Of a DNA stretch of 64,000 nt, positions 1 to 64,000 are shown piece by piece. The stretch comes from an uncultured cyanobacterium (GTDB taxonomy: Bacteria; Cyanobacteriota; Cyanobacteriia; PCC-9006; JAAUQQ01). Numbering within the stretch: position 1 is the stretch's first letter; each line of letters opens with the position of its first letter. The notes below the pieces were generated by a model. It was not told the DNA's origin. It ran no database searches and saw only the letters and a program-made list of their open reading frames with translations. Made by a program: the position numbers and the translations under genes. The stretch lies in the NCBI GenBank assembly GCA_963718615.1, contig OY970368.1:3360001-3424000 (forward strand). Reading direction: 5' to 3'.

Positions 1-1
1 G

Positions 2-595
2 CGTGGCTACCTTACCTACCAGGGAGATGCGACCCTTGATCAAACCCTGATTGCAGTGGGAATCCAGGATGCCAATTGCATTGTGGCGGCGATGCCTTCG
101 GACTCGGACAATCTTTACACCGTGCTTTCCGCCAAAGCCCTGCGACCAGGTTTACGGACGATCGCCCGCGCCAATACCGAAGAAGCCGTCATCAAGATGC
201 AGCGAGCGGGGGCCGATGCGGTGATCTCTCCTTATATTACGGGGGGAAAACGGTTGGCCGCAGCAGCACTACGCCCTCAGGTGATGGATTTTGTAGATGG
301 CATTGGATTGGGAGGCGATCGCTCCTTTTATCTAGAGGAGGTCGTGATTCACGCCCAGGACTGTCCCTATGTGAATCAGGAATTGCGGGAGACGGATTTG
401 CGATCGCGCAGCAGCGCTCTCATCCTGGCGATTCGTCGCACCGAGGGGGAGCTAATTCCAGGGCCTACCGGAGAAACTCGCTTGCTGGATGGCGATTTGC
501 TGATTTGCATGGGAACAGCAGAACAACTCCGAACGCTCATCAAAATTCTGATCCCCCTGGGCTCGACCATGCCGCGTTTGCCCCGCAATCAGTAA
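2..595 (+). CDS. TrkA/RCK-domain potassium channel protein, C-terminal part (5'-truncated by window edge)
   Basis: Frame open from base 2 (RGYLTYQGDATLDQTL...). TrkA_N motifs 'GDAT', 'DSDNLYTVLSAKAL', 'RAGADAVISPY', followed by a TrkA_C domain ('LAIRR...GD.LIC.GT'). Confidence 0.85.
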   Translation, partial: RGYLTYQGDATLDQTLIAVGIQDANCIVAAMPSDSDNLYTVLSAKALRPGLRTIARANTEEAVIKMQRAGADAVISPYITGGKRLAAAALRPQVMDFVDGIGLGGDRSFYLEEVVIHAQDCPYVNQELRETDLRSRSSALILAIRRTEGELIPGPTGETRLLDGDLLICMGTAEQLRTLIKILIPLGSTMPRLPRNQ

Positions 596-672
596 AATTC
601 CTTAAAATTGCTTGCAACCCAAAAGTTGACCGGACCTTCGGCTTAATCTCCGCACAATTTCGATGGCGTGTC

Positions 673-885
673 CTAATTGAGCTTGAGCGCTGCAACCGGA
701 ACCTCATCCCAGGAGGAAACCCTATACATCCGAACGGTCCATCCCTGAGCTTTTTGAGCATCGCTTAAATTTTCCTGAAAGGAAACATAACATTCCCTGG
801 CTTGCTCTTCATTGCAACAAGCGATACAGGCATAGAGAATCCCAGCCGGATCCACCTGTTCATTTACCCAAATGGTTTTAGACAT
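673..885 (-). CDS. Small conserved-looking cyanobacterial hypothetical protein (70 aa), divergent from psbA
   Basis: ATG ORF filling the gap between the K+ channel gene and psbA. 'IWVNEQVDPAGILYACIAC...W.EVP' resembles a small cyanobacterial family recalled from memory. Confidence 0.65.
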   Translation of the reverse strand: MSKTIWVNEQVDPAGILYACIACCNEEQARECYVSFQENLSDAQKAQGWTVRMYRVSSWDEVPVAALKLN

Positions 886-893
886 GCTTTCAC

Positions 894-911
894 TTTACAA
901 AAATAAACAAA
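894..911 (+). promoter_or_regulatory. Possible HLR1-like (RpaB) direct repeat upstream of psbA
   Basis: TTTACAAA-AA-TAAACAAA resembles the HLR1 pattern (G/T)TTACA(T/A)(T/A)-N2-repeat, with 2 mismatches in the second half. It is ~210 bp from the psbA ATG. Confidence 0.25.
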
Positions 912-1120
912 GCTTGAGCAAATACTCAAACAAACTACAAATAAGTTAATGGCAAGGTTTTTGAAAGTCTTGTAGCCTTTAATTAAGGCATTGCAACGAA
1001 AGTTGACTGTCTTTTCATAATTCGCATTCCTAGTTAAAAGCTTACAGGCAATTTGTCTAAATGGCTTTAGCCGGGATTGTCAGTCTTTATCTGTACATTT
1101 CTCGCAATTCATAAATCACC

Positions 1121-2203
1121 ATGACGACTACACTTCGCGGACGCGAAAGTGCCAGTACGTGGGAGCGCTTTTGCGCTTGGATCACAAGCACCAACAACCG
1201 CATTTATGTGGGTTGGTTTGGCGTTCTGATGATCCCTTGCCTGCTTACTGCCACGATTTGCTTCATTATTGCGTTTATCGCAGCACCTCCCGTCGATATC
1301 GATGGCATCCGTGAGCCTGTGGCTGGCTCCTTGCTCTACGGCAACAACATCATGTCTGGCGCGGTTGTGCCCTCTTCCAACGCCATTGGCCTGCACTTCT
1401 ACCCCATCTGGGAAGCAGCTTCCCTCGATGAGTGGTTGTACAACGGCGGCCCTTACCAATTGGTTTGCTTCCACTTCCTCATCGGCATTTTCTGCTGGAT
1501 GGGTCGTCAGTGGGAACTCTCCTACCGCCTCGGCATGCGTCCTTGGATTTGTGTGGCTTACTCTGCACCTGTAGCAGCAGCAACCTCAGTTTTCCTGATC
1601 TACCCGATCGGCCAAGGTTCGTTCTCCGATGGTATGCCCCTGGGTATCTCCGGTACATTCAACTTCATGTTCGTGTTCCAGGCTGAGCACAACATTCTGA
1701 TGCACCCCTTCCACATGCTCGGTGTGGCTGGCGTCTTCGGTGGAAGCTTGTTCTCCGCAATGCACGGTTCGTTGGTGACTTCTTCCTTGGTGCGTGAGAC
1801 CACTGAAGTAGAATCCCAGAACTACGGCTACAAGTTTGGACAAGAAGAGGAAACCTACAACATCGTTGCAGCCCACGGCTACTTCGGTCGTCTGATTTTC
1901 CAATACGCTTCGTTCAACAACAGTCGTGCACTGCACTTCTTCTTGGGTGCATGGCCGGTTGTAGGCATTTGGTTGACCGCAATGGGCATCAGTACCATGG
2001 CATTCAACCTCAATGGCTTTAACTTCAACCAGTCTGTGATTGATAGCCAAGGTCGCGTTGTTGCAACCTGGGCCGATGTCCTCAACCGTGCGAACCTGGG
2101 TATGGAAGTGATGCACGAGCGCAATGCTCACAACTTCCCCTTGGATCTCGCTTCGGGTGAAGCTACTCCCGTTGCCCTGACTGCTCCTGCGATCAACGGC
2201 TAA
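1121..2203 (+). CDS. psbA: Photosystem II D1 protein (Q130 form, W126 variant)
   Basis: 360 aa. Y161, D170, E189, H190, H215, H252, S264, H332, E333, D342 and A344 are present, plus a 16-aa C-terminal extension. Confidence 0.99.
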
Positions 2204-2261
2204 GAGTAATCTGAAAGAGCTAATCATTGACCGATTTTCGGGACTCTGATTTAGCAGGCTT

Positions 2262-2291
2262 AAAAAGGCGCTCTCTTCGGGGAGCGCTTTT
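2262..2291. terminator. Bidirectional intrinsic terminator between convergent psbA and tex
   Basis: AAAAAGGCGCTCTC-TTCG-GGGAGCGCTTTT hairpin with A and T tails. Confidence 0.85.
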
Positions 2292-2365
2292 GATTTGCAT
2301 ATTTTTTGTGCGAGCTCGTTTTAAGCTCAATTATCGGGCGCGGAATGCGCGCCCCAACACAAGGA

Positions 2366-4726
2366 CTAAAGCTTGCGGCCAAACTTGCGCTTGAGTTCAT
2401 CCAGGGAATTGCCCGAGGTCGAGTGAGTCTGGCGAGGCCGCTGGGTCGCTGGATTTTGCGGTGCGCCGGAAAGCTTTTGATGCACAGGATTTGGCTTGCT
2501 CGGTCGACTGGTGCTGGGAGTAGCAGACAGTATTTCTGCCCCAGGCTGAGCCCCACCGCTCACGGCTTTCATCGAAAGGCCAATGCGTTTGAGCTTTTCG
2601 TTCACCTCCATGACCCGAACCTTGACCACCTGACCCACCTTCACCACATCCTTGGGATCTTGAACAAATTGGTTAGCCAATTGAGAAATATGAACCAAAC
2701 CATCTTGGTGCACGCCGATATCGACAAAAGCGCCAAAATTTGCCACATTAGTGACAATTCCTTCTAGCTCCATGCCTTCCTTGAGGTCACTCATTTCGTT
2801 GATATCTTCCCGGAACTGGGCATAGGTAAACTGGGCACGGGGGTCACGACCTGGTTTTTCGAGTTCTTGAAGAATGTCTCGCAGCGTTGGTTCGCCCACC
2901 GTATCAGTCACATAACGTTTGAGGTCAATCCGATTAATTTCTAGATTCTTCAGAAAATTGGGGGATATTGTATCGACCTGAGCATCGCTCAAAATGCTTG
3001 ATACAATGCCATAGCTTTCCGGGTGAACGGCAGTATTATCCAGGGGGTTTTTGCCCCCGCGAATCCGCAAAAACCCTGCACATTGTTCAAAGGCTTTGGG
3101 TCCTAGTTTAGGCACTTTGAGCAACTGTTTGCGATCGCCAAAGGCCCCATTCTCATTGCGGTAGCTAACGATATTGTTGGCGATCGCCCCAGTAATTCCC
3201 GACACATACATCAGCAATTCTTTTGAAGCGGTATTAAGGTCAACCCCCACATAGTTCACACAGCTTTCAACCGTTTCTGCCAGCTTTTGTTTGAGCAATT
3301 TCTGATCGACATCATGCTGATATTGACCTACACCAATGGATTTTGGGTCGATTTTCACCAACTCAGCCAGGGGGTCTTGCAAGCGACGACCAATGCTGAT
3401 AGCACCTCGAACGGTGATATCTAAATCGGGAAATTCGGCGATCGCCACCTCACTCGCTGAATAAATCGACGCCCCCGCCTCATTCACCATGACCTTAATG
3501 GGCGGTTGCTTAAGGCATTGAAACACTTCCCCTACAAAGGCTTCAGTCTCGCGACTGGCGGTGCCATTGCCAATGGCCACGAGCTCAATTTTGTACTGTT
3601 CAATTAACTGTTGAATCGTTTGAGCAGCCTGTTCGCGCTTGCCGGCTCCCGTGTGGGGAAACACCGCTTGATAGTTAAGATATTTGCCGGTCTGATCAAT
3701 GACAGCGACTTTGCAGCCCGTGCGAAAACCGGGGTCGATGGCCAATGTGGGCTTCATGCCCGCAGGCGCAGTCAAAAGCAAATCCCGCAGATTGGCCTCA
3801 AAGGTTTTAATCGACTCAATATCGGCCCATTCTTTCTTCTCGCCAATCACCCCAGTGACCAGCGAGGTTTTCATCAGACGGCCAAAGGCATCTCGAATCA
3901 GGGTTTGATAAAACTGACGCAGTTGCGGAGATTGGCTGCGCAGAATGCAGGACTCTAGATAGTCAATCACCACATCTTCTTCAAACTCAAGATTCATTCC
4001 CAGAATCCCTTCACTTTGGCCCCGCAGCAGGGCCAGGAGATTGTGGGGGGCGATCGCCTTGATGGAAATTTGATAGTTGCGATAGGTCTCGAATTTGGTG
4101 CTGCCTTCAGGAAACTCAGCTTTGATTTTGGACGTGAAGATTCCGGTTTTGAGCAGAAACTCCCGTACCCAAGCCCGCAGTTCTGCCCGTTCTGCAATGC
4201 CTTCTGCCAAGATATCGGCGGCTCCCTGGAGGGCATCTTCAGCCGTGGCAACGCCTTTTTCTGGATCTACATATTGCGAAGCTTCTGCCCCAAGGTCGGC
4301 CTTGGGGGATTGGGGGGTATTGAGGGATTCAAGCCAATCTGCTAAGGGTGCTAAACCCTTTTCTCGGGCCATGGTGGCGCGGGTGCGGCGTTTGGGCTTG
4401 TAGGGCAGATAGAGGTCTTCGAGATCGGTTTTTTGGCTGCAGGCTGCGATTTTGGCCTGGAGTTCGAGGGTGAGTTTGCCTTGGTCGGCGATCGCCTTAA
4501 GGATGGTTTGTTTGCGATCGCTCAGTTCGCTCAGGTAGCCATGGCGCTCTTGAATCTGCCGCAGTTGGGTTTCGTCCAATTCGCCAGTGCGCTCTTTGCG
4601 GTAGCGGGCAATGAAGGGAATGGTTGCGCCTTCGGCGAAGAGGTCTAGGGCGCTTTGGACCTGAGCCGGGTGAATGTCAAGTTCTTGGGCGATTTGAGCG
4701 GTAAAGGATAGCTGGGGAGAAGACAT
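2366..4726 (-). CDS. tex: Tex-family transcription accessory protein (YqgF-like, HhH, S1)
   Basis: 'GATIPFIARYRKE', 'AIDPGFRTGCK', 'GNGTASRET', S1 'FGAFVDIGVHQDGLVHISQL'. Start placed at MSSPQ (4726) to avoid overlapping the upstream gene. Confidence 0.93.
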   Translation of the reverse strand: MSSPQLSFTAQIAQELDIHPAQVQSALDLFAEGATIPFIARYRKERTGELDETQLRQIQERHGYLSELSDRKQTILKAIADQGKLTLELQAKIAACSQKTDLEDLYLPYKPKRRTRATMAREKGLAPLADWLESLNTPQSPKADLGAEASQYVDPEKGVATAEDALQGAADILAEGIAERAELRAWVREFLLKTGIFTSKIKAEFPEGSTKFETYRNYQISIKAIAPHNLLALLRGQSEGILGMNLEFEEDVVIDYLESCILRSQSPQLRQFYQTLIRDAFGRLMKTSLVTGVIGEKKEWADIESIKTFEANLRDLLLTAPAGMKPTLAIDPGFRTGCKVAVIDQTGKYLNYQAVFPHTGAGKREQAAQTIQQLIEQYKIELVAIGNGTASRETEAFVGEVFQCLKQPPIKVMVNEAGASIYSASEVAIAEFPDLDITVRGAISIGRRLQDPLAELVKIDPKSIGVGQYQHDVDQKLLKQKLAETVESCVNYVGVDLNTASKELLMYVSGITGAIANNIVSYRNENGAFGDRKQLLKVPKLGPKAFEQCAGFLRIRGGKNPLDNTAVHPESYGIVSSILSDAQVDTISPNFLKNLEINRIDLKRYVTDTVGEPTLRDILQELEKPGRDPRAQFTYAQFREDINEMSDLKEGMELEGIVTNVANFGAFVDIGVHQDGLVHISQLANQFVQDPKDVVKVGQVVKVRVMEVNEKLKRIGLSMKAVSGGAQPGAEILSATPSTSRPSKPNPVHQKLSGAPQNPATQRPRQTHSTSGNSLDELKRKFGRKL

Positions 4727-4748
4727 ATGGGTTATGCAGAAAGGTCGC

Positions 4749-6014
4749 TTAGGAGGAAGCATCATCCGGCGATGGCGATGCCTGGAGTATGGTTTTCGAG
4801 ACGATGCGGGTCTTTTTGCGATCGCTCTCCGATAACTCCTCTCCCGACTGTAACCGCGTCGCATTTTCCTGCAACACCGTTGCCGCTCGCTGGTCGCCCA
4901 TTTGCAACGCCGTTTGCGCAGCCGTTTGCAGCATGGTGGCGGCCCCTGTGCGATCGCCCGCCTGAAGTTTCGCCTCGGCGATCTGGGTTTGTCGATATTT
5001 GGCTAGCGTCAAGACTTGCTGTTGGACATCGGCATCCACCTGGGCCGCATGATCCGCCACCGCTTCGACGGCGATCGCCACCGGCTCAGACAGCAGGCCG
5101 GTTTTCCCCGAAGCCGGATCATCGTAACGAACCCGAAGCTGAGCAATGTCGTGGCGACCCTCAGGCAACTGCTGAATATAGAGATTGACCAACACCTGCC
5201 GGGGAAAATCCACCATCAGGTCTCCCAGTCTGGCCTCAATGCGGTTGCCTTCGACGAGGGGCTGTAGCTCAATGACATCTGGGCTGACCTGGGCCAGGGG
5301 CTTGGTGTTGGCCAACGTCACCCGAGGATCCAGTTCTAGCAGGAGCTGGGCATTGGTCAACCCCACGGTTTGCATCCGCTGAAAGAGGCGGCTAAATTCT
5401 CCTAGAACCTCTTCAGACCGTTCAATGTAGGTGAGGCTGCCGCCGCCCACGTCGGCGATTTGTTCCAGGATATTTTGGTTCCAGTGGTCGCCAAACCCCA
5501 GCGTATTCACCGTTAGGCCAAAATCCGCCGCCAGTTTCGCAAATTTCAAACAGCGCTCATTGCTGCCATGTTCATTTTCGCCATCGGTGAGTAGCAGCGC
5601 CTGGGACACCGCCTCGCCCTTGCCCTTAGCCAATTCTTCAATGCCGAGCCGGAGTCCTTCGTCAATGGCGGTGCCCCCGCCCGCCTCCAGTTGGGCGATC
5701 GCCCCCCGAATTGTCGCCGGATTGTCGATCACCTGGTTGGGAATTAACAGCCGCGCCCGATGGTCAAAGCTGACGACCGACAGGCGATCGCCCGGTGTTA
5801 GTTTTTCCAGCAACCGCAAGGCCGCCTGTTTCACCGTTTCGAGGGGACGGCCCCCCATGGAGCCGCTCTGGTCCAGCATGAGGCAAAGATTTAGCGGCGC
5901 ACGGCCTGCCCCTGCCGCCAAGGCACTGATCGAGACCGCGAGCTGTCGTTGACTCTGGGGTTGGGCGATCGCCACCTGGGGGTCACTCAGCGTACCGTTT
6001 AAACCAACTTGCAT
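4749..6014 (-). CDS. VWA (YfbK-like) domain protein
   Basis: MIDAS 'LDQSGSMG', 'GGTAIDEGL', 'LLTDGENEHG'. Confidence 0.88.
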   Translation of the reverse strand: MQVGLNGTLSDPQVAIAQPQSQRQLAVSISALAAGAGRAPLNLCLMLDQSGSMGGRPLETVKQAALRLLEKLTPGDRLSVVSFDHRARLLIPNQVIDNPATIRGAIAQLEAGGGTAIDEGLRLGIEELAKGKGEAVSQALLLTDGENEHGSNERCLKFAKLAADFGLTVNTLGFGDHWNQNILEQIADVGGGSLTYIERSEEVLGEFSRLFQRMQTVGLTNAQLLLELDPRVTLANTKPLAQVSPDVIELQPLVEGNRIEARLGDLMVDFPRQVLVNLYIQQLPEGRHDIAQLRVRYDDPASGKTGLLSEPVAIAVEAVADHAAQVDADVQQQVLTLAKYRQTQIAEAKLQAGDRTGAATMLQTAAQTALQMGDQRAATVLQENATRLQSGEELSESDRKKTRIVSKTILQASPSPDDASS

Positions 6015-6257
6015 TCGCCTTTTCCTTTCCGACAGGTCATTCGTTCCAACTGCTTCAACTCAGCGACCGAACGGGGGTCTTGTTCTCTATTCTGACCTAA
6101 GATTTCGGCCCTGTGGCCCCTCACTCGCTTTCAGTTTGCCCAAATGGAGTTAAAAAGAATTGCAGAAAAAATTTAGGGCTGATCAACCGCAGCCGTCTCG
6201 TCAAACCGAGCGCTAGTATGGTACTGGTAACGCGCAAAGCCTAGGCAAGACCAATTT

Positions 6258-6953
6258 ATGAGTGGACCGATCAAAGCTGTTCAAGCGGCTTCCTACGGAG
6301 ACGCCTACTATCGCACTCCGCCGCCCGATCTCCCTTCACTATTACTGAAGGAGCGGATTGTTTATTTGGGCCTGCCCCTCTTCTCTGACGACAACGTTAA
6401 ACGTCAGGTGGGGGTTGATGTCACTGAGTTGATCATTGCTCAACTGCTGTACTTGCAGTTTGATAGCCCTGAAAAGCCGATTTACTTCTACATCAACTCG
6501 ACGGGCACCTCCTGGTATGACGGGGCCTCTGTGGGATATGAAACCGAGGCCTTTGCGATTTGCGATACCCTCAGCTACATCAAGCCACCGGTCCATACCA
6601 TTTGCATTGGTCAGGCCATGGGCACCGCTGCGGTAATTTTGTCCGCTGGCACCAAAGGCTGTCGGGCCAGCTTGCCCCACGCCACCATCGTGCTCAATCA
6701 GCCTCGAACCGGCGCAGGCCAAGGGCAAGCTACGGATATTCAGATTCGGGCCCAGGAAGTGTTGGACAACAAGCACACCATGATGGAGATTCTCTCGAAG
6801 AACACCGGCCAGCCTATTGAAAAGCTTGTAAAGGATACCGATCGCACCTTCTATCTCACCCCTGACGTGGCAAAGGAATACGGCATCATTGATCGAGTTC
6901 TGGAAAGTACCAAGGACTTGCCTGTCCCGCCCGTTGCGGCAGGGATTGGCTAG
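6258..6953 (+). CDS. clpR: Clp protease non-catalytic subunit ClpR
   Basis: 'RTPPPDLPSLLLKERIVYLG'. The catalytic Ser is absent (GQAMGTA). Adjacent to clpP3. Confidence 0.92.
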   Translation: MSGPIKAVQAASYGDAYYRTPPPDLPSLLLKERIVYLGLPLFSDDNVKRQVGVDVTELIIAQLLYLQFDSPEKPIYFYINSTGTSWYDGASVGYETEAFAICDTLSYIKPPVHTICIGQAMGTAAVILSAGTKGCRASLPHATIVLNQPRTGAGQGQATDIQIRAQEVLDNKHTMMEILSKNTGQPIEKLVKDTDRTFYLTPDVAKEYGIIDRVLESTKDLPVPPVAAGIG

Positions 6954-6983
6954 GGCCCAGAGTTGGGCTAACCCATTGGTTGG

Positions 6984-7016
6984 GAATTTTTGTTGAATCT
7001 TTGTTGAATTTTTGTC
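6984..7016 (+). repeat. Imperfect 11-bp tandem repeat x3 (GAATYTTTGTY)
   Basis: gaatttttgtt gaatctttgtt gaatttttgtc in the clpR-clpP spacer. Confidence 0.7.
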
Positions 7017-7034
7017 GTTTTTTCCTGAACTTCT

Positions 7035-7628
7035 ATGCCTATTGGTGTTCCTAGCGTTCCCTATCGCCTACCGGGTAGTCCTTACGAGCGCTGGATTGAT
7101 ATCTATACCCGTTTGAGTCAAGAGCGCATTATTTTTCTGGGCCAAGAGGTCACGGATTCCCTCGCCAACAATATTGTGGCGGTGATGCTCTATCTCGACT
7201 CCGAGGACAATACCAAGCCCATCAACCTGTATATCAATTCTCCCGGTGGCTCCGTCACAGCAGGCATGGCGATCTATGACACCATGCAATACATCAAGTC
7301 CCCCGTAGTGACGATCTGTGTGGGGTTGGCTGCGTCCATGGGAGCCTTTTTGCTCGCCGCCGGTGCGCCGGGTAAGCGGTTGGCCTTGCCCCATGCTCGG
7401 ATTATGATCCACCAGCCCCTGGGGGGAACAGGCCGTCGGCAGGCGACGGATATTGAGATTGAGGCGCGGGAAATCCTACGGATTAAACACAACCTCAACG
7501 AGATTTTGGCCCAGCGCTCGGGTCAAAGCTTGGCCAAAATTGAAAAGGATACCGATCGCGACTATTTCCTCTCCGCTGCCGAAGCCAAGGAATATGGGTT
7601 GATTGATCGGGTGATCGAAGATGCCTAG
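7035..7628 (+). CDS. clpP: ATP-dependent Clp protease proteolytic subunit (ClpP3 type)
   Basis: '[14 protein letters not shown]', 'YINSPGGSV', catalytic 'AASMG' and 'MIHQP'. Confidence 0.95.
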
Positions 7629-7779
7629 GGCATGACCCTGGCGGCCAGCCTGACGGTGGGGGCGTGAATTCCACGCCCTCGTAAATCTTTGCCCTCGTGA
7701 ATCTTTAGAAATTTGTGACGATTCGGTATCTTCAGGGTAATTTTGTATCTGATGACTCACCTATCGCGATCGCCAGGGA

Positions 7780-8355
7780 ATGAAGTTGCCCGACTGCTAC
7801 CGCATCCTAGGACTCCGTGAGGGCGCTTCCTACGAGGATATTAAGGCGTCCTATCGCCGTCTGGCACGGCAGTATCACCCCGATGCCAATCCGGGTAATG
7901 ATGACGCTCACGCCAAGTTTGTACGGGTTGCCCAAGCCTACCAGCATTTATCGCAACAGATTTCGCCGCTGGAAGCACGGAATTTTACGGGTATTTATAA
8001 CGATCTGCTGGGGCCACCGAGTCCCTCTCCGGCGGAGACCAGTCCTCAAACCCTGGCGCGGGAGAACAAGCTCAAGCAAGACATCTATGGCAAGCTTCAG
8101 ATGACCTTGCAAAATCAACGCTTTCCCCGTGCTGTGGCGTTGGTTGAAGGTTTGGCCCAGCGTTTGCCCCAGGATGCGGAAGTGCGCCAGTGGCAGGCCA
8201 TCACCTATCAGTATTGGGCGCGTCATTTGATTAGCGAGCGGCAATTCGACAAGGCTCGGGTCTACTTGAGAAAAGCCCTGCGTGTCGTGCCCCATAACCG
8301 CACGCTCACCGAAGAAATGGAGCGCGAACTAGAGCGCATTGAGCAATTGCGCTAG
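7780..8355 (+). CDS. J-domain (DnaJ-like) protein with C-terminal TPR-like helix pair
   Basis: 'YRILGL...IKASYRRLARQYHPD' J domain. Confidence 0.88.
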   Translation: MKLPDCYRILGLREGASYEDIKASYRRLARQYHPDANPGNDDAHAKFVRVAQAYQHLSQQISPLEARNFTGIYNDLLGPPSPSPAETSPQTLARENKLKQDIYGKLQMTLQNQRFPRAVALVEGLAQRLPQDAEVRQWQAITYQYWARHLISERQFDKARVYLRKALRVVPHNRTLTEEMERELERIEQLR

Positions 8356-8378
8356 CCCAGACCGTTTTGAGCCTTCCC

Positions 8379-9647
8379 ATGACTCCTCCCCATGACCCTT
8401 CTGCCTCGCGATCGCCCCTTCGGTGGCTCACCCCCAAACCTTGGCTGCTCCAGCGCGATCGCCTCACCCACGGGCTCGAAATCCGCTGGGTCAACCCCTC
8501 CTATAGCGGTTGGGTGTTGATAGGACTAGGGGCGTTTTTCTTTTTGGCGGCGAGCAACACCATGGCGGGTTGGCTCTACGTGATGAGTGGGGTGACCGTG
8601 GCGCTGTTGGCGATCGCCACCTACCTGGCTCGGCGCAGTCTGAAAGGATTGACCGTGACTCGGAGCGATCGCGCCGCCTTTGTCAGCACCGATCAGCCGA
8701 TTCCCCTGAGCCTCGCGATCGAAAATTCTACAAGTCAGCCCAAAACCCTTCTGGAACTCCAAGAGGGTCCACCGCTTGCGGTCGAGAGCTGCTATCGACA
8801 GGCGATCGCCCTGATCCCCGCCCGCGATCGCTTGCCCCTGCGCTACAGCCTCCCAGGCCAACCCCGAGGCATTCTTCGCTGGGAAACCTTGACACTGCGC
8901 AGTGCCGCGCCCCTAGGGTTGCTCTGGCACCGTCGGACCCTAGAGGCTCCCTTCAAAGCCGTCGTCTCTCCCCCGATTTTGCCCCTTGATCGCTGTTCCC
9001 TGGTGGATAGTCTTGGACAGGAGCAAAACCCCAACCTCCTGAAGATTCAGCGATCGCAAACCGCCAACGAAGGCCTCACCCGCGCCCTGCGACCCTATCG
9101 CTGGGGCGACCCCATCCGCATGGTCCATTGGCGAACCAGCGCCCGTTATGGCGAACTGCGCGTCCGCGAACTAGAAACCCTCCAAGCCGGGGAAGACATT
9201 GTTTTTGCCCTGGACGACCAACATCCTTGGTTTGCCATCCCCGAACTGAACCTTACCGGCCTAGGCCAGCTTCGCCCCCAGGCGATCAATAGCTTCGAGC
9301 AAGCCGTCGTCGCCCTCGCGTCCCTGTATCGTTACGCGAGCCGTTATCAGAGCCGAGTTGCCCTCTGGACCCAAACCCATGGGTTGCTTCGAGGCGATCG
9401 CCCCATCCTCGAAGCCCTCGCCGGCATTCAGCCCCCTGCCCCCACGCCCCAAACCATTCGTTCTCCTAGCGATCGCCCCCAGCAACCGCTCATCTGGCTG
9501 ACCCAAACCCCCAACACCCTCAGTCAACTTCCTCCCGGCAGCCGCTGGCTCCTTTGGCCTCATCCTGCGATCCCTCTTCAATCCTTGAATACCAAGGGAC
9601 TGACCCTAGATCCCCCTCAACCCCTCCAATTCCAGCTGCAATTCTAG
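8379..9647 (+). CDS. DUF58 domain protein
   Basis: Two N-terminal TM segments and the DUF58 signature 'LRPYRWGDPIRMVHWRTSAR'. Start may be TTG 8367. Confidence 0.85.
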   Translation: MTPPHDPSASRSPLRWLTPKPWLLQRDRLTHGLEIRWVNPSYSGWVLIGLGAFFFLAASNTMAGWLYVMSGVTVALLAIATYLARRSLKGLTVTRSDRAAFVSTDQPIPLSLAIENSTSQPKTLLELQEGPPLAVESCYRQAIALIPARDRLPLRYSLPGQPRGILRWETLTLRSAAPLGLLWHRRTLEAPFKAVVSPPILPLDRCSLVDSLGQEQNPNLLKIQRSQTANEGLTRALRPYRWGDPIRMVHWRTSARYGELRVRELETLQAGEDIVFALDDQHPWFAIPELNLTGLGQLRPQAINSFEQAVVALASLYRYASRYQSRVALWTQTHGLLRGDRPILEALAGIQPPAPTPQTIRSPSDRPQQPLIWLTQTPNTLSQLPPGSRWLLWPHPAIPLQSLNTKGLTLDPPQPLQFQLQF

Positions 9648-9684
9648 AAATCCTTCTTTCTTCTCTCTTTTTCTTCTTTTCTCT

Positions 9685-10101
9685 ATGCTGCCCCCCGAAT
9701 TTTGGCAAGGTGCTGACCAGTTCAATCAAAGCGAGTTTTACGCCTGTCACGACACCTTCGAAGCCCTTTGGATGGAAACCCTAGATCCCGATCGCACCTT
9801 TTATCAGGGTCTACTGCAAATCGCCGTCGGTCTATATCACCTCAGCAACCTCAACTGGCAGGGAGCCGTTACCCTCCTCGGCAGCGGCAGCGGTCGGCTG
9901 CGGGGCTATGAGCCGGACTACGAAGGCGTTCAGGTCACCCCCGTGCGCGAGGCGGCTCAAGCGATTTTGGAATTGCTGCAAACCGAAGGCCCCGATCAGA
10001 TTAAACCCTGCGCCGAAGCCGTTGGATTACAGCCTGGGGGAGAGCCGGCTCGGCTGACATTACCTCAGATTTATCCCCTCGACGAAGCTTCAATCCTTTG
10101 A
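9685..10101 (+). CDS. DUF309 domain protein
   Basis: 'FNQSEFYACHDTFEALW...YQGLLQIAVGLYHL...N.QGA'. Confidence 0.88.
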   Translation: MLPPEFWQGADQFNQSEFYACHDTFEALWMETLDPDRTFYQGLLQIAVGLYHLSNLNWQGAVTLLGSGSGRLRGYEPDYEGVQVTPVREAAQAILELLQTEGPDQIKPCAEAVGLQPGGEPARLTLPQIYPLDEASIL

Positions 10102-10404
10102 TAGACCTTTATTGAATCGATCATTAATCGAACAATTAACCGAATCACGGCATTGTCCGATGGCTTTGTCCTGGGGAAATAAAAAATTTCTGGGAAAACT
10201 AATAGCGAGCACGCCCTGGGCAGCCCGTCCGGTCGTTAGTAGCCGTAAGCTAAGATCACGAAAGCAGGCAACCTTGAGCCCGATTGCACAGTCCCTAGAT
10301 CATAGAGGCTGACATGGATGGCTCTGGGCCGAAGTCGGTCTGAGTGAATCCATTGTGACTCAGTTCTTGGTTGGGTGAAGTAATTTCTGGTGTTGGTGGC
10401 AATC

Positions 10405-10890
10405 ATGGTGGCGTTCTTCAAAACTCCTCGAATGTTTTTAGGGCAAGGCGGATCTCGTAAAACCGCTCTGGTGGCGGGATTAGTGGCGGTCTGCGTCGGG
10501 GGGCTAGGGTCCATCGTTGGGCCGAGTCTGACGGGGGGCGATCGCGCCCAAGCCCAAACGGGTTCCCCCAATGCCATCACGCTCGATGCGGATGTGCAGG
10601 AAGCCAACGCCAAAACCGGCGTAGTGACCGCCCGAGGCAACGTACGAATTGTCTATCCTGCACGCCAAATCCAAGCTACAGCTGCCCAAGCCCAATACTT
10701 TAGCCAAGAGCGCCGCATTGTCATGACGGGCAATGTCAATGTCATTCAATCCGGGACCAATAGCATTCGCGGCGAAGTGGTGACCTATTTGATTGATGAA
10801 GGTCGGTTTGTGGCCTTGCCCAAGCAAACTCAGCAGGTGCGATCGGTCTATACGATTAATGACCCAAACCCGGTCCCCGCTGGGCAGTAA
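10405..10890 (+). CDS. lptA: LptA/OstA-family LPS transport periplasmic protein
   Basis: Signal-like N-terminus, then 'ITLDADVQEAN...TARGNVRI...IRGEVVTY'. Upstream of lptB. Confidence 0.82.
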   Translation: MVAFFKTPRMFLGQGGSRKTALVAGLVAVCVGGLGSIVGPSLTGGDRAQAQTGSPNAITLDADVQEANAKTGVVTARGNVRIVYPARQIQATAAQAQYFSQERRIVMTGNVNVIQSGTNSIRGEVVTYLIDEGRFVALPKQTQQVRSVYTINDPNPVPAGQ

Positions 10891-10905
10891 GCCGAACCTT
10901 GGGTT

Positions 10906-10950
10906 GGTCTTACAGCCTTTAGTCTTACAGCCTTTGGTCTTACAGCCTTT
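10906..10950 (+). repeat. 15-bp tandem repeat x3 (RGTCTTACAGCCTTT)
   Basis: Three consecutive copies in the lptA-lptB spacer. Confidence 0.85.
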
Positions 10951-11043
10951 GGTTTCACTGCATAAAGCGAAGCAATTCAACCGAAGAGTCCACTAGATAC
11001 CTCTTTAGCGTCCCGTTCAGCCTATTCCCGTTCAGCTCAGGAG

Positions 11044-11778
11044 TTGTCCTTGAAGATTCTGCTTGAAAACGTCCAAAAGAGTTATGGCAAAAAGCCCATT
11101 GTGCGTCGAGTCAATCTCTCGATCTCCCAGGGGGAAATTGTCGGGCTTTTGGGACCCAATGGCGCAGGCAAGACAACGACGTTTTATATGGCTACCGGCA
11201 TTGAAAAACCCGATCACGGACGGGTGTGGCTCGATGACCACGACATTACTCGGCTCTCCATGACCCATCGCGCTCGTCTGGGGGTGGGCTATTTGGCTCA
11301 GGAAGCTAGTATTTTCCGGCATCTGAGTGTCGAAGACAATCTTCGCCTCGTCCTCCAACAGAGTGCGCTGTCCAGAACTGAGCAAGCGGAGCGCCTGAAC
11401 CAACTGATGAAAGAGTTTCGGCTCCAGCGGGTGGCCCACACCCTAGGGATTCAGGTGTCCGGGGGAGAGCGACGACGGACGGAAATTGCCCGAGCCCTAG
11501 CAACCGGAAGCGCTGGGCCTAAGTTTTTGCTCTTGGATGAGCCCTTTGCGGGGATTGATCCGATTTCCGTGGCGGAAATTCAGGAGATTATCGAACAGCT
11601 TCGTCGCAAGCAAATTGGTATCCTCATCACAGACCATAATGTGCGCGAGACGTTGAGTATTACCGATCGCGCCTATATTCTCCGGGATGGCGAAATCCTC
11701 GCAGCCGGGAGCCCCGAGGAACTCTACGGTAATCCCTTGGTTCGCCAATATTACCTCGGCGAAAATTTTCAGCTTTAG
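11044..11778 (+). CDS. lptB: LPS export ABC transporter ATP-binding protein
   Basis: Walker A GPNGAGKTT, 'SGGERRRTEIARAL', 'LDEPFAG', 'TDHNVRETL', 'YYLGE'. Confidence 0.93.
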   Translation: MSLKILLENVQKSYGKKPIVRRVNLSISQGEIVGLLGPNGAGKTTTFYMATGIEKPDHGRVWLDDHDITRLSMTHRARLGVGYLAQEASIFRHLSVEDNLRLVLQQSALSRTEQAERLNQLMKEFRLQRVAHTLGIQVSGGERRRTEIARALATGSAGPKFLLLDEPFAGIDPISVAEIQEIIEQLRRKQIGILITDHNVRETLSITDRAYILRDGEILAAGSPEELYGNPLVRQYYLGENFQL

Positions 11779-11811
11779 TCCACTCTTCTTTGATTTACGC
11801 CCAGATCTTCA

Positions 11812-13008
11812 ATGGCCTCTATTACCCCTAGCCTTGCTAAATCCCTTGGTCGCTCCCAGTCTTGGCGATCGCTTTGGGGTTGGCTACCGATTATGGATCG
11901 CTACATTTTTATGCAGCTCCTGGGGCCATTTTTGTTTGGGGTAGGCATTTTTTCCTCCGTGGCGCTCTCCATTGGGGTTGTCTTTGACCTGGTACGTAAA
12001 GTCACCGAATCAGGGCTACCGTTGGGGATTGCGCTGGAAGTTTTCTTGCTAAAAATGCCGTCGTTTGTGGTGTTGGCGTTTCCGATGTCGATGCTGCTGG
12101 CCACGCTCATGGCCTACAGTCGCTTGTCCAGTGATAGTGAGCTGACGGCGCTGCGCAGTTGTGGCATTAGCGCCTATCGGTTTGTGATTCCGGCGATTTT
12201 GCTCAGCGTTATGGTTACGGGGCTGACGTTTGTCTTTAACGAAGCCGTGGTTCCCGCTGCAACCACCCAGGCGAATGAGACGCTGAAAATGGCACTGGAG
12301 GGCGATCGCCCCATGTTCCAGGACCAAAATATTCTCTACGAACAATACGAGCGAGTGCGGACGCCAGAAGGCGACAGAATTAATGTCCTTAACCGCTTGT
12401 TTTATGCCCAGAGCTATGACGGCGAGCGGATGCATGGTCTGACAATTTTGGATTTTTCACGGGGGAGCCTCAGCCAAATTTTGACCGCCGATTCGGGCCT
12501 CTGGAATATGTCCGCCAATACCTGGGACTTTTTTGATGGTTCTATCTATTTGGTTGCGCCGGATGGTTCCTATCGCAATATTGTGACGTTCCAGCAGCAT
12601 CAGCTCAATTTGGCCAAAACCCCCATCGACTTGAGCCAGCGTAGACGAGATTCGACGGAGATGAATATTGCAGAATCCAAAGAATATTTAGCGTTGTTGG
12701 AGCAGGGGGGCGATCGCAAAAAGGCCCAAAAGCTAGAGGTCCGCATTGCCCAAAAATACGCCTTTCCCTTTGTTTGCTTAATCTTTGGCCTGATTGGCGC
12801 AGCCCTGGGCATTGTGCCCAATCAGCGCACCAGCAAAGCCACGGGGTTTGGCCTGAGTGTGTTGATTATTTTTGCCTACTACATTACCGATTTCATTTGT
12901 GGGGCGATCGGCATTCGTGGCGCGCTACCGCCCTTGGTTGCCGCATTTTTACCCATCCTCATTGGGTTTGGCGTGGGCACAGGTCTGCTGGTGCGGGCGG
13001 CTCGCTAG
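11812..13008 (+). CDS. LptF/LptG-family LPS export permease
   Basis: 'MDRYI', 'RLSSDSELTALRSCG', 3+3 TM architecture. Follows lptB. Confidence 0.9.
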   Translation: MASITPSLAKSLGRSQSWRSLWGWLPIMDRYIFMQLLGPFLFGVGIFSSVALSIGVVFDLVRKVTESGLPLGIALEVFLLKMPSFVVLAFPMSMLLATLMAYSRLSSDSELTALRSCGISAYRFVIPAILLSVMVTGLTFVFNEAVVPAATTQANETLKMALEGDRPMFQDQNILYEQYERVRTPEGDRINVLNRLFYAQSYDGERMHGLTILDFSRGSLSQILTADSGLWNMSANTWDFFDGSIYLVAPDGSYRNIVTFQQHQLNLAKTPIDLSQRRRDSTEMNIAESKEYLALLEQGGDRKKAQKLEVRIAQKYAFPFVCLIFGLIGAALGIVPNQRTSKATGFGLSVLIIFAYYITDFICGAIGIRGALPPLVAAFLPILIGFGVGTGLLVRAAR

Positions 13009-13046
13009 GCCTCCTCAGCCCCTTGACGGTCTAAGCCGTTGGTCCC

Positions 13047-15689
13047 CTATGTTGCTTGTAAACTCAGTTCAGCCTTGGGGGGAGTCCAATCCTGAGGCAA
13101 TTGTTGAAAGAGCGGATGATCGGCAGCTAATCCCATTTCCTCAGACAAATACTGCGCCACTTGATGCAAATAATCCGAAGCCCGTTGATGCACTTCAACC
13201 CCCTCGGGCTGTTCCTTGAGCAGCGACACATAGGTCTGGGTCGCCATTTCTAAATGGGCAAACGTCACATTGGAATTGTGGCTGGACTGGGGCAACATCC
13301 CTAGGCGTTGATGTACCAATCCCAGATTGAGCCGAGTGGCCACCGGATCAAACCCAAAGGAGGTTGCCCCTACAGCCGTCAGCTCCCGCACCATCTGGAG
13401 GGCGGCATCATAGGCAATCACGCTTTGCTCTAGGGATTCTTGGGTGGTTTGTGGATCGGCATAGGGATGGCTCGCCAGATGCAGGAGCGATGCCCCGAGA
13501 TTGTTTTGGGTGGCCGCGTGGGACAGGGGGGCTTCTGTACGGGTCCGGTACAGCAGCGCAATTTGATAGGTGCCGACGGCCAAACGCAAGAGGTCCAGGG
13601 ATCGCTCCATTTGGCCCAGATGTAGATAGGCCGTTCCTAGGTTGTTCTGGATCATGCCGTACCGGAGGGGATCCGTTTCGGGGTCATTGGCTGCTGCCGC
13701 TGCGGTATAGGCTGCGATCGCCTGTTGCAGACAGTTTGCGGCGCGATCGCCCATTTCCTGTTGGGCCAAGTTCCAATAGGCCGTCCCCAAATTATTAGGA
13801 ATCGCTGCGGCTAGCATCGCAGTGGGTTGGGAGAGAGAGCGTTCGTCGGGGGCGATGTCATCGTTATCGTCCTCAGCTTTGGCCAACTGGGCTTTTTGAC
13901 AGGCAGTCCAGGCCACTTCGTAGGCACGCACGGCCAATCGCCAGCTATTTTTGGGATTCTCCAGCGTGGCAAGACTGCCGTAGGCTTCGCCTAAATGGTC
14001 ATGCAACTCAATCCAGGCACTAGAGAAGGGGTGCACCTGACAGCGCTGGATACCTTTGCGGTAGGTTTGCACCGCTCGATGCAAACTTCTGAGGCGATGG
14101 TTGGGCTGTTGTCGACTCAAAGTCCAGTACAGATAGCCCAAATCATCATAGGTTTTGGGGTTGAGTGAGGCGTCGCGATCCAGATAGGGAAGGGCTTGTT
14201 CATAGGCGGCAATGGCAATCACAATATGCATCAAATTGCGCTGCCCTTGATTGACCCGTTCGCGATAGAAATCAGCCAGGTTCAACAACCCCGAAGCCAC
14301 TTGGCTGGCGGGAGGGGGTGCGTCGGTATGGGTCGCGTCCAATTGTTCCCAGATCATCAATGGCGGATAGGCTACCGAGCCCCCACCGGGCTGTAGTTGT
14401 GCCAGTTTTTCGATGAGTTTACCGAGGGGAATCTGTGTGGGTTGATTGATCAGAGCCGCCACCAGATCGGAGGCCCCAAGCTGGGCCAAATCGCCTTGGG
14501 CAAGACTCTGCTCTGTCCGGTTGGTTGCCTCGGAACCGACATCTGGAGGGGATTGGGTGGGGGCTTCTGCTTCTAGCTGGAAGGCGGTAGCTTCTGGGGC
14601 TTCTAGCTCCCCAATCTCCTCTAAATTCTCTAGCTCTTCTGGGTCTTCTAGATTCTCTAGGTTCTCTTCGGTGGTGGCCCTCCATTCCGCATTGGGCTTT
14701 AAATCTGTGTAGGTTTCCAAATCCGTAAACGCATCGGGATCGGGTGGAACAGCAACTGCGGCTAACACCATCGGCTGAGCAGTTTCCAGCGCTTGCAATG
14801 CAGCTAGGGCTTCAGAGGCTTGGCGGTAGCGTTGACGGGTGGCGCGCTGCAAGAGTCGATTTAAAATCGCTTTGAGCCCTTCACTGATGGCGATCGCGCA
14901 GTCTTCTTCCCAGCGCCAACAGTCCTCTTCCAAATCCCACAGCTTTTCAGGATGCTTGCCGGTTAAGAGCTGAATCGCCGTTACCCCAAGGCTATACAAA
15001 TCGCTAGACAAAACCAGATTGCCCAGGAGGCATTCCGGGGCACGATAGCGCAATTGCTGCAAATCCTGGATGCGTTCGGGGGCCGGGGTGACATAGCCCT
15101 GGGAAGGATGGCCCACTTGCTTGGGGAGGGCGATCGCCCGATAGCTGACCAACTTAAGCCCCACCTGAGCCCCGCCGTCCACCAGCGTCAGCGGTCGCAA
15201 ATCTCCATGAATAATCTGGGCCTGATGGAGTTCATCCAAAGCGCTCAAAACGGTCGTCATGACCGCGCGAACTTCTGCCTCAGACAACAGCCCTTGGCGA
15301 TCCAGACGCTGGGCGAGGTTTTCCCCTTCAATCCACTGATGAATTAAAAACTGGGCTCCTCGATAGGTACCTCCAGAGGGACCTAATTGCTCAACCACGG
15401 CCAAAATTCGGGGCAGGGCCCGCTGGTGACTCAGTTGCTCCAAACGCAGCAGTGCCGACGGTTCCCAATAGGGGATCGATTGGGTTTCGTCTCCCAGCCG
15501 CAAGGCCACCCCTTGGGGCTGGGACGGTAAATGCTCATCCCGCACAATCAGCGATTGGCCCAGTGCCCCCAAGGGTTGTAGCGGACGAAAGCGATTCACA
15601 ATCAGGAGGGGGCTACCACAATGGTGACAAAATCTTGCTGTGGGAGGGTTTTGTGGCTTAGAACAGGCGGCGTTGGAGCAGTAGGTCAT
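13047..15689 (-). CDS. 4-Cys zinc-ribbon + degenerate Ser/Thr kinase-like domain + TPR protein
   Basis: N-terminal CxxxxC..CxxC. Kinase-like 'IIHGDLRP', 'YRAPE', 'SDLYSLGVT'. C-terminal 'QNNLG.AY' TPR repeats. Confidence 0.8.
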   Translation of the reverse strand: MTYCSNAACSKPQNPPTARFCHHCGSPLLIVNRFRPLQPLGALGQSLIVRDEHLPSQPQGVALRLGDETQSIPYWEPSALLRLEQLSHQRALPRILAVVEQLGPSGGTYRGAQFLIHQWIEGENLAQRLDRQGLLSEAEVRAVMTTVLSALDELHQAQIIHGDLRPLTLVDGGAQVGLKLVSYRAIALPKQVGHPSQGYVTPAPERIQDLQQLRYRAPECLLGNLVLSSDLYSLGVTAIQLLTGKHPEKLWDLEEDCWRWEEDCAIAISEGLKAILNRLLQRATRQRYRQASEALAALQALETAQPMVLAAVAVPPDPDAFTDLETYTDLKPNAEWRATTEENLENLEDPEELENLEEIGELEAPEATAFQLEAEAPTQSPPDVGSEATNRTEQSLAQGDLAQLGASDLVAALINQPTQIPLGKLIEKLAQLQPGGGSVAYPPLMIWEQLDATHTDAPPPASQVASGLLNLADFYRERVNQGQRNLMHIVIAIAAYEQALPYLDRDASLNPKTYDDLGYLYWTLSRQQPNHRLRSLHRAVQTYRKGIQRCQVHPFSSAWIELHDHLGEAYGSLATLENPKNSWRLAVRAYEVAWTACQKAQLAKAEDDNDDIAPDERSLSQPTAMLAAAIPNNLGTAYWNLAQQEMGDRAANCLQQAIAAYTAAAAANDPETDPLRYGMIQNNLGTAYLHLGQMERSLDLLRLAVGTYQIALLYRTRTEAPLSHAATQNNLGASLLHLASHPYADPQTTQESLEQSVIAYDAALQMVRELTAVGATSFGFDPVATRLNLGLVHQRLGMLPQSSHNSNVTFAHLEMATQTYVSLLKEQPEGVEVHQRASDYLHQVAQYLSEEMGLAADHPLFQQLPQDWTPPKAELSLQAT

Positions 15690-15803
15690 GACATTCGGTA
15701 GCTCATATCTTTATGAGTACCCAATTTGATGACCTGTCTCAGAGAATGGCTCAAATTTCACGGAACGGCATGACCCGACAAAGACGCCGGCTGGAAAAAA
15801 GAC

Positions 15804-16691
15804 TTAAAGCTTCAAATCTCCCTTAGGGTTCAGCCATTCATTCAATCCCTCACCCAGCAGCGAGAGGCTCACCACTAACGTGGTCAAGGCCAGTCCCGGA
15901 AACAGCGCTGTCCACCAAATTCCTGTGGGCAACGCCCCCAGAGCCTGTTGCAAATCCTGCCCCCATTCCGGTGTAGTGGGGGGTAAGCCCAAGCCTAAAA
16001 ATCCTAAGCCTCCCAGAACCAACACCGCATCCGCCGCATTGAGCGTAAACAGCACCGGTACGCTGGGAATCACATTCAAAAATAAATATCGACTGATAAT
16101 TTTCCAGGTCGACGCGCCCATGGCCTGGGCCGCTTCCACAAACAGCTCGGCCTTGACGCTGACGGTCTGGTTACGCACGACCCGATAGTACTGGGGCACA
16201 TAGGCAACACAGAGGGCCAGCGCCGCATTGAGCAACCCTCGCCCTACCACAAAGGCCAGCGTAATCGATAGCAACAACCCCGGCAAGGTGTACAGCGTAT
16301 CCATCAAAAACAGCAGGATCCGATCCAACCCGCCCCCCAAATAGCCGCTGACCAGCCCAAGGGGAACACCGATCAGCAAACTGAGCAACGTCGCTAAAAC
16401 AACCACCTTGAGCGCGGCCTGGGTCCCAAACAGCGTCCGCGAAAACACGTCATACCCCTCTTGGCTAGTGCCAAACCAGTGGGCCGCTGACGGAGGCTCA
16501 TGGATCGGATTGATTAGGGATGCTGTGGGATCCTGCACCCAGCCCAACCCTTGGAACAGGGGCGCGAGCAGCGCGAGCAAGATAAAGGCCAAGGTCATCA
16601 GCAAGCCCACCCCCGTCAGCCGCGCCGACAAACTGGGTCCAAATAGACCCCGAATCTGACGCAGTGATCCAGATTGAATGAAAGATGCCAT
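15804..16691 (-). CDS. Peptide/nickel ABC transporter permease (DppC-like)
   Basis: 'HWFGT...GYDVFSR', EAA loop 'FVEAAQAMGAS', 'LGFLGLG...PEWG'. Start uncertain. Confidence 0.88.
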   Translation of the reverse strand: MASFIQSGSLRQIRGLFGPSLSARLTGVGLLMTLAFILLALLAPLFQGLGWVQDPTASLINPIHEPPSAAHWFGTSQEGYDVFSRTLFGTQAALKVVVLATLLSLLIGVPLGLVSGYLGGGLDRILLFLMDTLYTLPGLLLSITLAFVVGRGLLNAALALCVAYVPQYYRVVRNQTVSVKAELFVEAAQAMGASTWKIISRYLFLNVIPSVPVLFTLNAADAVLVLGGLGFLGLGLPPTTPEWGQDLQQALGALPTGIWWTALFPGLALTTLVVSLSLLGEGLNEWLNPKGDLKL

Positions 16692-16937
16692 GGCAGATTG
16701 CACCGAATGATTGAACCGAATGCTGTCGCCCCATTCTAAAACTGAAGACAACACAAACAAATGTTAACCAGATCGATCGTTTACTTTGCCCCTCTAAAAT
16801 TCTCGTTTACCATTGGGCCGGGTTGCAGCTCGATGAAGACTTGCTTGCGAGTGATCAGGCAGGTCTGTTTTGTGCATGAATTCCAGGATTTCCCAGACTT
16901 TGCTAACCTAGCTTAGATAGTCTTGGAAGGTTGACGC

Positions 16938-18101
16938 GTGGATATCCAACTGGGAAGGGGTAAGGCTGCCCGTAGAGCCTATGGAATTGACGAAATTGCG
17001 CTGGTTCCTGGCCCGCGTACGTTAGATCCCAGTCTGGCGGATACTCGCTGGAGCATTGGTGGCATCGAGCGGGAAATCCCAATTATTGCGAGCGCGATGG
17101 ATGGCGTCGTGGATGTGAAAATGGCGGTCCGCCTCGCTCAGTTGGGCAGTATGGGTGTGATTAATTTGGAGGGGATTCAGGCCCGCTACGAAGATCCGGA
17201 GCCCATTCTAGATCGCATTGCGGCGGTGGGTAAGGACGAGTTTGTGCCCTTGATGCAGGAACTCTATGCCAAGCCGGTTCAGCCGGAGCTGATTCAACGA
17301 AGAATTCGGCAAGTCAAGGACCAGGGGGGCATTGCTGCGGTGAGCGTGACGCCTGTGGGCGCGCTGAAATATGGAGGGGCGATCGCCGAAGCCGGAGCCG
17401 ATCTGCTCTTTATTCAGGCCACAGTCGTTTCTACCGATCATCTCTCTCCTGAGGCCATTACACCCCTAGACTTAGCTCAGTTTTGCGCGGAAATGTCCAT
17501 GCCCGTCGTCTTGGGTAACTGTGTGACCTATGACGTTACCCTGAATCTAATGAAAACGGGCGCAGCCGCAGTTTTGGTTGGCATTGGTCCCGGTGCTGCC
17601 TGCACATCCCGTGGGGTCCTCGGCGTCGGAATTCCTCAAGCAACGGCGGTCGCTGACTGCGCCGCAGCTCGGGATGACTATTTCAAGGAGACCGGACGAT
17701 ACGTCCCGATCATTGCCGATGGTGGGTTGGTGACAGGGGGGGATATTTGCAAATGTATTGCCTGTGGAGCCGATGGCGTCATGATTGGCTCTCCCTTTGC
17801 GCGAGCACAGGAAGCTCCTGGACGGGGCTTCCACTGGGGCATGGCGACCCCTAGCCCTGTACTACCACGGGGCACCCGTATCCGGGTCGGAACAACCGGA
17901 ACACTGGAACAAATTTTGCGCGGTCCGGCCCAACTGGACGATGGCACCCATAACTTCCTCGGGGCTCTGCAAACCAGCATGGGAACCTTGGGAGCCAAGG
18001 ACATCAAGGAAATGCAGCAGGTTGAGGTGGTCATTGCCCCTTCTTTGCTGACGGAAGGCAAGGTTTACCAAAAGGCCCAGCAGTTGGGAATGGGTAAGTA
18101 G
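16938..18101 (+). CDS. guaB3: GuaB3-family IMP dehydrogenase-related protein
   Basis: 'RRAYGIDEIALVP', 'SAMDGV', catalytic 'GIGPGAACTSR', 'ADGG'. No CBS pair. Confidence 0.92.
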   Translation: MDIQLGRGKAARRAYGIDEIALVPGPRTLDPSLADTRWSIGGIEREIPIIASAMDGVVDVKMAVRLAQLGSMGVINLEGIQARYEDPEPILDRIAAVGKDEFVPLMQELYAKPVQPELIQRRIRQVKDQGGIAAVSVTPVGALKYGGAIAEAGADLLFIQATVVSTDHLSPEAITPLDLAQFCAEMSMPVVLGNCVTYDVTLNLMKTGAAAVLVGIGPGAACTSRGVLGVGIPQATAVADCAAARDDYFKETGRYVPIIADGGLVTGGDICKCIACGADGVMIGSPFARAQEAPGRGFHWGMATPSPVLPRGTRIRVGTTGTLEQILRGPAQLDDGTHNFLGALQTSMGTLGAKDIKEMQQVEVVIAPSLLTEGKVYQKAQQLGMGK

Positions 18102-18422
18102 GGAGCGTCATGGCGTCGTAAAGAAATGTTGCAAAACCCCGCAACTGTTTATCTTTCAACGCTTTTCCGCTCATTTCCTTGTGATATTGCGTGATATTGC
18201 ACTGATAAATTGAGACGAGGCAACTACAATAAAGTGAGCGGAGACGCATGTTTCCGTTCACTCCTCACACCACACTTCGCCTGGACGGAAGTTCAGGCGT
18301 TTCTTCTTTTATTTGTCCCCTCGTTTTCTGTATCCAAGTATGTCGGTCCTATTATCAAAATTCTCAGAGTTCGCTATTGTAGGAAATTGAGGATAATGAT
18401 TCATTAACCAAGGGTTTTAAGC

Positions 18423-18746
18423 ATGTCAGCAGCCGCTTCGGTGACGGATGCCAATTTCAAGTCGGAAGTGTTGGAAAGTGAGCTTCCCGTACTCGTGGAC
18501 TTTTGGGCTCCTTGGTGTGGCCCCTGTCGGATGGTTGCACCGGTTGTCGATGAAATCGCCCAACAGTACGAAGGTCAAGTCAAAGTGGTCAAGGTCAATA
18601 CGGACGAGAGTCCAAGCGTGGCCAGCCAGTATGGCATTCGGAGCATTCCGACTCTAATGGTCTTCAAGGGAGGGCAGCGGGTCGATATGGTTGTGGGTGC
18701 TGTCCCCAAAGCAACATTGGCCAATACCCTCGAAAAATATCTCTAA
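18423..18746 (+). CDS. trxA: Thioredoxin (m-type)
   Basis: WCGPC active site and 'IRSIPTL'. Confidence 0.96.
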
Positions 18747-18793
18747 GGTCTCCCTAAGCCCGTTTTCGGCATTAGGCCAAAAACAGATTGACG

Positions 18794-18823
18794 AGCGAGG
18801 TCTCAGGACGGGGCCTCGCTTTT
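18794..18823 (+). terminator. Intrinsic terminator after trxA
   Basis: AGCGAGGTCTC...GGGGCCTCGCT followed by TTT. Confidence 0.7.
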
Positions 18824-18906
18824 GCTAGTCTGATTTTGTGGCGTCTGCGCTTCATTCCCTGAGAAGTCATTGGGTACAATGAGAGTCCAATTCGTAAGCA
18901 TCACCT

Positions 18907-19974
18907 ATGGGCTCATCCAATCCGACGGCAGCGCTGGAAACCCTTCAGTCAGAACTCTCTACCCTTATTGCTCAATTACCGTCCTTAGAACATGGCAAGC
19001 TGATTAAGCGTGTTCTAGAAAGCCTCTTGGTGATGGCCCAGGAAGACCTAGAACGCCTGGATTGGAAAATTTTGCTGGGCTCTTTGCAAGACATGGAGCG
19101 AGCCTTCACGCTGTTTTCGCCCTATCGACATATTCGCAAAATTGCGGTGTTTGGTTCAGCGCGAACGCCAAAGACGGACCCGGATTATCCGATGGCGGTT
19201 GAGTTTTCTCGCCGGATGGCGGAGCAAGGCTTCATGATTATGACGGGTGCAGGGGGGGGGATCATGGAGGCAGCGAATGAAGGGGCGGGGCGATCGCAAT
19301 CCTTTGGGCTCAATGTCCAACTCCCCTTCGAGCAAAGCGCCAATCCCTTTATCAAAGGGGATAATAAGCTTCTGCAATTTAAATACTTTTTCACCCGCAA
19401 ACTCTTTTTTCTGCGGGAAACCGATGCAGTCGCGGCCTTCCCTGGTGGTTATGGCACCATGGATGAACTCTATGAATGTTTAACCCTGGTGCAAACGGGA
19501 AAATTTGGACCAGCACCGCTCATTTTGGTTGATCGACCGGGTGGAGATTATTGGCAGGAGTGGGAGAAATTTAGTAAGGATCAGCTTCTTCTAAAAGGAC
19601 TCATTAGTCCTGAAGATCCTTGCCTATATACGATTACGGATCAAGTCGAAGTTGCCTGTCGAGTTATCTCTGATTTCTATCGTGTTTACCATTCTAGTCG
19701 CTATGTTGGACCCTTGTTTATCATGCGGCTCAAGGCTGAACTAACGGATGAAGATGTAGAGTTTCTGAATCATTCATTCAAAGATATTTTAGTCACCGAT
19801 CGGATTGAAAAAACTCAAGCCCTGCCGGAAGAGGCCGCCGATGAAACCGTTGGCATGCCGCGCCTTAAGTTTCACTATAATCAGCGAGATACGGGACGTC
19901 TTTATCAACTGATTGCAGAAGTGAATCGATTGGGTGTCAAGTCCCTAGGTGAAGCTCACCCAGAGCAAAAATAA
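18907..19974 (+). CDS. LOG-family (nucleotide phosphoribohydrolase-like) protein
   Basis: 'VFGSAR', 'TGAGGGIMEAAN', 'PGGYGTMDE'. Confidence 0.9.
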   Translation: MGSSNPTAALETLQSELSTLIAQLPSLEHGKLIKRVLESLLVMAQEDLERLDWKILLGSLQDMERAFTLFSPYRHIRKIAVFGSARTPKTDPDYPMAVEFSRRMAEQGFMIMTGAGGGIMEAANEGAGRSQSFGLNVQLPFEQSANPFIKGDNKLLQFKYFFTRKLFFLRETDAVAAFPGGYGTMDELYECLTLVQTGKFGPAPLILVDRPGGDYWQEWEKFSKDQLLLKGLISPEDPCLYTITDQVEVACRVISDFYRVYHSSRYVGPLFIMRLKAELTDEDVEFLNHSFKDILVTDRIEKTQALPEEAADETVGMPRLKFHYNQRDTGRLYQLIAEVNRLGVKSLGEAHPEQK

Positions 19975-19995
19975 TTTGATTATCGCATCCTAAGA

Positions 19996-20029
19996 AGAGT
20001 CAATGTTCCAATTTTATAGCATTGACTTT
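19996..20029. terminator. Hairpin after LOG gene, at left edge of AT-rich island
   Basis: AGAGTCAATGT...GCATTGACTTT inverted repeat. Confidence 0.5.
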
Positions 20030-20283
20030 GTGGGCCTAATGATTGCTCTCGACCTTGACTCCAATACAGTTCTTGGCCCAGTAAATTAATATTGTCTAAA
20101 GTTATTCGTGATCATTTTACCAACAGCTTTCTTACGTATTTGAGACAGCTTTATCGATAAATTGGGAAAACTAGAAGCTAAGCACTACACGATTTAATTT
20201 TCTGTTTCTCGGAAAATCGAGGATCTTTATCAGGGTTGCATTTGCTGTACTCCCGTCAGGAAAGTCTACCAGGACTGTGTCTC

Positions 20284-22896
20284 ATGAGTTACGGCCATGT
20301 TTCCGATCTAGCATCTCCTAGGAGCCAGCCAGGTCGGGATGCTGCATCCAATTCTCACCCGACCGACCCGATGTCTTCAGGTTGGTCTGAGTTTCAGCAT
20401 CTGTTCCTAACGCTGAATGAAAGCGATGGCTTTTCTCAGCTTAAACTCGTCTTGGAGAGTATGGATGATGCCATTGTTTTGCTTAATGCTCAGAGAGCAC
20501 TCCTCTTTGTCAACTCAGCCGCTAATCATCTTTTAGGAGATGGGGTGCATAGCTTTGTGCAACAAGATTGGGCAATTAGGTTAAGCGAGCTCTATGGAGC
20601 CCAAAAGTCTGCCCCAATCTCTTTGTCTGCTCAATCTTTTCTAGAGTCTACAGATTCTTCCTCCCTTTCAGAGGCAAAACCTAGAGTCTTTAAAATTTAT
20701 AGCACGGATGAGCCCGAGCAATGGATCACAGTTGTTGAACGTCCTCTCCATAATCCTCAACAGCAGTTGCTTGGCAGTTTAATTATTTGCCGTGATATCA
20801 GTGAACATAAGCGGGTTGAGGAAAAGCTGTTACATGATGCTTTCCATGACAAGCTAACGGGATTGCCCAATCGCAATCTACTACTCAAGCAGTTGGAACG
20901 GGCGATCGCCACTACTCAACAATCCTCTAAATATCAATTTTCTGTTTTATTTTTAGATCTTGATCGGTTTAAGGTCATTAATGATAGCCTTGGTCCCATA
21001 GTTGGAGACCAACTACTGATTGCAGTAGCACAACGACTGAAACGTTGCCTAAGGGTAGAAGATATAATTGTGCGCTTAGGCGGTGACGAATTTGCAATTT
21101 TGTTGAATGATATCAAAGATATCAACTATAGTCAGCAGGTTGCTGATCGAGTCAACCAAGAGCTAGTCTTACCCTTTAATCTGAATGGACATGAAGTGTT
21201 CGCGGATGTCAGTATTGGCATTGCGACTGGTGCCCAGGGGTATGAAAAACCAGAAGAAATTTTGCGGGATGCAGACATTGCAATGCACCATGCTAAAGAA
21301 CTGGGAAAATCCTGTTATCAGTTCTTTGATAAAGCGATGCATATCGATGCAGTCAAGCTGCTTCAGCTTGAAAACGATATTCGTCGAGCAGTTGATCGGA
21401 AGGAATTTCAAGTTCACTACCAACCGATCATCTCACTGCACAGCGAGGAAATTGCAGGATTTGAAGCGTTAGCTCGCTGGCGACATCCTCAACAAGGATT
21501 TATTCCTCCCTCAGAATTTATTCCCGTTGCAGAAGAAACAGGTTTAATCATTCCCCTAGGACTTTGGGTTTTACAGGAAAGCTGTTGGCAGATGAAAGTC
21601 TGGCAACTTCAGTTTCCTGAGGCGCACCAATGGACAATCAGCGTCAACATCTCCGGTCGTCAGTTGATGAAGCCACACTTTGTGGAGCATGTAAAGCATA
21701 TCTTAGCTGACACAAATCTCTCTTCTAAAAACCTAAAGCTGGAAATTACTGAGAGTGTTTTACTAAATAGTAATCAAGAGGTTACTTATATCCTAAAACA
21801 GCTTCAATCAATTGGTATTCAGCTTGCAATGGATGACTTTGGCACTGGATATTCTTCGATGAGCTATCTCTTAGATTTTCCATTTAATACGCTTAAAATT
21901 GATCGATCATTTATTAAGAGCATGGAAGGGTCTAGGAAAAAACTAGGCATTGTTCGTTCCATTATTAACATGTCAAGCAATTTAGATATGAATGTCATTG
22001 CTGAGGGTGTTGAAACTATGGGACATCTGGCTCAGCTCAAAGTTTTAAAGTGTGGCTATGGTCAGGGACATTTCTTTGCTAAAGCATTAGACTCTCAATC
22101 TGCTGAAGGGTTTATTATTTCTGAGCTTGCAAAAGTTGGAAGTAATCGTTATTCCGATCTTGAGATGTCGGTTGAAGAACTGCGATCTCGAGAACAACTA
22201 CTTCTACAAATCGAAAGCCTTCAACAGGAATTAAACGAAATTAAGCAAGAGAAAGTCGATCTTGAAATTTTATTGGAAACAGCCACAGAACATGCGAGCA
22301 TTGTCGAACTAGAATTAGAGCAAGAGATTTTCGACTATCAGAAAAACGAAGAGGCTCTTCAAAAAGCCAATCGTGAACTAGAAAATTTATCTAGCCTAGA
22401 TAGCCTAACTCAGTTGGCAAATCGCCGTCGTTTTGATGAATATATCAGAGAACAATGGGATATCTTAGGTCAACAAAACAAGCCACTCTCGCTTATTCTT
22501 TTGGATGTTGACTACTTTAAAAATTATAACGACCATTATGGACATCAAGCTGGAGATAACTGCCTCATTCAAGTTGCCCAAGTGATGATGCAATCTGTCA
22601 AAAGTTCTCAGGATTTAACGGCTCGATATGGTGGCGAAGAATTCGCAGTGATTATGCCTAATACAGGGGCAGGAAGTGCAATTAGAACTGCTGAGCAAAT
22701 CCGCATCACATTAAAATCTCGCCAAATTTCTCATGCCGGATCTCTAGTTGGTGAACATGTTACAGTCAGTCTTGGTATTGTTAGTTTAGTACCAACCGCA
22801 ACGGGCAAACCAAATGCACTGATTGACTTAGCTGATCGCGCACTCTATGAAGCTAAGTCTCAAGGGCGTGATCGGTTTATCTTATTTTCAAGCTAA
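20284..22896 (+). CDS. PAS-GGDEF-EAL-coiled coil-GGDEF c-di-GMP enzyme
   Basis: GGDEF1 'RVED..RLGGDEF'. EAL 'FEALARW' and 'DDFGTGYSS'. Coiled coil 'EKVDLEILLETATEH'. GGDEF2 'RYGGEEF'. Confidence 0.9.
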   Translation: MSYGHVSDLASPRSQPGRDAASNSHPTDPMSSGWSEFQHLFLTLNESDGFSQLKLVLESMDDAIVLLNAQRALLFVNSAANHLLGDGVHSFVQQDWAIRLSELYGAQKSAPISLSAQSFLESTDSSSLSEAKPRVFKIYSTDEPEQWITVVERPLHNPQQQLLGSLIICRDISEHKRVEEKLLHDAFHDKLTGLPNRNLLLKQLERAIATTQQSSKYQFSVLFLDLDRFKVINDSLGPIVGDQLLIAVAQRLKRCLRVEDIIVRLGGDEFAILLNDIKDINYSQQVADRVNQELVLPFNLNGHEVFADVSIGIATGAQGYEKPEEILRDADIAMHHAKELGKSCYQFFDKAMHIDAVKLLQLENDIRRAVDRKEFQVHYQPIISLHSEEIAGFEALARWRHPQQGFIPPSEFIPVAEETGLIIPLGLWVLQESCWQMKVWQLQFPEAHQWTISVNISGRQLMKPHFVEHVKHILADTNLSSKNLKLEITESVLLNSNQEVTYILKQLQSIGIQLAMDDFGTGYSSMSYLLDFPFNTLKIDRSFIKSMEGSRKKLGIVRSIINMSSNLDMNVIAEGVETMGHLAQLKVLKCGYGQGHFFAKALDSQSAEGFIISELAKVGSNRYSDLEMSVEELRSREQLLLQIESLQQELNEIKQEKVDLEILLETATEHASIVELELEQEIFDYQKNEEALQKANRELENLSSLDSLTQLANRRRFDEYIREQWDILGQQNKPLSLILLDVDYFKNYNDHYGHQAGDNCLIQVAQVMMQSVKSSQDLTARYGGEEFAVIMPNTGAGSAIRTAEQIRITLKSRQISHAGSLVGEHVTVSLGIVSLVPTATGKPNALIDLADRALYEAKSQGRDRFILFSS

Positions 22897-23203
22897 ATTA
22901 GTAAAACTATCTTTTCAAAGAGATACCTTTTAATAACATTTTGATGGACTGTATGAGTGCAAAACTAAATCATTAAAAATTGAGAAAGCTATTTACTTCT
23001 CTACAGACAATTATTAATCAATGCCTTTGGGTCTGATGAACGACATCTACTGGTGCGAATATATCGAGAATTTAAAAAGAAAAAACTAGATTTATAGGCT
23101 CACAAGGCATTGGCAAGGCATTAGCAATGTCTTACCTCCAAAAAGCATAGACTCGACAACCTCCCAAATATTCTAAACAGCCAATAAAGAGAAGAAAAAA
23201 CTT

Positions 23204-23551
23204 TTATTGTATTTCTAGTTTCAGGCTTGGCATCAAACGTTGTAAATTCTTTAGAGATTTACCCTGCCAAGGAATCTCTTCGTTACCTAGCACAGTTAAT
23301 TGAACTGTTTTACGCTTCCTAATGTTGATTACAAACTTAGATAATAAGCTAATTCCCAAGCTATTTAGGAACTGGAGCGAGCGTAAGTCAATTATAATTA
23401 GAGACGACTCTTGGTCTGCCATGGCTTCTAACATAGAGATAATTTGTTGATAATCAGGCTCACTGCCTTGAAATCTCATCGAGCCTTCCAGTCGGATAGT
23501 TGCTTGATTAGAATCGTAAAAGACACAATATTTTTCATGGGAAATTTTCAT
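23204..23551 (-). CDS. STAS-like / SiaC-like (Slr1659-type) partner-switch protein
   Basis: 115 aa. 'IDLRSLQFLNSLGISLLSKFV' carries a STAS-type phosphoacceptor helix, plus 'PWQGKSLKNLQRL'. Alternative start 23599. Confidence 0.75.
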   Translation of the reverse strand: MKISHEKYCVFYDSNQATIRLEGSMRFQGSEPDYQQIISMLEAMADQESSLIIIDLRSLQFLNSLGISLLSKFVINIRKRKTVQLTVLGNEEIPWQGKSLKNLQRLMPSLKLEIQ

Positions 23552-23667
23552 ATGTAATACTTCTTTGAATGGAGATTGAGAACTAGGCATGATATTCAAA
23601 AAATGTGAAGCAGAAAGGATCGTTAACAGCTTTAAAGATGACCAAATCGAACAGTAGTCCTATAAGT

Positions 23668-24267
23668 CTAAATAGCTAGTTGTACCATAGTCGTAACCGT
23701 TATACTATCCTGACTAGTCGACTCATATTCAAACTTCCAGCCTAACTTTGCCGAATAGTCATTTAGCATAGTAAGTAGACCCAGCCCAGAATCAATATGA
23801 TTTTCAGCATTTCTTTCGAGCTGACGAATATAAAGCTCTTCTGGATCTGAATTGACAACCTCTTCAATATAGCGTTGGAAACTTAAAACTGAATGCGGAT
23901 TGATACTGTTTTTGATAAAGAAGATAATTTTGTCGACATCAAAGCAGAGACGAATTTGCGTATAGTCTACTTGGTTTTTATAACTAAACTTCATCGCATT
24001 TTCCAATAGCTCGTTGGCAATGAAGCTTACTGCATCTTTAATTTCAGCTTGTTTTTTCTGAGCCGCAAGATCTTCGTCCTTAATTGGTAAACAAGTTACA
24101 AGATAATCAGCGAGGAAATCAGCAGATATACCATTATTGCGCCATCTTTTCCTAGGAGGAGCACTACTAGGTGTGAAATGCAAAACTAGCTGCTCTCTGC
24201 AAGGAGGTAAGGCATCAATAAAATCACCAAACGTTGTAGCTGTTGGTATTATATTTCTGATAGTCAT
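23668..24267 (-). CDS. GHKL-fold anti-sigma-like Ser/Thr kinase (SiaB-like / Slr1658-type)
   Basis: 'WRNNGISADFLADY', N-box 'NELLENAMKF', G-box 'SGLGLLTM'. Confidence 0.78.
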   Translation of the reverse strand: MTIRNIIPTATTFGDFIDALPPCREQLVLHFTPSSAPPRKRWRNNGISADFLADYLVTCLPIKDEDLAAQKKQAEIKDAVSFIANELLENAMKFSYKNQVDYTQIRLCFDVDKIIFFIKNSINPHSVLSFQRYIEEVVNSDPEELYIRQLERNAENHIDSGLGLLTMLNDYSAKLGWKFEYESTSQDSITVTTMVQLAI

Positions 24268-24295
24268 TGTTTTTCCTCGGAGTAGTTAATTAGTT

Positions 24296-26098
24296 TCAGT
24301 TTTTACGTTTAATAACTAAAAGTGTAATGTCATCGTAAATTTTACTATTGTCGATATGATCGTATAAGTCCTTAATTACAGTATCCTTAATTTCTAAAGC
24401 TGATTGATGACGGCATTGATTGATGCGATCGCACATTCGTTCCAGACCATACAACTTTCCCTCTTTACTCTCCGCTTCTGTAACACCATCAGTATAAAGA
24501 ACAATAACGTCTCCTGGATGAATATAAACCTCGGTTTGATCAATAAAATCAAGAATCTCCTCTTCAAGTCCAATGGGAAAACCCAAATCAACTGTACTAA
24601 TTTGATTAATTTTTCCAGATTGAGTAAAGATTAATACTTCCTCATGCTGTCCACTTATCTTTAAACGCCCCTCATTATAGTCAACTAGCATCAACGTCAG
24701 ATTTTTATCAGTTTCCATCCTCTTAATGTTGTGAAATATGGTTCGATTAACAACATCAAGAATTCGATTTTGTTCCGTTTCTCCATTCTCAATCAATGTT
24801 CGAATTGTGGTCTGGACCATTAACATTAACACGCCACTTTCTAGGCCGTGTCCCGTTACGTCTCCTATACCAATCCGAATAGAGTCTCCATAGCAAATCA
24901 CGTCATAATAATCTCCTCCAACTTCTTCCGCAGGCGTCATAAATCCTGCAATTTCCAGATCCTCAATTTTGGCAAGCTCTTTTTCTTTTGGAAGGATCAT
25001 TTGCTGTAACTTTTGTGTGATTTCTAATTCAGCATTTAGTCGTGTATTTTCTTGTTCTAGCTTTTGATTTAATGTTGTAATTTCATGATTAGCTTGTGCA
25101 AGTTGGTCGAGATATGAAGTTTCTTGATCTCGTAATCTTTTCTTCTCAAGACAAGCATCTACACGTGCTTTGAGTAAAACTGGATTAAAGGGCTTTGCTA
25201 GATAGTCTTCTGCCCCCATTTCAATGCATTTAACGACACTATCAATTTCGTCTAAAGATGAAATCATAATTACAGGTAAATATCGCCAATCGCTGTTTCT
25301 TAGCCATTTTAATACCTGATATCCATTAATCTCTGGCATAATAACATCGAGCAACACTAAATCAAAGCTGCCTGACGTAATTGCTTGAATTGCTTCTAAT
25401 CCACTCGAAACTTCTGTTTTCTGATGCCCTTGTCGCTGAACATATCGACTTAGTAAATCTCGATTGACAGCGTTGTTATCAACAATCAAAATATGAGATT
25501 TATAACTTAGATCAGACTTGTGTTCAGTATCTTTATTCTTAGAATGACAGTTTATTTCTTGTCTGTAGTCGGATAGAGAAGGCGAGAAGTCTGAAATATT
25601 TTCTTGTTGCTTTTGAGTCGAAAACTTTAATGGCATTGTAACTGAGCTTTGTTGGATCAAGTCTTGAAAGAGACAAGCTGCAACTTCTATTTTCTCAACA
25701 TCAGCCCTGAAGGATTTAGGTGCTAAAGGTTTAAGATTTTGGCACTTTTCCAGCAATGGCTGAGCCAAAGGCTGCAACCGTGCTCGAACCCAATGTTTTG
25801 CACAATTCGATATCTCAAAAGCTATATTTTCGTCAATGACAAACTCATCTTGCAATGATTCTATCGTTAAACCGCGACCAATATAGGATACTAAATGTTT
25901 GTTCTTTAGTGAGATCTCATGTAACTGTGACGATAGGATTTGGATATCTTGCAGATCAACTGATTCTTCCAACTCCTCTATTAATAGCTCACTGTAGCCT
26001 TGAATTGCATTTAAAGGCGTATAAAGCTCATGTCTAAAATGAGCAATCCATGAGCTATAGTCTATTAGTTCAGCATCTAATGCTTGAGACACATTCAT
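24296..26098 (-). CDS. HisKA-REC-PP2C (SpoIIE/RsbU-like) phosphatase
   Basis: 'HELYTPLNAIQGYSELL'. REC 'LLDVIMP...AKPF'. PP2C 'GGDYYD', 'GDVTGHG', 'YTDG', 'DDIT'. Confidence 0.88.
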   Translation of the reverse strand: MNVSQALDAELIDYSSWIAHFRHELYTPLNAIQGYSELLIEELEESVDLQDIQILSSQLHEISLKNKHLVSYIGRGLTIESLQDEFVIDENIAFEISNCAKHWVRARLQPLAQPLLEKCQNLKPLAPKSFRADVEKIEVAACLFQDLIQQSSVTMPLKFSTQKQQENISDFSPSLSDYRQEINCHSKNKDTEHKSDLSYKSHILIVDNNAVNRDLLSRYVQRQGHQKTEVSSGLEAIQAITSGSFDLVLLDVIMPEINGYQVLKWLRNSDWRYLPVIMISSLDEIDSVVKCIEMGAEDYLAKPFNPVLLKARVDACLEKKRLRDQETSYLDQLAQANHEITTLNQKLEQENTRLNAELEITQKLQQMILPKEKELAKIEDLEIAGFMTPAEEVGGDYYDVICYGDSIRIGIGDVTGHGLESGVLMLMVQTTIRTLIENGETEQNRILDVVNRTIFHNIKRMETDKNLTLMLVDYNEGRLKISGQHEEVLIFTQSGKINQISTVDLGFPIGLEEEILDFIDQTEVYIHPGDVIVLYTDGVTEAESKEGKLYGLERMCDRINQCRHQSALEIKDTVIKDLYDHIDNSKIYDDITLLVIKRKN

Positions 26099-26100
26099 AG

Positions 26101-26487
26101 CTACTCGTTTGAATAGGGCTGCGTTTTTTTGAGCAATGCTTCGATTTTACTAATCAGGCGTTTTAGATCTACTGGCTTAGTATCATAGTCATCACAACCG
26201 GCTTCTAGTGCCTTTTCGCGATCGCCTGACATTGCATGAGCAGTTAATGCAATAATCGGAATAGATTGAGTTTGAGGATTAAATTTAATATAACGCGTTG
26301 CTTCCCATCCATCTAAAATAGGTAAGCTCATATCCATTAAGACTAAGTCAGGTTTTTCTGCAATACTCATTGTCACACCTTGGGCCCCATCGGAAGCAAT
26401 TGCAACCTCGTAGCCACGTCGACTTAATCGTCGAGACAGCATATCTTGATTCATTTCGTTGTCTTCAACCAGAAGTAGCTTTACCAT
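26101..26487 (-). CDS. Single-domain response regulator (DivK/CheY-like)
   Basis: 'LLVEDN', 'LMDMSLP', 'LTAHAM', 'TKP'. Stop lies 2 nt from the next start. Confidence 0.92.
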   Translation of the reverse strand: MVKLLLVEDNEMNQDMLSRRLSRRGYEVAIASDGAQGVTMSIAEKPDLVLMDMSLPILDGWEATRYIKFNPQTQSIPIIALTAHAMSGDREKALEAGCDDYDTKPVDLKRLISKIEALLKKTQPYSNE

Positions 26488-26548
26488 AAATTTAAAGGTC
26501 AAAATTCTTAAAAAGATTAGGGAAATAGGCAAAAGTTTAAATCTCCAA

Positions 26549-29026
26549 CTAAGATATATATGGTATTAGTAATTGAGAGTTTTCTTTTAACCTTTCCTGT
26601 CTTTCTATTGCTTTTAATAATAGATCTTTTAATGTTGAAAGGAGAATCTTGCTTTCGCATAAATCTTTAATTAAAATTTCCTCAACTTGTCCTTGCAAAC
26701 TTTGACGTTCAATGAAAGTTAGATCTTTAGCAGTCATTAAGATAACTGGGATTGCATCATAGAGACTATCCTGCCGTAAAGCCTGTAAAAACTCAAAACC
26801 ATTCATTTTAGGCATCAAAAGATCTAATATAATTAAATTAGGATAGAAACCTGAATTTAATAGATGAAGACCTTCTATACCATTTTCAGCCGTTTTGACT
26901 ATCCAACCTGCTGGTTCAAGTTGATGCGTTAATAAGTCTCGAATGATAGGATCGTCATCAATGAGCAGGATTTCTCGATTTTCTCCCTCTTGACAACAGC
27001 GTTGTAAAACCTCATATAGTCTTTGACGATCTATTGGCTTTGTTAAATATTCTGAGGCACCGAGCGCATATCCTCGACTCTGATCGTTTACAAAACTCAT
27101 CATAATAACAGGAACCTCAGCTAGTTCTGAGTCGCTCTTAATCTGACTTAAAACAGACCAACCATCAATATCAGGCAAAATTACATCCAAGGTAATTGCC
27201 TGAGGACGGATTTCCCGAGCTAATCGTAGGCCCTCACTTCCTGTCGTAACAGTTTGTACAGCAAATCCCTGTTTAACAAGAAAACGACGCATAATGTCGT
27301 GAACGGCTAGATCATCATCTATGACTAATATCGTTTTTTGTAAGTTAGGCTTTGAAAAGTCTTCGTTTTCCTGGACAACACTTAAATTATTTTTATGGAT
27401 ATCAACCTTTCTAGGTAGTTGAATTATAAATGTGGAACCCTCTCTCAATTGACTGTCTACTTTAATGCTTCCTCCCATCATTAAACAGAACTCCTTAGTA
27501 ATTGCTAATCCAAGTCCTGTTCCTCCATACTTACGGGTAGTAGAAGCATCTGCTTGAGAAAATGCTTGAAATAACTTATTTTGCTGCTCAATCGTCATTC
27601 CAATACCCGTATCTCGAACTTTAAATAGAATCAAGTTTTGATCACTATCTTGATCCTCGACGATTTCTAAATAAATTTTTCCACAACTTGTAAACTTACT
27701 TGCATTGCTCAGTAAGTTTAGTAAGCATTGGCGAATTTTAGTTAGATCAGCATACATTTCGCCAATATCGACAGCACATTCTATAATCAACTGATTTTGC
27801 TGTTTATCTATTAATGGATGTACTGTTGTAACGACGTCCTCTATTAAATCTTGAATTGAAAAAGTTTCTAAGTAAACTTCCATTCGGCCTGCTTCTATTT
27901 TAGATAAATCTAAAATATCGTTGATCAGACCTAGCAAATGCTTTCCCGCACTATGAATTTTAACTAAATCTGGGACAAAATCTTCTTCGCCTAAATCAAG
28001 CGCCTCTTCATGCAGCATCTCACTGTATCCAATAATTGCATTAAGTGGTGTTCGTAGCTCATGACTCATATTGGCAAGAAACATACTCTTCGCCTGATTT
28101 GCCTCTTCTGCAGCGGCTTTTGCCTCACGAGCTTCTTCAATGCTATCCGCTAACTCTGTAGTTCGCTGAATGACCTTCTGTTCTAGAGTTCGATTATAGT
28201 CTGCTAAATCTTCTTTTGCCTTTTCCAAGTCAATTTGGCTACTTTCTAGAGCTTCTGTTTTATTTTGAATCATGCTAGCCATTTGATCAAACGCACGGGA
28301 AATTGTTGCGAGTTCATCAGACCCCTTGAGCTGAGCACGCACACTTAAGATTCCCTCTGATAATAAGTTACTGGCTGAGACTAACCTGGCAGCACGTCGA
28401 GTTAAGACCTCTTCAAAAAAGAACCAAACTGCTATACAAAGAAGGGTAAGAACAAAGGTGGATTCTAGCGATCGCTTTAAAGCATCTCCATAGGTCTGTT
28501 GGCGTAGGCGCTTTAAGTCATAATCTAGGAACAAAATACCAATTTTTGAGGGTAATATTTCGCCTGGATCTGACTTGAAAGCAACTGGATATAGGGCTTG
28601 AATAGATTGATGATCTGGACTGATTAAAACTTCACCTGCCTGCATTTGACGAATTTTTTCTATCTTTACATGGAGTTGATCTGCGGGAGTTTCTTCAATT
28701 GAAAGACCCTTGAGAAGCTGAGATGTCGTTAGAAGTACCTTATTTTGATCATCGAAGAGAATCGCAGACTTTAATTCAACTTCGTCTTCTAACTGACTGA
28801 TCATAAGAGCAGCACCATCCCCGCTGACGCGACGATACAAGTATTCCAAGATACCAGAGGTATGGTCGCCCATAAATCTGACGTAGTTGCTTACATTTTG
28901 CTCATTGCGACGATGAGCGAGGTATACTTCACGCCGAAATGAGTAAAAGCTAGAAAAACTACCTAAGATTAGTAAAATTAACGGAATTGAAAGGCGTAGG
29001 GGTGGTGGAAACCGCTTTGACATCAT
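26549..29026 (-). CDS. Membrane hybrid sensor histidine kinase (TM-periplasmic-TM-HAMP-HisKA-HATPase-REC-REC)
   Basis: Two TM segments, HAMP '[13 protein letters not shown]', '[12 protein letters not shown]', '[10 protein letters not shown]', 'DTGIG', 'GGTGLGL', two receivers. Confidence 0.92.
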
Positions 29027-29064
29027 CAGCTCCTAAGAAAGGACAAACAACAATCGTTGTTTGA

Positions 29065-30093
29065 CTAAGGACGAATACTTTTGATGACGCTGTCGTCCAT
29101 CAGTAGAGTTGGATCAACTGTCTTTTTCAATAAACCGTTCTGTTTCATAATTGTTACAAGATGTTTTGAGCTTTGTACTAAAGTAGATTCTTGACTTCCT
29201 AATAGAGTTTTATTTTCTTCTAGACTCGGGACTCTTACTCCTTTTAAGGATGCTAAGAAGTCTGTAGACGACATATTGTAATCAGCAGCCAAGAGTTCAG
29301 CAGATTTTTGAGGATTTGCTTCTAGATATTCTTGAGCCTTAAACCATCCTTCCAGTAGGTGTTTTAGATTACGATGTTGATTTTTGAGCGTCTCTGTATG
29401 CACACCCAGAACATCGACAATCTCTCCAGGAATCTGGCTACTATCAAATAGGTGATTTGCACCTTCCGTAACCAGTCGAGAGCTCATCGGTTCATAGGTC
29501 ACTAATCCATCAACCTTGTCTTTTTTAAAGGCTTGACCATGTTCGAAGGTTGCCAAAGGGACGATTTGCAAATCCTTAGTTGAAAGATTTACGGTTTCTA
29601 GAGCTCGGGTTAGAAGAAACGCACCTAATCCTGATGATTCAACGCCGACTCGCTTCCCTGATAGTTCCTTTAAACTGGAAATGTCAGGCTTGCCTAAAAT
29701 CGCATCGGCTCCATGGGAGCTGTCAATAACTAAGACAAAGCGCATATCCTGCATGACCTCAGCGATTGGCATTGCATCGTTCATCGTCAATGCAACGGCG
29801 TCAAGTTCACCATTTCGAAAGGCTTTGAACATTGCACTATTGGAAGAATAGGTTGTTAGGTTGGCAACATTAGAATCGTAATACTTTAAGTCCTTTGCAA
29901 GATAAAAGCTTGCATATCCTGGCCAAACAACAACACCTATCCTGATAGGATTTTCTCCAATTTGAATACAGGACGGCAAAGAAACGGTACAGAACAAAGA
30001 AACGAGAAGAAGGGAAATCCATTGAACTTTCAATTGAGAAGCAAACAACTTGATACAAGACAAAGTTTTTGCTTTCAAGAGACTTAGATCCAT
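29065..30093 (-). CDS. NMT1/SsuA-like periplasmic substrate-binding lipoprotein
   Basis: Lipobox-like 'SLPSC', 'IGVVVWPGY..FYLA', 'D.S.GADAI', 'TYEP', 'PGEIVDVL'. Confidence 0.85.
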   Translation of the reverse strand: MDLSLLKAKTLSCIKLFASQLKVQWISLLLVSLFCTVSLPSCIQIGENPIRIGVVVWPGYASFYLAKDLKYYDSNVANLTTYSSNSAMFKAFRNGELDAVALTMNDAMPIAEVMQDMRFVLVIDSSHGADAILGKPDISSLKELSGKRVGVESSGLGAFLLTRALETVNLSTKDLQIVPLATFEHGQAFKKDKVDGLVTYEPMSSRLVTEGANHLFDSSQIPGEIVDVLGVHTETLKNQHRNLKHLLEGWFKAQEYLEANPQKSAELLAADYNMSSTDFLASLKGVRVPSLEENKTLLGSQESTLVQSSKHLVTIMKQNGLLKKTVDPTLLMDDSVIKSIRP

Positions 30094-30146
30094 GACTCAA
30101 TACCTCAAAAATAAAGAGAAAAACTATATTGGTTTATTAATGAAAC

Positions 30147-31199
30147 CTATTGGTTAGACGCTAGTGCTTCAATAAGATGATTGTCAATCAATTCTTCTAG
30201 TGGATAAATCTTTTGAAGATGGTGACTTTGTGCCAATTCTTCTTGAAGCTTATGTACACATTTTTCTAACCATGATTCTTTGAGAGAGAGCATCCTTGCA
30301 TTTTCCTCTAAAGTATATTCATGAATTCCTTGCATTGCTTTGAAAAGTTCTTTACTCATTAGCTTATTGCGAGCAAAAATTATTTTAGCCGCATCTTGAG
30401 GCTTGTTTCTGTAGTATTCTTGTGCTTTAAACCAACCGTTTATGAGCTCTTGAAGAGCTAATTTATAGCTTTCTATTGAATCATCTCGAACCAACAAAAC
30501 ATCAACGATCTCGTTCAGCATTTGATGACTACTAAAGACTTCTTGAGCTCCTTCTGCTATTAGCTGAGAAAGAATTGGTTCATAGGTGATAATCGTAGAA
30601 ACTGATGACTGACGGAATGAATTAATTTGATCATTCAGATCAAGGGGAACAACCTGAATATCCTCTATCGTCAGTCCTGCCAGATCGAGTAGACGTGTGA
30701 GCATTAAGGTTCCCCGGCTCGAAGCTTCTATAGCAACAGTTTGTTTTTTTAATTCATAGAGAGATTTTATAGGATTTCGAGTAATAACAGCATCTGCCCC
30801 ACAGGAACTACTCAAGATCAAGACAATTTTGAGATGCGGATCTGTATCTGAAAGAAGCAAAGCATCTCCCAATGAAAGCAGTAATCCGTCAAGTTGCTGA
30901 TTGCGAAAGGCACGATTTTTATCTTCAACGGTAGGATAATTAATCAGCCTAATATCTTGTTGATCGTAATAGCCTAAACGTTGAGCAAGATAAACGTTGT
31001 TATAAGAAAGGCCAGTAGTTGTTCCAATTCTGAGAGGAGCTGCATTCGAGGTGCAACTCACAAAGGCTAGACTAATAGCGCTAATGAGTCCAACCAAAAG
31101 CGTCTTGAAGCGATGTTTTTTGGGAACCGGCGATCGCCAAGCGGAATATATTCTATTGATCAATCTAATTGATCTAAGTGGTAGAGAACGGCGCATCAC
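30147..31199 (-). CDS. Second, divergent NMT1/SsuA-like substrate-binding lipoprotein
   Basis: Lipobox-like 'AFVSC', 'SCGADAVI', 'TYEP', 'EIVDVL'. Paralog of the neighbour but lacks WPGY. Confidence 0.8.
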   Translation of the reverse strand: MMRRSLPLRSIRLINRIYSAWRSPVPKKHRFKTLLVGLISAISLAFVSCTSNAAPLRIGTTTGLSYNNVYLAQRLGYYDQQDIRLINYPTVEDKNRAFRNQQLDGLLLSLGDALLLSDTDPHLKIVLILSSSCGADAVITRNPIKSLYELKKQTVAIEASSRGTLMLTRLLDLAGLTIEDIQVVPLDLNDQINSFRQSSVSTIITYEPILSQLIAEGAQEVFSSHQMLNEIVDVLLVRDDSIESYKLALQELINGWFKAQEYYRNKPQDAAKIIFARNKLMSKELFKAMQGIHEYTLEENARMLSLKESWLEKCVHKLQEELAQSHHLQKIYPLEELIDNHLIEALASNQ

Positions 31200-31648
31200 C
31201 TTTACTTACCCAACAAACTGCTGGAAATTGACTCATTATCCTTTTGACCCATTAATCGCCTTTAACTCCGTCTCTGTTTTATAGAAAAGCGGTTTATCTA
31301 CGGCTTTGGATAGGATGTCCTTCAGTATGCCCAGCGAGATTTTAAAACCGACAAAATTTGATTAGTCCGTAAAACCTAGGAAGCACTTGAGTCATGATTC
31401 TCTAGGAAACCGTGTTTTTACTCAATTCTCCTTAGTCAGGGTTATCTATGCTAGATATGTAGATCTTGTCTATGGGCTTCATCTCTATTACTTAGAAGCT
31501 GTCTGCTTAAATGTTATCCGTCTTGTCGTTTTCCATCTTGATTGCTATCTAGCGTTGATCACTCAGTTGATTCATCAAGTTGGTACACTCAATTAGTACG
31601 TCGCCATTCTCATCCATCATTCTTGTACGTTGTAGAGTTTTGAACACA

Positions 31649-32872
31649 ATGAAATCCTCTGTGCATAGGCTGAATGACATTACCCAGCATGAAATTGAGG
31701 CACTCAAACATGAATATAATATGTCTGATGCTCATACACATCAATCTCAGTCTCCAAGCCAGAGGAAAATTGTAGAGCGTCTACCACAGCTTTGGTTTGA
31801 CGCAGAGAATAAGCGACAACATGAGTTAGAGCAATGCTTCTTAGAAAATTTCTTTCGGGTACAGGGACGACCTTGGGCGCTTAAAAATAAGCTTCCTATG
31901 CTGGTCTATTCAGCTTCAATTGCAATGGCAATTACTGCAAACTACCTGCTTAAGAAAAAGCTGACTGTAAGTTTAATTCATCCATGTTTTGACAACTTGG
32001 TCGATCTGATGAAAAACATGCAGGTTCCACTTCAAGCACTTGAAGAGGAATGGCTGTATGATCCCGAAATGATCTATGAGAATCTCGAAAAGAATGTCAA
32101 GAGTGACGCTATCTTCTTGGTTGATCCTAACAATCCATCTGGATTTACGCTATATCAGCAAGGAATAGTCGGTTGGCAAGAGCTAATCCGGTTTGCGAAA
32201 GAAAACAAAAAGTTGCTGATTTTTGACTTTTGCTTTGCAGCTTTCATGCTGAATAACAAAAATCTACAGCTCTTCGACATTTATGAAATGTTGGAGACTT
32301 CTGGTGTAAGCTATATTGCGATGGAGGATACGGGTAAGACTTGGCCGCTACAAGATGCTAAGGTTGCTATGCTTAAAAGCAGTGCTGATCTTTACGCGGA
32401 TATCTACAATCTTTATACTGCTTATCTTCTGAACGTATCACCTTTTATACTGAATATCGTAACTCAGTATATTCTTGATTCTGAAAAAGATAAATTTGCA
32501 TCAGTGCACGGTTTGCTGAGCCGCAATCGTGCGATCGCTGAAGGAATTCTCAAAGATTCTATTTTAGAACCAATGACTCCTTTGGTGAATGTTAGTGTGA
32601 TGTGGTGTCGAATCAACAGTGAACAGATTCAATCTAGTCAGCTCAAGACTTACTTGACAGAATTTGACATTCACATTTTACCTGGAACTTTCTTTTTCTG
32701 GAATTCACCCCAGCGCGGCGAACGCTTTATTCGCTTGGCTTTAGCGCGTAATACTGAAACTTTCGAACCTGCCGTACGAGCCCTTCGAGATGCTGTTGAC
32801 CAATACGAAGTTTTCCTCTCCGCTCAGAAAACTCAGCGGGATTTATGCTCCCCTAGTAACGCCCTTTTATAA
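31649..32872 (+). CDS. rohP: PLP-dependent L-arginine oxidase, RohP/MppP family (aminotransferase class I/II fold)
   Basis: Family N-terminus 'DITQHEIEAL...YNMSDAHTHQSQS', 'HPCFDNL', 'VDPNNPSG', 'DFCFA', PLP-Lys motif 'EDTGKTWP.QDAK', 'LNVSPF', 'RLALAR'. Recognised from memory of the RohP/MppP sequences. Confidence 0.85.
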   Translation: MKSSVHRLNDITQHEIEALKHEYNMSDAHTHQSQSPSQRKIVERLPQLWFDAENKRQHELEQCFLENFFRVQGRPWALKNKLPMLVYSASIAMAITANYLLKKKLTVSLIHPCFDNLVDLMKNMQVPLQALEEEWLYDPEMIYENLEKNVKSDAIFLVDPNNPSGFTLYQQGIVGWQELIRFAKENKKLLIFDFCFAAFMLNNKNLQLFDIYEMLETSGVSYIAMEDTGKTWPLQDAKVAMLKSSADLYADIYNLYTAYLLNVSPFILNIVTQYILDSEKDKFASVHGLLSRNRAIAEGILKDSILEPMTPLVNVSVMWCRINSEQIQSSQLKTYLTEFDIHILPGTFFFWNSPQRGERFIRLALARNTETFEPAVRALRDAVDQYEVFLSAQKTQRDLCSPSNALL

Positions 32873-33644
32873 GGGACAGTTTGATCAAGACTCACTCTAT
32901 CGCCTGATGGATACGATTGAGCCCTTTGCAGAGGGATTTGTACCCTGTTTGAGTTCTGGCGAAGGTCAGTTTCTTTCCCTCTCAACTTGGCAGAATGTTA
33001 TCCAGGCAACGCGTCAATATACTCAGAAGGTAGTTATTGCGGGGATCAAACGTGAAACTCTACAAGAGACAATAGCGTTAGGTAAACTGGCACAACAGTT
33101 GGGTTGTGATGCCATTATTGTGCCGGTACCTGTCTCAGATGATAGGGTTACCGTTGGTTACTTCAATCAAATTACCGCTGCGATCGCCCTACCCATTGTT
33201 ATCTATAATACGGAAAGCCATTCTATTCAATCACTAGATGGTTTAAGGCAACTGGAGAGCTTACCTCAAATCATTGCTATTAAGGATTCTTCCATGAATG
33301 AAGAATTTTTTAAGCTCCTTTGTAATTTGAGAACTCAAGCGCAGCTCCGTCTTTCGGTTCTACAGGGATTTGAACATCTTTTGCAAGTCCCCCCTGGTTG
33401 TGATGGCTATCTCATTGCCTTGGCAAATCTTGAACCAGAGCTTTGCCATCGAATGTTGCTTGAAAATTCTGATGTGATCAATAGTGAAATTCTAGATTGC
33501 TTTTGGCGTTATAACCTGGGTGCTGATTGGTTTGTGAGTATGAAGGCAATTTTGATGGCTCGCCAAGTCATTCGCTCTGCGGAACAAGTTAATCTAATGG
33601 TTCAACCCGATCTTAAATCGGTTCCTAATTTGGCGATCGCATAG
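32790..33644 (+). CDS. DHDPS/NAL-family class I aldolase, RohR-like (4-hydroxy-2-ketoarginine retro-aldolase candidate)
   Basis: 'PLVTPF', 'CLSSGEG', 'IYN', Schiff-base 'IKDSS'. Overlaps the 3' end of the rohP-like gene. Confidence 0.78.
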   Translation: MLLTNTKFSSPLRKLSGIYAPLVTPFYKGQFDQDSLYRLMDTIEPFAEGFVPCLSSGEGQFLSLSTWQNVIQATRQYTQKVVIAGIKRETLQETIALGKLAQQLGCDAIIVPVPVSDDRVTVGYFNQITAAIALPIVIYNTESHSIQSLDGLRQLESLPQIIAIKDSSMNEEFFKLLCNLRTQAQLRLSVLQGFEHLLQVPPGCDGYLIALANLEPELCHRMLLENSDVINSEILDCFWRYNLGADWFVSMKAILMARQVIRSAEQVNLMVQPDLKSVPNLAIA

Positions 33645-33716
33645 CCATCATCAAGCTTAACTAAGCATGCTTCCATCATTCCAATGATCGAGTGGATAAA
33701 AACAAGTTAACTGATT

Positions 33717-33750
33717 GCCTGCGATTTTTTTTATGAGTTGCAGGCTTTTT
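33717..33750 (+). terminator. Probable terminator after the aldolase gene
   Basis: GCCTGCGATT...AGTTGCAGGC followed by TTTTT. Confidence 0.6.
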
Positions 33751-33956
33751 CGATATTTAATTTGATCAATAACCCAATGCTGTGTAATTTACTTAAGCTT
33801 GAATGTTTTCAAATAAATTTGAAATTTTAGGCTACTTAGTCTGATATTGCTTTTGTTTTATTCATAAAAAGTTCGGATTGTATCTATGAACTAGGAAGAT
33901 GGAAATAGAGATGGCTATCACGGTTATTTCTTGCTTATCTTCATTGCTTTATTTCT

Positions 33957-34457
33957 ATGTTGGGCTGGATCTTCTTGGCTTTTGCAGTTTGTTTGGATGT
34001 TCTGGGCACATTTGCTGCAAAATATGCGAATGGGTTTACAACACTGATTCCATCACTCATTACTATTGGGGCCTATTGTTTATCATTTACAGCGTTGACC
34101 TTTTCGATCAAAACACTCGATGTCAGCGTGGCTTATCCGGTTTGGACTGGCTCTGCAATCTTTTTAGTGGCTGTTTTAGGGGCTGTATTCTTCCACGAAA
34201 CGGTCAATTTCTTTAAAGTCTTTTCAACACTTTTGGTCGTCTTTGGCATCGTTGGCTTAGTGGTTAGTAGCCAGCCCGATGCAGCGGCTTGTCCGCCGGA
34301 GGTAGAACAAACTCAGCACCTACTCCAGAGCAGTAATCGCCCAAGGCTGTCCATGTCTCCTGTCTTTCATCGATTAGGCACACCTGTACTCTATGCAACT
34401 GTTAAGGGATACTCTGCCAACGTCATTCGTTTAAAGCCAGAGTTTTCTGAAAACTAA
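33957..34457 (+). CDS. SMR (EmrE/QacE-like) small transporter with Asp14 and ~60-aa C-terminal extension
   Basis: Four TM segments: 'W..L..AV.LDV.GT...K...GF', 'SF..L', 'VAYPVWTG', 'F.E', 'G...L'. Confidence 0.85.
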   Translation: MLGWIFLAFAVCLDVLGTFAAKYANGFTTLIPSLITIGAYCLSFTALTFSIKTLDVSVAYPVWTGSAIFLVAVLGAVFFHETVNFFKVFSTLLVVFGIVGLVVSSQPDAAACPPEVEQTQHLLQSSNRPRLSMSPVFHRLGTPVLYATVKGYSANVIRLKPEFSEN

Positions 34458-34495
34458 GGATGGCAACGCAATCTCGTGCTTAGGTTGCCATCCTT
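34456..34495. terminator. Hairpin between convergent SMR and pepA (right edge of island)
   Basis: AAGGATGGCAAC...GTTGCCATCCTT perfect 12-bp stem. Confidence 0.75.
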
Positions 34496-34516
34496 GAGAG
34501 ACTCAACAGGAAATTT

Positions 34517-34551
34517 TAAGACAAGAATTCTAAGACAAGAATTCTAAGACA
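34517..34551 (+). repeat. 14-bp tandem repeat x2.5 (TAAGACAAGAATTC)
   Basis: Directly visible just past the pepA stop. Confidence 0.8.
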
Positions 34552-34558
34552 GAAACTC

Positions 34559-36049
34559 CTAGGACAATACCCAGTTGACTAGCGTCCGAACCCCATAACC
34601 AGTTGCTCCAGCCGGACTGTAACCATGCTCTTTGTCAGCCCAGACGGGTCCTGCAACGTCGAGATGTGCCCAAGCGGAGGTTTCTTTGACAAATTCCCGT
34701 AGGAATAAAGCCGCAGTGATCGACCCCCCTGCCCGTGGACCTGTGTTTTTCATGTCAGCGATCGGGGATTTGATGCCTTCAAAATACCGATCTTCTAGGG
34801 GCATTTGCCAAAGTTTTTCACCCGCCAAATCCGCTGCTGCCTTGAGGGAAGTTGCAAGATCATCATCAATGCTCCAGAGCCCCGCAATGTCATTGCCCAA
34901 GGCCACGACACAGGCTCCTGTCAAGGTTGCTAGGTCAACGATCGCATCCACTCCCAGCTGATCAGCATAGACCAAAGCATCTGCTAGCGTGAGCCGTCCT
35001 TCTGCGTCGGTGTTGTTCACTTCAATGGTTTTGCCGTTGGACGCGGTCAGAATGTCGCCGGGGCGCATGGCATGACCACTAATCATATTCTCCGTCACAG
35101 CGCTGATAAAATGAACCTCCACATCGGGTTTAAGTTGGGCGATCGCCTTAGCCGCACCCAGCGTCGCAGCCGCTCCCCCCATATCCATTTTCATCGTCTC
35201 AATACCACTCCCCGGCCCCTTGAGATTGAGTCCTCCGGAATCAAAAGTTAATCCTTTGCCGACGATCGCCAGCTTTTTGCGCGGGGACCCCTCGGGACGA
35301 TAGATCAAATGAATAAACTTAGGGGGTAAATCAGACGCCTGGGCAACGCCCAGGAATGCGCCCATACCTCGGGCCTCACAAGCCTCTTTTTCTAATATTT
35401 CCAAGCTTAAGCCATAATCATTGGCCAGTTGCTGAGCAATGTCTGCCATGGCCGGGGGATCAATCCGGTTCGGTGGTGCCGCGACCAACTGCCTTGCTAA
35501 AACTACACCGGAAACAATTTTTTCGGCTTGGGCGATCGCCGCCTCTTGCTGGTCCAGATCGAGTAAGCTTACTCTCTGAATTTCCGAAGGATTCTCATCG
35601 TCTGGTTTCGACTTAAAGCGATGATCTTCGTACAGTGCTAACAAGACCCCTTCCACCAAAGCTTGCGTGGTGGCTGCCGGATCGCCGCTCCAGCAAGGCA
35701 AACTCAATGCCAACGTCTGGCACCGCTGTTTTTGAGCCGCCTTGGCGGCGGTGGCCGCTGCGCGTCGCAGACCCTCCAGCGTCAACGTTTCTGAGGCCCC
35801 TAAGCCCACCAGGATGAGCTTTTTAACGGGACTGTCCCGCCCGACCCGTAGAACCGTACTGCTATTGCTTTTGCCTGTGAACTTGGCATCAGCGATCGCA
35901 TCCGAAAGAGCGCCCTCCAAGCGCTCATCCAACGCGCTCCAATTGCTTGAAACCGTCCCATCCTCTTGAATATCCGTCTCGCAGAGCCCCAACGCTAGGG
36001 CATCACCGGTCCAACTCAACGCGGAAGTAGAAGTTGCTTGAAAATCCAT
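34559..36049 (-). CDS. pepA: Leucyl aminopeptidase (M17)
   Basis: '[10 protein letters not shown]', 'MKMDMGG', 'NTDAEGRL', 'LATLTGA'. Confidence 0.96.
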
Positions 36050-36231
36050 GCTTGCTATTATCTTCGAAATCCTACTGATCTTGCTATCCTTCAGTCTGCC
36101 GTGATACCCGCATTCCCGGCAATCCTCTTCTCCAGATTCTCCCAGGGATTTGTGAAATAAGGCCCTGTCAAGGGCACGTTTGCCTCCGTGGGTGAGCGCT
36201 TAAAAATCGGCTAGCATCAGCCATATCATGC

Positions 36232-37776
36232 ATGGCTGGGAAATGGAGCCTCATATCAATGGAGATTGTTGCTGGGTTCGGGTTGCGCTCAGAGACTGCG
36301 TTAGGTGTTTTCTCAGACCCCCAGGGGATTGAATCCTGGGAGGGGATTGGGGTCGGGCTCGGAATGCTGGCTGGGACTGGGGCTGGGATTGGAATTGGAA
36401 TTGGAATTGGAGCAGAGACGCCACGAGAGGAGTTGGAGCGGTTGAGCGGGGCGATCGCCCAAGACTCGATCACCCTGGATCCCACCCAGGAATCGCTCAC
36501 GTTTTGGCCTAGTCACGACACCAATAATACGCTCACCACAGCCCAATCCTTAGGAATCTTAGAAGACTCGATTGTTCTCCAAGGCAGCCTGGGAGAAGCC
36601 GAATTTTTAGGACTGGATACCCAGGATTATTTCCAATTTCAAATTGAAGAGCCATCGCGCATTAACTTGACCTTGGACTATCTGAGTGCCGATGCCGATT
36701 TAGAGATTTTGGATGCTCAAGGCAATGTATTGCTTCAATCTAACCGTTGGGGAACCGCGACAGAGGCCATTACCTATCGGGTTGAGCAGACTGGGTTCTA
36801 CTATGCGCGAGTGATTTGGGAAGCACCTCAAACCTTTCCACTGACGTTGCCCGCAACGGATTACGAATTGCGTTTGGTGTCGCTGGAGAGCGATTTGCAG
36901 GTGGGCGATCGCACCTATCCCGATGGCGTTAGTTTCTGGCGTTACGATGCCCAAGGCCAAATTGAACAGGGGGTGGGTAATGAGGCGATCGCTACCAACC
37001 AAAATACAATCCTGGTTATCCATGGCAATAATCCCGATGGCCGGAGCCTCCGCGAAGACACCCAAATTGAGTCCCTCGCCAAGCAGGCAGCGACGGCCTA
37101 TCCTGCCTATCAAGTGCTAGCGCTAGACTGGAAAAAACCTGCGGCCAACGGCAAGGACTTGGTCCCGCTGGAATCGGCTCAGGCCATTCAGCCTGTGGCA
37201 CTGTGGGCCAAGGCTACGTTAGAATCTTTAGGATTAAGTGCCGATCAAATCAGTATATTTGGCCATAGTTTAGGCTCCTATGTGGGGGCCGAAATTGGCC
37301 GCTTGTTGAACCAAGTAAATGCATTAGTGGCCTTGGATCCAGCCTTTCCCGCCCAAAACTATGACATCAATGGCAATGAGCCAGGACAGCAAAAGATTAC
37401 GAATTTCAACTTGGCAGCTACGCGATCGATCGCCTTTGTGGCCTCCGATGAACGGGGTGGAATTGCTGGGGACAATAACCAAGCGGCAACGGCCCAGGCT
37501 TCGTTTATTGTGCAGTTTGAAGATCCCCGCTGGTTTGCCTTTACGGCTTTGGAGTATCACGGGGGCGTAGTTGAAGTATTTTCCAGCTTGCTACAACAGG
37601 ATCAGTTGATGTTTTCTGGCTATAGCAACAATTGGTTTGGTAATCGGGGCGGGCGCTATCGCAATCCCCGTGCAACGGCCCATGAAGGGGTTATTGTGGC
37701 CCATGAAGTCGATGGTGTTTGGCAGGCGGATCAATGGGGATTTGTGCCGGGGGATGGGGCGATCGCCTGGGTCTAG
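36232..37776 (+). CDS. PPC-domain + alpha/beta-hydrolase (pancreatic-lipase-like motif set) protein
   Basis: PPC 'DYFQF...DADLEILD...G.YY.RV'. Hydrolase 'IHG', 'LDW', 'GHSLGS', 'ALDPAFP'. Start uncertain (Gly/Ile-rich N-terminus). Confidence 0.7.
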   Translation: MAGKWSLISMEIVAGFGLRSETALGVFSDPQGIESWEGIGVGLGMLAGTGAGIGIGIGIGAETPREELERLSGAIAQDSITLDPTQESLTFWPSHDTNNTLTTAQSLGILEDSIVLQGSLGEAEFLGLDTQDYFQFQIEEPSRINLTLDYLSADADLEILDAQGNVLLQSNRWGTATEAITYRVEQTGFYYARVIWEAPQTFPLTLPATDYELRLVSLESDLQVGDRTYPDGVSFWRYDAQGQIEQGVGNEAIATNQNTILVIHGNNPDGRSLREDTQIESLAKQAATAYPAYQVLALDWKKPAANGKDLVPLESAQAIQPVALWAKATLESLGLSADQISIFGHSLGSYVGAEIGRLLNQVNALVALDPAFPAQNYDINGNEPGQQKITNFNLAATRSIAFVASDERGGIAGDNNQAATAQASFIVQFEDPRWFAFTALEYHGGVVEVFSSLLQQDQLMFSGYSNNWFGNRGGRYRNPRATAHEGVIVAHEVDGVWQADQWGFVPGDGAIAWV

Positions 37777-37910
37777 CCCTCAGGAAAACGATGAAGCGCT
37801 TTCCATTGACTCTCTGGCAGTAAATGTCAAAAATCGCTTTGCGATCGACAAATGAGTCCTATTGAATGGCAAACCTTTCTTCTTCCTTTCCCGAGTCGCG
37901 CGACCTGCTT

Positions 37911-39578
37911 TTAGAACCCCAGATCAGCCTTAGCGGCGGCGGCGGCTTCGAGCAAGTCCGCTGTGGCCATGGTGTCCCAGTCCATCGCCCCAATATCCCG
38001 ATAAAATTGCGAATCATAGGCTCGGGTTTGCACGACCACGGGCATGGGCACAGCATGACCCAAAAGCAACGCCTGTTGTTTAGAATCCAGTTTTGACAGA
38101 ACCGATCGCAAACTCTGTCCTCCTGAAACCCCGGTAAAAATCGCTTCGATATCCTTATCATCATTGAGCAACGCCGTAATTCTGGTGCCTACCTGGGACA
38201 TCACCTCCGGATCAATCCCCGAAGGGCGTTGGTCTACCACCAGCAGTGTGACAAAATACTTGCGCATTTCGCGAGCGATCGTCCCGAAAATCGTCTGACG
38301 CACCGTGGCTGAATCTAAAAATCGGTGGGCTTCTTCAATGGTAATAACCAGTTGCCGGGGGCGATCGCTCGGGTTCTTCGACTGCAAAAAACGATCGGCT
38401 TTGCGCACATAGGCTTCATGAATCCGGCGAGAAATGAGATTCGTGGCCAGCATATAGGACAACATATTCGACTGGGAACCAAACTCGATGACCACATGCT
38501 TCCCGGCCTCTAAAGCATCTAAAATTTGGCCAATATAGTTGCGCTTGCAGGAGTTTTGAATATATTTGAGATCATCCAATCGGGTGAGCTTGCGCTGCAA
38601 CGCCATAATCGACGCCTTACTGCCCATTTTGACTTCACAAAATTCCTGAATTTCGCCATTGGTCATCGTCAGTAACCGCTGAATCCAGGACTTGCCAAAC
38701 TCATTGCGCAGGATAATCGCATTTTCCAAACTCGCATCGGATAGGTTGAGCTCCTGGCGCACGAGGGCTAAATCCTCCACCGAAATCTGGTCATAGCCGA
38801 TATACAACTCTTGGGCATCGCGGACGCCACGTCGCTGGGTGGATTCCGGATCTAGGGTGTAGATTTGTACCTGATCTGGAAACAGTTGGCGCAGCCCCTT
38901 AACCATGGCAACCCGATGGCGATCGCCCCCTTCACTCGTGGCCTCCCAGCCATACTCCGAGTGCATATCAAAAATCAAATTCACCGCCGCCTGTTTGCGA
39001 ATAATTCCTGAAAGCAAGAGTCGGGTTAGAAACGATTTGCCCGTGCCGGATTTACCAAAAATCCCGTTGCTGCGCTCGACAAAACGGTCAAGATCCAAAC
39101 AAATCGGCACATCCATATCAATCGGACGACCCACGGCAAAATTGCAGCGATGGGGGTCATCTTCCCAGCCAAAGACGGCTCGAAAATCGCGTTCGCTCGC
39201 CTCATAAACCTGACTAAAATGGCTCGGAATTGTTTTCACCGGCAGCAGTTCTAGCTCCTGATCCCCCAGCGCCATGCCATCCTTGGGCGTAAACATCAGC
39301 ATCGGAGCCAGCTCCGCCATCCCGTAGGTTGCAGACCCGGCCAACACCTCCTGCAAAAACAGATTAGCCGGGTCCGGCGGATCCGCTAAAATTCTCGGAC
39401 TGCTGGTGCCTAAACTAACATCCGTGAGCATACAAAAAAAACGCGATCGCCGCCCCTGCACCACCAAAAACTTTCCCACCCGCAACTCTTCCACCGAGAT
39501 ATCCGGGTTGAGGCGAATCTCTAACCCTTTGCTCAGCGAACCTTGTACGACAACGCCAAGGGGGTAATCCAAATACAT
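37911..39578 (-). CDS. HerA-like (DUF87) ATPase with N-terminal HAS barrel
   Basis: 'GKSGTGKS', 'FDMHSEY', 'IEEAHRF', 'REMRKY', 'DQRPS'. Confidence 0.88.
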   Translation of the reverse strand: MYLDYPLGVVVQGSLSKGLEIRLNPDISVEELRVGKFLVVQGRRSRFFCMLTDVSLGTSSPRILADPPDPANLFLQEVLAGSATYGMAELAPMLMFTPKDGMALGDQELELLPVKTIPSHFSQVYEASERDFRAVFGWEDDPHRCNFAVGRPIDMDVPICLDLDRFVERSNGIFGKSGTGKSFLTRLLLSGIIRKQAAVNLIFDMHSEYGWEATSEGGDRHRVAMVKGLRQLFPDQVQIYTLDPESTQRRGVRDAQELYIGYDQISVEDLALVRQELNLSDASLENAIILRNEFGKSWIQRLLTMTNGEIQEFCEVKMGSKASIMALQRKLTRLDDLKYIQNSCKRNYIGQILDALEAGKHVVIEFGSQSNMLSYMLATNLISRRIHEAYVRKADRFLQSKNPSDRPRQLVITIEEAHRFLDSATVRQTIFGTIAREMRKYFVTLLVVDQRPSGIDPEVMSQVGTRITALLNDDKDIEAIFTGVSGGQSLRSVLSKLDSKQQALLLGHAVPMPVVVQTRAYDSQFYRDIGAMDWDTMATADLLEAAAAAKADLGF

Positions 39579-39685
39579 GGCGATCGGAGATAAACAGGAT
39601 AGGGCGCTATTTCTCAAGCGCTGTTTCCGAGTATAGAACAGGAATAGAAAAAATGTTCTATGGGAAATACTTCAGGGTTCAGGAC

Positions 39686-41464
39686 TTACCGCATTGGTTT
39701 AGGGTAGTTCATCCGCAGCTCAGTGATCGGGGGCGTACTATCCGGTAAGGTTTTAGCCTTTTGGTAGGCCAACCGATTGGGGGAAATCTGCCAGCGATCG
39801 ACCAGATACTGGCGAATGGCTCTATAACGCTGGATGGCGATCGCCTCCGGTTCCTGACGTTCCACATTGATTTCACAGATCGTTTGCAGCTGGGGATGGT
39901 CTTGCAATAACGTGCCTAAGCGATCGAGCGCCGTCTTACTCTCCTCGGAAAGCTCCACGCCATCTAGGTCAAACGTTAGCCGTCCGGCGATCGCCGGAAT
40001 TCGCTCAAACCGAACCTGGGCTTCGGGAAATTGCAGTCGTCGCAGCAACTCTTCCGTTAGCAGCAGTCGGGCATCGGGGTCAATCGCGCGGGGACTGAGA
40101 TAAACCAACGCCACGGTCAGCGGTTGTGCTGGACTGGTGATCACGTCATAGCGCAACAGTTGAGCGGGTTCCGGCAAACTCAAACCACTCAACGCCGTTT
40201 CCACAGCATTCAGCAACTGCTGCTGACTTTCAGTCACAGAGGGCAAGGTCTCAACCACGGGTTCCGGCGGAGCCTGAATGGTGCGTTGGATCAGCTCATT
40301 GGAGGTGGTAGGAATTTCAATCAATTGCAGCAGCACCGACTCTGAGGGACGGCGTAGTCGCTCGGCAACCTGCTGGGTAAAGACCGCTTTTTCCTCCGGT
40401 GAATAGTCTCGACTGGTAAACACCGTCATTTGCAAAATCAGTTGCTTCGGTTCAATTTGGGTTGAAAGCTGACTCAAATAGGCCCGAGGCTCACCATTGG
40501 CCGTGTTGGCAAAGCTATTCTGCCAAATGTCAGTGGCTACTCTGCGCACCTGATTGTTTTCCTGGCGGGCCAAAATATCCTTTTGTAACCGTCCGAGGGA
40601 CTGGTACAGCGGCACGAGCAAAATCACGAGGGGCAGCGCGATCGCCAAAAAGCGACTGGGCAAACTTCCCACAATCCGCAGCCGCCCCGACGCGGGAATC
40701 CGTCGCAAAAACGACAGCATCCAGCGGCTTTGGTCATCCCGCAAATGGATTTCCTTGATTTCTTTCTTCACCTCTGGCGTAGCAATATGCAAAATCGAAA
40801 ACACCACCATGGCCATAAACGTAATCGCAGCCAAATTGGTGACAAATAATAAAGCCCCCCCTCGGGCGATCGGCCAGCCTTCCACCGGATTAATGCTGAG
40901 GGCAAAGCCCAGCCCATACCCTGTGACACAGAGGGGCGGCATCAGGGCGACGGCGATCGCCACCCCTGGAATTGAAGTCACTACGCCCTTAGGCTCCTTG
41001 CAAGTGGCCACCGAGCCCAGTGCTCCGGAAAATAGCGCAATGACCAAATCCAACGCATTGGGTTGCGTCCGCGCCAAAATTTCAGCGGTTTGTTCCTTAA
41101 ACGGCATTACCGCAATCAGCAGCATGGCAAACAGCACTGCCACAACACAGCTTGCGGCCAAACTGGCGATCGCCCGCAGGGCCAAGACCACATCCCCCGC
41201 CGCAAAGGCCATACCGTTGGCCAAAATCGGCCCCATCAGCGGTGAAATCAGCATCGCCCCGATAATCACCGCCGGACTGTTGAGCAATAATCCCAGCGTG
41301 GCAATCCCCGCCGCAAACAACACCTGCAGCCAGTAGCTCACATCTGTCAGCGTCACCGATTGGATCAGGTCTGTATAGAGCTCTGCTTTGCGGACGGGGG
41401 TAATGCCGAGATTGTGGGTGAGGCGATCGCGCCAATCCCTCGGCGATTGAGATTTGAGTGTCAT
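39686..41464 (-). CDS. DUF389 membrane protein with C-terminal OmpA-like domain
   Basis: 'IATLGLL.NSPAVIIGAMLISPLMGP', 'PGVAIAVALMPPL'. C-terminal 'FDLDGVELSEESKTALDRL...R..AIRQYL....ISPNRL'. Confidence 0.8.
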   Translation of the reverse strand: MTLKSQSPRDWRDRLTHNLGITPVRKAELYTDLIQSVTLTDVSYWLQVLFAAGIATLGLLLNSPAVIIGAMLISPLMGPILANGMAFAAGDVVLALRAIASLAASCVVAVLFAMLLIAVMPFKEQTAEILARTQPNALDLVIALFSGALGSVATCKEPKGVVTSIPGVAIAVALMPPLCVTGYGLGFALSINPVEGWPIARGGALLFVTNLAAITFMAMVVFSILHIATPEVKKEIKEIHLRDDQSRWMLSFLRRIPASGRLRIVGSLPSRFLAIALPLVILLVPLYQSLGRLQKDILARQENNQVRRVATDIWQNSFANTANGEPRAYLSQLSTQIEPKQLILQMTVFTSRDYSPEEKAVFTQQVAERLRRPSESVLLQLIEIPTTSNELIQRTIQAPPEPVVETLPSVTESQQQLLNAVETALSGLSLPEPAQLLRYDVITSPAQPLTVALVYLSPRAIDPDARLLLTEELLRRLQFPEAQVRFERIPAIAGRLTFDLDGVELSEESKTALDRLGTLLQDHPQLQTICEINVERQEPEAIAIQRYRAIRQYLVDRWQISPNRLAYQKAKTLPDSTPPITELRMNYPKPMR

Positions 41465-41495
41465 TTTTCAGGATCCTTATAGTGTCATGCTCCTG

Positions 41496-41930
41496 CTAAT
41501 GCCACCCTTGATCCGCCTGATCGAGGACGTATTGGGCCACGGTTTTGATGTCCTCCGGGGAGAGGCGATCGCCAAAGGCCGACATAATCCCTTTTCCCTG
41601 GGTGATCAACGGTATCATCGTCTCTAAAGAATCCACCTGATAGCGCTGAAGCGCCTTGAGTTTGAGGGTTTTACCCCGCCGAATAATATTGCCCCCACCG
41701 GGATGACAACCGGAACAGTGCAGATCAAATAGGACTGCGCCGTTATCGTGCGGATTATCGTGCGGATGGGCCAGCTCCGCCGCTTCAACCCCTAAATCCA
41801 GCCCCAGGCTTAGACCTATCCATATCCCAAAGCAGACCCCCAGCCAGCCCGTCAGCCAGAGGCCCAGTCCCATGCCCCGGCTCAACCGCCGACCCCATTT
41901 GCGCCAGACCCGCTCCCTTGTTTGACCCAT
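41496..41930 (-). CDS. petJ: Cytochrome c6-like protein (c6B/c6C, PetJ2 type)
   Basis: Heme motif CSGCH, 'NIIRRGKTLK', axial Met 'GKGIMSAF', signal-like N-terminus. Start uncertain. Confidence 0.85.
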   Translation of the reverse strand: MGQTRERVWRKWGRRLSRGMGLGLWLTGWLGVCFGIWIGLSLGLDLGVEAAELAHPHDNPHDNGAVLFDLHCSGCHPGGGNIIRRGKTLKLKALQRYQVDSLETMIPLITQGKGIMSAFGDRLSPEDIKTVAQYVLDQADQGWH

Positions 41931-42442
41931 GACGGCTCGCTCCCTTGTTGCGCTTAACATCAGTGATACGCTTAATGAGGCCATGACACTCGCCCTATTG
42001 CAACCCCAGGGGTTATTAAGTCGTGGAATTTGCTGACACCGGAAACCTTGACATGGGGCAATTGTATACAATCGCATAGAGTGTAAAATATGACATTTTG
42101 CGGATGCATTTAGTCTCGATTTACCCTCATAAACCCACCGGATAGATGATTCAGTGGGTTTGTCGCCTATTCCTATTAATCTTTGGCCAAATTAATATCC
42201 TTCGCGGTACATTGAAGGGCACTACGCAAAGCTAGAGTTACTTTTGTGGCTCAAGTTTTTCGGTGCGTTGGAACGCATCCCGTTGGGATGATTGAGCGGC
42301 GATTAGCCGGTGTAATCATTTAACTTCGGGGTTTTGGGTCGTTCCAAAACGATGAAGCTAGGGCACACTTCAATCGTGGCCCCGTGTATGACGTTGCTGG
42401 CGTCCTATTCGCTGCTTTGTTCTTTGTGCCAAGAGTCAGGAC

Positions 42443-43900
42443 ATGCTATCCCTTTCTAAAACGATCGCTCCCGATCCCCATAGACTTTTAGATCAGATTA
42501 ATGTTTCTGCTGATTGGGTTGGACTGCGGGTCGTTAAAACCACAGAAACCCGACGGCGCGTTCGAGATGGCAAGCCCCAGGACAATAGTCGGCGGATGGG
42601 CTACGGTGCCATGGTTGAGGTTCTCCATCGAGGACAAATGGGCTACGGTGCCACGAGCTCGCTCTCGCCAGAGGCGATCCAAGCTGCTGCGGTGACCGCC
42701 AAGCTCCAAGCCGAATCAGCCTATCAGTGGTCCTTGGCTCCCTTTACCCCCCAGGTGCGACCTCGGGTAGTTGGACAGTTTGTCTCGGAGGTGGGGCAGG
42801 GATTAAAAGGTCTCAGCCCTCGGGAGATTAACGAACTGCTGATGCGGGTCTGTTACGGCCTCAAGGTCTCGGACAAAATTGTTCAAACCAGCGCCACGGC
42901 GATCGCCACCGAGCGAGAAACCTGGTTTGTGAGCAGCAATGGTTCAGATATCTATCAGCATTTTACCTCCGTGACCACGGATTACGATGCCACCGCCACA
43001 GCAGGATTGATTACCCAGAAACGCAGCGCCAATGGTTGGTTTGCGCGGGCCTATCAAGGGGGGTGGGAGCGGCTGATCAACGACGCACTCTGGGACCAGG
43101 TTCAGCAGGTGGGCGAACAGGCCGTTGAGCTGTTGAGCGCGCCGGAATGTCCCGATGAAACCCTGACGCTGGTGCTGGCTCCGGATCAGATGATGCTGCA
43201 AATTCATGAAAGCATCGGTCATCCCCTAGAGCTCGATCGCATTCTGGGTGACGAACGCAACTACGCCGGGGGCAGCTTTGTCAAACCGGCGGATTTTGGT
43301 CAACTGGCCTATGGTTCGGCGCTGATGAATGTGACGTTTGACCCCACGGTACCGGGAGAATTGGCCAGCTACCGATTTGACGATACCGGAGCCGCAGCGG
43401 AGCGCCAATATCTGATTCGCAATGGCATTTTGCAACGGGGGTTGGGGGGCCTCGAAAGTCAGACCCGCAGCAACTTACCCGGTGTGGCCTGTGCCCGAGC
43501 CTCCTCCTGGAATCGTCCCCCCATCGATCGCATGGCTAATCTCAATATTGAGCCGGGGGAGACCTGCTTAGCGGATCTGATTGGCGGGGTTAAACGCGGT
43601 GTCCTCATGCAATCGAATCGCTCTTGGTCCATTGATGATCAGCGCTATAAATTCCAGTTTGGCTGCGAATATGGCCAACTGATTGAAAATGGCGAAATCA
43701 CCCAAACCGTTCGCAATCCCAACTACCGCTCAACTACGCCTGACTTTTGGCGCAGTCTGGTGCAGGTGGGCAATCGCGACACCTGGGAAGTCTTCGGAAC
43801 CCCTATGTGCGGCAAAGGGGAACCCAACCAAATTATCTGGGTTGGCCACGCGGCCCCCGTCTGCGCCTTTGAGCAGATTGAAGTGTTTGGCGGCGGATAA
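42443..43900 (+). CDS. tldD: TldD metalloprotease subunit
   Basis: 'HESIGHPLE' (HExxxH) and 'CGKG.P.Q'. Confidence 0.9.
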   Translation: MLSLSKTIAPDPHRLLDQINVSADWVGLRVVKTTETRRRVRDGKPQDNSRRMGYGAMVEVLHRGQMGYGATSSLSPEAIQAAAVTAKLQAESAYQWSLAPFTPQVRPRVVGQFVSEVGQGLKGLSPREINELLMRVCYGLKVSDKIVQTSATAIATERETWFVSSNGSDIYQHFTSVTTDYDATATAGLITQKRSANGWFARAYQGGWERLINDALWDQVQQVGEQAVELLSAPECPDETLTLVLAPDQMMLQIHESIGHPLELDRILGDERNYAGGSFVKPADFGQLAYGSALMNVTFDPTVPGELASYRFDDTGAAAERQYLIRNGILQRGLGGLESQTRSNLPGVACARASSWNRPPIDRMANLNIEPGETCLADLIGGVKRGVLMQSNRSWSIDDQRYKFQFGCEYGQLIENGEITQTVRNPNYRSTTPDFWRSLVQVGNRDTWEVFGTPMCGKGEPNQIIWVGHAAPVCAFEQIEVFGGG

Positions 43901-43986
43901 TTCGGCTGAGCCCGGATCCCTTCGGCTCCGGTCCTCTGTCGTGTCTCTCCGTTTTTCGTCTTTTTGCTTCGTCGGTTCGCTTTCGT

Positions 43987-44028
43987 CTTCTGGCTATTCC
44001 CTTCTGGCCATTCCCTTCTGGCCATTTC
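43987..44028 (+). repeat. Imperfect 14-bp tandem repeat x3 (CTTCTGGCYATTYC)
   Basis: Three near-identical copies in the tldD-tldE spacer. Confidence 0.75.
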
Positions 44029-44134
44029 CTTCCTTCACCTAGCACTCTCTGTTGTAAGAACTCCCGTGCTCAATACTGGATCCCCTGACCTGTCTCCTGT
44101 CTCGGCTGCATTGCCCCTTGAACGTTCGTTTCCC

Positions 44135-45481
44135 ATGAATGCGAAAATTTTGGAGCGATGGGAAAAAACCTTCTATCGCCTCAGCGATGCGCTTCAAGAG
44201 GCCTGTGCTGCGGGCGAAGCGTTCACCCTGGCGCTCACTGCCGAAGACAGTCAATTTACTCGGTTTAACCAAGCCCGCGTCCGCCAGACGGGTAATGTCT
44301 GTGGCGGCACCCTCAAGCTTACCTGGATCTGCAATCAACGCACCTGTAGCGAATCCATTCCCTTTAGCGGCGAGTGGGAGCAGGACTGGGACTGGGTTCA
44401 GCAGGCCCTAGCCCGATTGCGGCAGGAAGTGTTGGAACTGCCCGAGGACCCCTATTTGGTGTTGCCCCAGGGTCAGGCCCAGAGTCGGGCGGTCTACCTG
44501 GGGAAGTTGCTGCCCCAGAAACGGGCGATCGCCGAACTCCTCGGTCCGGTGCAAGGCTTGGATTTTGCCGGAATTTATGCCGCAGGGCTTTCGGTTCGAG
44601 CCCAGGCGGATTCGGCAGGGCAACGCCATTGGTTTGCCACCGAGTCCTTTACGCTGGATTATTCGCTGTTTAATGAACAAAATCGGGCGGTGAAAGGGAC
44701 GTTTGCCGATCGCACCTGGGATGGTAAAGCCTACCGGGCCAATGTGACGCGATCGCGAGAACAGCTTGCCCTGCTCAACCGACCGATCAAAGTGGTTTCC
44801 AAGGGGAAATACCGCACCTATCTGGCTCCGGCAGCGGTTTCAGAATTGATTTTGATGCTCTCCTGGAGTGGCCTCAGCGAAGCCGCCATTCGCCAGGGGG
44901 GCAGCCCCATAGAGCACCTGCGAACCGGACGCCGAGCGCTTTCGCCCCTGTTTACGCTGCGGGAGAACTTTAGCCGAGGGCTGGTGCCCCAGTTTAATGG
45001 CGATGGCGACATGGCTCCAGATAACTTGCCGCTGATTGCACAGGGACGACTGGTGAATACGCCGATTAATGGCCGCACGGCTCAGGAATACGGGCTGCAG
45101 TCCAACGGAGCCATTGGCAGCGAGGATTTGCGCGCCGCTGAGGTGGATGCTGGAACCCTGGATCCTAGGGAGATTCTCCAGGCCCTCGACACTGGATTAT
45201 ATTTATCGAATTTGCACTATCTCAATTGGAGCGATCGCCCCGCAGGCCGCATCACCGGTATGACCCGCTACGCCTGTTTCTGGGTCGAAAAGGGCGAAAT
45301 CGTCGCCCCCATTGAAGATCTCCGCTTTGACGACAGCCTGTTTAACTTTTGGGGGGATAACCTGATCGCCCTGACCCGTCAGCAGGAACTGGTGCCTGCG
45401 GTCGATACCTATGACCATCGGGATCTGGGCGGAACTTGGACGCCGGGGATGCTAGTGGAAGACTTTACCTATACACTTTGA
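44135..45481 (+). CDS. tldE: TldE/PmbA-family partner subunit
   Basis: 'FTRFNQARVRQ', 'G.Y..YL.P.AV', 'TGMTR...FWVE.G', no HExxH. Follows tldD. Confidence 0.82.
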   Translation: MNAKILERWEKTFYRLSDALQEACAAGEAFTLALTAEDSQFTRFNQARVRQTGNVCGGTLKLTWICNQRTCSESIPFSGEWEQDWDWVQQALARLRQEVLELPEDPYLVLPQGQAQSRAVYLGKLLPQKRAIAELLGPVQGLDFAGIYAAGLSVRAQADSAGQRHWFATESFTLDYSLFNEQNRAVKGTFADRTWDGKAYRANVTRSREQLALLNRPIKVVSKGKYRTYLAPAAVSELILMLSWSGLSEAAIRQGGSPIEHLRTGRRALSPLFTLRENFSRGLVPQFNGDGDMAPDNLPLIAQGRLVNTPINGRTAQEYGLQSNGAIGSEDLRAAEVDAGTLDPREILQALDTGLYLSNLHYLNWSDRPAGRITGMTRYACFWVEKGEIVAPIEDLRFDDSLFNFWGDNLIALTRQQELVPAVDTYDHRDLGGTWTPGMLVEDFTYTL

Positions 45482-45523
45482 AGATTCCTTTTGTTGAATC
45501 ATCGGGTAATAGGACAAAAAACC

Positions 45524-46633
45524 ATGGCAAAGCAGCGGGTTGGGCTTCTCTTCGGCGGTCGTTCCGGAGAACACGAGGTTTCCATTACATCGGCACGGGC
45601 GATCGCCACCGCCCTCACCGACCCCCGCGAAGGTAGCCCCAGCAATGCCGAAAAATATGAACTTCACCCGTTCTATATTCGCAAAGACGGCGTTTGGCTG
45701 GCCGGGGCAGCGGCCCAAGCGGTTCTGGATTCCGGCCAGCCAGTTGCCTGCGATGATCGCCCCGCTAACCCGGCTCAACTCTGGCAGTTTCCGGCTGCGG
45801 TGGCTGACGTTGACCTCTGGTTTCCGATTTTGCATGGCCCCAATGGGGAAGACGGTACGATTCAGGGATTGTTGCAACTGATGCAGGTTCCCTTTGTCGG
45901 TTCCGGGGTCCTCGGATCCTCGGCAGGTATGGACAAAACGACAATGCGGATGATTTTTGCCCAGGCCGGGTTGCCCCAGGTGAACTATTTGGATGTGGAT
46001 CGCGCCGAAGTCTGGTCCGACCCTTGCCGCTATACCCATCTGATTGAGCAGATCGAAGCAAAACTGGGGTATCCCTGCTTTGTCAAACCGGCAAACTTGG
46101 GATCTTCGGTGGGGATTGCCAAGGCCAAAACCCAAAAAGAGCTGGAAGCCGCCCTCGATAGCGCTGCTAGTTATGATCGCCGTCTCATGGTCGAAGCCGG
46201 ACTCCAGGGGATTCGCGAAGTGGAATGTGCGGTCCTCGGTAATGATTTTCCCAAGGCGTCGGTGATTGGTGAGATTACTTACGATGCCGAGTTTTACGAT
46301 TATGAAACCAAATACACCGATGGTCGTGCCCAACTGATTATTCCAGCGGATTTGCCTCCGGCCCTGGTGCAGAAAATCCAGGAGATGGCGATCGCCGCGT
46401 TCAAAGCCGTCGATGCCGCTGGCCTTAGCCGGGTGGACTTTTTCTATCTAGAATCCACAGGTGAAGTTTTTATCAACGAGATCAACACCCTGCCCGGATT
46501 CACCGCCTTGAGTATGTATCCCCAACTGTGGCAAGCAACTGGGGTATCCTTTCCGGCCTTGGTCGATCGATTGGTGCAGTTGGCGCTTGAACGTCAGGGA
46601 AATACTGCCCCTGGGCCAACAGCCAACGGCTAA
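45524..46633 (+). CDS. ddl: D-alanine--D-alanine ligase
   Basis: '[11 protein letters not shown]', 'LHGPNGEDG', '[13 protein letters not shown]', 'YDYETKY', 'NEINTLPG'. Confidence 0.96.
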
Positions 46634-47585
46634 GGGACTGCCAAGCCTGCCCCTGAAGCAGGGCATCGAGATCGAGGGGATCCTGGCAAGCTGCGGAAAA
46701 CTGGGCAAAGCATTCGGCCCAATCCATCAACGTTGCAAGGGGGGAACGGTGGGAAAAACCATAGGCCTGCTGGAGATAATTCACCATGGCAGACGGATGT
46801 CCCGTGCGATAGAGATACCAAGCGGCCCAGGTGAGTGTGCCGTAGCGAATCCGTTTTTCGATGAGTCGGGCTGCGACGGGTAGGTTGGGGTGGTTAAAGG
46901 TTTTGTCTAGGAGTTGGGCCAGACATTGGGCCTGAACTAAGCCATTGCCCATGGCGCTGCTGCCGTGCTGTCGATAGGCGGTGGTGATCTGGGTGAGCCA
47001 GCGACTTTGGCAACCGGCGATCGCCAATCGCAACACCAAATCCACATCTTCCGCCGCTGCAAACCGGGGATCAAATCCTCCAACCTGCAAGAGCTGATCT
47101 CGCCGAAACATCATGGCACTGGGCAGAACAGGCTTAAATTGCAACCAGGTGTTTAGATCTAAAACGGGGTAATCTTCCCAAGGCTTGACCTCCGTGAGAT
47201 GTTGGCCTTGGGCATTCACCCGTTGCCAACCGCTATGAACTAGCCCTGTGTCTGGATAGGTTTGAAAGACCTGAAGCTGGTTCGCTAGCTTGTTGGGTAG
47301 GTAATAATCATCGGCATCTAAAAATGCAATAAACCGTCCCCTGGCGACTTGAATTCCATGATTGCGAGCCGCAGAAACCCCTTGATTTTGCTGACGGATA
47401 TACCGCAGGTTTTGAGCGTAGGGTTGAATCGCCTGAGCTGTTCCATCCGTTGAACCATCGTCAATCACAATGAGTTCAAAGGAGCAGTTTTGTTGGGAGA
47501 GAACGCTGGCGATCGCCGTTTCAATATAGAGTTTACAGTTATGGACTGGAATAATGACACTGATGTCGGGTGCAGATGCAATCAC
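46500..47585 (-). CDS. Glycosyltransferase family 2
   Basis: 'SVIIPVHN', 'DDGSTD', 'ARNHG', 'FLDADD', 'EDVDL'. The 3' end overlaps ddl on the opposite strand. Confidence 0.88.
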
Positions 47586-47643
47586 TGCGAGTTTAGAAAT
47601 AGTGAGAATGGAACAACAGGATTAAACAACAGGGTTGAACAGC

Positions 47644-47686
47644 AGACTAGGCTTGCCAAGACAGTTTGCCCTCGCAAGCCTAGTCT
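47644..47686. terminator. Hairpin downstream of the PTPA-CTERM gene
   Basis: AGACTAGGCTTGC...GCAAGCCTAGTCT 13-bp perfect stem. Confidence 0.7.
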
Positions 47687-47751
47687 TTGTCTTTAAAGAC
47701 GTTCAAAAGCAGCCAAAGGTTCCTTGAGAGGAAACCACAGATCCTAGAAAG

Positions 47752-48330
47752 TTAGGCGGCTTGCTCTTGCTTGCGGCGCAGACGACGACGCATGGCACCA
47801 CCCATGGCAATTACACCGGGCAACAGTGCAGGCGTAGGAACTGCCGTTGCGGGTTGAATGCTAGTTTGCCAATTTCCGAATACATCGTCTTCAACAAAGG
47901 AAGATCCACCTGGTAAAGTCGCTTGGGCGAAAATAGGACCATTGAAGTTGAGTGCAGCCGTAATATTGGGGTCAAACATGCCCTGAAAACTTAGATCTAG
48001 GCCAGTTCCATCCAGCGTAAAAATGGCTGACGTAATTGGATTATTGATCAGCTTCAGTGAAAAAGGACTTCCCCCAACACTGCCACTTAAATCTTGCAGA
48101 AGAGCCGAAAGATTAGTGAGGTTCGCAACGCGATTGCCATCAACAATATCACCAGTTACCGTTCCCGAGATTAGGAGTCTTTGACCCAGATCAGGTGCTT
48201 TGAAATCATTATTGTACTCGTAGGAGAAATTGATGACGCTGGCAGCCTCTGCACTACCAACACTCAAAGTCCCATAGGCCACCGTGGCCCCAACAACGAC
48301 GGTAAATACCGCTTTTGCAGCTATTTTCAT
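47752..48330 (-). CDS. Secreted PTPA-CTERM (PEP-CTERM-like) sorting-domain protein
   Basis: Signal peptide ending 'SAEA'. C-terminal 'VPTPALLPG', hydrophobic helix, then 'RRRLRRK'. Confidence 0.85.
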   Translation of the reverse strand: MKIAAKAVFTVVVGATVAYGTLSVGSAEAASVINFSYEYNNDFKAPDLGQRLLISGTVTGDIVDGNRVANLTNLSALLQDLSGSVGGSPFSLKLINNPITSAIFTLDGTGLDLSFQGMFDPNITAALNFNGPIFAQATLPGGSSFVEDDVFGNWQTSIQPATAVPTPALLPGVIAMGGAMRRRLRRKQEQAA

Positions 48331-48913
48331 CGAAAACAATCCTCAGCTAGCTAAAACGCACAGACAAAAATCAGGCCAGCAGATTGAAATAGCAACGCGA
48401 GCATCTGACTTACGAAAGCACCGATCCAGGAAAGTCATTGTTGTGCGCAAGCTTTTCCTATACACCTCAACAACCGTCGCCATCGTAAGTAAACCAATGA
48501 TTCGCGTTCTTCTCAAAACCGCTGACTACAAGAAACCTGACAAAACCTATGTACGGTAGCACACCAAACGAGACCCCTTATGGCTGGCGTCCCATTAAAC
48601 TCTGCACAGCAGCATAACATGGGCCTCAGCTCCAAGACCATGTGACGATTATGGCACTCACGAAAGCTTTAAGAAACAGTAAAATTACGCTCACAGAAGG
48701 GATATTATCGGAGACTCCCCTTGCGATTCCTCTGGCCGTAAAGTATCTTAACTGACAGGCACCTCAGCCACTATCTAATTTTGTGCGCAAGTAAGTATCG
48801 CCGCATTCCCGTTCCTTGGCTGAATCGCTAGGGACTTGAGGTGCGGTTCTCTCTGAGTCATGGGCATTTCTATCGCAAGTTGATTGTGAAACCTAAGGGA
48901 GAACCCAAGTACA

Positions 48914-49648
48914 ATGTCAATTGTAGTCAATGAAACTACGCCACAGTCTTCTGTCGGTAATGATGCAGGCGGCCAGACGATTACTGGCAAAGCAGGAGAA
49001 ATCAACCGCATCAACGGCTCAACTGGTGACGATAACTACATTGGAGGTAGTAATACTGATCAGGTTGATGGCGGTCTAGGTGACGATGAGATTTTAGGTG
49101 AGGGAGGTAACGACCTGCTGTTTGGCGGTGCTGGTGACGACCTGCTGAGCGGGGGAGCGGGCCGAGATTTGCTAGAGGGCGGCACGGGTAACGATAAGTT
49201 GTCCGGTGGAGATGACAAAGACTTCCTTCGCGGTGGCTTTGGTGATGATGCTCTCTTTGGCGATGCCGGAAATGACTCTCTCTACGGCGATGCTGGCGAT
49301 GACATTCTGGATGGAGGCCTTGGCAACGACTTCCTCAGTGGGGGTGGGGGTCAAGACTGGCTGAAAGGTGGTGAAGGCGATGACGTTCTGATAGGGGGTG
49401 CAAATAGCGACATCCTTGAGGGTGGCGCAGGTAAAGATACCTTCATCTTTGATGTCAGCGAAACGGGTGTCGACCAAGTACTCGACTACAGCCAAGCTGA
49501 AGACGTGATTCGGATCTTGGGTGTTACAGATCCCAACAGCGTTACCTACAACGCCAATAACGGTGTTGTCTCGGTTAATGGTCAAGCCATCTTCAAGCTT
49601 GACACAAATCTGACCCTTAATCCTCAAACCGATTTTGAGCTGTTTTAA
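48914..49648 (+). CDS. RTX-repeat (hemolysin-type) calcium-binding protein
   Basis: Long run of GGxGxDxL nonapeptides, no signal peptide, C-terminal 'DFELF'. Confidence 0.9.
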   Translation: MSIVVNETTPQSSVGNDAGGQTITGKAGEINRINGSTGDDNYIGGSNTDQVDGGLGDDEILGEGGNDLLFGGAGDDLLSGGAGRDLLEGGTGNDKLSGGDDKDFLRGGFGDDALFGDAGNDSLYGDAGDDILDGGLGNDFLSGGGGQDWLKGGEGDDVLIGGANSDILEGGAGKDTFIFDVSETGVDQVLDYSQAEDVIRILGVTDPNSVTYNANNGVVSVNGQAIFKLDTNLTLNPQTDFELF

Positions 49649-49833
49649 GCCTCTGATCCTATGATTGCCGAAGGCGCGATCGCGCTATCCTGTGTTTCCT
49701 GCTGTGTTCCCTAAAAATCGGTGGTTTAGTCTTCCTGTTACTGGCTGTATAGGTCTGAAGATCTCTCTACCTACTCAGCCAGTTCCGGGCAGTATTCAGG
49801 CAGATCGATACCGAAGACCGCGAAAGCAAAATT

Positions 49834-52347
49834 GTGAACCCAAGTTCTAGTCGTTCAATCCCGTCCACTCCAGCATCCCGTTATGAAGAATTTGAAAATC
49901 ACGTCAACCTAGGCCAACACTATAGTCAAAAGTCTCTATTCTCAAAAGCCTGTTGCCACTATCAGCAGGCATTGCAGCTGCAACCCCATGCACCTGAAAT
50001 TCACTACAACCTCGCAGTGGTATTTCATCATTGGGGCGAGTGGGATCTAGCAGAAACTCACTATCAAACTGCACTTCAGCAACAGCCCCATTATCCCCAT
50101 GCCTACTTTAACTTGGGGGTTTTGAAAGCTGACCAGCAGCGCCCTAGCGAGGCCATCGCCTACTATCAACAGGCCATCGCCCAACAGCCCAATTATTTGA
50201 ATGCCTATTTAAACTTAGGAGCCCTTTGGGTTCAGCAGGAAGCCTACGGGCAGGCGACGATACTTTATCGAGAGGCGATCGCCCGTTTTCCCCAACAGGC
50301 TTCCCTGCACAATAACCTGGGCCAACTCTATCAAAAACAGGGGGAATTTGCGATCGCCCTAACCCAGTACGAAACAGCCCTAGGGCTCGCTCCAGGCTTG
50401 GCTAAAGTGTACGAAAACCTGGGGTGTTTATGGCTTCAACATCAGGATTATGCGAAAGCCATTCATTATCTTAAGCAAGCGATCGCCTTTTCTCCCAATC
50501 CCAACCACGCCCTCAGCGACTGTGCCGCCGTTGCCCTAGAACAGGGGGATCTAGAGACGGCCCTAGCTGCCATTAAACAGTCGATAGATTTGCATCCTGA
50601 ACCCCTCGCTCGTTACTGCCAGATAACCTTAGAACAGAAAAAGTCTGATAATTTGCTAACTCAGACCCAGCGTGCTTGCTCATTGTTCATTCAGTCTCTT
50701 CAGCAGGGCGACTCCTTGCCGTCTGCCAGTCACAGGTTGTTTCAAGTTTATTGTGGATTGGGGGCGATCGCCTTTGAATCCAAAGCCTATGCTAGGGCCG
50801 CACAATGTTATCAAATGGCTGTGCAAATCGAGCCCCAGGCCCAAGCCCTCTATCGCAAAATTTCCGACTGTTTAGCTCAGCAAGGGCGTTGGGTCGCAGC
50901 CCAAACGGTTGTGCAACTTGCTAATACCTTGACGACTTCTGGGATACAAAAGCATCAAGCAAGCCTACAGCCTGAAACCCCAAGGATAGATTCTCCTCAC
51001 CCTAAACCCTCTGTTTATCCGGCGTTAACCACAGCCGAGTGGGTTGCTCAATCATTGCCTCACAAACCGGAACGTTTCTCCCAAGCGCCTGTCTATGAAT
51101 CGCTGAATTTTCAGGTTGAGCAGTGGTTAAGTCGATCGCAAAATTCCTTGATTCGCGTCCTCAATGCTAGCCCTCTTCCAGTCTGGGAAACTCCCTCGGC
51201 TGATTCCTCGACTGGCCAAACTGAACCCGGAAATGCCTGCGGTGGCGTGACTTGCCATCGCTGTATGGAACAACTGGTGCAAAGCTTTCGACCGCAACAG
51301 CTTGCTGCTGGTGTGTTTCAATGTAATCTCCAAGCTGCTCCTATCTTGCCCAATCCTGCTTTGTTCTGGGCAACTATTCCCTTGGGACGGGCCTGGGTTG
51401 CTCCCTATGAAAGTGATTGGGTCGCCTGTCACGAAGTAGCTGTGATGACACCAGACCAGTCATTGCTGAGTGATTTGTCGCGCTCCTATCCCTGGAAACT
51501 GCCGCCCTGTCCTCAGCGACCTCAATCGCAGTCTGGCAGAATCTCAGAGCGCACAACCTTGCCTCCTATTCAATATTTAAAGGGTTCTGTTGTACTGCTT
51601 TCAACCCTTTCGAGTCATATCTATTACCATTGGATGATTGACCTTTTGCCCCGTCTTCACCTCTTAAAGCTCGCCGGTGTAGACTTCAATCAAATTGATC
51701 GATTTGTGGTGAATAGCTTGCGCCATTCGTTTCAGCGAGAAACGCTGCAAAAACTTGGGATTCCCCTTGAAAAGGTGATTGAGAGCGATCGCACCCCCCA
51801 CATTCAAGCCGAACAGCTCATCGTTCCCTCGTTTCCAGGGCATTTAGACTGGATTCCTCCCCATACCATCGAGTTTTTACGACGGATTTTTGGAGCAGAG
51901 CATTCCCGAGCTCAACCGAAATCCCACCTCAAAATTTATATCAGTCGAGCGAAGGCTCGTTATCGCCGGGTCTTGAATGAAGCAGAAATTATCGCCGTTT
52001 TGAAACCTTTAGGATTTAAAGTCGTCACCTTAGAAAGCTTAACCGTTCAGGAACAGGCTGAGCTTTTTGCCCAAGCAGAGGTAATCATTTCTCCCCATGG
52101 TTCTGGATTAACCAATTTAGTTTTTTGTCAGTCCGGCGCTCAAATCATTGAACTTTTTTCACCTCACTACCTCAGGACTGATTACTGGATGGTTAGCCAA
52201 ACGTTAAAGTTGCAGCATTTCTACATTGTTGGGAAGTCTTTGGCCTGTACGGCCCTACGACGATTGATGTATCCTAGTTCGCTCATGGAAGATCTCTGGA
52301 TTGATCTAGGTGCATTGCGTTCGGCTTTGCGGCTCATTCAAACTTAG
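49834..52347 (+). CDS. TPR + GT61 (DUF563) glycosyltransferase
   Basis: Multiple N-terminal TPRs. 'YYHWMIDLLPRL', 'IYISR.KARYRRVLNE', 'PHGSGLTNLVF'. Confidence 0.85.
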   Translation: MNPSSSRSIPSTPASRYEEFENHVNLGQHYSQKSLFSKACCHYQQALQLQPHAPEIHYNLAVVFHHWGEWDLAETHYQTALQQQPHYPHAYFNLGVLKADQQRPSEAIAYYQQAIAQQPNYLNAYLNLGALWVQQEAYGQATILYREAIARFPQQASLHNNLGQLYQKQGEFAIALTQYETALGLAPGLAKVYENLGCLWLQHQDYAKAIHYLKQAIAFSPNPNHALSDCAAVALEQGDLETALAAIKQSIDLHPEPLARYCQITLEQKKSDNLLTQTQRACSLFIQSLQQGDSLPSASHRLFQVYCGLGAIAFESKAYARAAQCYQMAVQIEPQAQALYRKISDCLAQQGRWVAAQTVVQLANTLTTSGIQKHQASLQPETPRIDSPHPKPSVYPALTTAEWVAQSLPHKPERFSQAPVYESLNFQVEQWLSRSQNSLIRVLNASPLPVWETPSADSSTGQTEPGNACGGVTCHRCMEQLVQSFRPQQLAAGVFQCNLQAAPILPNPALFWATIPLGRAWVAPYESDWVACHEVAVMTPDQSLLSDLSRSYPWKLPPCPQRPQSQSGRISERTTLPPIQYLKGSVVLLSTLSSHIYYHWMIDLLPRLHLLKLAGVDFNQIDRFVVNSLRHSFQRETLQKLGIPLEKVIESDRTPHIQAEQLIVPSFPGHLDWIPPHTIEFLRRIFGAEHSRAQPKSHLKIYISRAKARYRRVLNEAEIIAVLKPLGFKVVTLESLTVQEQAELFAQAEVIISPHGSGLTNLVFCQSGAQIIELFSPHYLRTDYWMVSQTLKLQHFYIVGKSLACTALRRLMYPSSLMEDLWIDLGALRSALRLIQT

Positions 52348-52355
52348 GCAATTGT

Positions 52356-53837
52356 ATGATTAATCCTAGCCTTTCTCCCTATGTAAATGAAGCTCTAATA
52401 GCCTGTGAACAGGCTTTAGAACGACCAGAACGATGGTTTTCGTCCTGTGCCATCTTGAGTAATCTTCTGGCCAGTTCAGGGCTTAATCAAGATGCCTATC
52501 TCTGGCAAACCATGGCTCGACAAAATCAGCCCAGCCGTGTTCGCTATCATCTCCAGGCAGGTTTGTTGTATGCCCAGATTAAAAACTGGAAAGAGGCGAT
52601 CGCCCAGCATCATAAAGCCTTAGCTGTCAAGGGAAATCTGGCGATCGCCTACTTCAATTTATCCCAGATTCACCGCAGCATTGGTCAAGCGGACACGAGC
52701 ATCGAATACCTCTATCGCTTTACATCTCTGCGACCGGAGCAGCCCACAGCGGAAGAATGTGAGGCACTGGGTCAAGCGCTGGCTAAACGGGGGCAAAGCG
52801 AACGGGCGATTCAATGCTACCGTTGGGCGATCGAAAATAATCCCAAACATTGGACCGCCTATTATCGATTGGCAGATTTCTTGATCCAAGCAAATCAAGC
52901 CGATGCTGCAATTCGTTGCTATCAGCGATTGTTAACCCAAGATCATAATCAAACAGAGGCATTACAAAAGCTGGGCATGGCCTTGCTGGAGCAAAACCAA
53001 CCGGCCCAGGCAATTGATTTATTTCGGCGAGCAACGCAACTGGAACCGACGTTTGTTTGGCCCTATCTGGGTCTGGTCAAATGCTGGATGGCTTTGGAAC
53101 AATGGGAGGAGGCGATCGCCACCTGCAAAGCAACGCTGCACTTCGTGGGAGAGTTGCCCTGGGCCTATAGTCAGATGGCTAAAGCTTTTACTGCTATTGG
53201 GAATGGGGCTGAAGCCAGTTGCTGTTATCAGAAGGTCTGTGCCTTATCTCAGTGGCCCCAGGCTGAATCGCAGAACTATCAGTTTTCACGGGATACGTTT
53301 ACCCATCAAATTGAGCTTTGGTCTAAGTTGTTAGCGTCCTTAATGCAGCGGGAATCGACCTCTAAAATTCCATTAAAAGTCTTAGAAATTGGCTGTTCTG
53401 AAGGGATGATTAGCTGTTGGCTGCTGGATCAAGTGCTTGTGCGATCAACAGATCAATTAGTCTGTTTAGACCAGGATTTTTCAGCGCTATTTTTAGATAA
53501 TATTGAGCGATCGGGTGCATCAGATAAAGTGAGTTGCCATCAAGGTCCTCCGCCTCGGCTACTGGCAGAGCTGGATCAGAATGTCTATGATTTGGCCCTG
53601 ATTCAAGACCGATGCAAAAAAGCCGATCACCTCCATAAAGATGTATCTTTGACTTGGCCTCTACTCAAAGTCGGGGGCATTATGATTGTCAAAGATTACT
53701 TGTGGCCCCATCCCGAGGGCGCAATCCATTCGCCTAAGGCCGGGATTGATCGCTTTTTACAGACGATCCCTGGGGAATATAAGCTGCTCTACCAAAGCCA
53801 TCAATTAATTATTCAAAAATCTAACACGAAAATTTGA
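52356..53837 (+). CDS. TPR + class I SAM-dependent methyltransferase-like protein
   Basis: TPRs, then 'VLEIGCSEG' and 'LKVGGIMIVKDYLW'. The usual IDG.H motif is degenerate (IQDRCK). Confidence 0.75.
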   Translation: MINPSLSPYVNEALIACEQALERPERWFSSCAILSNLLASSGLNQDAYLWQTMARQNQPSRVRYHLQAGLLYAQIKNWKEAIAQHHKALAVKGNLAIAYFNLSQIHRSIGQADTSIEYLYRFTSLRPEQPTAEECEALGQALAKRGQSERAIQCYRWAIENNPKHWTAYYRLADFLIQANQADAAIRCYQRLLTQDHNQTEALQKLGMALLEQNQPAQAIDLFRRATQLEPTFVWPYLGLVKCWMALEQWEEAIATCKATLHFVGELPWAYSQMAKAFTAIGNGAEASCCYQKVCALSQWPQAESQNYQFSRDTFTHQIELWSKLLASLMQRESTSKIPLKVLEIGCSEGMISCWLLDQVLVRSTDQLVCLDQDFSALFLDNIERSGASDKVSCHQGPPPRLLAELDQNVYDLALIQDRCKKADHLHKDVSLTWPLLKVGGIMIVKDYLWPHPEGAIHSPKAGIDRFLQTIPGEYKLLYQSHQLIIQKSNTKI

Positions 53838-55942
53838 TGTCCAAAACCATATTGACCGAGGCTTTATCTTCAGCCCCGTCTTCAGCCCAGTCTTCAGTTC
53901 AACAAACTCAGTCGATGGCAATGATTGCTGACTCTTTACAAGAGGCTCAGACTGCCTGTGAGCAGCAGCAGTGGTCGGTGCTGATCGTCACTTGTCAGAC
54001 GATTATTGACCATTGTAATCAACATCTTTTGGTGACTGCTGCTCAAGCTTCAGAGGCTAAAGCTTTAGAGACGGTTACGGAGAACGTAGGAGAAGGTTTA
54101 GCGCAACATTCGATTCAAGATTCAATAGAAAATTCAGTCCCACAGACTCTTCAAGCATCTTCGTCTCAGCCATCTGATCATTCATCGGAACTAAAGCTGA
54201 GCAATCTGGAACGAGTTCAGATTGAAATGTATGATGCCAAAGGGGATGTTTTAAGTCAGCAAGGAGACTTGTCCTCCGCTCAGGCAGCCTATCGTGCGGC
54301 GCTGGTGCTTCAGCCTAACCTACCCTGGGTGATTGCAAAACTGGGTCGAATTTATGAACGAACTGAACAATGGCGGGAAGCGATCGCCCTCTATCAACAA
54401 GCGATTGAACATCAGCCCCAACAACCCCAGTTTTATCTACGACTGGCTCAAGTACTGCGTCGCACCAACCAGGGAGCAGCGGCCATTGAAGCCCAATATA
54501 CGGCTCTCAAACTCAATCCGAAATTGGCCAATGCTACTGGACATTATGCAGTGGGCAATGGGTTGCTACAGTTGTCTAAGCCTTCAGAGGCGATCGCCTG
54601 CTATCTGCAAGCGCTTGCCTTCGCGCCCCAGGAAGCCACCTATGCCTTGGCGATCGCGGATGTTTGGCTGGCTCAGCAACAGTGGTCCACCGCAGAGCCC
54701 TACTACCGTCGAGCGATTAGTCTAGATAAAACTTTGGCGAAGGCCCATGAGGGGTTGGGGTTGTGTTTCAATCATTTGGGCCAGGAGGAGGAAGCCGAAC
54801 GCTGTTTTTTGAAGGCGATCGCCCTCAGTCCAACAACGACGCTGGAGGCTTATCTGGCATTGAGCCAATCCTGCAAGCAAAGACGGGAGCTTAACCTAGC
54901 GGCCCATTATGCCATGCAAGCCTTGATGATCCATCCGAATGCCTCGGAGCCCTATGTTTGGTTGCGCTACAACTTTTTGCGCTATGAGGCGGTTCCGGGA
55001 TCGGAGATCATGGCAGAAATTGTGGCATCCTGTCGGCAAATCTTGGCGAAGAATGGAGGTTGGGTGAAGATCAACAGTTTGCTGGGCTATGCGTTGACAA
55101 AGCAGGGGTTGGGGGGAGAGGCGATCGCCCATTTCCAGGAGGCAAGCCGCCGCAAGTCCCGCATTATGAAGCCGCAAATTGCAGATACGCTCTGGCAATC
55201 TGCTCTGCCGAGTCAGCCGAGTTTCATCATTTTGGGTGGGTTCAAATGTGCGACGACTTCGCTCTATCAATATTTAACGGCTCATCCGCAGATTGTACCG
55301 GCCTTGGAGAAGGAGCTGGATTTCTTTGACCGTGAATTTGAGCAGGGTTTGGATTGGTATCTTTCGCATTTTCCGGCGTTGCCTGAGAATATGGGCTTAA
55401 TGACGGGAGAAGCGACGCCAAATTATTTATATTGTGAGGCTGCGCCGGAGCGAATTCAAAAGAGTTTGCCCACGACAAAGCTGATTGTAGTGTTGCGGGA
55501 TCCGATCGAACGAGCGCTTTCCCATTACTACTTTTTGCCGAAGAACGATCGCAGACCGGAGGCGATTGAGTCGGTTTTGATACGGGAGTTGCAGCAGTTA
55601 GAAACCGCCTTTGCAAAATCCGCTGAGCCGTGGGAGGTCATGGGGCACTGTGCCTACTTGGGGAATGGTCTCTATTTTTACTATTTACAACGCTGGCTGC
55701 ACTATTTCCCTCGGGAGCAGTTGCTGATTGTGCCGATGAATGCGCTGGAACATCGACCCGTGGAAACGATGGGGCGGGTGTTTGATTATTTGGGACTGTC
55801 TAATTACCCGTTGCCGGAGTATCAGCGGCACAAAGCAAGGGAGTATCCCAAAATTTCGTCGGCGTTGGAGGAGCAGTTGCGCGCGTTTTTTGAACCCTAT
55901 AATCGTCAGTTAAATGCATTAGGAATGGATTGGGATCAGTAG
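53837..55942 (+). CDS. TPR + PAPS-dependent sulfotransferase
   Basis: 5'-PSB 'GGFKCATTSLY', 'KELDFF', 'EATPNY', 3'-PB 'RDPIERALSHY'. TGATG coupling with the previous gene. Confidence 0.88.
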   Translation: MSKTILTEALSSAPSSAQSSVQQTQSMAMIADSLQEAQTACEQQQWSVLIVTCQTIIDHCNQHLLVTAAQASEAKALETVTENVGEGLAQHSIQDSIENSVPQTLQASSSQPSDHSSELKLSNLERVQIEMYDAKGDVLSQQGDLSSAQAAYRAALVLQPNLPWVIAKLGRIYERTEQWREAIALYQQAIEHQPQQPQFYLRLAQVLRRTNQGAAAIEAQYTALKLNPKLANATGHYAVGNGLLQLSKPSEAIACYLQALAFAPQEATYALAIADVWLAQQQWSTAEPYYRRAISLDKTLAKAHEGLGLCFNHLGQEEEAERCFLKAIALSPTTTLEAYLALSQSCKQRRELNLAAHYAMQALMIHPNASEPYVWLRYNFLRYEAVPGSEIMAEIVASCRQILAKNGGWVKINSLLGYALTKQGLGGEAIAHFQEASRRKSRIMKPQIADTLWQSALPSQPSFIILGGFKCATTSLYQYLTAHPQIVPALEKELDFFDREFEQGLDWYLSHFPALPENMGLMTGEATPNYLYCEAAPERIQKSLPTTKLIVVLRDPIERALSHYYFLPKNDRRPEAIESVLIRELQQLETAFAKSAEPWEVMGHCAYLGNGLYFYYLQRWLHYFPREQLLIVPMNALEHRPVETMGRVFDYLGLSNYPLPEYQRHKAREYPKISSALEEQLRAFFEPYNRQLNALGMDWDQ

Positions 55943-55988
55943 GGGCTAAAGGCTAAAAACTCAAGCGCTCTACTGAGGGGCTAAAAGT

Positions 55989-56029
55989 AAAATCCGCCTG
56001 TGCAAAGGATGAGAGCAGAGGCGGATTTT
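55989..56029. terminator. Bidirectional terminator between convergent sulfotransferase and Hint genes
   Basis: AAAATCCGCCT...AGGCGGATTTT. Confidence 0.75.
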
Positions 56030-56061
56030 GTGGATTGTTTTGTTGACTGTTTTGTGGATTG
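56026..56061 (+). repeat. Imperfect 12-bp tandem repeat x3 (TTTTGTKGAYTG)
   Basis: ttttgtggattg ttttgttgactg ttttgtggattg. Confidence 0.75.
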
Positions 56062-56077
56062 CCTGGATAGGGGGAAT

Positions 56078-57151
56078 TTAGGCGACCATCGCCCCCACCT
56101 CAACCTCGGGCAAGGTCTCCGCAACTTCCAGCAGGCGCTTGGCAACGCAGCGGGGCAGTTGGCGTTTGCTGCTGACGCGGGGGAAGCTCATGGGCAAAAG
56201 CGAGAGGATGTTGTGGTTGGGGTAGAGGGTTTCGTATTCGTCGCCGTTGTCGAAGGTTTCCCGACCTTGGTTTTGGGGCAGGTAGCTTTCGGCGTAGGTG
56301 CCTTCGGCGATCAGCAGGCTGTGGTTTTCGAGTTCGATGTGGTAGTAGGTGAAGGTTTCTTCGGGTTGGGTGGCGAGGATGGAAACCCCGTTTTCTAGGG
56401 CTCCGGCGTTGATCAGCAGACCGTCGACGAGGAGGGCGTGGTCGGGGGAGACGAAGAGGTCGCGGGTGGGGAGGTTGTCGCCGAGGGCTCCGGCTTTGAT
56501 TTGGATGGGGAGGGAGCGGAAGGGGTGGTGAGGGGCTTTGGGATTGACGGTTTGGTGGCCAATCCATTTGATGGTAACGAGATCGCCTTGAGCGGTTTGG
56601 ACTAGGTCTCCAATTTCCAAAGTTTCAACCGCAACCTCGTCTTGCTGTGTCAAGAGAAGAGTTCCCGTGAGGAAACACTCATTGATTGCACCAGGAGTAG
56701 CCGCAGCAACAGAAAAATTATCGCCACCATCCGGAAGCCGCTGAATGGAGAGCCCATCTTGATCGCTACCAAAATCATCAACTTCAGTAATGCCAATCAG
56801 GTCATTTGGGTCTTGCCCTCCGTTGTAGATCGCAGCAATGGAGTTACCCTGAGTATCGGTCAGAATCACTTCATCTCCAGTATCATTCAGTGAGGAACTG
56901 AAGCCTGTTTCTGCCAGATAGTATTCACCCGGCTGGAGAATCGTGTTTGCTGGAACAGTGTGATTAGCACCGTCCCCGTCATCCAGGGTCCAGCCACTGA
57001 TATCTACAGGTAAATTACTACTGTTGTATAGCTCAACAAATTCATCAGCCGCGCTGACTTGACCATCTCCATTAACGTCAACTTCCTGTGTCCCACCCGT
57101 GGGATCGGCCAGAATTTCGTTGATTACAATGCCTTGCAGATTGGCAGCCAT
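56078..57151 (-). CDS. Lamin-tail-domain + Hint (Hint_2/BIL-B type) protein
   Basis: LTD 'IVINEILADP...EFVELYN...DISGWTL'. Hint 'CFLTGT', 'VSPDHAL', 'YYHIEL..H.LL.AEG..AESY'. Confidence 0.87.
   Translation of the reverse strand: MAANLQGIVINEILADPTGGTQEVDVNGDGQVSAADEFVELYNSSNLPVDISGWTLDDGDGANHTVPANTILQPGEYYLAETGFSSSLNDTGDEVILTDTQGNSIAAIYNGGQDPNDLIGITEVDDFGSDQDGLSIQRLPDGGDNFSVAAATPGAINECFLTGTLLLTQQDEVAVETLEIGDLVQTAQGDLVTIKWIGHQTVNPKAPHHPFRSLPIQIKAGALGDNLPTRDLFVSPDHALLVDGLLINAGALENGVSILATQPEETFTYYHIELENHSLLIAEGTYAESYLPQNQGRETFDNGDEYETLYPNHNILSLLPMSFPRVSSKRQLPRCVAKRLLEVAETLPEVEVGAMVA
56154..56194. repeat. 41-bp perfect direct repeat shared by the two Hint genes (second copy 57558-57598)
   Basis: GGCAGTTGGCGTTTGCTGCTGACGCGGGGGAAGCTCATGGG is identical at both sites. 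Confidence 0.9.
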
Positions 57152-57484
57152 CTTTTGTACTCCGAGTCTTGAATAGGGGAATCTTCAAAGACCCTGACTC
57201 TGCGACCGTATTTAGTGAAGGTCAAGGGGGCGTCCATTAAGCGATCCCATGACTCCTACTGCTACAGCCGCTAGTCCTATAATTCCCCTAACACTTACAA
57301 AACTCTCTATTGAACTAAAAATTTGGTATAGCTGATTGTGGGTATGAATTCTGTAGGGACGTGGGCGATCGCCACAAATCCATAAAAAACGGAAAAAGCT
57401 GCCCACCCTTGAAAATGAGTGAACAGCTCAAAGAGCGTTTAGGGTTAATGATGGATCAAGTCTGAGACGCTATAACTAATGACT

Positions 57485-58510
57485 CTAGGCCAGTTGCAAT
57501 GCCTGCTCCGGCATCAGCGTTTCAGCGACTTCCAGCAACTGCTTCTGCACAAAACGAGGCAGTTGGCGTTTGCTGCTGACGCGGGGGAAGCTCATGGGGA
57601 TGTGGATCTTGCGGCTATCGTCGGGATAGAGCGCTTCAAATTCTTCAACGTTGTCGAAGTTTTCGCGATCGTAGGTATTCGGCAAATAGCTTTCCGTGGG
57701 CGCACCCTCAGCTACGATCAGGCTATGCTGCTCTAGCTCAACGTGGTAATAGACAAAGGTTTCATCGGTGGGTGGGGTTTGCACAATCGAAATGCCGTTG
57801 GCCAGCGCACCTGCGTTGATCAACAAACCGTTGAAAAACATGGCATGGTCTGGGGAGACGCATAGATCCCGATGGGGCAAGCCATTGCCGAGGGAACCGG
57901 CTTTGATTTGCACGGGGTAGGACCGGAGAGGGTGGAGGTTGGCGGTGGCGATGGTTTCAATGCCAATCCATTTGATGGGAGCAAGTTCGCCGTCGCCGGT
58001 ACGAACCAAATCACCGATTTTCAGCGTTTCAACTGGTTTTTCGCCCTCAGCGGTGAGGATATGGGTGCCTGCGAGGAAGCAAACGACAGGTGTAGCATTG
58101 GCATATGTATCGTTAACAGCATCCCAAGTATTAGCAGGATCGCCACCGCCATTGCTGTAGGTTTCACTAACGGGATCCAAACTAGGGATCGTAATGGTAA
58201 CGGTACGACTAGTATCATTGCCTCCCGTGGGTAGATTAGTCCAGCCTGGTACTGGAATTGCGGTACTACCGGAAGAACCAGAAAAAGATAAGCCGCTTTG
58301 ATAGAAAACGGCGAACTCGCCAGGGTCAAGACTGACACTAGTACTAACCGTAACTGTTGTGCCGCCTAAATTGATCTGAGTATTATTGAGAGAAATGGAA
58401 TTAGAACCACTATTTTGAATTTCAACCCACTGAGCTGTGTCATTTCCAGTATTAGCTGGCTTAGGTTCAATCTCAGTAATTAGAATTGCTTCGGGACTTG
58501 GAATTGTCAT
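57485..58510 (-). CDS. Divergent lamin-tail-like + Hint (Hint_2/BIL-B type) protein
   Basis: 'ILITEI...QWVEIQN', then Hint 'CFLAGT', 'VSPDHAM', 'YYHVEL..H...AEG..TESY'. Confidence 0.85.
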   Translation of the reverse strand: MTIPSPEAILITEIEPKPANTGNDTAQWVEIQNSGSNSISLNNTQINLGGTTVTVSTSVSLDPGEFAVFYQSGLSFSGSSGSTAIPVPGWTNLPTGGNDTSRTVTITIPSLDPVSETYSNGGGDPANTWDAVNDTYANATPVVCFLAGTHILTAEGEKPVETLKIGDLVRTGDGELAPIKWIGIETIATANLHPLRSYPVQIKAGSLGNGLPHRDLCVSPDHAMFFNGLLINAGALANGISIVQTPPTDETFVYYHVELEQHSLIVAEGAPTESYLPNTYDRENFDNVEEFEALYPDDSRKIHIPMSFPRVSSKRQLPRFVQKQLLEVAETLMPEQALQLA

Positions 58511-59023
58511 TAAGTCTCAACGTTCCATAAATAAAGAGTCATTGTCAAACAAGGCTCACTTGTTCAGACAACTAGAAACATGCACCATAGCCACTCAGAC
58601 CCATGGATCTGAGGCAATTGCTTTATTTTGGTAGAGAACCCTACTCACTAGAACCTGACGATCTATCTCTTCAATGCATTTTCTTTCTTTAGAGTCTTAG
58701 TGCAAGCAGCCCCATAGGCACTAGTTATCAAAGCACATTGAATGTGATTTATATTACACTTTAATCTCTCGACAAAGACAAGAGTAGACAGTCCGTCTTT
58801 AATAGAACTTCATCAAATATTGACCGCAAAAAATAATGGCCATAAATTTGTCATGCTTAACTTTAGAGGATTAAGACAGATAAAATGACCTTTAGGGAAC
58901 AAGAGACATGAGAGACCGGTAAATCCAGAAAGTCCATTTAGTGCCTTGTCACACATAAAACTAGTTGGACTTTATGTCGGAAGGTTACTCTTTCTATCTT
59001 GTATCAATATTGCCAGTATGTAC

Positions 59024-61387
59024 CTAGAGCGTTTCCGCCACCTCCGCCGGAACCGGCGGCGAGAACAGAAAACCCTGCCCATAATCACACCCCAACGCTC
59101 GCAACAAACGAAGCTGTTCCCTGGTTTCAATGCCCTCCGCGATCGCCACCAACCCCAACCCCTGACACAACCGCACAATCGCCTCCGTAATCTGATGCTG
59201 CGGCCCCCCCAACTGCTGCACAAACGCCCGATCAATCTTCAGTACATCCACCGGAAAACGATGTAAATAGCTCAGAGAAGAATAACCCGTCCCAAAATCA
59301 TCCAAACTGATCTGAACGCCCAACCCCCGCAACGCCTCCAGACGCTCCGTCACCACCCGCGCCGAATCCATCAACACCGTCTCCGTAATCTCAAGCTTAA
59401 GCTGCTCAGCCGGAAACCCCGTCTCCCGCAAAACAGCCCGCACCGTCTCCACAAAATCCGGCTGCAAAAACTGACGACTCGACACATTCACACTCATCAA
59501 AATCGGCTCATGCTTTTCCCCTTGCCAAGTCGCCGCCTGCCGACAAGCAGACCGCAAAACCCACAAGCCAATCGGCACAATCAAACCCGTCTCCTCCGCC
59601 ACCGGAATAAACTCAAGCGGTGAAATCAGGCCCTCTTGGGGATGTTGCCAACGCACCAACGCCTCAAACCCCACAATCTTTTCCGTGGCGATCGCCACAA
59701 CCGGTTGATAATACACCCGAAACGGACTCGCCTCCCCCCGAGCCACTTGCTGCACCGCACACCGAAGCTCCGTTTCCAGCTTGAGCCGCGATCGCACCGA
59801 ATCATGCATATCCGGGTCAAACACCATAATGTGGGAGTGGCCCTCCGCCTTGGCGCGATACATGGCAATATCCGCATCCCGCAACATTTCCGTTGCCTGT
59901 TGATAGAGACCCGGTCCCTCCGTCATGCCAATGCTAACCGACGCAAAAATTTCTCGATCCTCGATCGAAAAGGGTAAAATCAGTTGCTTCCGCAAGCGTT
60001 CAGCCAAGGCAATCAGGGGCTCTGGGGCAGACCGGCGATCGCACAAAATCGCAAACTCATCTCCCCCCAACCGCGCAAAACAATCCGTCGGAGCCAGACA
60101 GGGCCGAAGTCGCTCGGCAATCGCCACCAATAGCTGATCCCCCACCCCATGGCCCCAACTATCATTCACCAGCTTGAAATCATCCAAATCTAAATAGAGC
60201 ACCGCAAACGGCGGCGTTGTGGCTTCCTCCAAGCGAGTCGCCTCCAAATGGGCCACCTCTAAATGGCGTTGCAGAATCTCGACAAAAGCAGCCCGGTTAT
60301 AGAGACCGGTTAATCGATCCTGTTGTGCTTGGGTGCGGAGGGTGATGAGATTGCGGTGATTTTCGGTGGCGATCGCCGCCAGATGGGTCGCCGTCATGAT
60401 CACCTGAGCATGGTAGGGCAGCGGCTGACAAGGTGCATGGTGAGAGAGCGCAAAGCTTCCCAGGGCCTGACCCGACTGGCTAAAAAAAGGTGTGGCCCAA
60501 CAGGCTTGGATATTATGGCTCAGGGCGAAATCCCGAAACGGCAGCCATAGGGGATCCGTCGCAATATTCTCCACAAACACCGGTTCCCGACGATAGAGCG
60601 CTGTCCCGCAGGAGGCAACCCCTTCGCCGATCGTCAACCCCTCTACCGCTTTTCCCCAGGCTTCGGGAAAGTGGGGAGCCGCCACTGGCTGCATTTTGGT
60701 GCCCGATTCGTCCAGCAGCATAATTGAGCACAGAGCGCTGGGGGTTTGTTCTTCGATCAACAAACAGAGACTGGTGAGAACCTCTGCCAGGGGGGCACCG
60801 AGGGCAAGCTGTTCGAGCACTGCACTTTGGGCACGCAGTAAGCCCTCGGACCGATGACGTTCCATTGCCATTGCCAACAGATGGGCAATCGATTGCAGAA
60901 ATTGTAGATCGTCCCGTTGAAAGGGCCGATGGGCCACAGTGTGGAGTTCTAGGAGCGCCAGGGGCTGGCTGGCCGGAAAGGCAAAGAGTAACGTCTGTGT
61001 GCTGTCCGAGGGGGGAGACAAAGTTTGCCAAAAGGCGGATGGCAGTTGTGCCGATAGACCCAGCCACAGGGGGTTCGTCCCTCGCAGCAGCGCTTCGCTC
61101 CAATTGTGATGGGCCGTCAGCGGCAAGACTCGGTTCGGCGGGGGCGGAAAGGCGGGGGTGCTGCTGCTGAGCCAAAGACTGCGATCGGACCGCAATTGCC
61201 AAAGTCGACAATGGGAGATGCCCAGGGCCTCTGCAATTTCCTGAACGGCCTCCTGGTACAGCTCGCTGAGGGAAGTGCTGGCGATCGCCCCTTGTCCCAA
61301 CTGATTCAAGGCTTGATATTGCCGTGCATGCTGGAAGTACAACAGCGGCGTGGGACCAGAACTCGGCGAGGGATGAGTCAGTTGCAT
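59024..61387 (-). CDS. GAF-GAF-GGDEF-EAL protein
   Basis: Two GAF-like regions ('SCGTA...[12 protein letters not shown]'), 'RLGGDEF', 'FEALVRW', '[13 protein letters not shown]'. Confidence 0.9.
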
Positions 61388-61700
61388 AGCGGTTTAAGCG
61401 AAGTGGACCATTCGGGGATGGTGGGGGATGGTTCATGGGCGAACGCAACGAGTCTCCGATTCAGCCGCCTCATCTCAACCACGGTAAATTAACTCTATAT
61501 CATAAAAAACAGCGTTTCTAATGATGCGTATTCTGTATCTTCTTCCGAGAAAATACCGGTTCCCATGGATTTTCTAGAGATTTGGAACTACCCGTGGAGG
61601 GAGATTAGAGGTAAATTGACCAAGCTGAACGATTTTCCCGAAATCTCTGCCTTAGGATGAGGTCCATCCCTATTAGGGCGTTTTAAGGAGTAAATTGGGT

Positions 61701-63125
61701 ATGCATGAAGAGATGCAGGGACAAGTTCGGCCCAGTCCGGAAGCGGTGATGGAGATGGATCAGGGGGCGATCGCCCGTTGGTTTAAGTTTGCGCAAAATG
61801 GCACTACGCTTCGCACGGAAATTCTGGCAGGGTTCACGACGTTTATGACCATGGCTTATATCCTGGTCGTCAATCCTGCCATTCTGTCGGAGGCCATCTT
61901 TTTAAATCAGTCCGGTGACCTGTTTCCAGAGTTAGTTGTTGCGACATCGATTTCTGCGGCGGTGGGCACCTTGGTGATGGCTTTGGCCGCGAACTATCCC
62001 TTTTGCCTCGCACCGGGAATGGGCATTAATGCCTTTTTTACCTATTCCGTTGTCATTGGTTTGGGCATCGATTGGCGATTGGCCTTGGGCTGCGTTTTTG
62101 TGGAGGGTCTAATTTTTATTGCCCTGACGCTGACAGATATCCGGCGGCATATTATCAAGGCGATTCCAGATAGTTTGAAGAGTGCTACAGGGGCCGGAAT
62201 TGGCCTCTTTATTGCCTATATTGGACTCTCTGGCAATCCGGATCTAGGCGGTGCAGGATTGATTGTTGCGAATCCAGCGACGAAAACGGCCTTTGGCAGT
62301 TTGAAATCCATGCCAACGATGATGGCCGTGGTTGGGCTACTGATTACCGCTGCGTTTTTAGTCCGGCGGGTAAAGGGCGCATTGCTCTGGGGCATTTTGG
62401 CAACGGCGTTGCTTGGCTGGATCCTAGGTGTGACGCCTTGGCCCACAGGGATTGTTCAGATGCCACCAGGGTTTCAGGATTTGTTTGGCCAAGCGATTAC
62501 GGGCTTAAGTCAACTCAATGGTGCCAACTGGGTCAACTTTATTGCGGCGCTCTTTGTCTTCTTATTTGTCGATATTTTTGATACGATTGGAACCTTAAGT
62601 GGTGTAGGTAAGCGGGCCGGTTATATCGATGAAAAGGGTGAACTGCCTCGGGCCAATCAAGCCCTTTTAGCGGATGCGATCGCCACCACCACCGGCGCAA
62701 TCTTTGGAACTTCGTCCGTTACCACGTTTGTCGAATCCGCTTCTGGCATTGCGGAAGGGGGAAGAACCGGTTTTACGGCTGTCATTGCAGGCGTGTTGTT
62801 TCTGCTTTCAATGTTTTTGATTCCGCTGTTTTCGGCAATTCCTGCCTACGCCACTGCACCAGCGTTGGTTCTAGTGGGTGTCTTGATGATGTCCAATATT
62901 TTGAATATTCGCTGGGGCGATCTGGGGGAGGCGATTCCGGCGTTTCTGGTCATCTTTATGATTCCGTTGACCTACTCGATCGCCGAAGGCTTAGCAGTTG
63001 GATTCATTGCCTATCCATTAATTAAGTCTTTTCAGGGTAAAGCCCAAGAAGTGCCCCTGGCGACTTGGATTGTTGCGGCTATTTTTGTCGCCCGCTTTGT
63101 GTTTATGACCCTGCGTTTTGGCTAG
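61701..63125 (+). CDS. NCS2/AzgA-like purine permease
   Basis: 'E..AG.TTF.TMAYI.VVNP.IL', 'APGMG.NAFF', 'FDTIGTL', 'ES..G...GGRTG'. Confidence 0.92.
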   Translation: MHEEMQGQVRPSPEAVMEMDQGAIARWFKFAQNGTTLRTEILAGFTTFMTMAYILVVNPAILSEAIFLNQSGDLFPELVVATSISAAVGTLVMALAANYPFCLAPGMGINAFFTYSVVIGLGIDWRLALGCVFVEGLIFIALTLTDIRRHIIKAIPDSLKSATGAGIGLFIAYIGLSGNPDLGGAGLIVANPATKTAFGSLKSMPTMMAVVGLLITAAFLVRRVKGALLWGILATALLGWILGVTPWPTGIVQMPPGFQDLFGQAITGLSQLNGANWVNFIAALFVFLFVDIFDTIGTLSGVGKRAGYIDEKGELPRANQALLADAIATTTGAIFGTSSVTTFVESASGIAEGGRTGFTAVIAGVLFLLSMFLIPLFSAIPAYATAPALVLVGVLMMSNILNIRWGDLGEAIPAFLVIFMIPLTYSIAEGLAVGFIAYPLIKSFQGKAQEVPLATWIVAAIFVARFVFMTLRFG

Positions 63126-63148
63126 GGATTGCCCCTTGGCAAGGGCGC

Positions 63149-64000
63149 TTAACGGGGTTGCTCTGGGGAGCGCAAATCGGTTTCAGCCAAATCTCGCCGC
63201 AGCACCCAGCCATGGGGGCTCTGAATGATTCGAGGCAGCTTGGCTTGCGCCAAGATCTCCAAGCTCGGCAAAACATAGGTGGTATAGAGCGTCTGGGGTG
63301 GTGCAGCCAGGGCATCCACCTCAATGACGGTCAAGGTTTTTCGAGCGGCCAAATCACTCCCGAGCAGTTGCCGAGGGCCGCTACCGATCGCCCCGGTATA
63401 TAAAAGCTCCAAGCCCCCTCGATGGCCGGGATAGTAAGCGTGGTGATGACCGCTGATGTAGGTATGAACCTGATACCGTTCGAGGAGCGATCGCAACCCA
63501 TCGCCCTCATCCAAAAATTCACCGGGGCGATCGCGATTGACAGCAACGGGATACAGCGGCAAATGGCCAATGACGATCCGCAGCCGCGCCTTGCGAGCGG
63601 CGGGGCTTTGTAACTGGGCCTCAACCCAGGCTAGCTGCTCGGTGTCTAGCTGCGCCGTCGAGGCGTCCCAAACCAAATAAAAAATTTCATCCTGGGCAAA
63701 GGTGTAATAGAACGGAAAATGACTGCGATCGAGAAAGGCCAATCCGGGGTCATGGGCTGGATCTGTCCAGTAGGCTTGGGCGAGGTGGCGATCGCGCTCG
63801 AAGGTATATCTGCCACCGCTGCGAGCCCCAGAACCATCATGGTTGCCCAGGGTAAAGCCGAGGGGAATTTGGGCTTGCGCTAAAGGTTTGCGAATATGGG
63901 CCTCAAACCCAGCCCACATAGCCTGAACCTGAGCATCGCTAAGGCTTTGTTTTTGCCCCGCCACCATGTCACCCCCACAAAGGACCAAATCCGGCTGCCA
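63149..64000 (-). CDS. Calcineurin-like metallophosphoesterase (5'-truncated by window edge)
   Basis: 'GGDMVAG', 'GNHD', 'GHLP', 'SGHHH'. Confidence 0.85.
   Translation of the reverse strand, partial: WQPDLVLCGGDMVAGQKQSLSDAQVQAMWAGFEAHIRKPLAQAQIPLGFTLGNHDGSGARSGGRYTFERDRHLAQAYWTDPAHDPGLAFLDRSHFPFYYTFAQDEIFYLVWDASTAQLDTEQLAWVEAQLQSPAARKARLRIVIGHLPLYPVAVNRDRPGEFLDEGDGLRSLLERYQVHTYISGHHHAYYPGHRGGLELLYTGAIGSGPRQLLGSDLAARKTLTVIEVDALAAPPQTLYTTYVLPSLEILAQAKLPRIIQSPHGWVLRRDLAETDLRSPEQPR

Follow-up and report, generated by a model that had tools for sequence, protein, structure and literature searches.

Locus architecture

The question raised by this locus is why two genes for the conversion of arginine should stand beside a signalling chain whose likely last member is a c-di-GMP enzyme. 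For the 64,000-nucleotide stretch of DNA analysed here (the window), a first-pass annotation had proposed a self-contained circuit that makes, exports and senses an arginine-derived signal. The genes of this candidate island are all present as described, with matching ORFs and domains (ORF list, Pfam). Per-gene GC content is 0.36-0.45 across positions 20236-34457 and 0.53-0.57 in the flanking genes, with the exception of a LOG-like gene in the flank (0.48). The left arm is a run of seven minus-strand genes separated by gaps of only 2-68 nt, and the right arm diverges from it on the plus strand. When the divergent intergenic regions of five loci were aligned, positions 31415-31452 (plus strand), upstream of rohP, formed the sole well-conserved block, which may function as a promoter.

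The right arm probably makes 2-aminoimidazole

The first gene of the right arm (31649(ATG)-32872, plus strand) encodes a RohP orthologue, an O2- and PLP-dependent L-arginine oxidase/hydroxylase. The protein matches PDB 6c3a with an E-value of 9.4e-126, versus 4.3e-47 for MppP; the structure file of 6c3a is titled 'Uncharacterized protein', and we take it to be S. cattleya RohP. K253 and the DAHTHQ motif show no variation among seven homologues, and rohP is present as a single copy in the window's genome (G000). The gene overlaps by 83 nt with that of a RohR-type retro-aldolase of the DHDPS family (32790-33644, plus strand; Pfam, PDB), in which K165 and Y139 do not vary even when the aldolases of P-Q-R-S loci are compared. 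Among 48 genome loci with good flanks, 42 have an aldolase match beside RohP. The PDB matches and the conserved aldolase Lys and Tyr bear out the earlier identification of the pair as RohP and RohR.

A search of G000 found no RohQ, RohT or linked RohS, and the sole HDO homologue lies 455 kb away and does not track RohP. Given this gene content, the end product in the window organism is likely to be 2-aminoimidazole (2-AI) and not azomycin. RohP would oxidise L-arginine, RohR would cleave the product to pyruvate and guanidinoacetaldehyde, and the latter would cyclise spontaneously to 2-AI, so that the island enzymes probably produce 2-AI from arginine. The title of a paper referenced by PMC13133933 terms the RohQ reaction 'a spontaneous cyclodehydration'.

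The compound would probably leave the cell through a nearby divergent SMR cation exporter of 166 aa (33957-34457, plus strand; Pfam; best PDB matches 8vxu and 6wk5), which has a conserved C-terminal tail of ~60 aa. Compared with 8vxu/6wk5, and using the residue roles given in PMC9574504, the window SMR lacks equivalents of Gdx W16 and S42, which are replaced by Gly and Thr, and Asp replaces the central Glu; the SMR of locus L002 has Glu at this position. The window protein scores under every NCBIfam cut-off. A terminator-like hairpin of 11 pairs with a T-run (33717-33745, plus strand) sits between the aldolase gene and the SMR gene, which appears to be a transcription unit separate from rohR. 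The SMR is found in four of the five cluster-bearing genomes (G000 and three of the four sister genomes) and in none of three cluster-lacking relatives of the same family. Of the exporter that had been claimed, the gene is there, but as a divergent SMR in its own transcription unit and not as a clear guanidinium exporter. Both its divergence and its place behind the hairpin were counted against the proposal.

Two binding proteins and a hybrid kinase

The left arm begins with two NMT1-type substrate-binding proteins (SBPs), SBP1 (30147-31199) and SBP2 (29065-30093; both minus strand, Pfam). SBP2 is a lipoprotein-like orphan binding protein with a hydrophobic stretch plus Cys at its N-terminus, and SBP1 is a diverged paralogue with 35% identity to it. 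They are followed by a hybrid sensor kinase (26549-29026, minus strand; Pfam, TM segments) with the order TM, ~155-aa periplasmic domain, TM, HAMP, HisKA, HATPase and two REC domains. From residue 4-6 onward, the N-terminal region of this kinase aligns, in all 10 of the other cyanobacterial loci compared, with the kinase that adjoins the SBP2 homologue. Each of these loci pairs an orphan SBP with a kinase carrying the matching periplasmic domain, and none has ABC transporter genes near the pair, in agreement with the earlier suggestion that the SBP is the partner of a membrane kinase. The periplasmic lipoprotein SBPs would accordingly act on the hybrid kinase of the window.

The two SBPs differ in what they may bind. 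Across nine homologues taken from other cyanobacterial sensor loci, 43 residues are invariant; window SBP2 keeps 38 of them, and the SBP2s of the clusters as a group keep 36-42. SBP2 therefore looks ancestral and probably binds something unrelated to roh, retaining the ligand bound in other cyanobacteria. SBP1 keeps 29 of the 43, with D124, E186, D195 and D217 replaced, and it is fast-evolving (mean identity of 45% among four orthologues). A second SBP occurs only beside roh: it is intact in four of five clusters and degenerate in the fifth (L002), versus 0 of 10 other SBP-kinase loci. Only SBP1, being cluster-specific and fast-evolving, is a good candidate for a receptor of the roh product, although its fast evolution and its degeneration in L002 also fit decay.

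One possibility is that there is no ligand link between the arms, and that the SBP chain senses whatever is sensed in other cyanobacteria while exported 2-AI serves some other end, such as anti-biofilm or allelopathic action on neighbours. The arms would then travel together through a shared lifestyle programme (life on surfaces or in aggregates) or simply through arrival on one island. Consistent with this, the SBP2-kinase module occurs widely and does not depend on RohP: it is present in seven genomes without a RohP match (G013, G028, G033, G042, G044, G047 and G059), the three further module-bearing genomes lying outside the RohP sample. The conservation of SBP2 points the same way, and both observations were counted against the proposal. 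Low GC content extends over the whole block, and RohP clusters with enzymes of Proteobacteria and Patescibacteria, apart from other cyanobacterial homologues. Synthetic 2-aminoimidazole derivatives are described in PMC5816815 as biofilm inhibitors, a property that would suit such a role. What this explanation accounts for poorly is the extra paralogue SBP1, which is restricted to roh-linked clusters and lies directly beside rohP, at a junction that has survived where neighbouring ones broke, and the recurrence of NMT1 SBPs, in two other phyla, beside roh genes that lack rohS. We consider it doubtful, if a serious contender.

A SiaABCD-like switch

Downstream of the kinase lie a single-domain response regulator (26101-26532, minus strand; Pfam REC 2.8e-25), which is 92% identical in locus L001, and a protein with a DHp-like (HisKA-like) domain, a REC domain and a SpoIIE (PP2C) phosphatase domain (24296-26098, minus strand). 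Pfam gives the latter SpoIIE at 7.8e-38, REC at 1.1e-26 and HisKA at 26.6 bits, just below the cut-off of 26.9, and finds no HATPase_c in it; its H-box reads FRHELYTPLN. We propose that this protein is both a phosphotransfer step and a SiaA-like phosphatase. We infer that phosphoryl groups would pass from the kinase REC to the ATPase-less DHp of the PP2C protein and from there to its own REC.

The last two genes of the run had been labelled a GHKL kinase and a STAS-like protein, and both labels hold. The first (23668-24267, minus strand; Pfam, NCBIfam, fold) encodes a SiaB/SpoIIAB-like GHKL Ser/Thr kinase of the slr1658 family (DUF6272; NCBIfam equivalog, 250.1 bits, cut-off 200), with conserved NELLENAMKF and SGLGLL motifs. 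Its AlphaFold model (pLDDT 85.4) matches the folds of SpoIIAB, SiaB (6kko_A), UsfX and RsbW. The second (23204-23599, minus strand; NCBIfam and fold, no Pfam match) encodes a SiaC-like phospho-switch protein of 131 aa in the slr1659 family (141.9 bits, cut-off 100). Its AF2 model (pLDDT 88.5) has as top PDB folds SiaC 6k4f, 6kkp, 7e6g and 6kko (TM 0.67-0.75), and N79, S80 and G82 of its FLNSSG loop are invariant among 22 sequences. The PP2C protein, the slr1658-family kinase and the slr1659-family protein resemble SiaA, SiaB and SiaC, respectively, and the folds of the latter two uphold the claim of a SiaABCD-like switch. The SiaC-like protein would lose its phosphoryl group through the PP2C domain and regain one from the SiaB-like kinase.

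This module, too, is found widely where there are no roh genes (in 57 of 151 genomes), as the explanation without a ligand link would have it. Among 20 fetched slr1658 loci, 15 have a PP2C gene (42-59% identical to the window PP2C part), seven have an adjacent stalk-GGDEF gene and none has an SBP. By comparison of its genes, the left arm is pieced together from two modules that are each widespread in cyanobacteria, the SBP-kinase pair and the PP2C/SiaB-like/SiaC-like switch.

Predicted docking on the c-di-GMP enzyme

The likely output enzyme of the switch is a PAS-GGDEF-EAL-coiled-coil stalk-GGDEF protein (20284(ATG)-22896, plus strand, in an ORF that opens with TTG at 20236; Pfam). Its catalytic motifs read RVED plus GGDEF, EAL and GGEEF, and its C-terminal GGDEF domain scores 256.8 bits against NCBIfam SiaD, below the cut-off of 290. 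The SiaC-like protein is predicted to dock on a stalk motif at residues 675-695 (DLEILLETATEH..., 22258-22320, plus strand) that is common to GGDEF genes adjoining slr1658/slr1659 in other cyanobacteria. Synechocystis Slr1657 is tabulated as a GGDEF protein in PMC10124867. A stalk-repeat profile built without instances from the window protein and its G001 orthologue had the window protein as its sole significant match in G000 (E 1.2e-8; next, 0.025), and this protein has at least 13 paralogues there.

A model of the SiaC-like protein with the stalk scored 0.63, versus 0.00 for the best of three controls; 58 of 80 solved complexes come up to that mark, as do 2 of 110 mismatched pairs. Contacts agreed by at least 96% between runs, partner pLDDT was at least 78, and the interface consists of the stalk motif and the FLNSS loop. 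Since the SiaC-SiaD complex 7e6g has already been solved, the high score may reflect memorisation by the predictor. According to the model, the free SiaC-like protein would dock on the stalk of the neighbouring enzyme and shift c-di-GMP. The unique stalk motif and the predicted complex favour the claimed link from the switch to the dual-GGDEF/EAL enzyme, and the sensor cascade probably controls c-di-GMP.

Inheritance of the two arms

All cluster-bearing genomes fall in one cyanobacterial family, Pseudanabaenaceae according to the names of the sister MAGs, which are all kin and 68-93% complete. RohP, slr1658 and SBP2 occur in the same four of seven family genomes, and the other three lack all of them. 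The junction between SBP1 and rohP is retained in four of four sister loci at protein identities of 48-92%, while that between the GGDEF/EAL gene and the cluster is broken in three relatives and that between rohR and the SMR gene in two. The roh arm and the signalling arm are inherited as a unit within the family. Failure of the arms to co-occur elsewhere had been named beforehand as grounds for abandoning the proposal; they were found together in every sister locus and are present or absent together. 'Self-contained' is too strong a term for the circuit. Orthologues of the GGDEF/EAL protein (61-66% identity) are present in three of the four sister cluster genomes (G001, G005 and G006), on contigs other than the cluster's, and in none of the three other family genomes. 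The gene is part of a left-flank synteny conserved in relatives (G001, G005) and not of the mobile unit; its position away from the cluster in three relatives was counted against the proposal.

Alternatively, two unrelated units may have been joined once by accident in the family ancestor and not yet separated, with the GGDEF/EAL gene as simply the next gene of the flank. With all clusters in one family, every co-occurrence may be a single event, the left-flank synteny fits, and SBP-RohP adjacency is rare overall. However, the protein identities indicate a long divergence in which rearrangements all around spared the SBP1-rohP junction, the stalk motif and complex model single out this enzyme among its paralogues, and SBP-roh associations have arisen independently in other phyla. 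An accident seems to us highly improbable.

Neighbours of RohP in other phyla

The survey of RohP neighbours gave a divided answer: NMT1 SBPs do recur at rohS-less roh loci of two other phyla, but an SBP near RohP is rare. Of the loci with at least 3 kb of upstream sequence, 55 from genomes and 33 from metagenomes, only seven and one, respectively, have an SBP at 6 kb or less from RohP. The recurring NMT1 SBPs accompany a chemoreceptor (MCP) gene in L005 and L009 and an ABC importer in L129. The SBPs beside RohP in other phyla do not form reciprocal-best-hit pairs with those of the window and are not their orthologues, a point against the proposal. Five proteobacterial MAGs keep the SBP and MCP genes joined to a PRMT-like methyltransferase gene, which otherwise follows rohS in azomycin-type clusters, in favour of a coupling; against it, ~108 kb separates the MCP-SBP module from rohPRQ in one proteobacterial genome.

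These loci raise the possibility that the SBPs bind the pathway substrate or an external guanidino compound, which the chain reports or captures. RohP and RohR would process the compound and free pyruvate and ammonia, the SMR would expel the guanidino product as waste, and a chemoreceptor or importer would play the part of the chain in other phyla. In L129, an SBP, an ABC permease and an ATPase lie directly upstream of RohP; as part of an importer, this SBP suggests uptake instead of sensing and was counted against the proposal. The chemoreceptors of L005 and L009 recall nutrient taxis, a catabolic use is conceivable for the rohPR(Q) sets without rohS that are common in small-genome Patescibacteria, and SBP2 matches the urea-carboxylase-associated SBP family TIGR03427, though below threshold (108.8 bits, cut-off 333.9). 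Against this, no NMT1-family SBP is known to bind arginine, and the published chemistry implies that the pathway frees one of four arginine nitrogens, a poor economy for a phototroph. Importer genes are absent from the cyanobacterial and L005-type loci, and the RohP of L129 is a long-branch outlier (42% identity). Scavenging is, in our judgment, unlikely.

Our preferred reading remains a make-export-sense link between the arms, which is plausible. The signalling chain would monitor a compound of the roh pathway outside the cell, most probably 2-AI that has been exported, with SBP1 as the product sensor and c-di-GMP as the output; as a whole we hold this proposal tentatively, at somewhat less than an even chance. 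If it is correct, one cyanobacterial family carries an accessory unit of low GC content that joins a rohS-less RohP/RohR pair to a signalling chain.

Results

Setting of the cluster and the enzymes of its right arm

The genome around the window is complete, in a single contig of 6.10 Mb, and the gene-by-gene description in the first-pass annotation is borne out by ORFs and Pfam domains. The left arm is a run of seven genes with intergenic gaps of 2-68 nt, encoding two solute-binding proteins (SBP1 and SBP2), a hybrid kinase, a REC protein, a DHp-REC-PP2C protein, an slr1658-like kinase and an slr1659-like switch. The individual genes between and including GGDEF/EAL at the left end and the SMR at the right end have GC contents of 0.36-0.45, and those beyond have 0.53-0.57. 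A single promoter-like block is conserved in the divergent intergenic region shared by the arms, where no palindrome indicative of an operator was seen. An Rfam scan of 18000-37000 for riboswitches and other RNA control (E up to 1) returned only the sRNA Yfr1, and no element in the cluster. Yfr1 (18238-18301, plus strand; 58.3 bits versus a gathering score of 38) lies just 5' of a LOG-like gene outside the cluster and identifies the genome as cyanobacterial.

In a search of PDB sequences, the PLP enzyme of the right arm is nearer the solved RohP (6c3a, E 9.4e-126, 423 bits), which we take to be that of S. cattleya, than MppP or other arginine-acting PLP enzymes (MppP 5dj1, 4.3e-47; 7n79, 6.3e-42), and it scores 164 bits with the NCBIfam MppP model, under the cut-off of 450. 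K253 (in EDTGKTWP) and the segment D50-Q55 (DAHTHQ) are invariant among seven homologues; the former region presumably holds the PLP-lysine, and both presumably have catalytic roles. Judged by sequence, the window RohP is a putative O2- and PLP-dependent L-arginine oxidase/hydroxylase, predicted to yield 4-hydroxy-2-ketoarginine, with a likely start at the ATG at 31649. The gene that follows encodes a DHDPS-family aldolase (Pfam DHDPS, 7.1e-21) in which K165 and Y139, the expected Schiff-base Lys and catalytic Tyr, are invariant across six sequences, including two from loci with the rohP/rohQ/rohR/rohS gene content (P-Q-R-S). Its identity is 30-33% to the aldolases of two P-Q-R-S loci (L010 and L012) and 43-65% to those of rohS-less loci. 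The rohP and aldolase genes overlap by 83 nt (32790-32872), and by ~77-95 nt in the sister loci; the two genes are separate, without overlap, in proteobacterial and Patescibacteria loci.

Arginine is converted to 2-aminoimidazole (2-AI) by RohP, the retro-aldolase RohR and the cyclodehydratase RohQ, after which RohS yields azomycin, according to the available text of PMC10724926; a title within the reference list of PMC13133933 terms the RohQ reaction 'a spontaneous cyclodehydration'. DUF6190 corresponds to RohQ, as an L012 ORF that separates the rohP and aldolase genes matches the PDB 'RohQ' chains 9oq8 and 9c5w (E 6e-41). In the genome of the window, no PF19689 match was found (control genomes also gave none), tblastn with four RohQ queries gave no match, and neither a PRMT-like gene nor a cluster-linked RohS was found. 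The sole HDO homologue lies 455 kb off (33% identity over 160 aa). It was found in 10 genomes without a RohP match and in none of the four RohP-bearing relatives, and on this mismatch in occurrence RohS acting in trans was rejected. The gene for that 393-aa HDO is followed by a small methyltransferase gene and is divergent from an agmatine-deiminase-like gene; this locus (L244:3748-7343, G000:C1:3846747-3850342) is conserved in 10 further cyanobacteria, with identities of 50-66%.

Thus, the window resembles the rohPQRST clusters of Streptomyces and Pseudomonas in having a RohP orthologue followed by a DHDPS-family aldolase with the same invariant Lys and Tyr, but it has the P-R order with overlapping genes, and its RohP groups separately, in a rohS-less clade shared with enzymes of proteobacterial MAGs and Patescibacteria. 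Since RohQ, a linked RohS and the PRMT-like gene are all lacking, this is not an azomycin cluster, and the rohS-less gene content makes 2-aminoimidazole, not 2-nitroimidazole, the expected end product, either as such or as its open-chain aldehyde.

Distribution and phylogeny of RohP

Two scans gave 63 genome and 80 metagenome RohP loci. The well-flanked genome loci, 48 in number, comprise 24 with P-Q-R-S, eight with P-Q-R but no S, 10 with P-R and six with P alone, and an aldolase match stands beside RohP in 42. A PRMT-like gene lies 3' of many P-Q-R-S loci; this methyltransferase, which follows RohS in many azomycin-type loci, is presumably RohT. In a tree made by a quick method from 53 rows, leaving out 11 short or interrupted matches (L009, L085, L092, L103, L115, L122, L124, L130, L132, L133 and L136), the five cluster RohPs form one clade (SH-aLRT 99) whose sister group (91) comes from proteobacterial MAGs, and both are nested in a mostly Patescibacteria rohS-less group. 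RohP homologues from Microcoleus, Lyngbya and Crocosphaera form their own clade (100), apart from the cluster enzymes. At four of these five loci (L099, L110, L111, L118 and L139; 47-50% identity), neither an aldolase nor RohQ or RohS was matched alongside, and the aldolase match at the fifth, L118, is weak (22%); these homologues presumably serve a different pathway.

Among 60 sampled relatives, RohP was found in four of seven genomes of the same family, labelled Pseudanabaenaceae from the names of the sister MAGs, and in none of 53 from other families. Placement in the tree, family-restricted occurrence and low GC together fit horizontal acquisition of the roh genes by the family's ancestor. 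RohP is common in Patescibacteria/CPR MAGs; these loci (L086, L087, L089-L093, L107, L132, L134, L135 and L138) usually have the aldolase, sometimes RohQ and never RohS, and an O2-dependent secondary-metabolite enzyme is unexpected in such small genomes. In the Bacteroidota locus L129, a 361-aa ORF 3' of RohP (L129:4939-6024) has DUF6190 in its N-terminal half and resembles an aldolase in its C-terminal half, and so may be a RohQ-RohR fusion. We found no description of the rohS-less class among the papers listed for RohP, RohQ, guanidinoacetaldehyde and 2-aminoimidazole, and those listed for 2-aminoimidazole and cyanobacteria are natural-product reviews and unrelated work in which the cluster is not described.

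The SMR transporter

The SMR protein (33957-34457) is divergent; its best matches are the Gdx/SugE guanidinium exporters, namely the NCBIfam model SugE (73.3 bits, under the cut-off of 126) and the solved chains 8vxu and 6wk5, and it retains the Tyr switch and the Trp62 equivalent. The roles of these residues in Gdx, together with those of the central Glu and of the W16/S42/W62 hydrogen-bond stack, are described in the available text of PMC9574504. Unlike those exporters, the window SMR has Asp at the central Glu, Gly at the W16 and Thr at the S42 position, and an Rfam scan of 18000-37000 found no guanidine riboswitch near it. The central residue is Asp in two of three orthologues and Glu in that of sister locus L002. 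On these four counts (central Glu, W16/S42, family cut-off and riboswitch), assignment as a clear Gdx guanidinium exporter was rejected. The protein also differs from Gdx/SugE in its C-terminal tail, a conserved extension of ~60 aa ending in LKPEFS that is unusual in a family of ~105-110-aa proteins.

The SMR gene was found in the genome of the window and in three sister genomes (G001, G002 and G006), each time with PepA as a neighbour, and a terminator-like hairpin (33717-33745) lies between the aldolase and SMR genes. Two sister loci carry a four-gene cassette for a DUF2282 small membrane protein, an MbnB/TglH/ChrH-like protein, a DUF2063 protein and an Rce1-like protease, which sits between aldolase and SMR genes in L002 (12593-15682) and 3' of the aldolase gene in L003 (12584-15704). 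We take this cassette to resemble those of the bufferin-type RiPPs.

Co-inheritance of the two arms

One possibility is that the two arms lie side by side by chance. An SBP gene within 6 kb of RohP occurs at just 7 of 55 genome and 1 of 33 metagenome loci having at least 3 kb upstream. Within the family, the arms do co-occur: the divergent SBP1-rohP junction is kept in 4/4 sister loci at 48-92% protein identity (L004 is cut by contig ends), and RohP, slr1658 and SBP2 occur in the same four of seven family genomes. The other three (G003, G004 and G007; 62-88% complete) gave no RohP, slr1658, SBP2 or SMR orthologue and no full-length GGDEF/EAL orthologue. Chance adjacency is very improbable, and the arms are inherited as one unit.

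A putative SBP-kinase sensor module

SBP1 and SBP2 each begin with a hydrophobic stretch that ends in Cys, and the hybrid kinase has two TM segments flanking ~155 periplasmic residues. SBP-dependent sensor kinases include the TorT/TorS and LuxP/LuxQ systems. Like these, the window has an SBP without a transporter, adjoining a membrane hybrid kinase with its own periplasmic domain; unlike them, its SBPs are of NMT1 type and two in number, and its kinase scores 333.9 bits with the TorS model (cut-off 676.5) and 273.3 with that of LuxQ (cut-off 1200).

SBP2 has homologues elsewhere in cyanobacteria at 38-47% identity. At all 10 fetched loci of such homologues, a kinase gene lies directly 3' on the same strand, and its product aligns with the window kinase from residue 4-6, so the match takes in the periplasmic domain. 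An orphan SBP beside a periplasmic-domain kinase is therefore found at 5/5 cluster loci and at 10/10 other cyanobacterial loci. The 43 ORFs neighbouring the free-standing modules gave no clue to the ligand, as ABC transporter genes were absent and no enzyme recurred; seven of the genomes lack a RohP match, and the other three were outside the RohP sample. Three of the 10 loci run on into REC-GGDEF-EAL genes. These modules (L156, L160 and L162) carry GAF domains, and it may be that the SBP-kinase sensor family is generally coupled to a c-di-GMP output.

A partner switch predicted to lead to a GGDEF/EAL enzyme

By NCBIfam, the last two proteins of the left arm belong to the slr1658 (199 aa) and slr1659 (131 aa) families; their AlphaFold models have pLDDT values of 85.4 and 88.5, respectively. 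In Foldseek searches, the 131-aa model matched SiaC (6k4f, E 1.5e-5; TM 0.67-0.75 across SiaC chains) ahead of generic STAS proteins, and the slr1658-like model matched SpoIIAB, SiaB (6kko_A, E 4.2e-5, TMq 0.53), UsfX and RsbW. A profile of 24 slr1658 sequences found no chain among PDB sequences at E up to 1, and membership of the SiaB and SiaD sequence families was rejected (SiaB_fam, 21.8 bits versus 85; SiaD, 256.8 versus 290). The slr1658 family is present in 57 of 151 sampled cyanobacteria. Twenty fetched loci contain an slr1659 partner in 19 cases, a PP2C homologue in 15 and an SBP in none, and at seven of them an adjacent GGDEF gene encodes a product matching the window protein over its C-terminal stalk-plus-GGDEF region. 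A table in PMC10124867 gives Synechocystis Slr1657 as a GGDEF protein.

The SiaABCD system of Pseudomonas aeruginosa consists of the PP2C protein SiaA, the kinase SiaB, SiaC and the cyclase SiaD (available text of PMC8457831 and PMC7647112). The window has equivalents in a PP2C, a kinase of SiaB/SpoIIAB fold, a SiaC-fold switch and a GGDEF domain behind a coiled-coil stalk, with docking modelled. It differs in the switch, which comes from the slr1658/slr1659 families, in the phosphatase, which carries REC and an ATPase-less DHp domain in the same chain and is placed downstream of a putatively SBP-dependent hybrid kinase, and in the target, a PAS-GGDEF-EAL-GGDEF composite whose stalk motif is its own. 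The switch probably works like SiaABCD, yet is not a member of its sequence families. Compared with the slr1658 loci, PP2C fused to REC and the ATPase-less H-box domain occurs solely in roh-linked clusters, and we infer that this domain is the phosphotransfer step from the hybrid kinase.

The stalk motif is common to slr1658-linked cyclases, usually in two copies; the window protein and its orthologues have one. A six-frame scan of the genome placed the motif in a single GGDEF-bearing ORF, and a stalk profile built without the instances from the window and the G001 orthologue found the GGDEF/EAL ORF at E 1.2e-8, with the next of 21,813 ORFs at 0.025. When two stalk-GGDEF chains were modelled together with the SiaC-like protein, the complex scored 0.63, a mark attained in 58 of 80 cases among solved complexes and in 2 of 110 among mismatched pairs; the best of three controls scored 0.00. 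Because a like complex, SiaC-SiaD (7e6g), had already been solved, this pass may partly reflect memory. The runs share at least 96% of contacts with a partner pLDDT of at least 78, and the modelled interface joins the stalk motif (residues 675-695) and the FLNSS loop of the SiaC-like protein. Counting against a fixed link, the GGDEF/EAL gene is apart from the cluster in three sister genomes (G001, G002 and G006); the orthologues (61-66% identity) are on other contigs and, in G001 and G005, beside genes of the window's left flank. On balance, the wiring from the kinase to the c-di-GMP enzyme is well supported by computation. No functional study of slr1658/slr1659 was found in the available portions of the slr1657, slr1658, slr1659 and DUF6272 literature, and no cyanobacterial SiaABCD-like system is described in the papers found on SiaABCD or partner switching with cyanobacteria, none of which deals with cyanobacteria.

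Discussion

A central question is what the sensory chain perceives. The first-pass annotation had proposed a self-contained circuit that makes, exports and senses an arginine-derived signal; the parts, the computed wiring from kinase to c-di-GMP and the joint inheritance of the arms hold up, and the sensing step is where the evidence divides. Tentatively, we suggest that the chain senses a roh compound. A second SBP occurs solely in the roh-linked clusters (four intact and one degenerate of five, versus 0/10 elsewhere), and it is the one that adjoins rohP. Of the residues that do not vary across the SBP2 family, several acidic ones are replaced in SBP1 (D124, E186, D195 and D217), and of 43 invariant columns the SBP1s retain 23-30 and the SBP2s 36-42. 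In proteobacterial MAGs, NMT1 SBPs and a 4HB chemoreceptor (MCP) likewise lie beside rohS-less roh genes, and in 5/5 related MAGs a PRMT-like methyltransferase, MCP and SBP form one module (e.g., L005:4976-6061, L009:324-1433, L247 and L248). Orthology of the RohP-adjacent SBPs across phyla was rejected, as they are not reciprocal best hits of the window SBPs.

An alternative is that the two arms belong to a shared programme with no ligand link between them. SBP2, the kinase-side paralogue, looks ancestral, which counts against sensing of a roh product, as do the small share of RohP loci with an SBP nearby, the outcome of the reciprocal searches across phyla and a proteobacterial genome in which the MCP-SBP module lies ~108 kb from rohPRQ, still joined to the PRMT-like gene. 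The roh-specific second SBP speaks for a ligand link, and we regard a shared programme of this kind as somewhat unlikely. Alternatively, the SBPs together with RohP and RohR could handle a substrate or serve in scavenging. The first genes of the L129 operon of Bacteroidota encode an NMT1 SBP and the permease and ATPase of an ABC system, an arrangement that points to uptake rather than sensing; the SBPs of the cyanobacterial modules stand beside a kinase and no transporter, and this reading is improbable for the window.

If the chain does sense a roh compound, a specific mechanism can be envisioned in which 2-AI is an autoinducer. RohP and RohR would turn arginine into 2-aminoimidazole, a cyclic guanidine, and the dedicated SMR would export it. 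The newly evolved orphan SBP1 would read 2-AI and act on the SBP-dependent hybrid kinase, and a phosphorelay-driven, SiaABC-like partner switch would carry the signal to the stalk-bearing GGDEF/EAL enzyme. In a proteobacterial parallel, an SBP-chemoreceptor pair would read the same compound. We consider this full scheme rather unlikely as it stands.

Even without a ligand link, the analysis brings to light a large rohS-less roh class in cyanobacteria, proteobacterial MAGs and Patescibacteria, and a widespread cyanobacterial sensor module of orphan SBP and kinase. It also provides structural and genomic evidence that slr1658/slr1659 correspond to SiaB/SiaC in cyanobacteria and that the target cyclases of these families bear a recognisable motif, the predicted docking site. 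If the full scheme were true, 2-AI would represent a chemically new class of autoinducer, and a single island would hold its synthase, exporter and receptor as well as the c-di-GMP output. If the link holds, cyanobacteria would have a defined small-molecule signalling circuit, and 2-AI, the compound from which the synthetic 2-aminoimidazole biofilm inhibitors derive, would have a natural role in controlling biofilms and c-di-GMP.

Follow-up and report, generated by a model that had tools for sequence, protein, structure and literature searches.

Two overlapping genes on the plus strand of the window (the whole stretch of 64,000 nucleotides that was analysed) resemble the first enzyme and the retro-aldolase of the azomycin pathway. 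The pair and the features that surround it are the following:

29065..31199, minus strand: two NMT1/SsuA-type binding-protein genes (SBP1 and SBP2, assigned with Pfam and NCBIfam) that head a divergent sensor-kinase operon
31408..31455, no strand assigned: conserved block in the 449-bp divergent spacer between the binding-protein gene and rohP
31649..32872, plus strand: rohP-like gene (P0001, 407 aa), predicted O2- and PLP-dependent L-arginine oxidase/4-hydroxylase
32790..33644, plus strand: rohR-like gene (P0002, 284 aa), predicted DHDPS-family class I (Schiff-base) retro-aldolase
33717..33745, plus strand: terminator-like hairpin 73 nt past the rohR stop, with an 11-bp stem and a T run behind it
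33957..34457, plus strand: gene of a 166-aa small transporter (SMR family), a unit of its own past the hairpin

The start of the rohP-like gene was placed at ATG 31649, favoured over an upstream TTG at 31580 by alignment with the gene starts of four related loci. The three motifs in which the first-pass annotation had recognized an arginine-oxidase signature were all found in this ORF: TQHEIEAL at residues 12-19 (nt 31682-31705), DAHTHQ at residues 27-32 (nt 31727-31744) and EDTGKTWP at residues 226-233 (nt 32324-32347). The protein matched the Pfam family of fold-type I aminotransferases Aminotran_1_2 (PF00155, E 1.5e-8). Among solved structures, the RohP chain 6c3a, identical in sequence to 6c3b-d, aligned without gaps to residues 8-386 with 423 bits (E 9e-126), a match far above chance level. 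MppP (5dj1) is a distant relative by comparison (164 bits, 4e-47), and 7n79, which we take to be Plu4, gave an E value of 5.8e-42. Identity with the RohP of Streptomyces eurocidicus was 50%, and the scores on the NCBIfam equivalog models of MppP (TIGR04462, 164.4 against a cut-off of 450) and of the guanitoxin enzyme GntC (NF041364, 63.9 against 415) were far below those needed for membership.

Based on the MilM catalytic and binding residues, whose roles are given in the accessible part of bioRxiv 10.64898/2026.02.25.707955 (which also names 6C3C as RohP), 13 of 14 positions are identical in P0001: Lys232, His31, Thr14, Glu17, Asn118, Arg364, Ser92, Phe116, Asn164, Asp195, Lys240, Tyr89 and Thr259 in MilM numbering. 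The residue map was inferred from a constant offset of -2, MilM itself lying outside the alignment. In P0001 numbering the catalytic Lys is K230, the hydroxylation His is H29 and the substrate-holding residues are T12, E15 and R362, all of them present; the one deviation is Ala258, which corresponds to Ser260 of MilM. The same 13 residues are invariant across 17 relatives (alignment A1). In a first tree of 47 rows (quick LG+G4 search, MppP-like outgroup with long branches), a 42-row RohP-type clade with SH-aLRT 100 was set off from the five MppP-like outgroups; it included P0001, whose 5-row group had SH-aLRT 99. This phylogeny agrees with the earlier assignment to the arginine oxidases, and by homology, tree position and active-site residues P0001 is a predicted RohP-type arginine hydroxylase.

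The rohR-like gene overlaps rohP by 83 nt, an overlap confined to the unconserved 21-residue tail of P0001. Its product matched Pfam DHDPS (PF00701, E 7e-21) and aligned over the full length with the RohR of S. eurocidicus (locus L075; 33% identity, E 8e-44). The two are reciprocal best hits: when RohR was searched against the genome that holds the window, P0002 was retrieved at 5e-34 and the runner-up at 4e-7. A second DHDPS-family gene is present elsewhere in the same genome. P0002 retains 34 of the 37 RohR-family conserved columns, defined as those at least 93% conserved among 30 RohR-like proteins, including Lys165 and Tyr139, the counterparts of the conserved Lys and Tyr in solved DapA structures. 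The best solved DapA matched P0002 at only 2e-14, and the NCBIfam dapA model scored 75.8 bits, below its cut-off of 206. P0002 is thus a predicted RohR orthologue, distinct from DapA; its substrate specificity is deduced from family membership and gene adjacency. With the RohP structure match, the tree and the RohR reciprocal best hit, the RohP-like and RohR-like pair proposed from the sequence was recovered independently.

In the divergent spacer, 31408..31455 was the sole well conserved stretch in an alignment of the window with loci L001-L004 (columns about 418-460) and could possibly be a promoter or operator. No Rfam family was found at this block, and a sigma-70 promoter scan gave sites no commoner than in shuffled sequences and did not pick the block out. 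We looked for riboswitch control, such as a guanidine riboswitch before rohP or the SMR gene, and discarded it, as the Rfam search of 19000-36500 was empty at E<=1. The hairpin after rohR suggests a putative two-gene transcription unit; it is a consensus match only, as three terminator-like sites were observed in the region and 3.4 were expected from shuffles. Beyond it, the SMR protein matched Pfam Multi_Drug_Res (E 1.5e-21) and scored below every NCBIfam cut-off, the top match being SugE (73 bits, cut-off 126). The SMR gene adjoins rohR in the window and L001, lies four genes onward in L002 and was not found at L003 and L004. It is probably chromosomal flank and not part of the pathway. Its candidacy as a dedicated exporter is weak, because it lies past the terminator-like hairpin, has sub-cut-off scores and is adjacent in only two of the five cyanobacterial loci.

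No NRPS, ligase or tailoring genes were found near the pair, whose neighbours are signalling genes. In all five cyanobacterial loci the binding-protein genes adjoin rohP-rohR divergently. Besides the two NMT1-type proteins, the neighbouring island encodes a hybrid sensor kinase, a partner-switch module and a c-di-GMP enzyme. Across eight family genomes (that of the window and seven relatives, four of which carry rohP-rohR; an order-level search covered the same eight), the pair and this binding-protein/kinase/c-di-GMP island were jointly present or absent. The operon is gained or lost with the adjacent island in this cyanobacterial family, the linkage shown being a physical one.

As reference for the remaining pathway genes we used the L075 cluster, in which RohQ is a DUF6190 protein that matches PDB 9oq8/9c5w 'RohQ', RohS is a heme-oxygenase-like PF14518 protein that matches PDB 9pfx 'PbrRohS', and RohT is, by position only, a 516-aa ORF without a Pfam family. 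The genome searched for RohQ and RohS is complete (6.1 Mb). In it the DUF6190 model (PF19689) gave a best E of 0.36, the S. eurocidicus RohQ protein a best E of 0.35, and the RohQ profile A2, in which the divergent clade is represented, nothing at E<=10; as a positive control, A2 matched genomes G001, G003 and G004 and missed the cyanobacterial MAG G002. BLASTP of the putative RohT against the ORFs of window positions 15000-40000 returned nothing. No RohS orthologue was found within the island or in the complete genome, where the only PF14518 protein above cut-off (E 1.5e-31) was an HDO protein at G000:C1:3848345-3849526, about 455 kb from rohP-rohR. Among solved structures it is closest to PbrRohS (E 1e-17). 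However, its identity with RohS is 25% over 183 residues, it scored 88.8 bits on the RohS profile whereas cluster-linked full-length RohS proteins scored at least 266, and it bears an N-terminal extension of roughly 165 residues. Its neighbours are a PAD/agmatine-deiminase-like gene, a methyltransferase and a Mn catalase, and a counterpart at E<=1e-20 was found in none of the seven other family genomes, including the four with rohP-rohR. Thus the first-pass annotation, which had noticed no RohQ, RohS, NRPS or MppQ/MppR genes in the window, held as to RohQ and RohS for the genome as a whole. With RohQ and a clustered RohS missing, and RohT not found at window positions 15000-40000, the locus falls outside the azomycin (rohPQRST) type of cluster.

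A second tree (FastTree, 162 rows) placed 37 of its 157 RohP-type tips in the clade of the window, with local support 90. The clade spans three phyla, its members being Pseudanabaenaceae, proteobacterial MAGs and Patescibacteria. Among its 23 assessable loci (those with at least 3 kb downstream) RohS occurred in none; P-R was found in 11, P-R-Q in 10 and P alone in 2, whereas outside the clade 78 of 86 loci read P-Q-R-S. The R, Q and S profiles behind these counts were built from the loci they then scored, with self-chosen thresholds, and near-duplicate metagenome contigs (e.g. L119/L120, L128/L129, L183/L184) make the counts overstate independence. The Patescibacteria genome G004 (0.9 Mb) contained no PF14518 protein. 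The pair is, on its predicted gene content and RohP lineage, a member of a separate RohS-less roh branch of P-R or P-R-Q type. The first tree, of 47 rows, leaves open the branching order of the three RohP-type groups, so that loss of RohS is indistinguishable from never having possessed it. The earlier description of a truncated pathway therefore stands as to its content, RohP and RohR only, but not in the sense of a decayed five-gene remnant, as the pair belongs to a separate clade found without RohS in three phyla.

RohP-type proteins occurred in 7 of 301 sampled cyanobacterial genomes. The low G+C and patchy distribution of the cassette suggest horizontal spread, and in Patescibacteria it is often next to tRNA genes and large serine recombinases; it is a conserved cassette of several bacterial groups and apparently mobile. 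In the clustered neighbourhoods of 38 loci the recurring genes were limited to R and Q, to those for binding proteins, kinases, recombinases and methyltransferases, and to one unknown ORF. A 147-aa ORF follows rohR in L119, L120, L121 and L125; it has no Pfam family and no match in the genome that holds the window.

With the rohPQRST azomycin cluster (S. eurocidicus L075, also Pseudomonas and Kitasatospora) the window has in common the first enzyme and the retro-aldolase, encoded by adjacent genes on the same strand, and arginine as the precursor. It differs in lacking RohQ, RohS and RohT, in a predicted end product that would be 2-aminoimidazole and not 2-nitroimidazole, and in its separate RohP clade, where the order is mostly P-R-Q, if Q is present, as opposed to P-Q-R-S. 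A Myxococcota MAG locus (L032) reads P-R-Q and, like the window, lacks RohS, but it keeps RohQ; its RohP falls within the actinobacterial/myxobacterial P-Q-R-S group, outside the window clade, so this looks like an independent RohS loss. MppP/MppQ/MppR (enduracididine) and MilM (mildiomycin) would share with P0001 the 4-hydroxylation of arginine with O2 and PLP, together with the active-site residues. Unlike those systems, the window has no cyclase, aminotransferase or nucleoside genes nearby, and the partner is an aldolase that would destroy the carbon skeleton. The cyanobacterial clusters of Lyngbya, Phormidiaceae and Microcoleus (L024, L037, L041) also set a RohP-type enzyme (48-49% identity) beside a DHDPS-family gene. 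These differ from the window in a canonical DHDPS, in the presence of methyltransferases, TauD and NRPS modules, and in a RohP-like group of their own (SH-aLRT 100).

In the azomycin pathway, RohP is the oxidase, RohR the retro-aldolase, RohQ the cyclodehydratase and RohS the N-oxygenase, as described in the accessible text of PMC10724926; the hydroxylase product is described in that of PMC12464687. By homology, the RohP-like enzyme would use O2 to oxidise L-arginine, which after hydration would give (S)-4-hydroxy-2-ketoarginine, with 2-ketoarginine as a side product and with release of ammonia and H2O2. The RohR-like enzyme would then form a Schiff base through Lys165 and cleave this compound by a retro-aldol reaction to pyruvate and guanidinoacetaldehyde. 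Finally, guanidinoacetaldehyde would cyclise and lose water to yield 2-aminoimidazole, a ring closure presumed non-enzymatic because the genome is without RohQ; to go by the title of one paper, the RohQ reaction is reportedly spontaneous. Azomycin would not be made because no RohS orthologue is present. We therefore regard a two-gene operon that would convert L-arginine to pyruvate and guanidinoacetaldehyde and on to 2-aminoimidazole, without azomycin, as the likely function of the locus. The first-pass annotation had named guanidinoacetaldehyde or 2-aminoimidazole, and not azomycin, as the end product, and this fits the nearest relatives, in which the sole addition is a RohQ-type cyclodehydratase and RohS never occurs. 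Against it, P0002 is only 33% identical to the RohR of the characterised cluster, guanidinoacetaldehyde could be diverted before cyclisation by an unlinked enzyme, and an activity of the HDO protein on 2-aminoimidazole is conceivable given that PbrRohS is its closest solved relative.

The alternative named in the first-pass annotation is oxidative arginine catabolism, in which the pair would harvest pyruvate and ammonia, guanidinoacetaldehyde would be oxidised to guanidinoacetate and broken down by unlinked enzymes, and 2-aminoimidazole would be a by-product. Pyruvate and ammonia are indeed reaction products in the accessible pathway literature, an Orn/Lys/Arg decarboxylase lies directly upstream of rohP in one proteobacterial locus (L007), and tiny-genome Patescibacteria carry the cassette. 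Nevertheless, aldehyde dehydrogenase, amidinohydrolase and arginine transporter genes are not conserved neighbours in the 38 clustered loci, the third gene in 10 of 23 assessable clade loci is a RohQ-type cyclodehydratase that would commit the aldehyde to 2-aminoimidazole, and such a route would waste the guanidino nitrogen and produce H2O2, which makes catabolism unlikely, though still worth considering. The HDO protein could in turn replace RohS and convert 2-aminoimidazole to 2-nitroimidazole, so that azomycin would still be made; its PF14518 and PbrRohS matches favour this, but its low identity and profile score, its N-terminal extension, its distance and different context and its absence from all seven relatives render it highly improbable. 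In a further reading, also very unlikely, the aldolase would act on another substrate or run towards bond formation, and the pair, like MilM and MppP, would provide a building block derived from 4-hydroxy-2-ketoarginine for a natural product so far unrecognised. In its favour, a number of different pathways draw on RohP-type enzymes (PMC12464687, accessible text), and L024, L037 and L041 couple RohP-like and DHDPS-family genes to methyltransferase, TauD and NRPS genes. Yet the DHDPS of those NRPS-type loci is of canonical type (Pfam E 1e-57 to 1e-63, only 51-74 bits on the RohR profile), their RohP-like proteins group apart, and the window pair has no such genes beside it.

Synthetic 2-aminoimidazoles are under study as antibiofilm agents that bind response regulators, according to the accessible text of PMC5816815 and PMC10294662. 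It is conceivable, but quite unlikely, that 2-aminoimidazole or its aldehyde precursor is neither waste nor a defence compound but a self-made signal or effector to which the pair of periplasmic binding proteins and kinase, or a receiver domain, would respond, setting the c-di-GMP level and lifestyle. The divergent adjacency of operon and sensor genes in the five cyanobacterial loci and their joint presence or absence in the eight genomes speak for it, as does the arrangement in the proteobacterial MAGs L005 and L009, where genes for NMT1-type binding proteins and chemotaxis transducers immediately precede rohP. Of the 86 loci outside the clade, a single one has such a binding protein. However, the binding proteins of the proteobacteria and those of the cyanobacteria are not mutual best matches, and outside the family 23 of the 24 sampled cyanobacterial genomes with SBP2-like proteins are without a RohP-type gene, the exception (G392) having it on another contig.

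A shared orthologous binding protein across phyla was considered and rejected: the top matches of the L005 protein in the window genome lie elsewhere, with SBP2 third and SBP1 sixth, and the best match of SBP2 in G003 is not the rohP-adjacent protein. SBP2-like proteins (E<=1e-50) occurred in 29 of 301 sampled cyanobacterial genomes; an obligatory SBP2-rohPR link was likewise dismissed, as the two co-occur only in the five family genomes and, on separate contigs, in G392.

Azomycin biosynthesis is treated as a five-gene roh cluster in the accessible text of PMC13133933. A literature search that took in neither the 2025 paper on RohQ (doi 10.1021/jacs.5c04341) nor Hedges & Ryan 2019 found no description of RohS-less rohPR(Q) cassettes. 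The pair is a variant of the known azomycin pathway that is new in form, with the first two enzymes only, and it points to a second, nitro-less roh branch of P-R or P-R-Q type in cyanobacteria, proteobacterial MAGs and tiny-genome Patescibacteria. If a signalling role were true, it would be the natural counterpart of the synthetic antibiofilm compounds. If the product were confirmed, free 2-aminoimidazole would itself rank as a natural product, and the cyanobacterial pair would offer a natural setting in which to see whether the pathway can do without the RohQ cyclodehydratase in vivo.

The pair lies in a complete, single-contig genome of 6.10 Mb, of which the window is G000:C1:3360001-3424000. 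It marks the right-hand edge of a region of low G+C in which the genes from 20236 to 34457 have a G+C content of 0.36-0.45, against 0.53 in the rest of the window. Its features are as follows:

31649-32872, + strand: gene of P0001, the RohP-like protein of 407 aa
32790-33644, + strand: gene of P0002, the RohR-like, DHDPS-family protein of 284 aa
33717-33745: 11-bp hairpin followed by a T run, downstream of the P0002 gene (consensus match only)

The three arginine-oxidase motifs quoted in the first-pass annotation are all present in P0001 (TQHEIEAL at residues 12-19, DAHTHQ at 27-32 and EDTGKTWP at 226-233). The two genes share 83 nt, and this overlap is real because it contains the conserved N-terminus of P0002 (G17, P21, T24, P25) and, of P0001, only the last 21 residues, which are unconserved. 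Judged by sequence, both enzymes are intact, keep the catalytic residues of their families and are encoded by co-oriented, overlapping genes in a genome without a RohQ or RohS partner.

P0001 aligned gap-free over residues 8-386 with the solved chain 6c3a (E 9e-126, 423 bits), whose sequence is identical to 6c3b-d and whose PDB label is only 'Uncharacterized protein'; 6C3C is named as RohP in a preprint (bioRxiv 10.64898/2026.02.25.707955). Matches to MppP (5dj1, 4e-47), 7n79 (5.8e-42) and ordinary aminotransferases (1e-5 or worse) were weaker, and the protein scored far under the NCBIfam equivalog cut-offs for MppP (164 vs 450) and GntC (64 vs 415). It shows 50% identity to RohP of Streptomyces eurocidicus ATCC 27428, our reference cluster L075. 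Among the catalytic and binding residues that the preprint lists for MilM, 13 of 14 are identical in P0001 at an inferred constant offset of -2; these 13 are invariant in 17 aligned relatives, and the sole mismatch is Ala258 for MilM Ser260. The preprint also reports, from H34A in RohP and H31A in MilM, that a conserved histidine is needed for hydroxylation. In a 47-row tree from a quick LG+G4 search, rooted on five MppP-like Streptomyces proteins for which the tool warned of long branches, P0001 fell inside a single RohP-type clade (SH-aLRT 100).

The genes that follow rohP in L075 are, in order:

1st: DUF6190 protein, matching PDB 'RohQ' (9oq8, 9c5w)
2nd: 275-aa DHDPS-family protein, RohR
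3rd: PF14518 protein, matching PDB 'PbrRohS' (9pfx)
4th: 516-aa ORF without a Pfam family

Their order and roles are consistent with the published rohPQRST, in which RohP is the oxidase, RohR the retro-aldolase, RohQ the cyclodehydratase and RohS the N-oxygenase (PMC10724926). The alignment of P0002 with this RohR spans the whole protein (33% identity, E 8e-44), and in the reverse search RohR returned P0002 as its top match in the window's genome (5e-34), the runner-up, encoded elsewhere, reaching 4e-7. Against the best solved DapA P0002 gave only 2e-14, and against the NCBIfam dapA model 76 bits for a cut-off of 206. In an alignment of 30 RohR-like proteins it kept 34 of the 37 columns conserved in at least 93%, including the S-x-G-E-G motif, Tyr139 and the Schiff-base Lys165. 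The reading of the pair as RohP-like plus RohR-like is thus borne out by the 423-bit match of P0001 to 6c3a and the reciprocal best hit of P0002 with RohR. A second locus of S. eurocidicus, the azomycin producer (G001, C15:422713-425753), carries RohP-like, RohQ-like and PF14518 genes; the rohPQRST cluster is on C17.

No RohQ was found in the whole genome with Pfam DUF6190 (best E 0.36), with S. eurocidicus RohQ as query (best 0.35) or with profile A2 (nothing at E<=10), which takes in the divergent RohQ-like sequences from the clade to which the window belongs. As a control, A2 gave two matches in the S. eurocidicus genome and further hits in G003, a proteobacterial MAG, and in G004, a Patescibacteria genome; it found no RohQ in the related cyanobacterial MAG G002. 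A single PF14518 protein exceeded the cut-off, about 455 kb away (C1:3848345-3849526): a heme-oxygenase-like diiron (HDO) protein of 393 aa with PbrRohS (1e-17) and SznF as top solved relatives. It shares 25% identity with RohS over 183 residues, and a profile built on 25 cluster-linked RohS gave it 88.8 bits, where full-length cluster RohS reach at least 266. No counterpart at E<=1e-20 was present in any of the seven other genomes of the family, four of which have rohP and rohR. The genome-wide search proposed in the first-pass annotation yielded no RohQ and no RohS orthologue. The HDO locus (G000:C1:3846748-3851520, outside the window; L194 5748-10520), with a divergent PAD/agmatine-deiminase-type gene, the HDO gene, a methyltransferase and a Mn catalase, could represent a separate pathway of guanidino-group N-oxygenation.

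A search of 5.8 billion proteins gave 3623 candidates, 856 of them P0001 relatives at E<=1e-30; the closest have 72-75% identity and 407-409 aa, and after them come many 448-aa proteins at about 67%. We compared the best 80 species-genome loci (166 of 185 pattern matches confirmed) and the best 80 metagenome-contig loci (199 of 340), scoring their ORFs with profiles for P, R, Q, S (the RohP-, RohR-, RohQ- and RohS-type genes) and binding proteins. In a FastTree of 157 RohP-type proteins and five outgroups, without the short-fragment loci L009, L123, L136 and L166, the window fell in a 37-tip clade (local support 90) of Pseudanabaenaceae MAGs, proteobacterial MAGs and Patescibacteria/Peregrinibacteria.

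Gene content of loci that extend 3 kb or more beyond rohP on its downstream side (profiles built from the very loci scored, thresholds set by the analyst, some contigs near-duplicates)
Window's clade, 23 loci: P-R 11; P-R-Q 10; P alone 2; P-Q-R-S 0
Other 120 tips, 86 loci: P-R 2; P-R-Q 2; P alone 4; P-Q-R-S 78

When 3 kb or more was required on each side, the clade gave P-R 10, P-R-Q 6, P alone 2 and P-Q-R-S 0 (n=18), and P-Q-R-S accounted for 66/73 outside. In the proteobacterial and Patescibacteria loci the third gene encodes a divergent DUF6190 protein (E 1e-14 to 6e-16, above Pfam's cut-off), usually after R and not between P and R, and no PF14518 protein was detected anywhere in G004 (0.9 Mb). 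The pair is a conserved type and no remnant, and the description of the pathway as "truncated" is not established: the 47-row tree does not resolve the branching order of the three main RohP-type groups, so that it fits loss of RohS as well as its original absence.

In RohQ-less Patescibacteria-type contigs a conserved ORF of about 147 aa without a Pfam family lies directly 3' of rohR, often followed by a SAM methyltransferase gene; it could be an alternative third enzyme:

L119: 4220-4660
L120: 9922-10362
L121: 2515-2958
L125: 2369-2809
L015: 7166-7636

Proteobacterial MAG cassettes adjoin genes for a PRMT5-like arginine methyltransferase, a BTAD-TPR regulator or an Orn/Lys/Arg decarboxylase (L005 4967-6052, - strand, and 13139-15211, + strand; L007 7311-9320, + strand). 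The G+C content of the cassette is below that of the flanking DNA in the window (0.41-0.43 vs 0.53), L012 (0.36 vs 0.53-0.55) and L005 (0.48 vs 0.54-0.58). Large serine recombinase genes lie a few kb from it in L014, L116, L119, L120 and L128, and of the 15 Patescibacteria-type loci scanned, 7 (L012, L014, L015, L017, L120, L126, L128) have a tRNA gene no more than about 2.2 kb from the cassette; in L014 and L128 this gene directly flanks the recombinase. Such rohP-rohR(-rohQ) cassettes of Patescibacteria-type contigs, beside recombinase and tRNA genes, show the arrangement expected of integrative-island cargo. The window has no tRNA gene between 15000 and 40000 and no recombinase in its island.

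Divergent from rohP and upstream of it are two NMT1/SsuA-type binding-protein genes (SBP1 and SBP2), a hybrid kinase, a receiver, a PP2C-receiver, a partner-switch pair and a GGDEF-EAL gene. Binding-protein and kinase genes adjoin rohP-rohR in all five cyanobacterial loci (the window and L001-L004), and the divergent spacer holds a block of about 48 bp (31408-31455), a candidate shared promoter or operator, that is conserved in these five loci from three genera. RohP, RohR and the SBP2 orthologue occur on the same contigs of the same five of eight family genomes and are all absent from the same three (completeness 88, 87 and 62%). By this pattern the island behaves as one unit of presence or absence, in a family that is the whole order in these data and whose genomes are kin, not independent replicates. 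In two related cyanobacterial MAGs, L002 (12593-15682) and L004 (12584-15704), a DUF2282 - MbnB/TglH/ChrH - DUF2063 - CAAX-protease set separates rohR from the SMR/aminopeptidase flank, as an insertion.

A signalling role for the product, tied to these sensor genes, would fit the proteobacterial MAG loci L005 and L009, where methyl-accepting chemotaxis and NMT1-type binding-protein genes immediately precede rohP in the same orientation, the CheA-like gene and weak NMT1 match upstream of rohP in L013, and the rarity of NMT1-type binding proteins outside the clade (1/86 loci, L032). However, the L005 binding protein finds its best matches in the window's genome elsewhere, SBP2 ranking third and SBP1 sixth, and the top SBP2 match in G003 is a gene other than the rohP-adjacent one. 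NMT1-type binding proteins were absent from all of the longer Patescibacteria and metagenome loci. Of 301 sampled cyanobacterial genomes, 29 have SBP2-like and 7 have RohP-type proteins, and the two are found together only in the five family genomes and in G392, there on different contigs. Because of these findings on orthology and co-occurrence we rank signalling as a minority reading.

Modelled on characterised homologues, as described in PMC12464687, PMC10724926 and the MilM preprint (bioRxiv 10.64898/2026.02.25.707955), P0001 would convert L-arginine and O2 to (S)-4-hydroxy-2-ketoarginine, with 2-ketoarginine, NH3 and H2O2, and P0002 would cleave it by retro-aldol reaction to pyruvate and guanidinoacetaldehyde. 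The latter would become 2-aminoimidazole without an enzyme. The title of a 2025 RohQ paper reportedly calls the reaction 'spontaneous'. We consider this conversion of L-arginine to pyruvate and guanidinoacetaldehyde, closing to 2-aminoimidazole, the probable function of the pair. Arginine catabolism as its purpose is unlikely, and a building-block role or another substrate quite improbable. Least probable of the three is that the distant HDO protein completes the synthesis of azomycin; its 25% identity, its score (88.8 vs at least 266 bits), the distance of about 455 kb and its absence from 7/7 relatives count against this, and a small probability is kept because its best solved relative is PbrRohS (1e-17).

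RohP-type enzymes of 48-49% identity also stand beside canonical DHDPS, methyltransferases, TauD and NRPS modules, behind an OprB-type porin gene, in L024 (Lyngbya), L037 (Phormidiaceae) and L041 (Microcoleus), probably as an arginine-derived nonribosomal peptide cluster. We found no paper describing the window's RohS-less lineage in a search whose reach excluded the full text of the primary roh papers and the bioRxiv supplements. L032, which looks like a nitro-less rohPQR locus, sits in the P-Q-R-S part of the tree. The RohS-less lineage formed by the window's clade is distinct from it and far wider.
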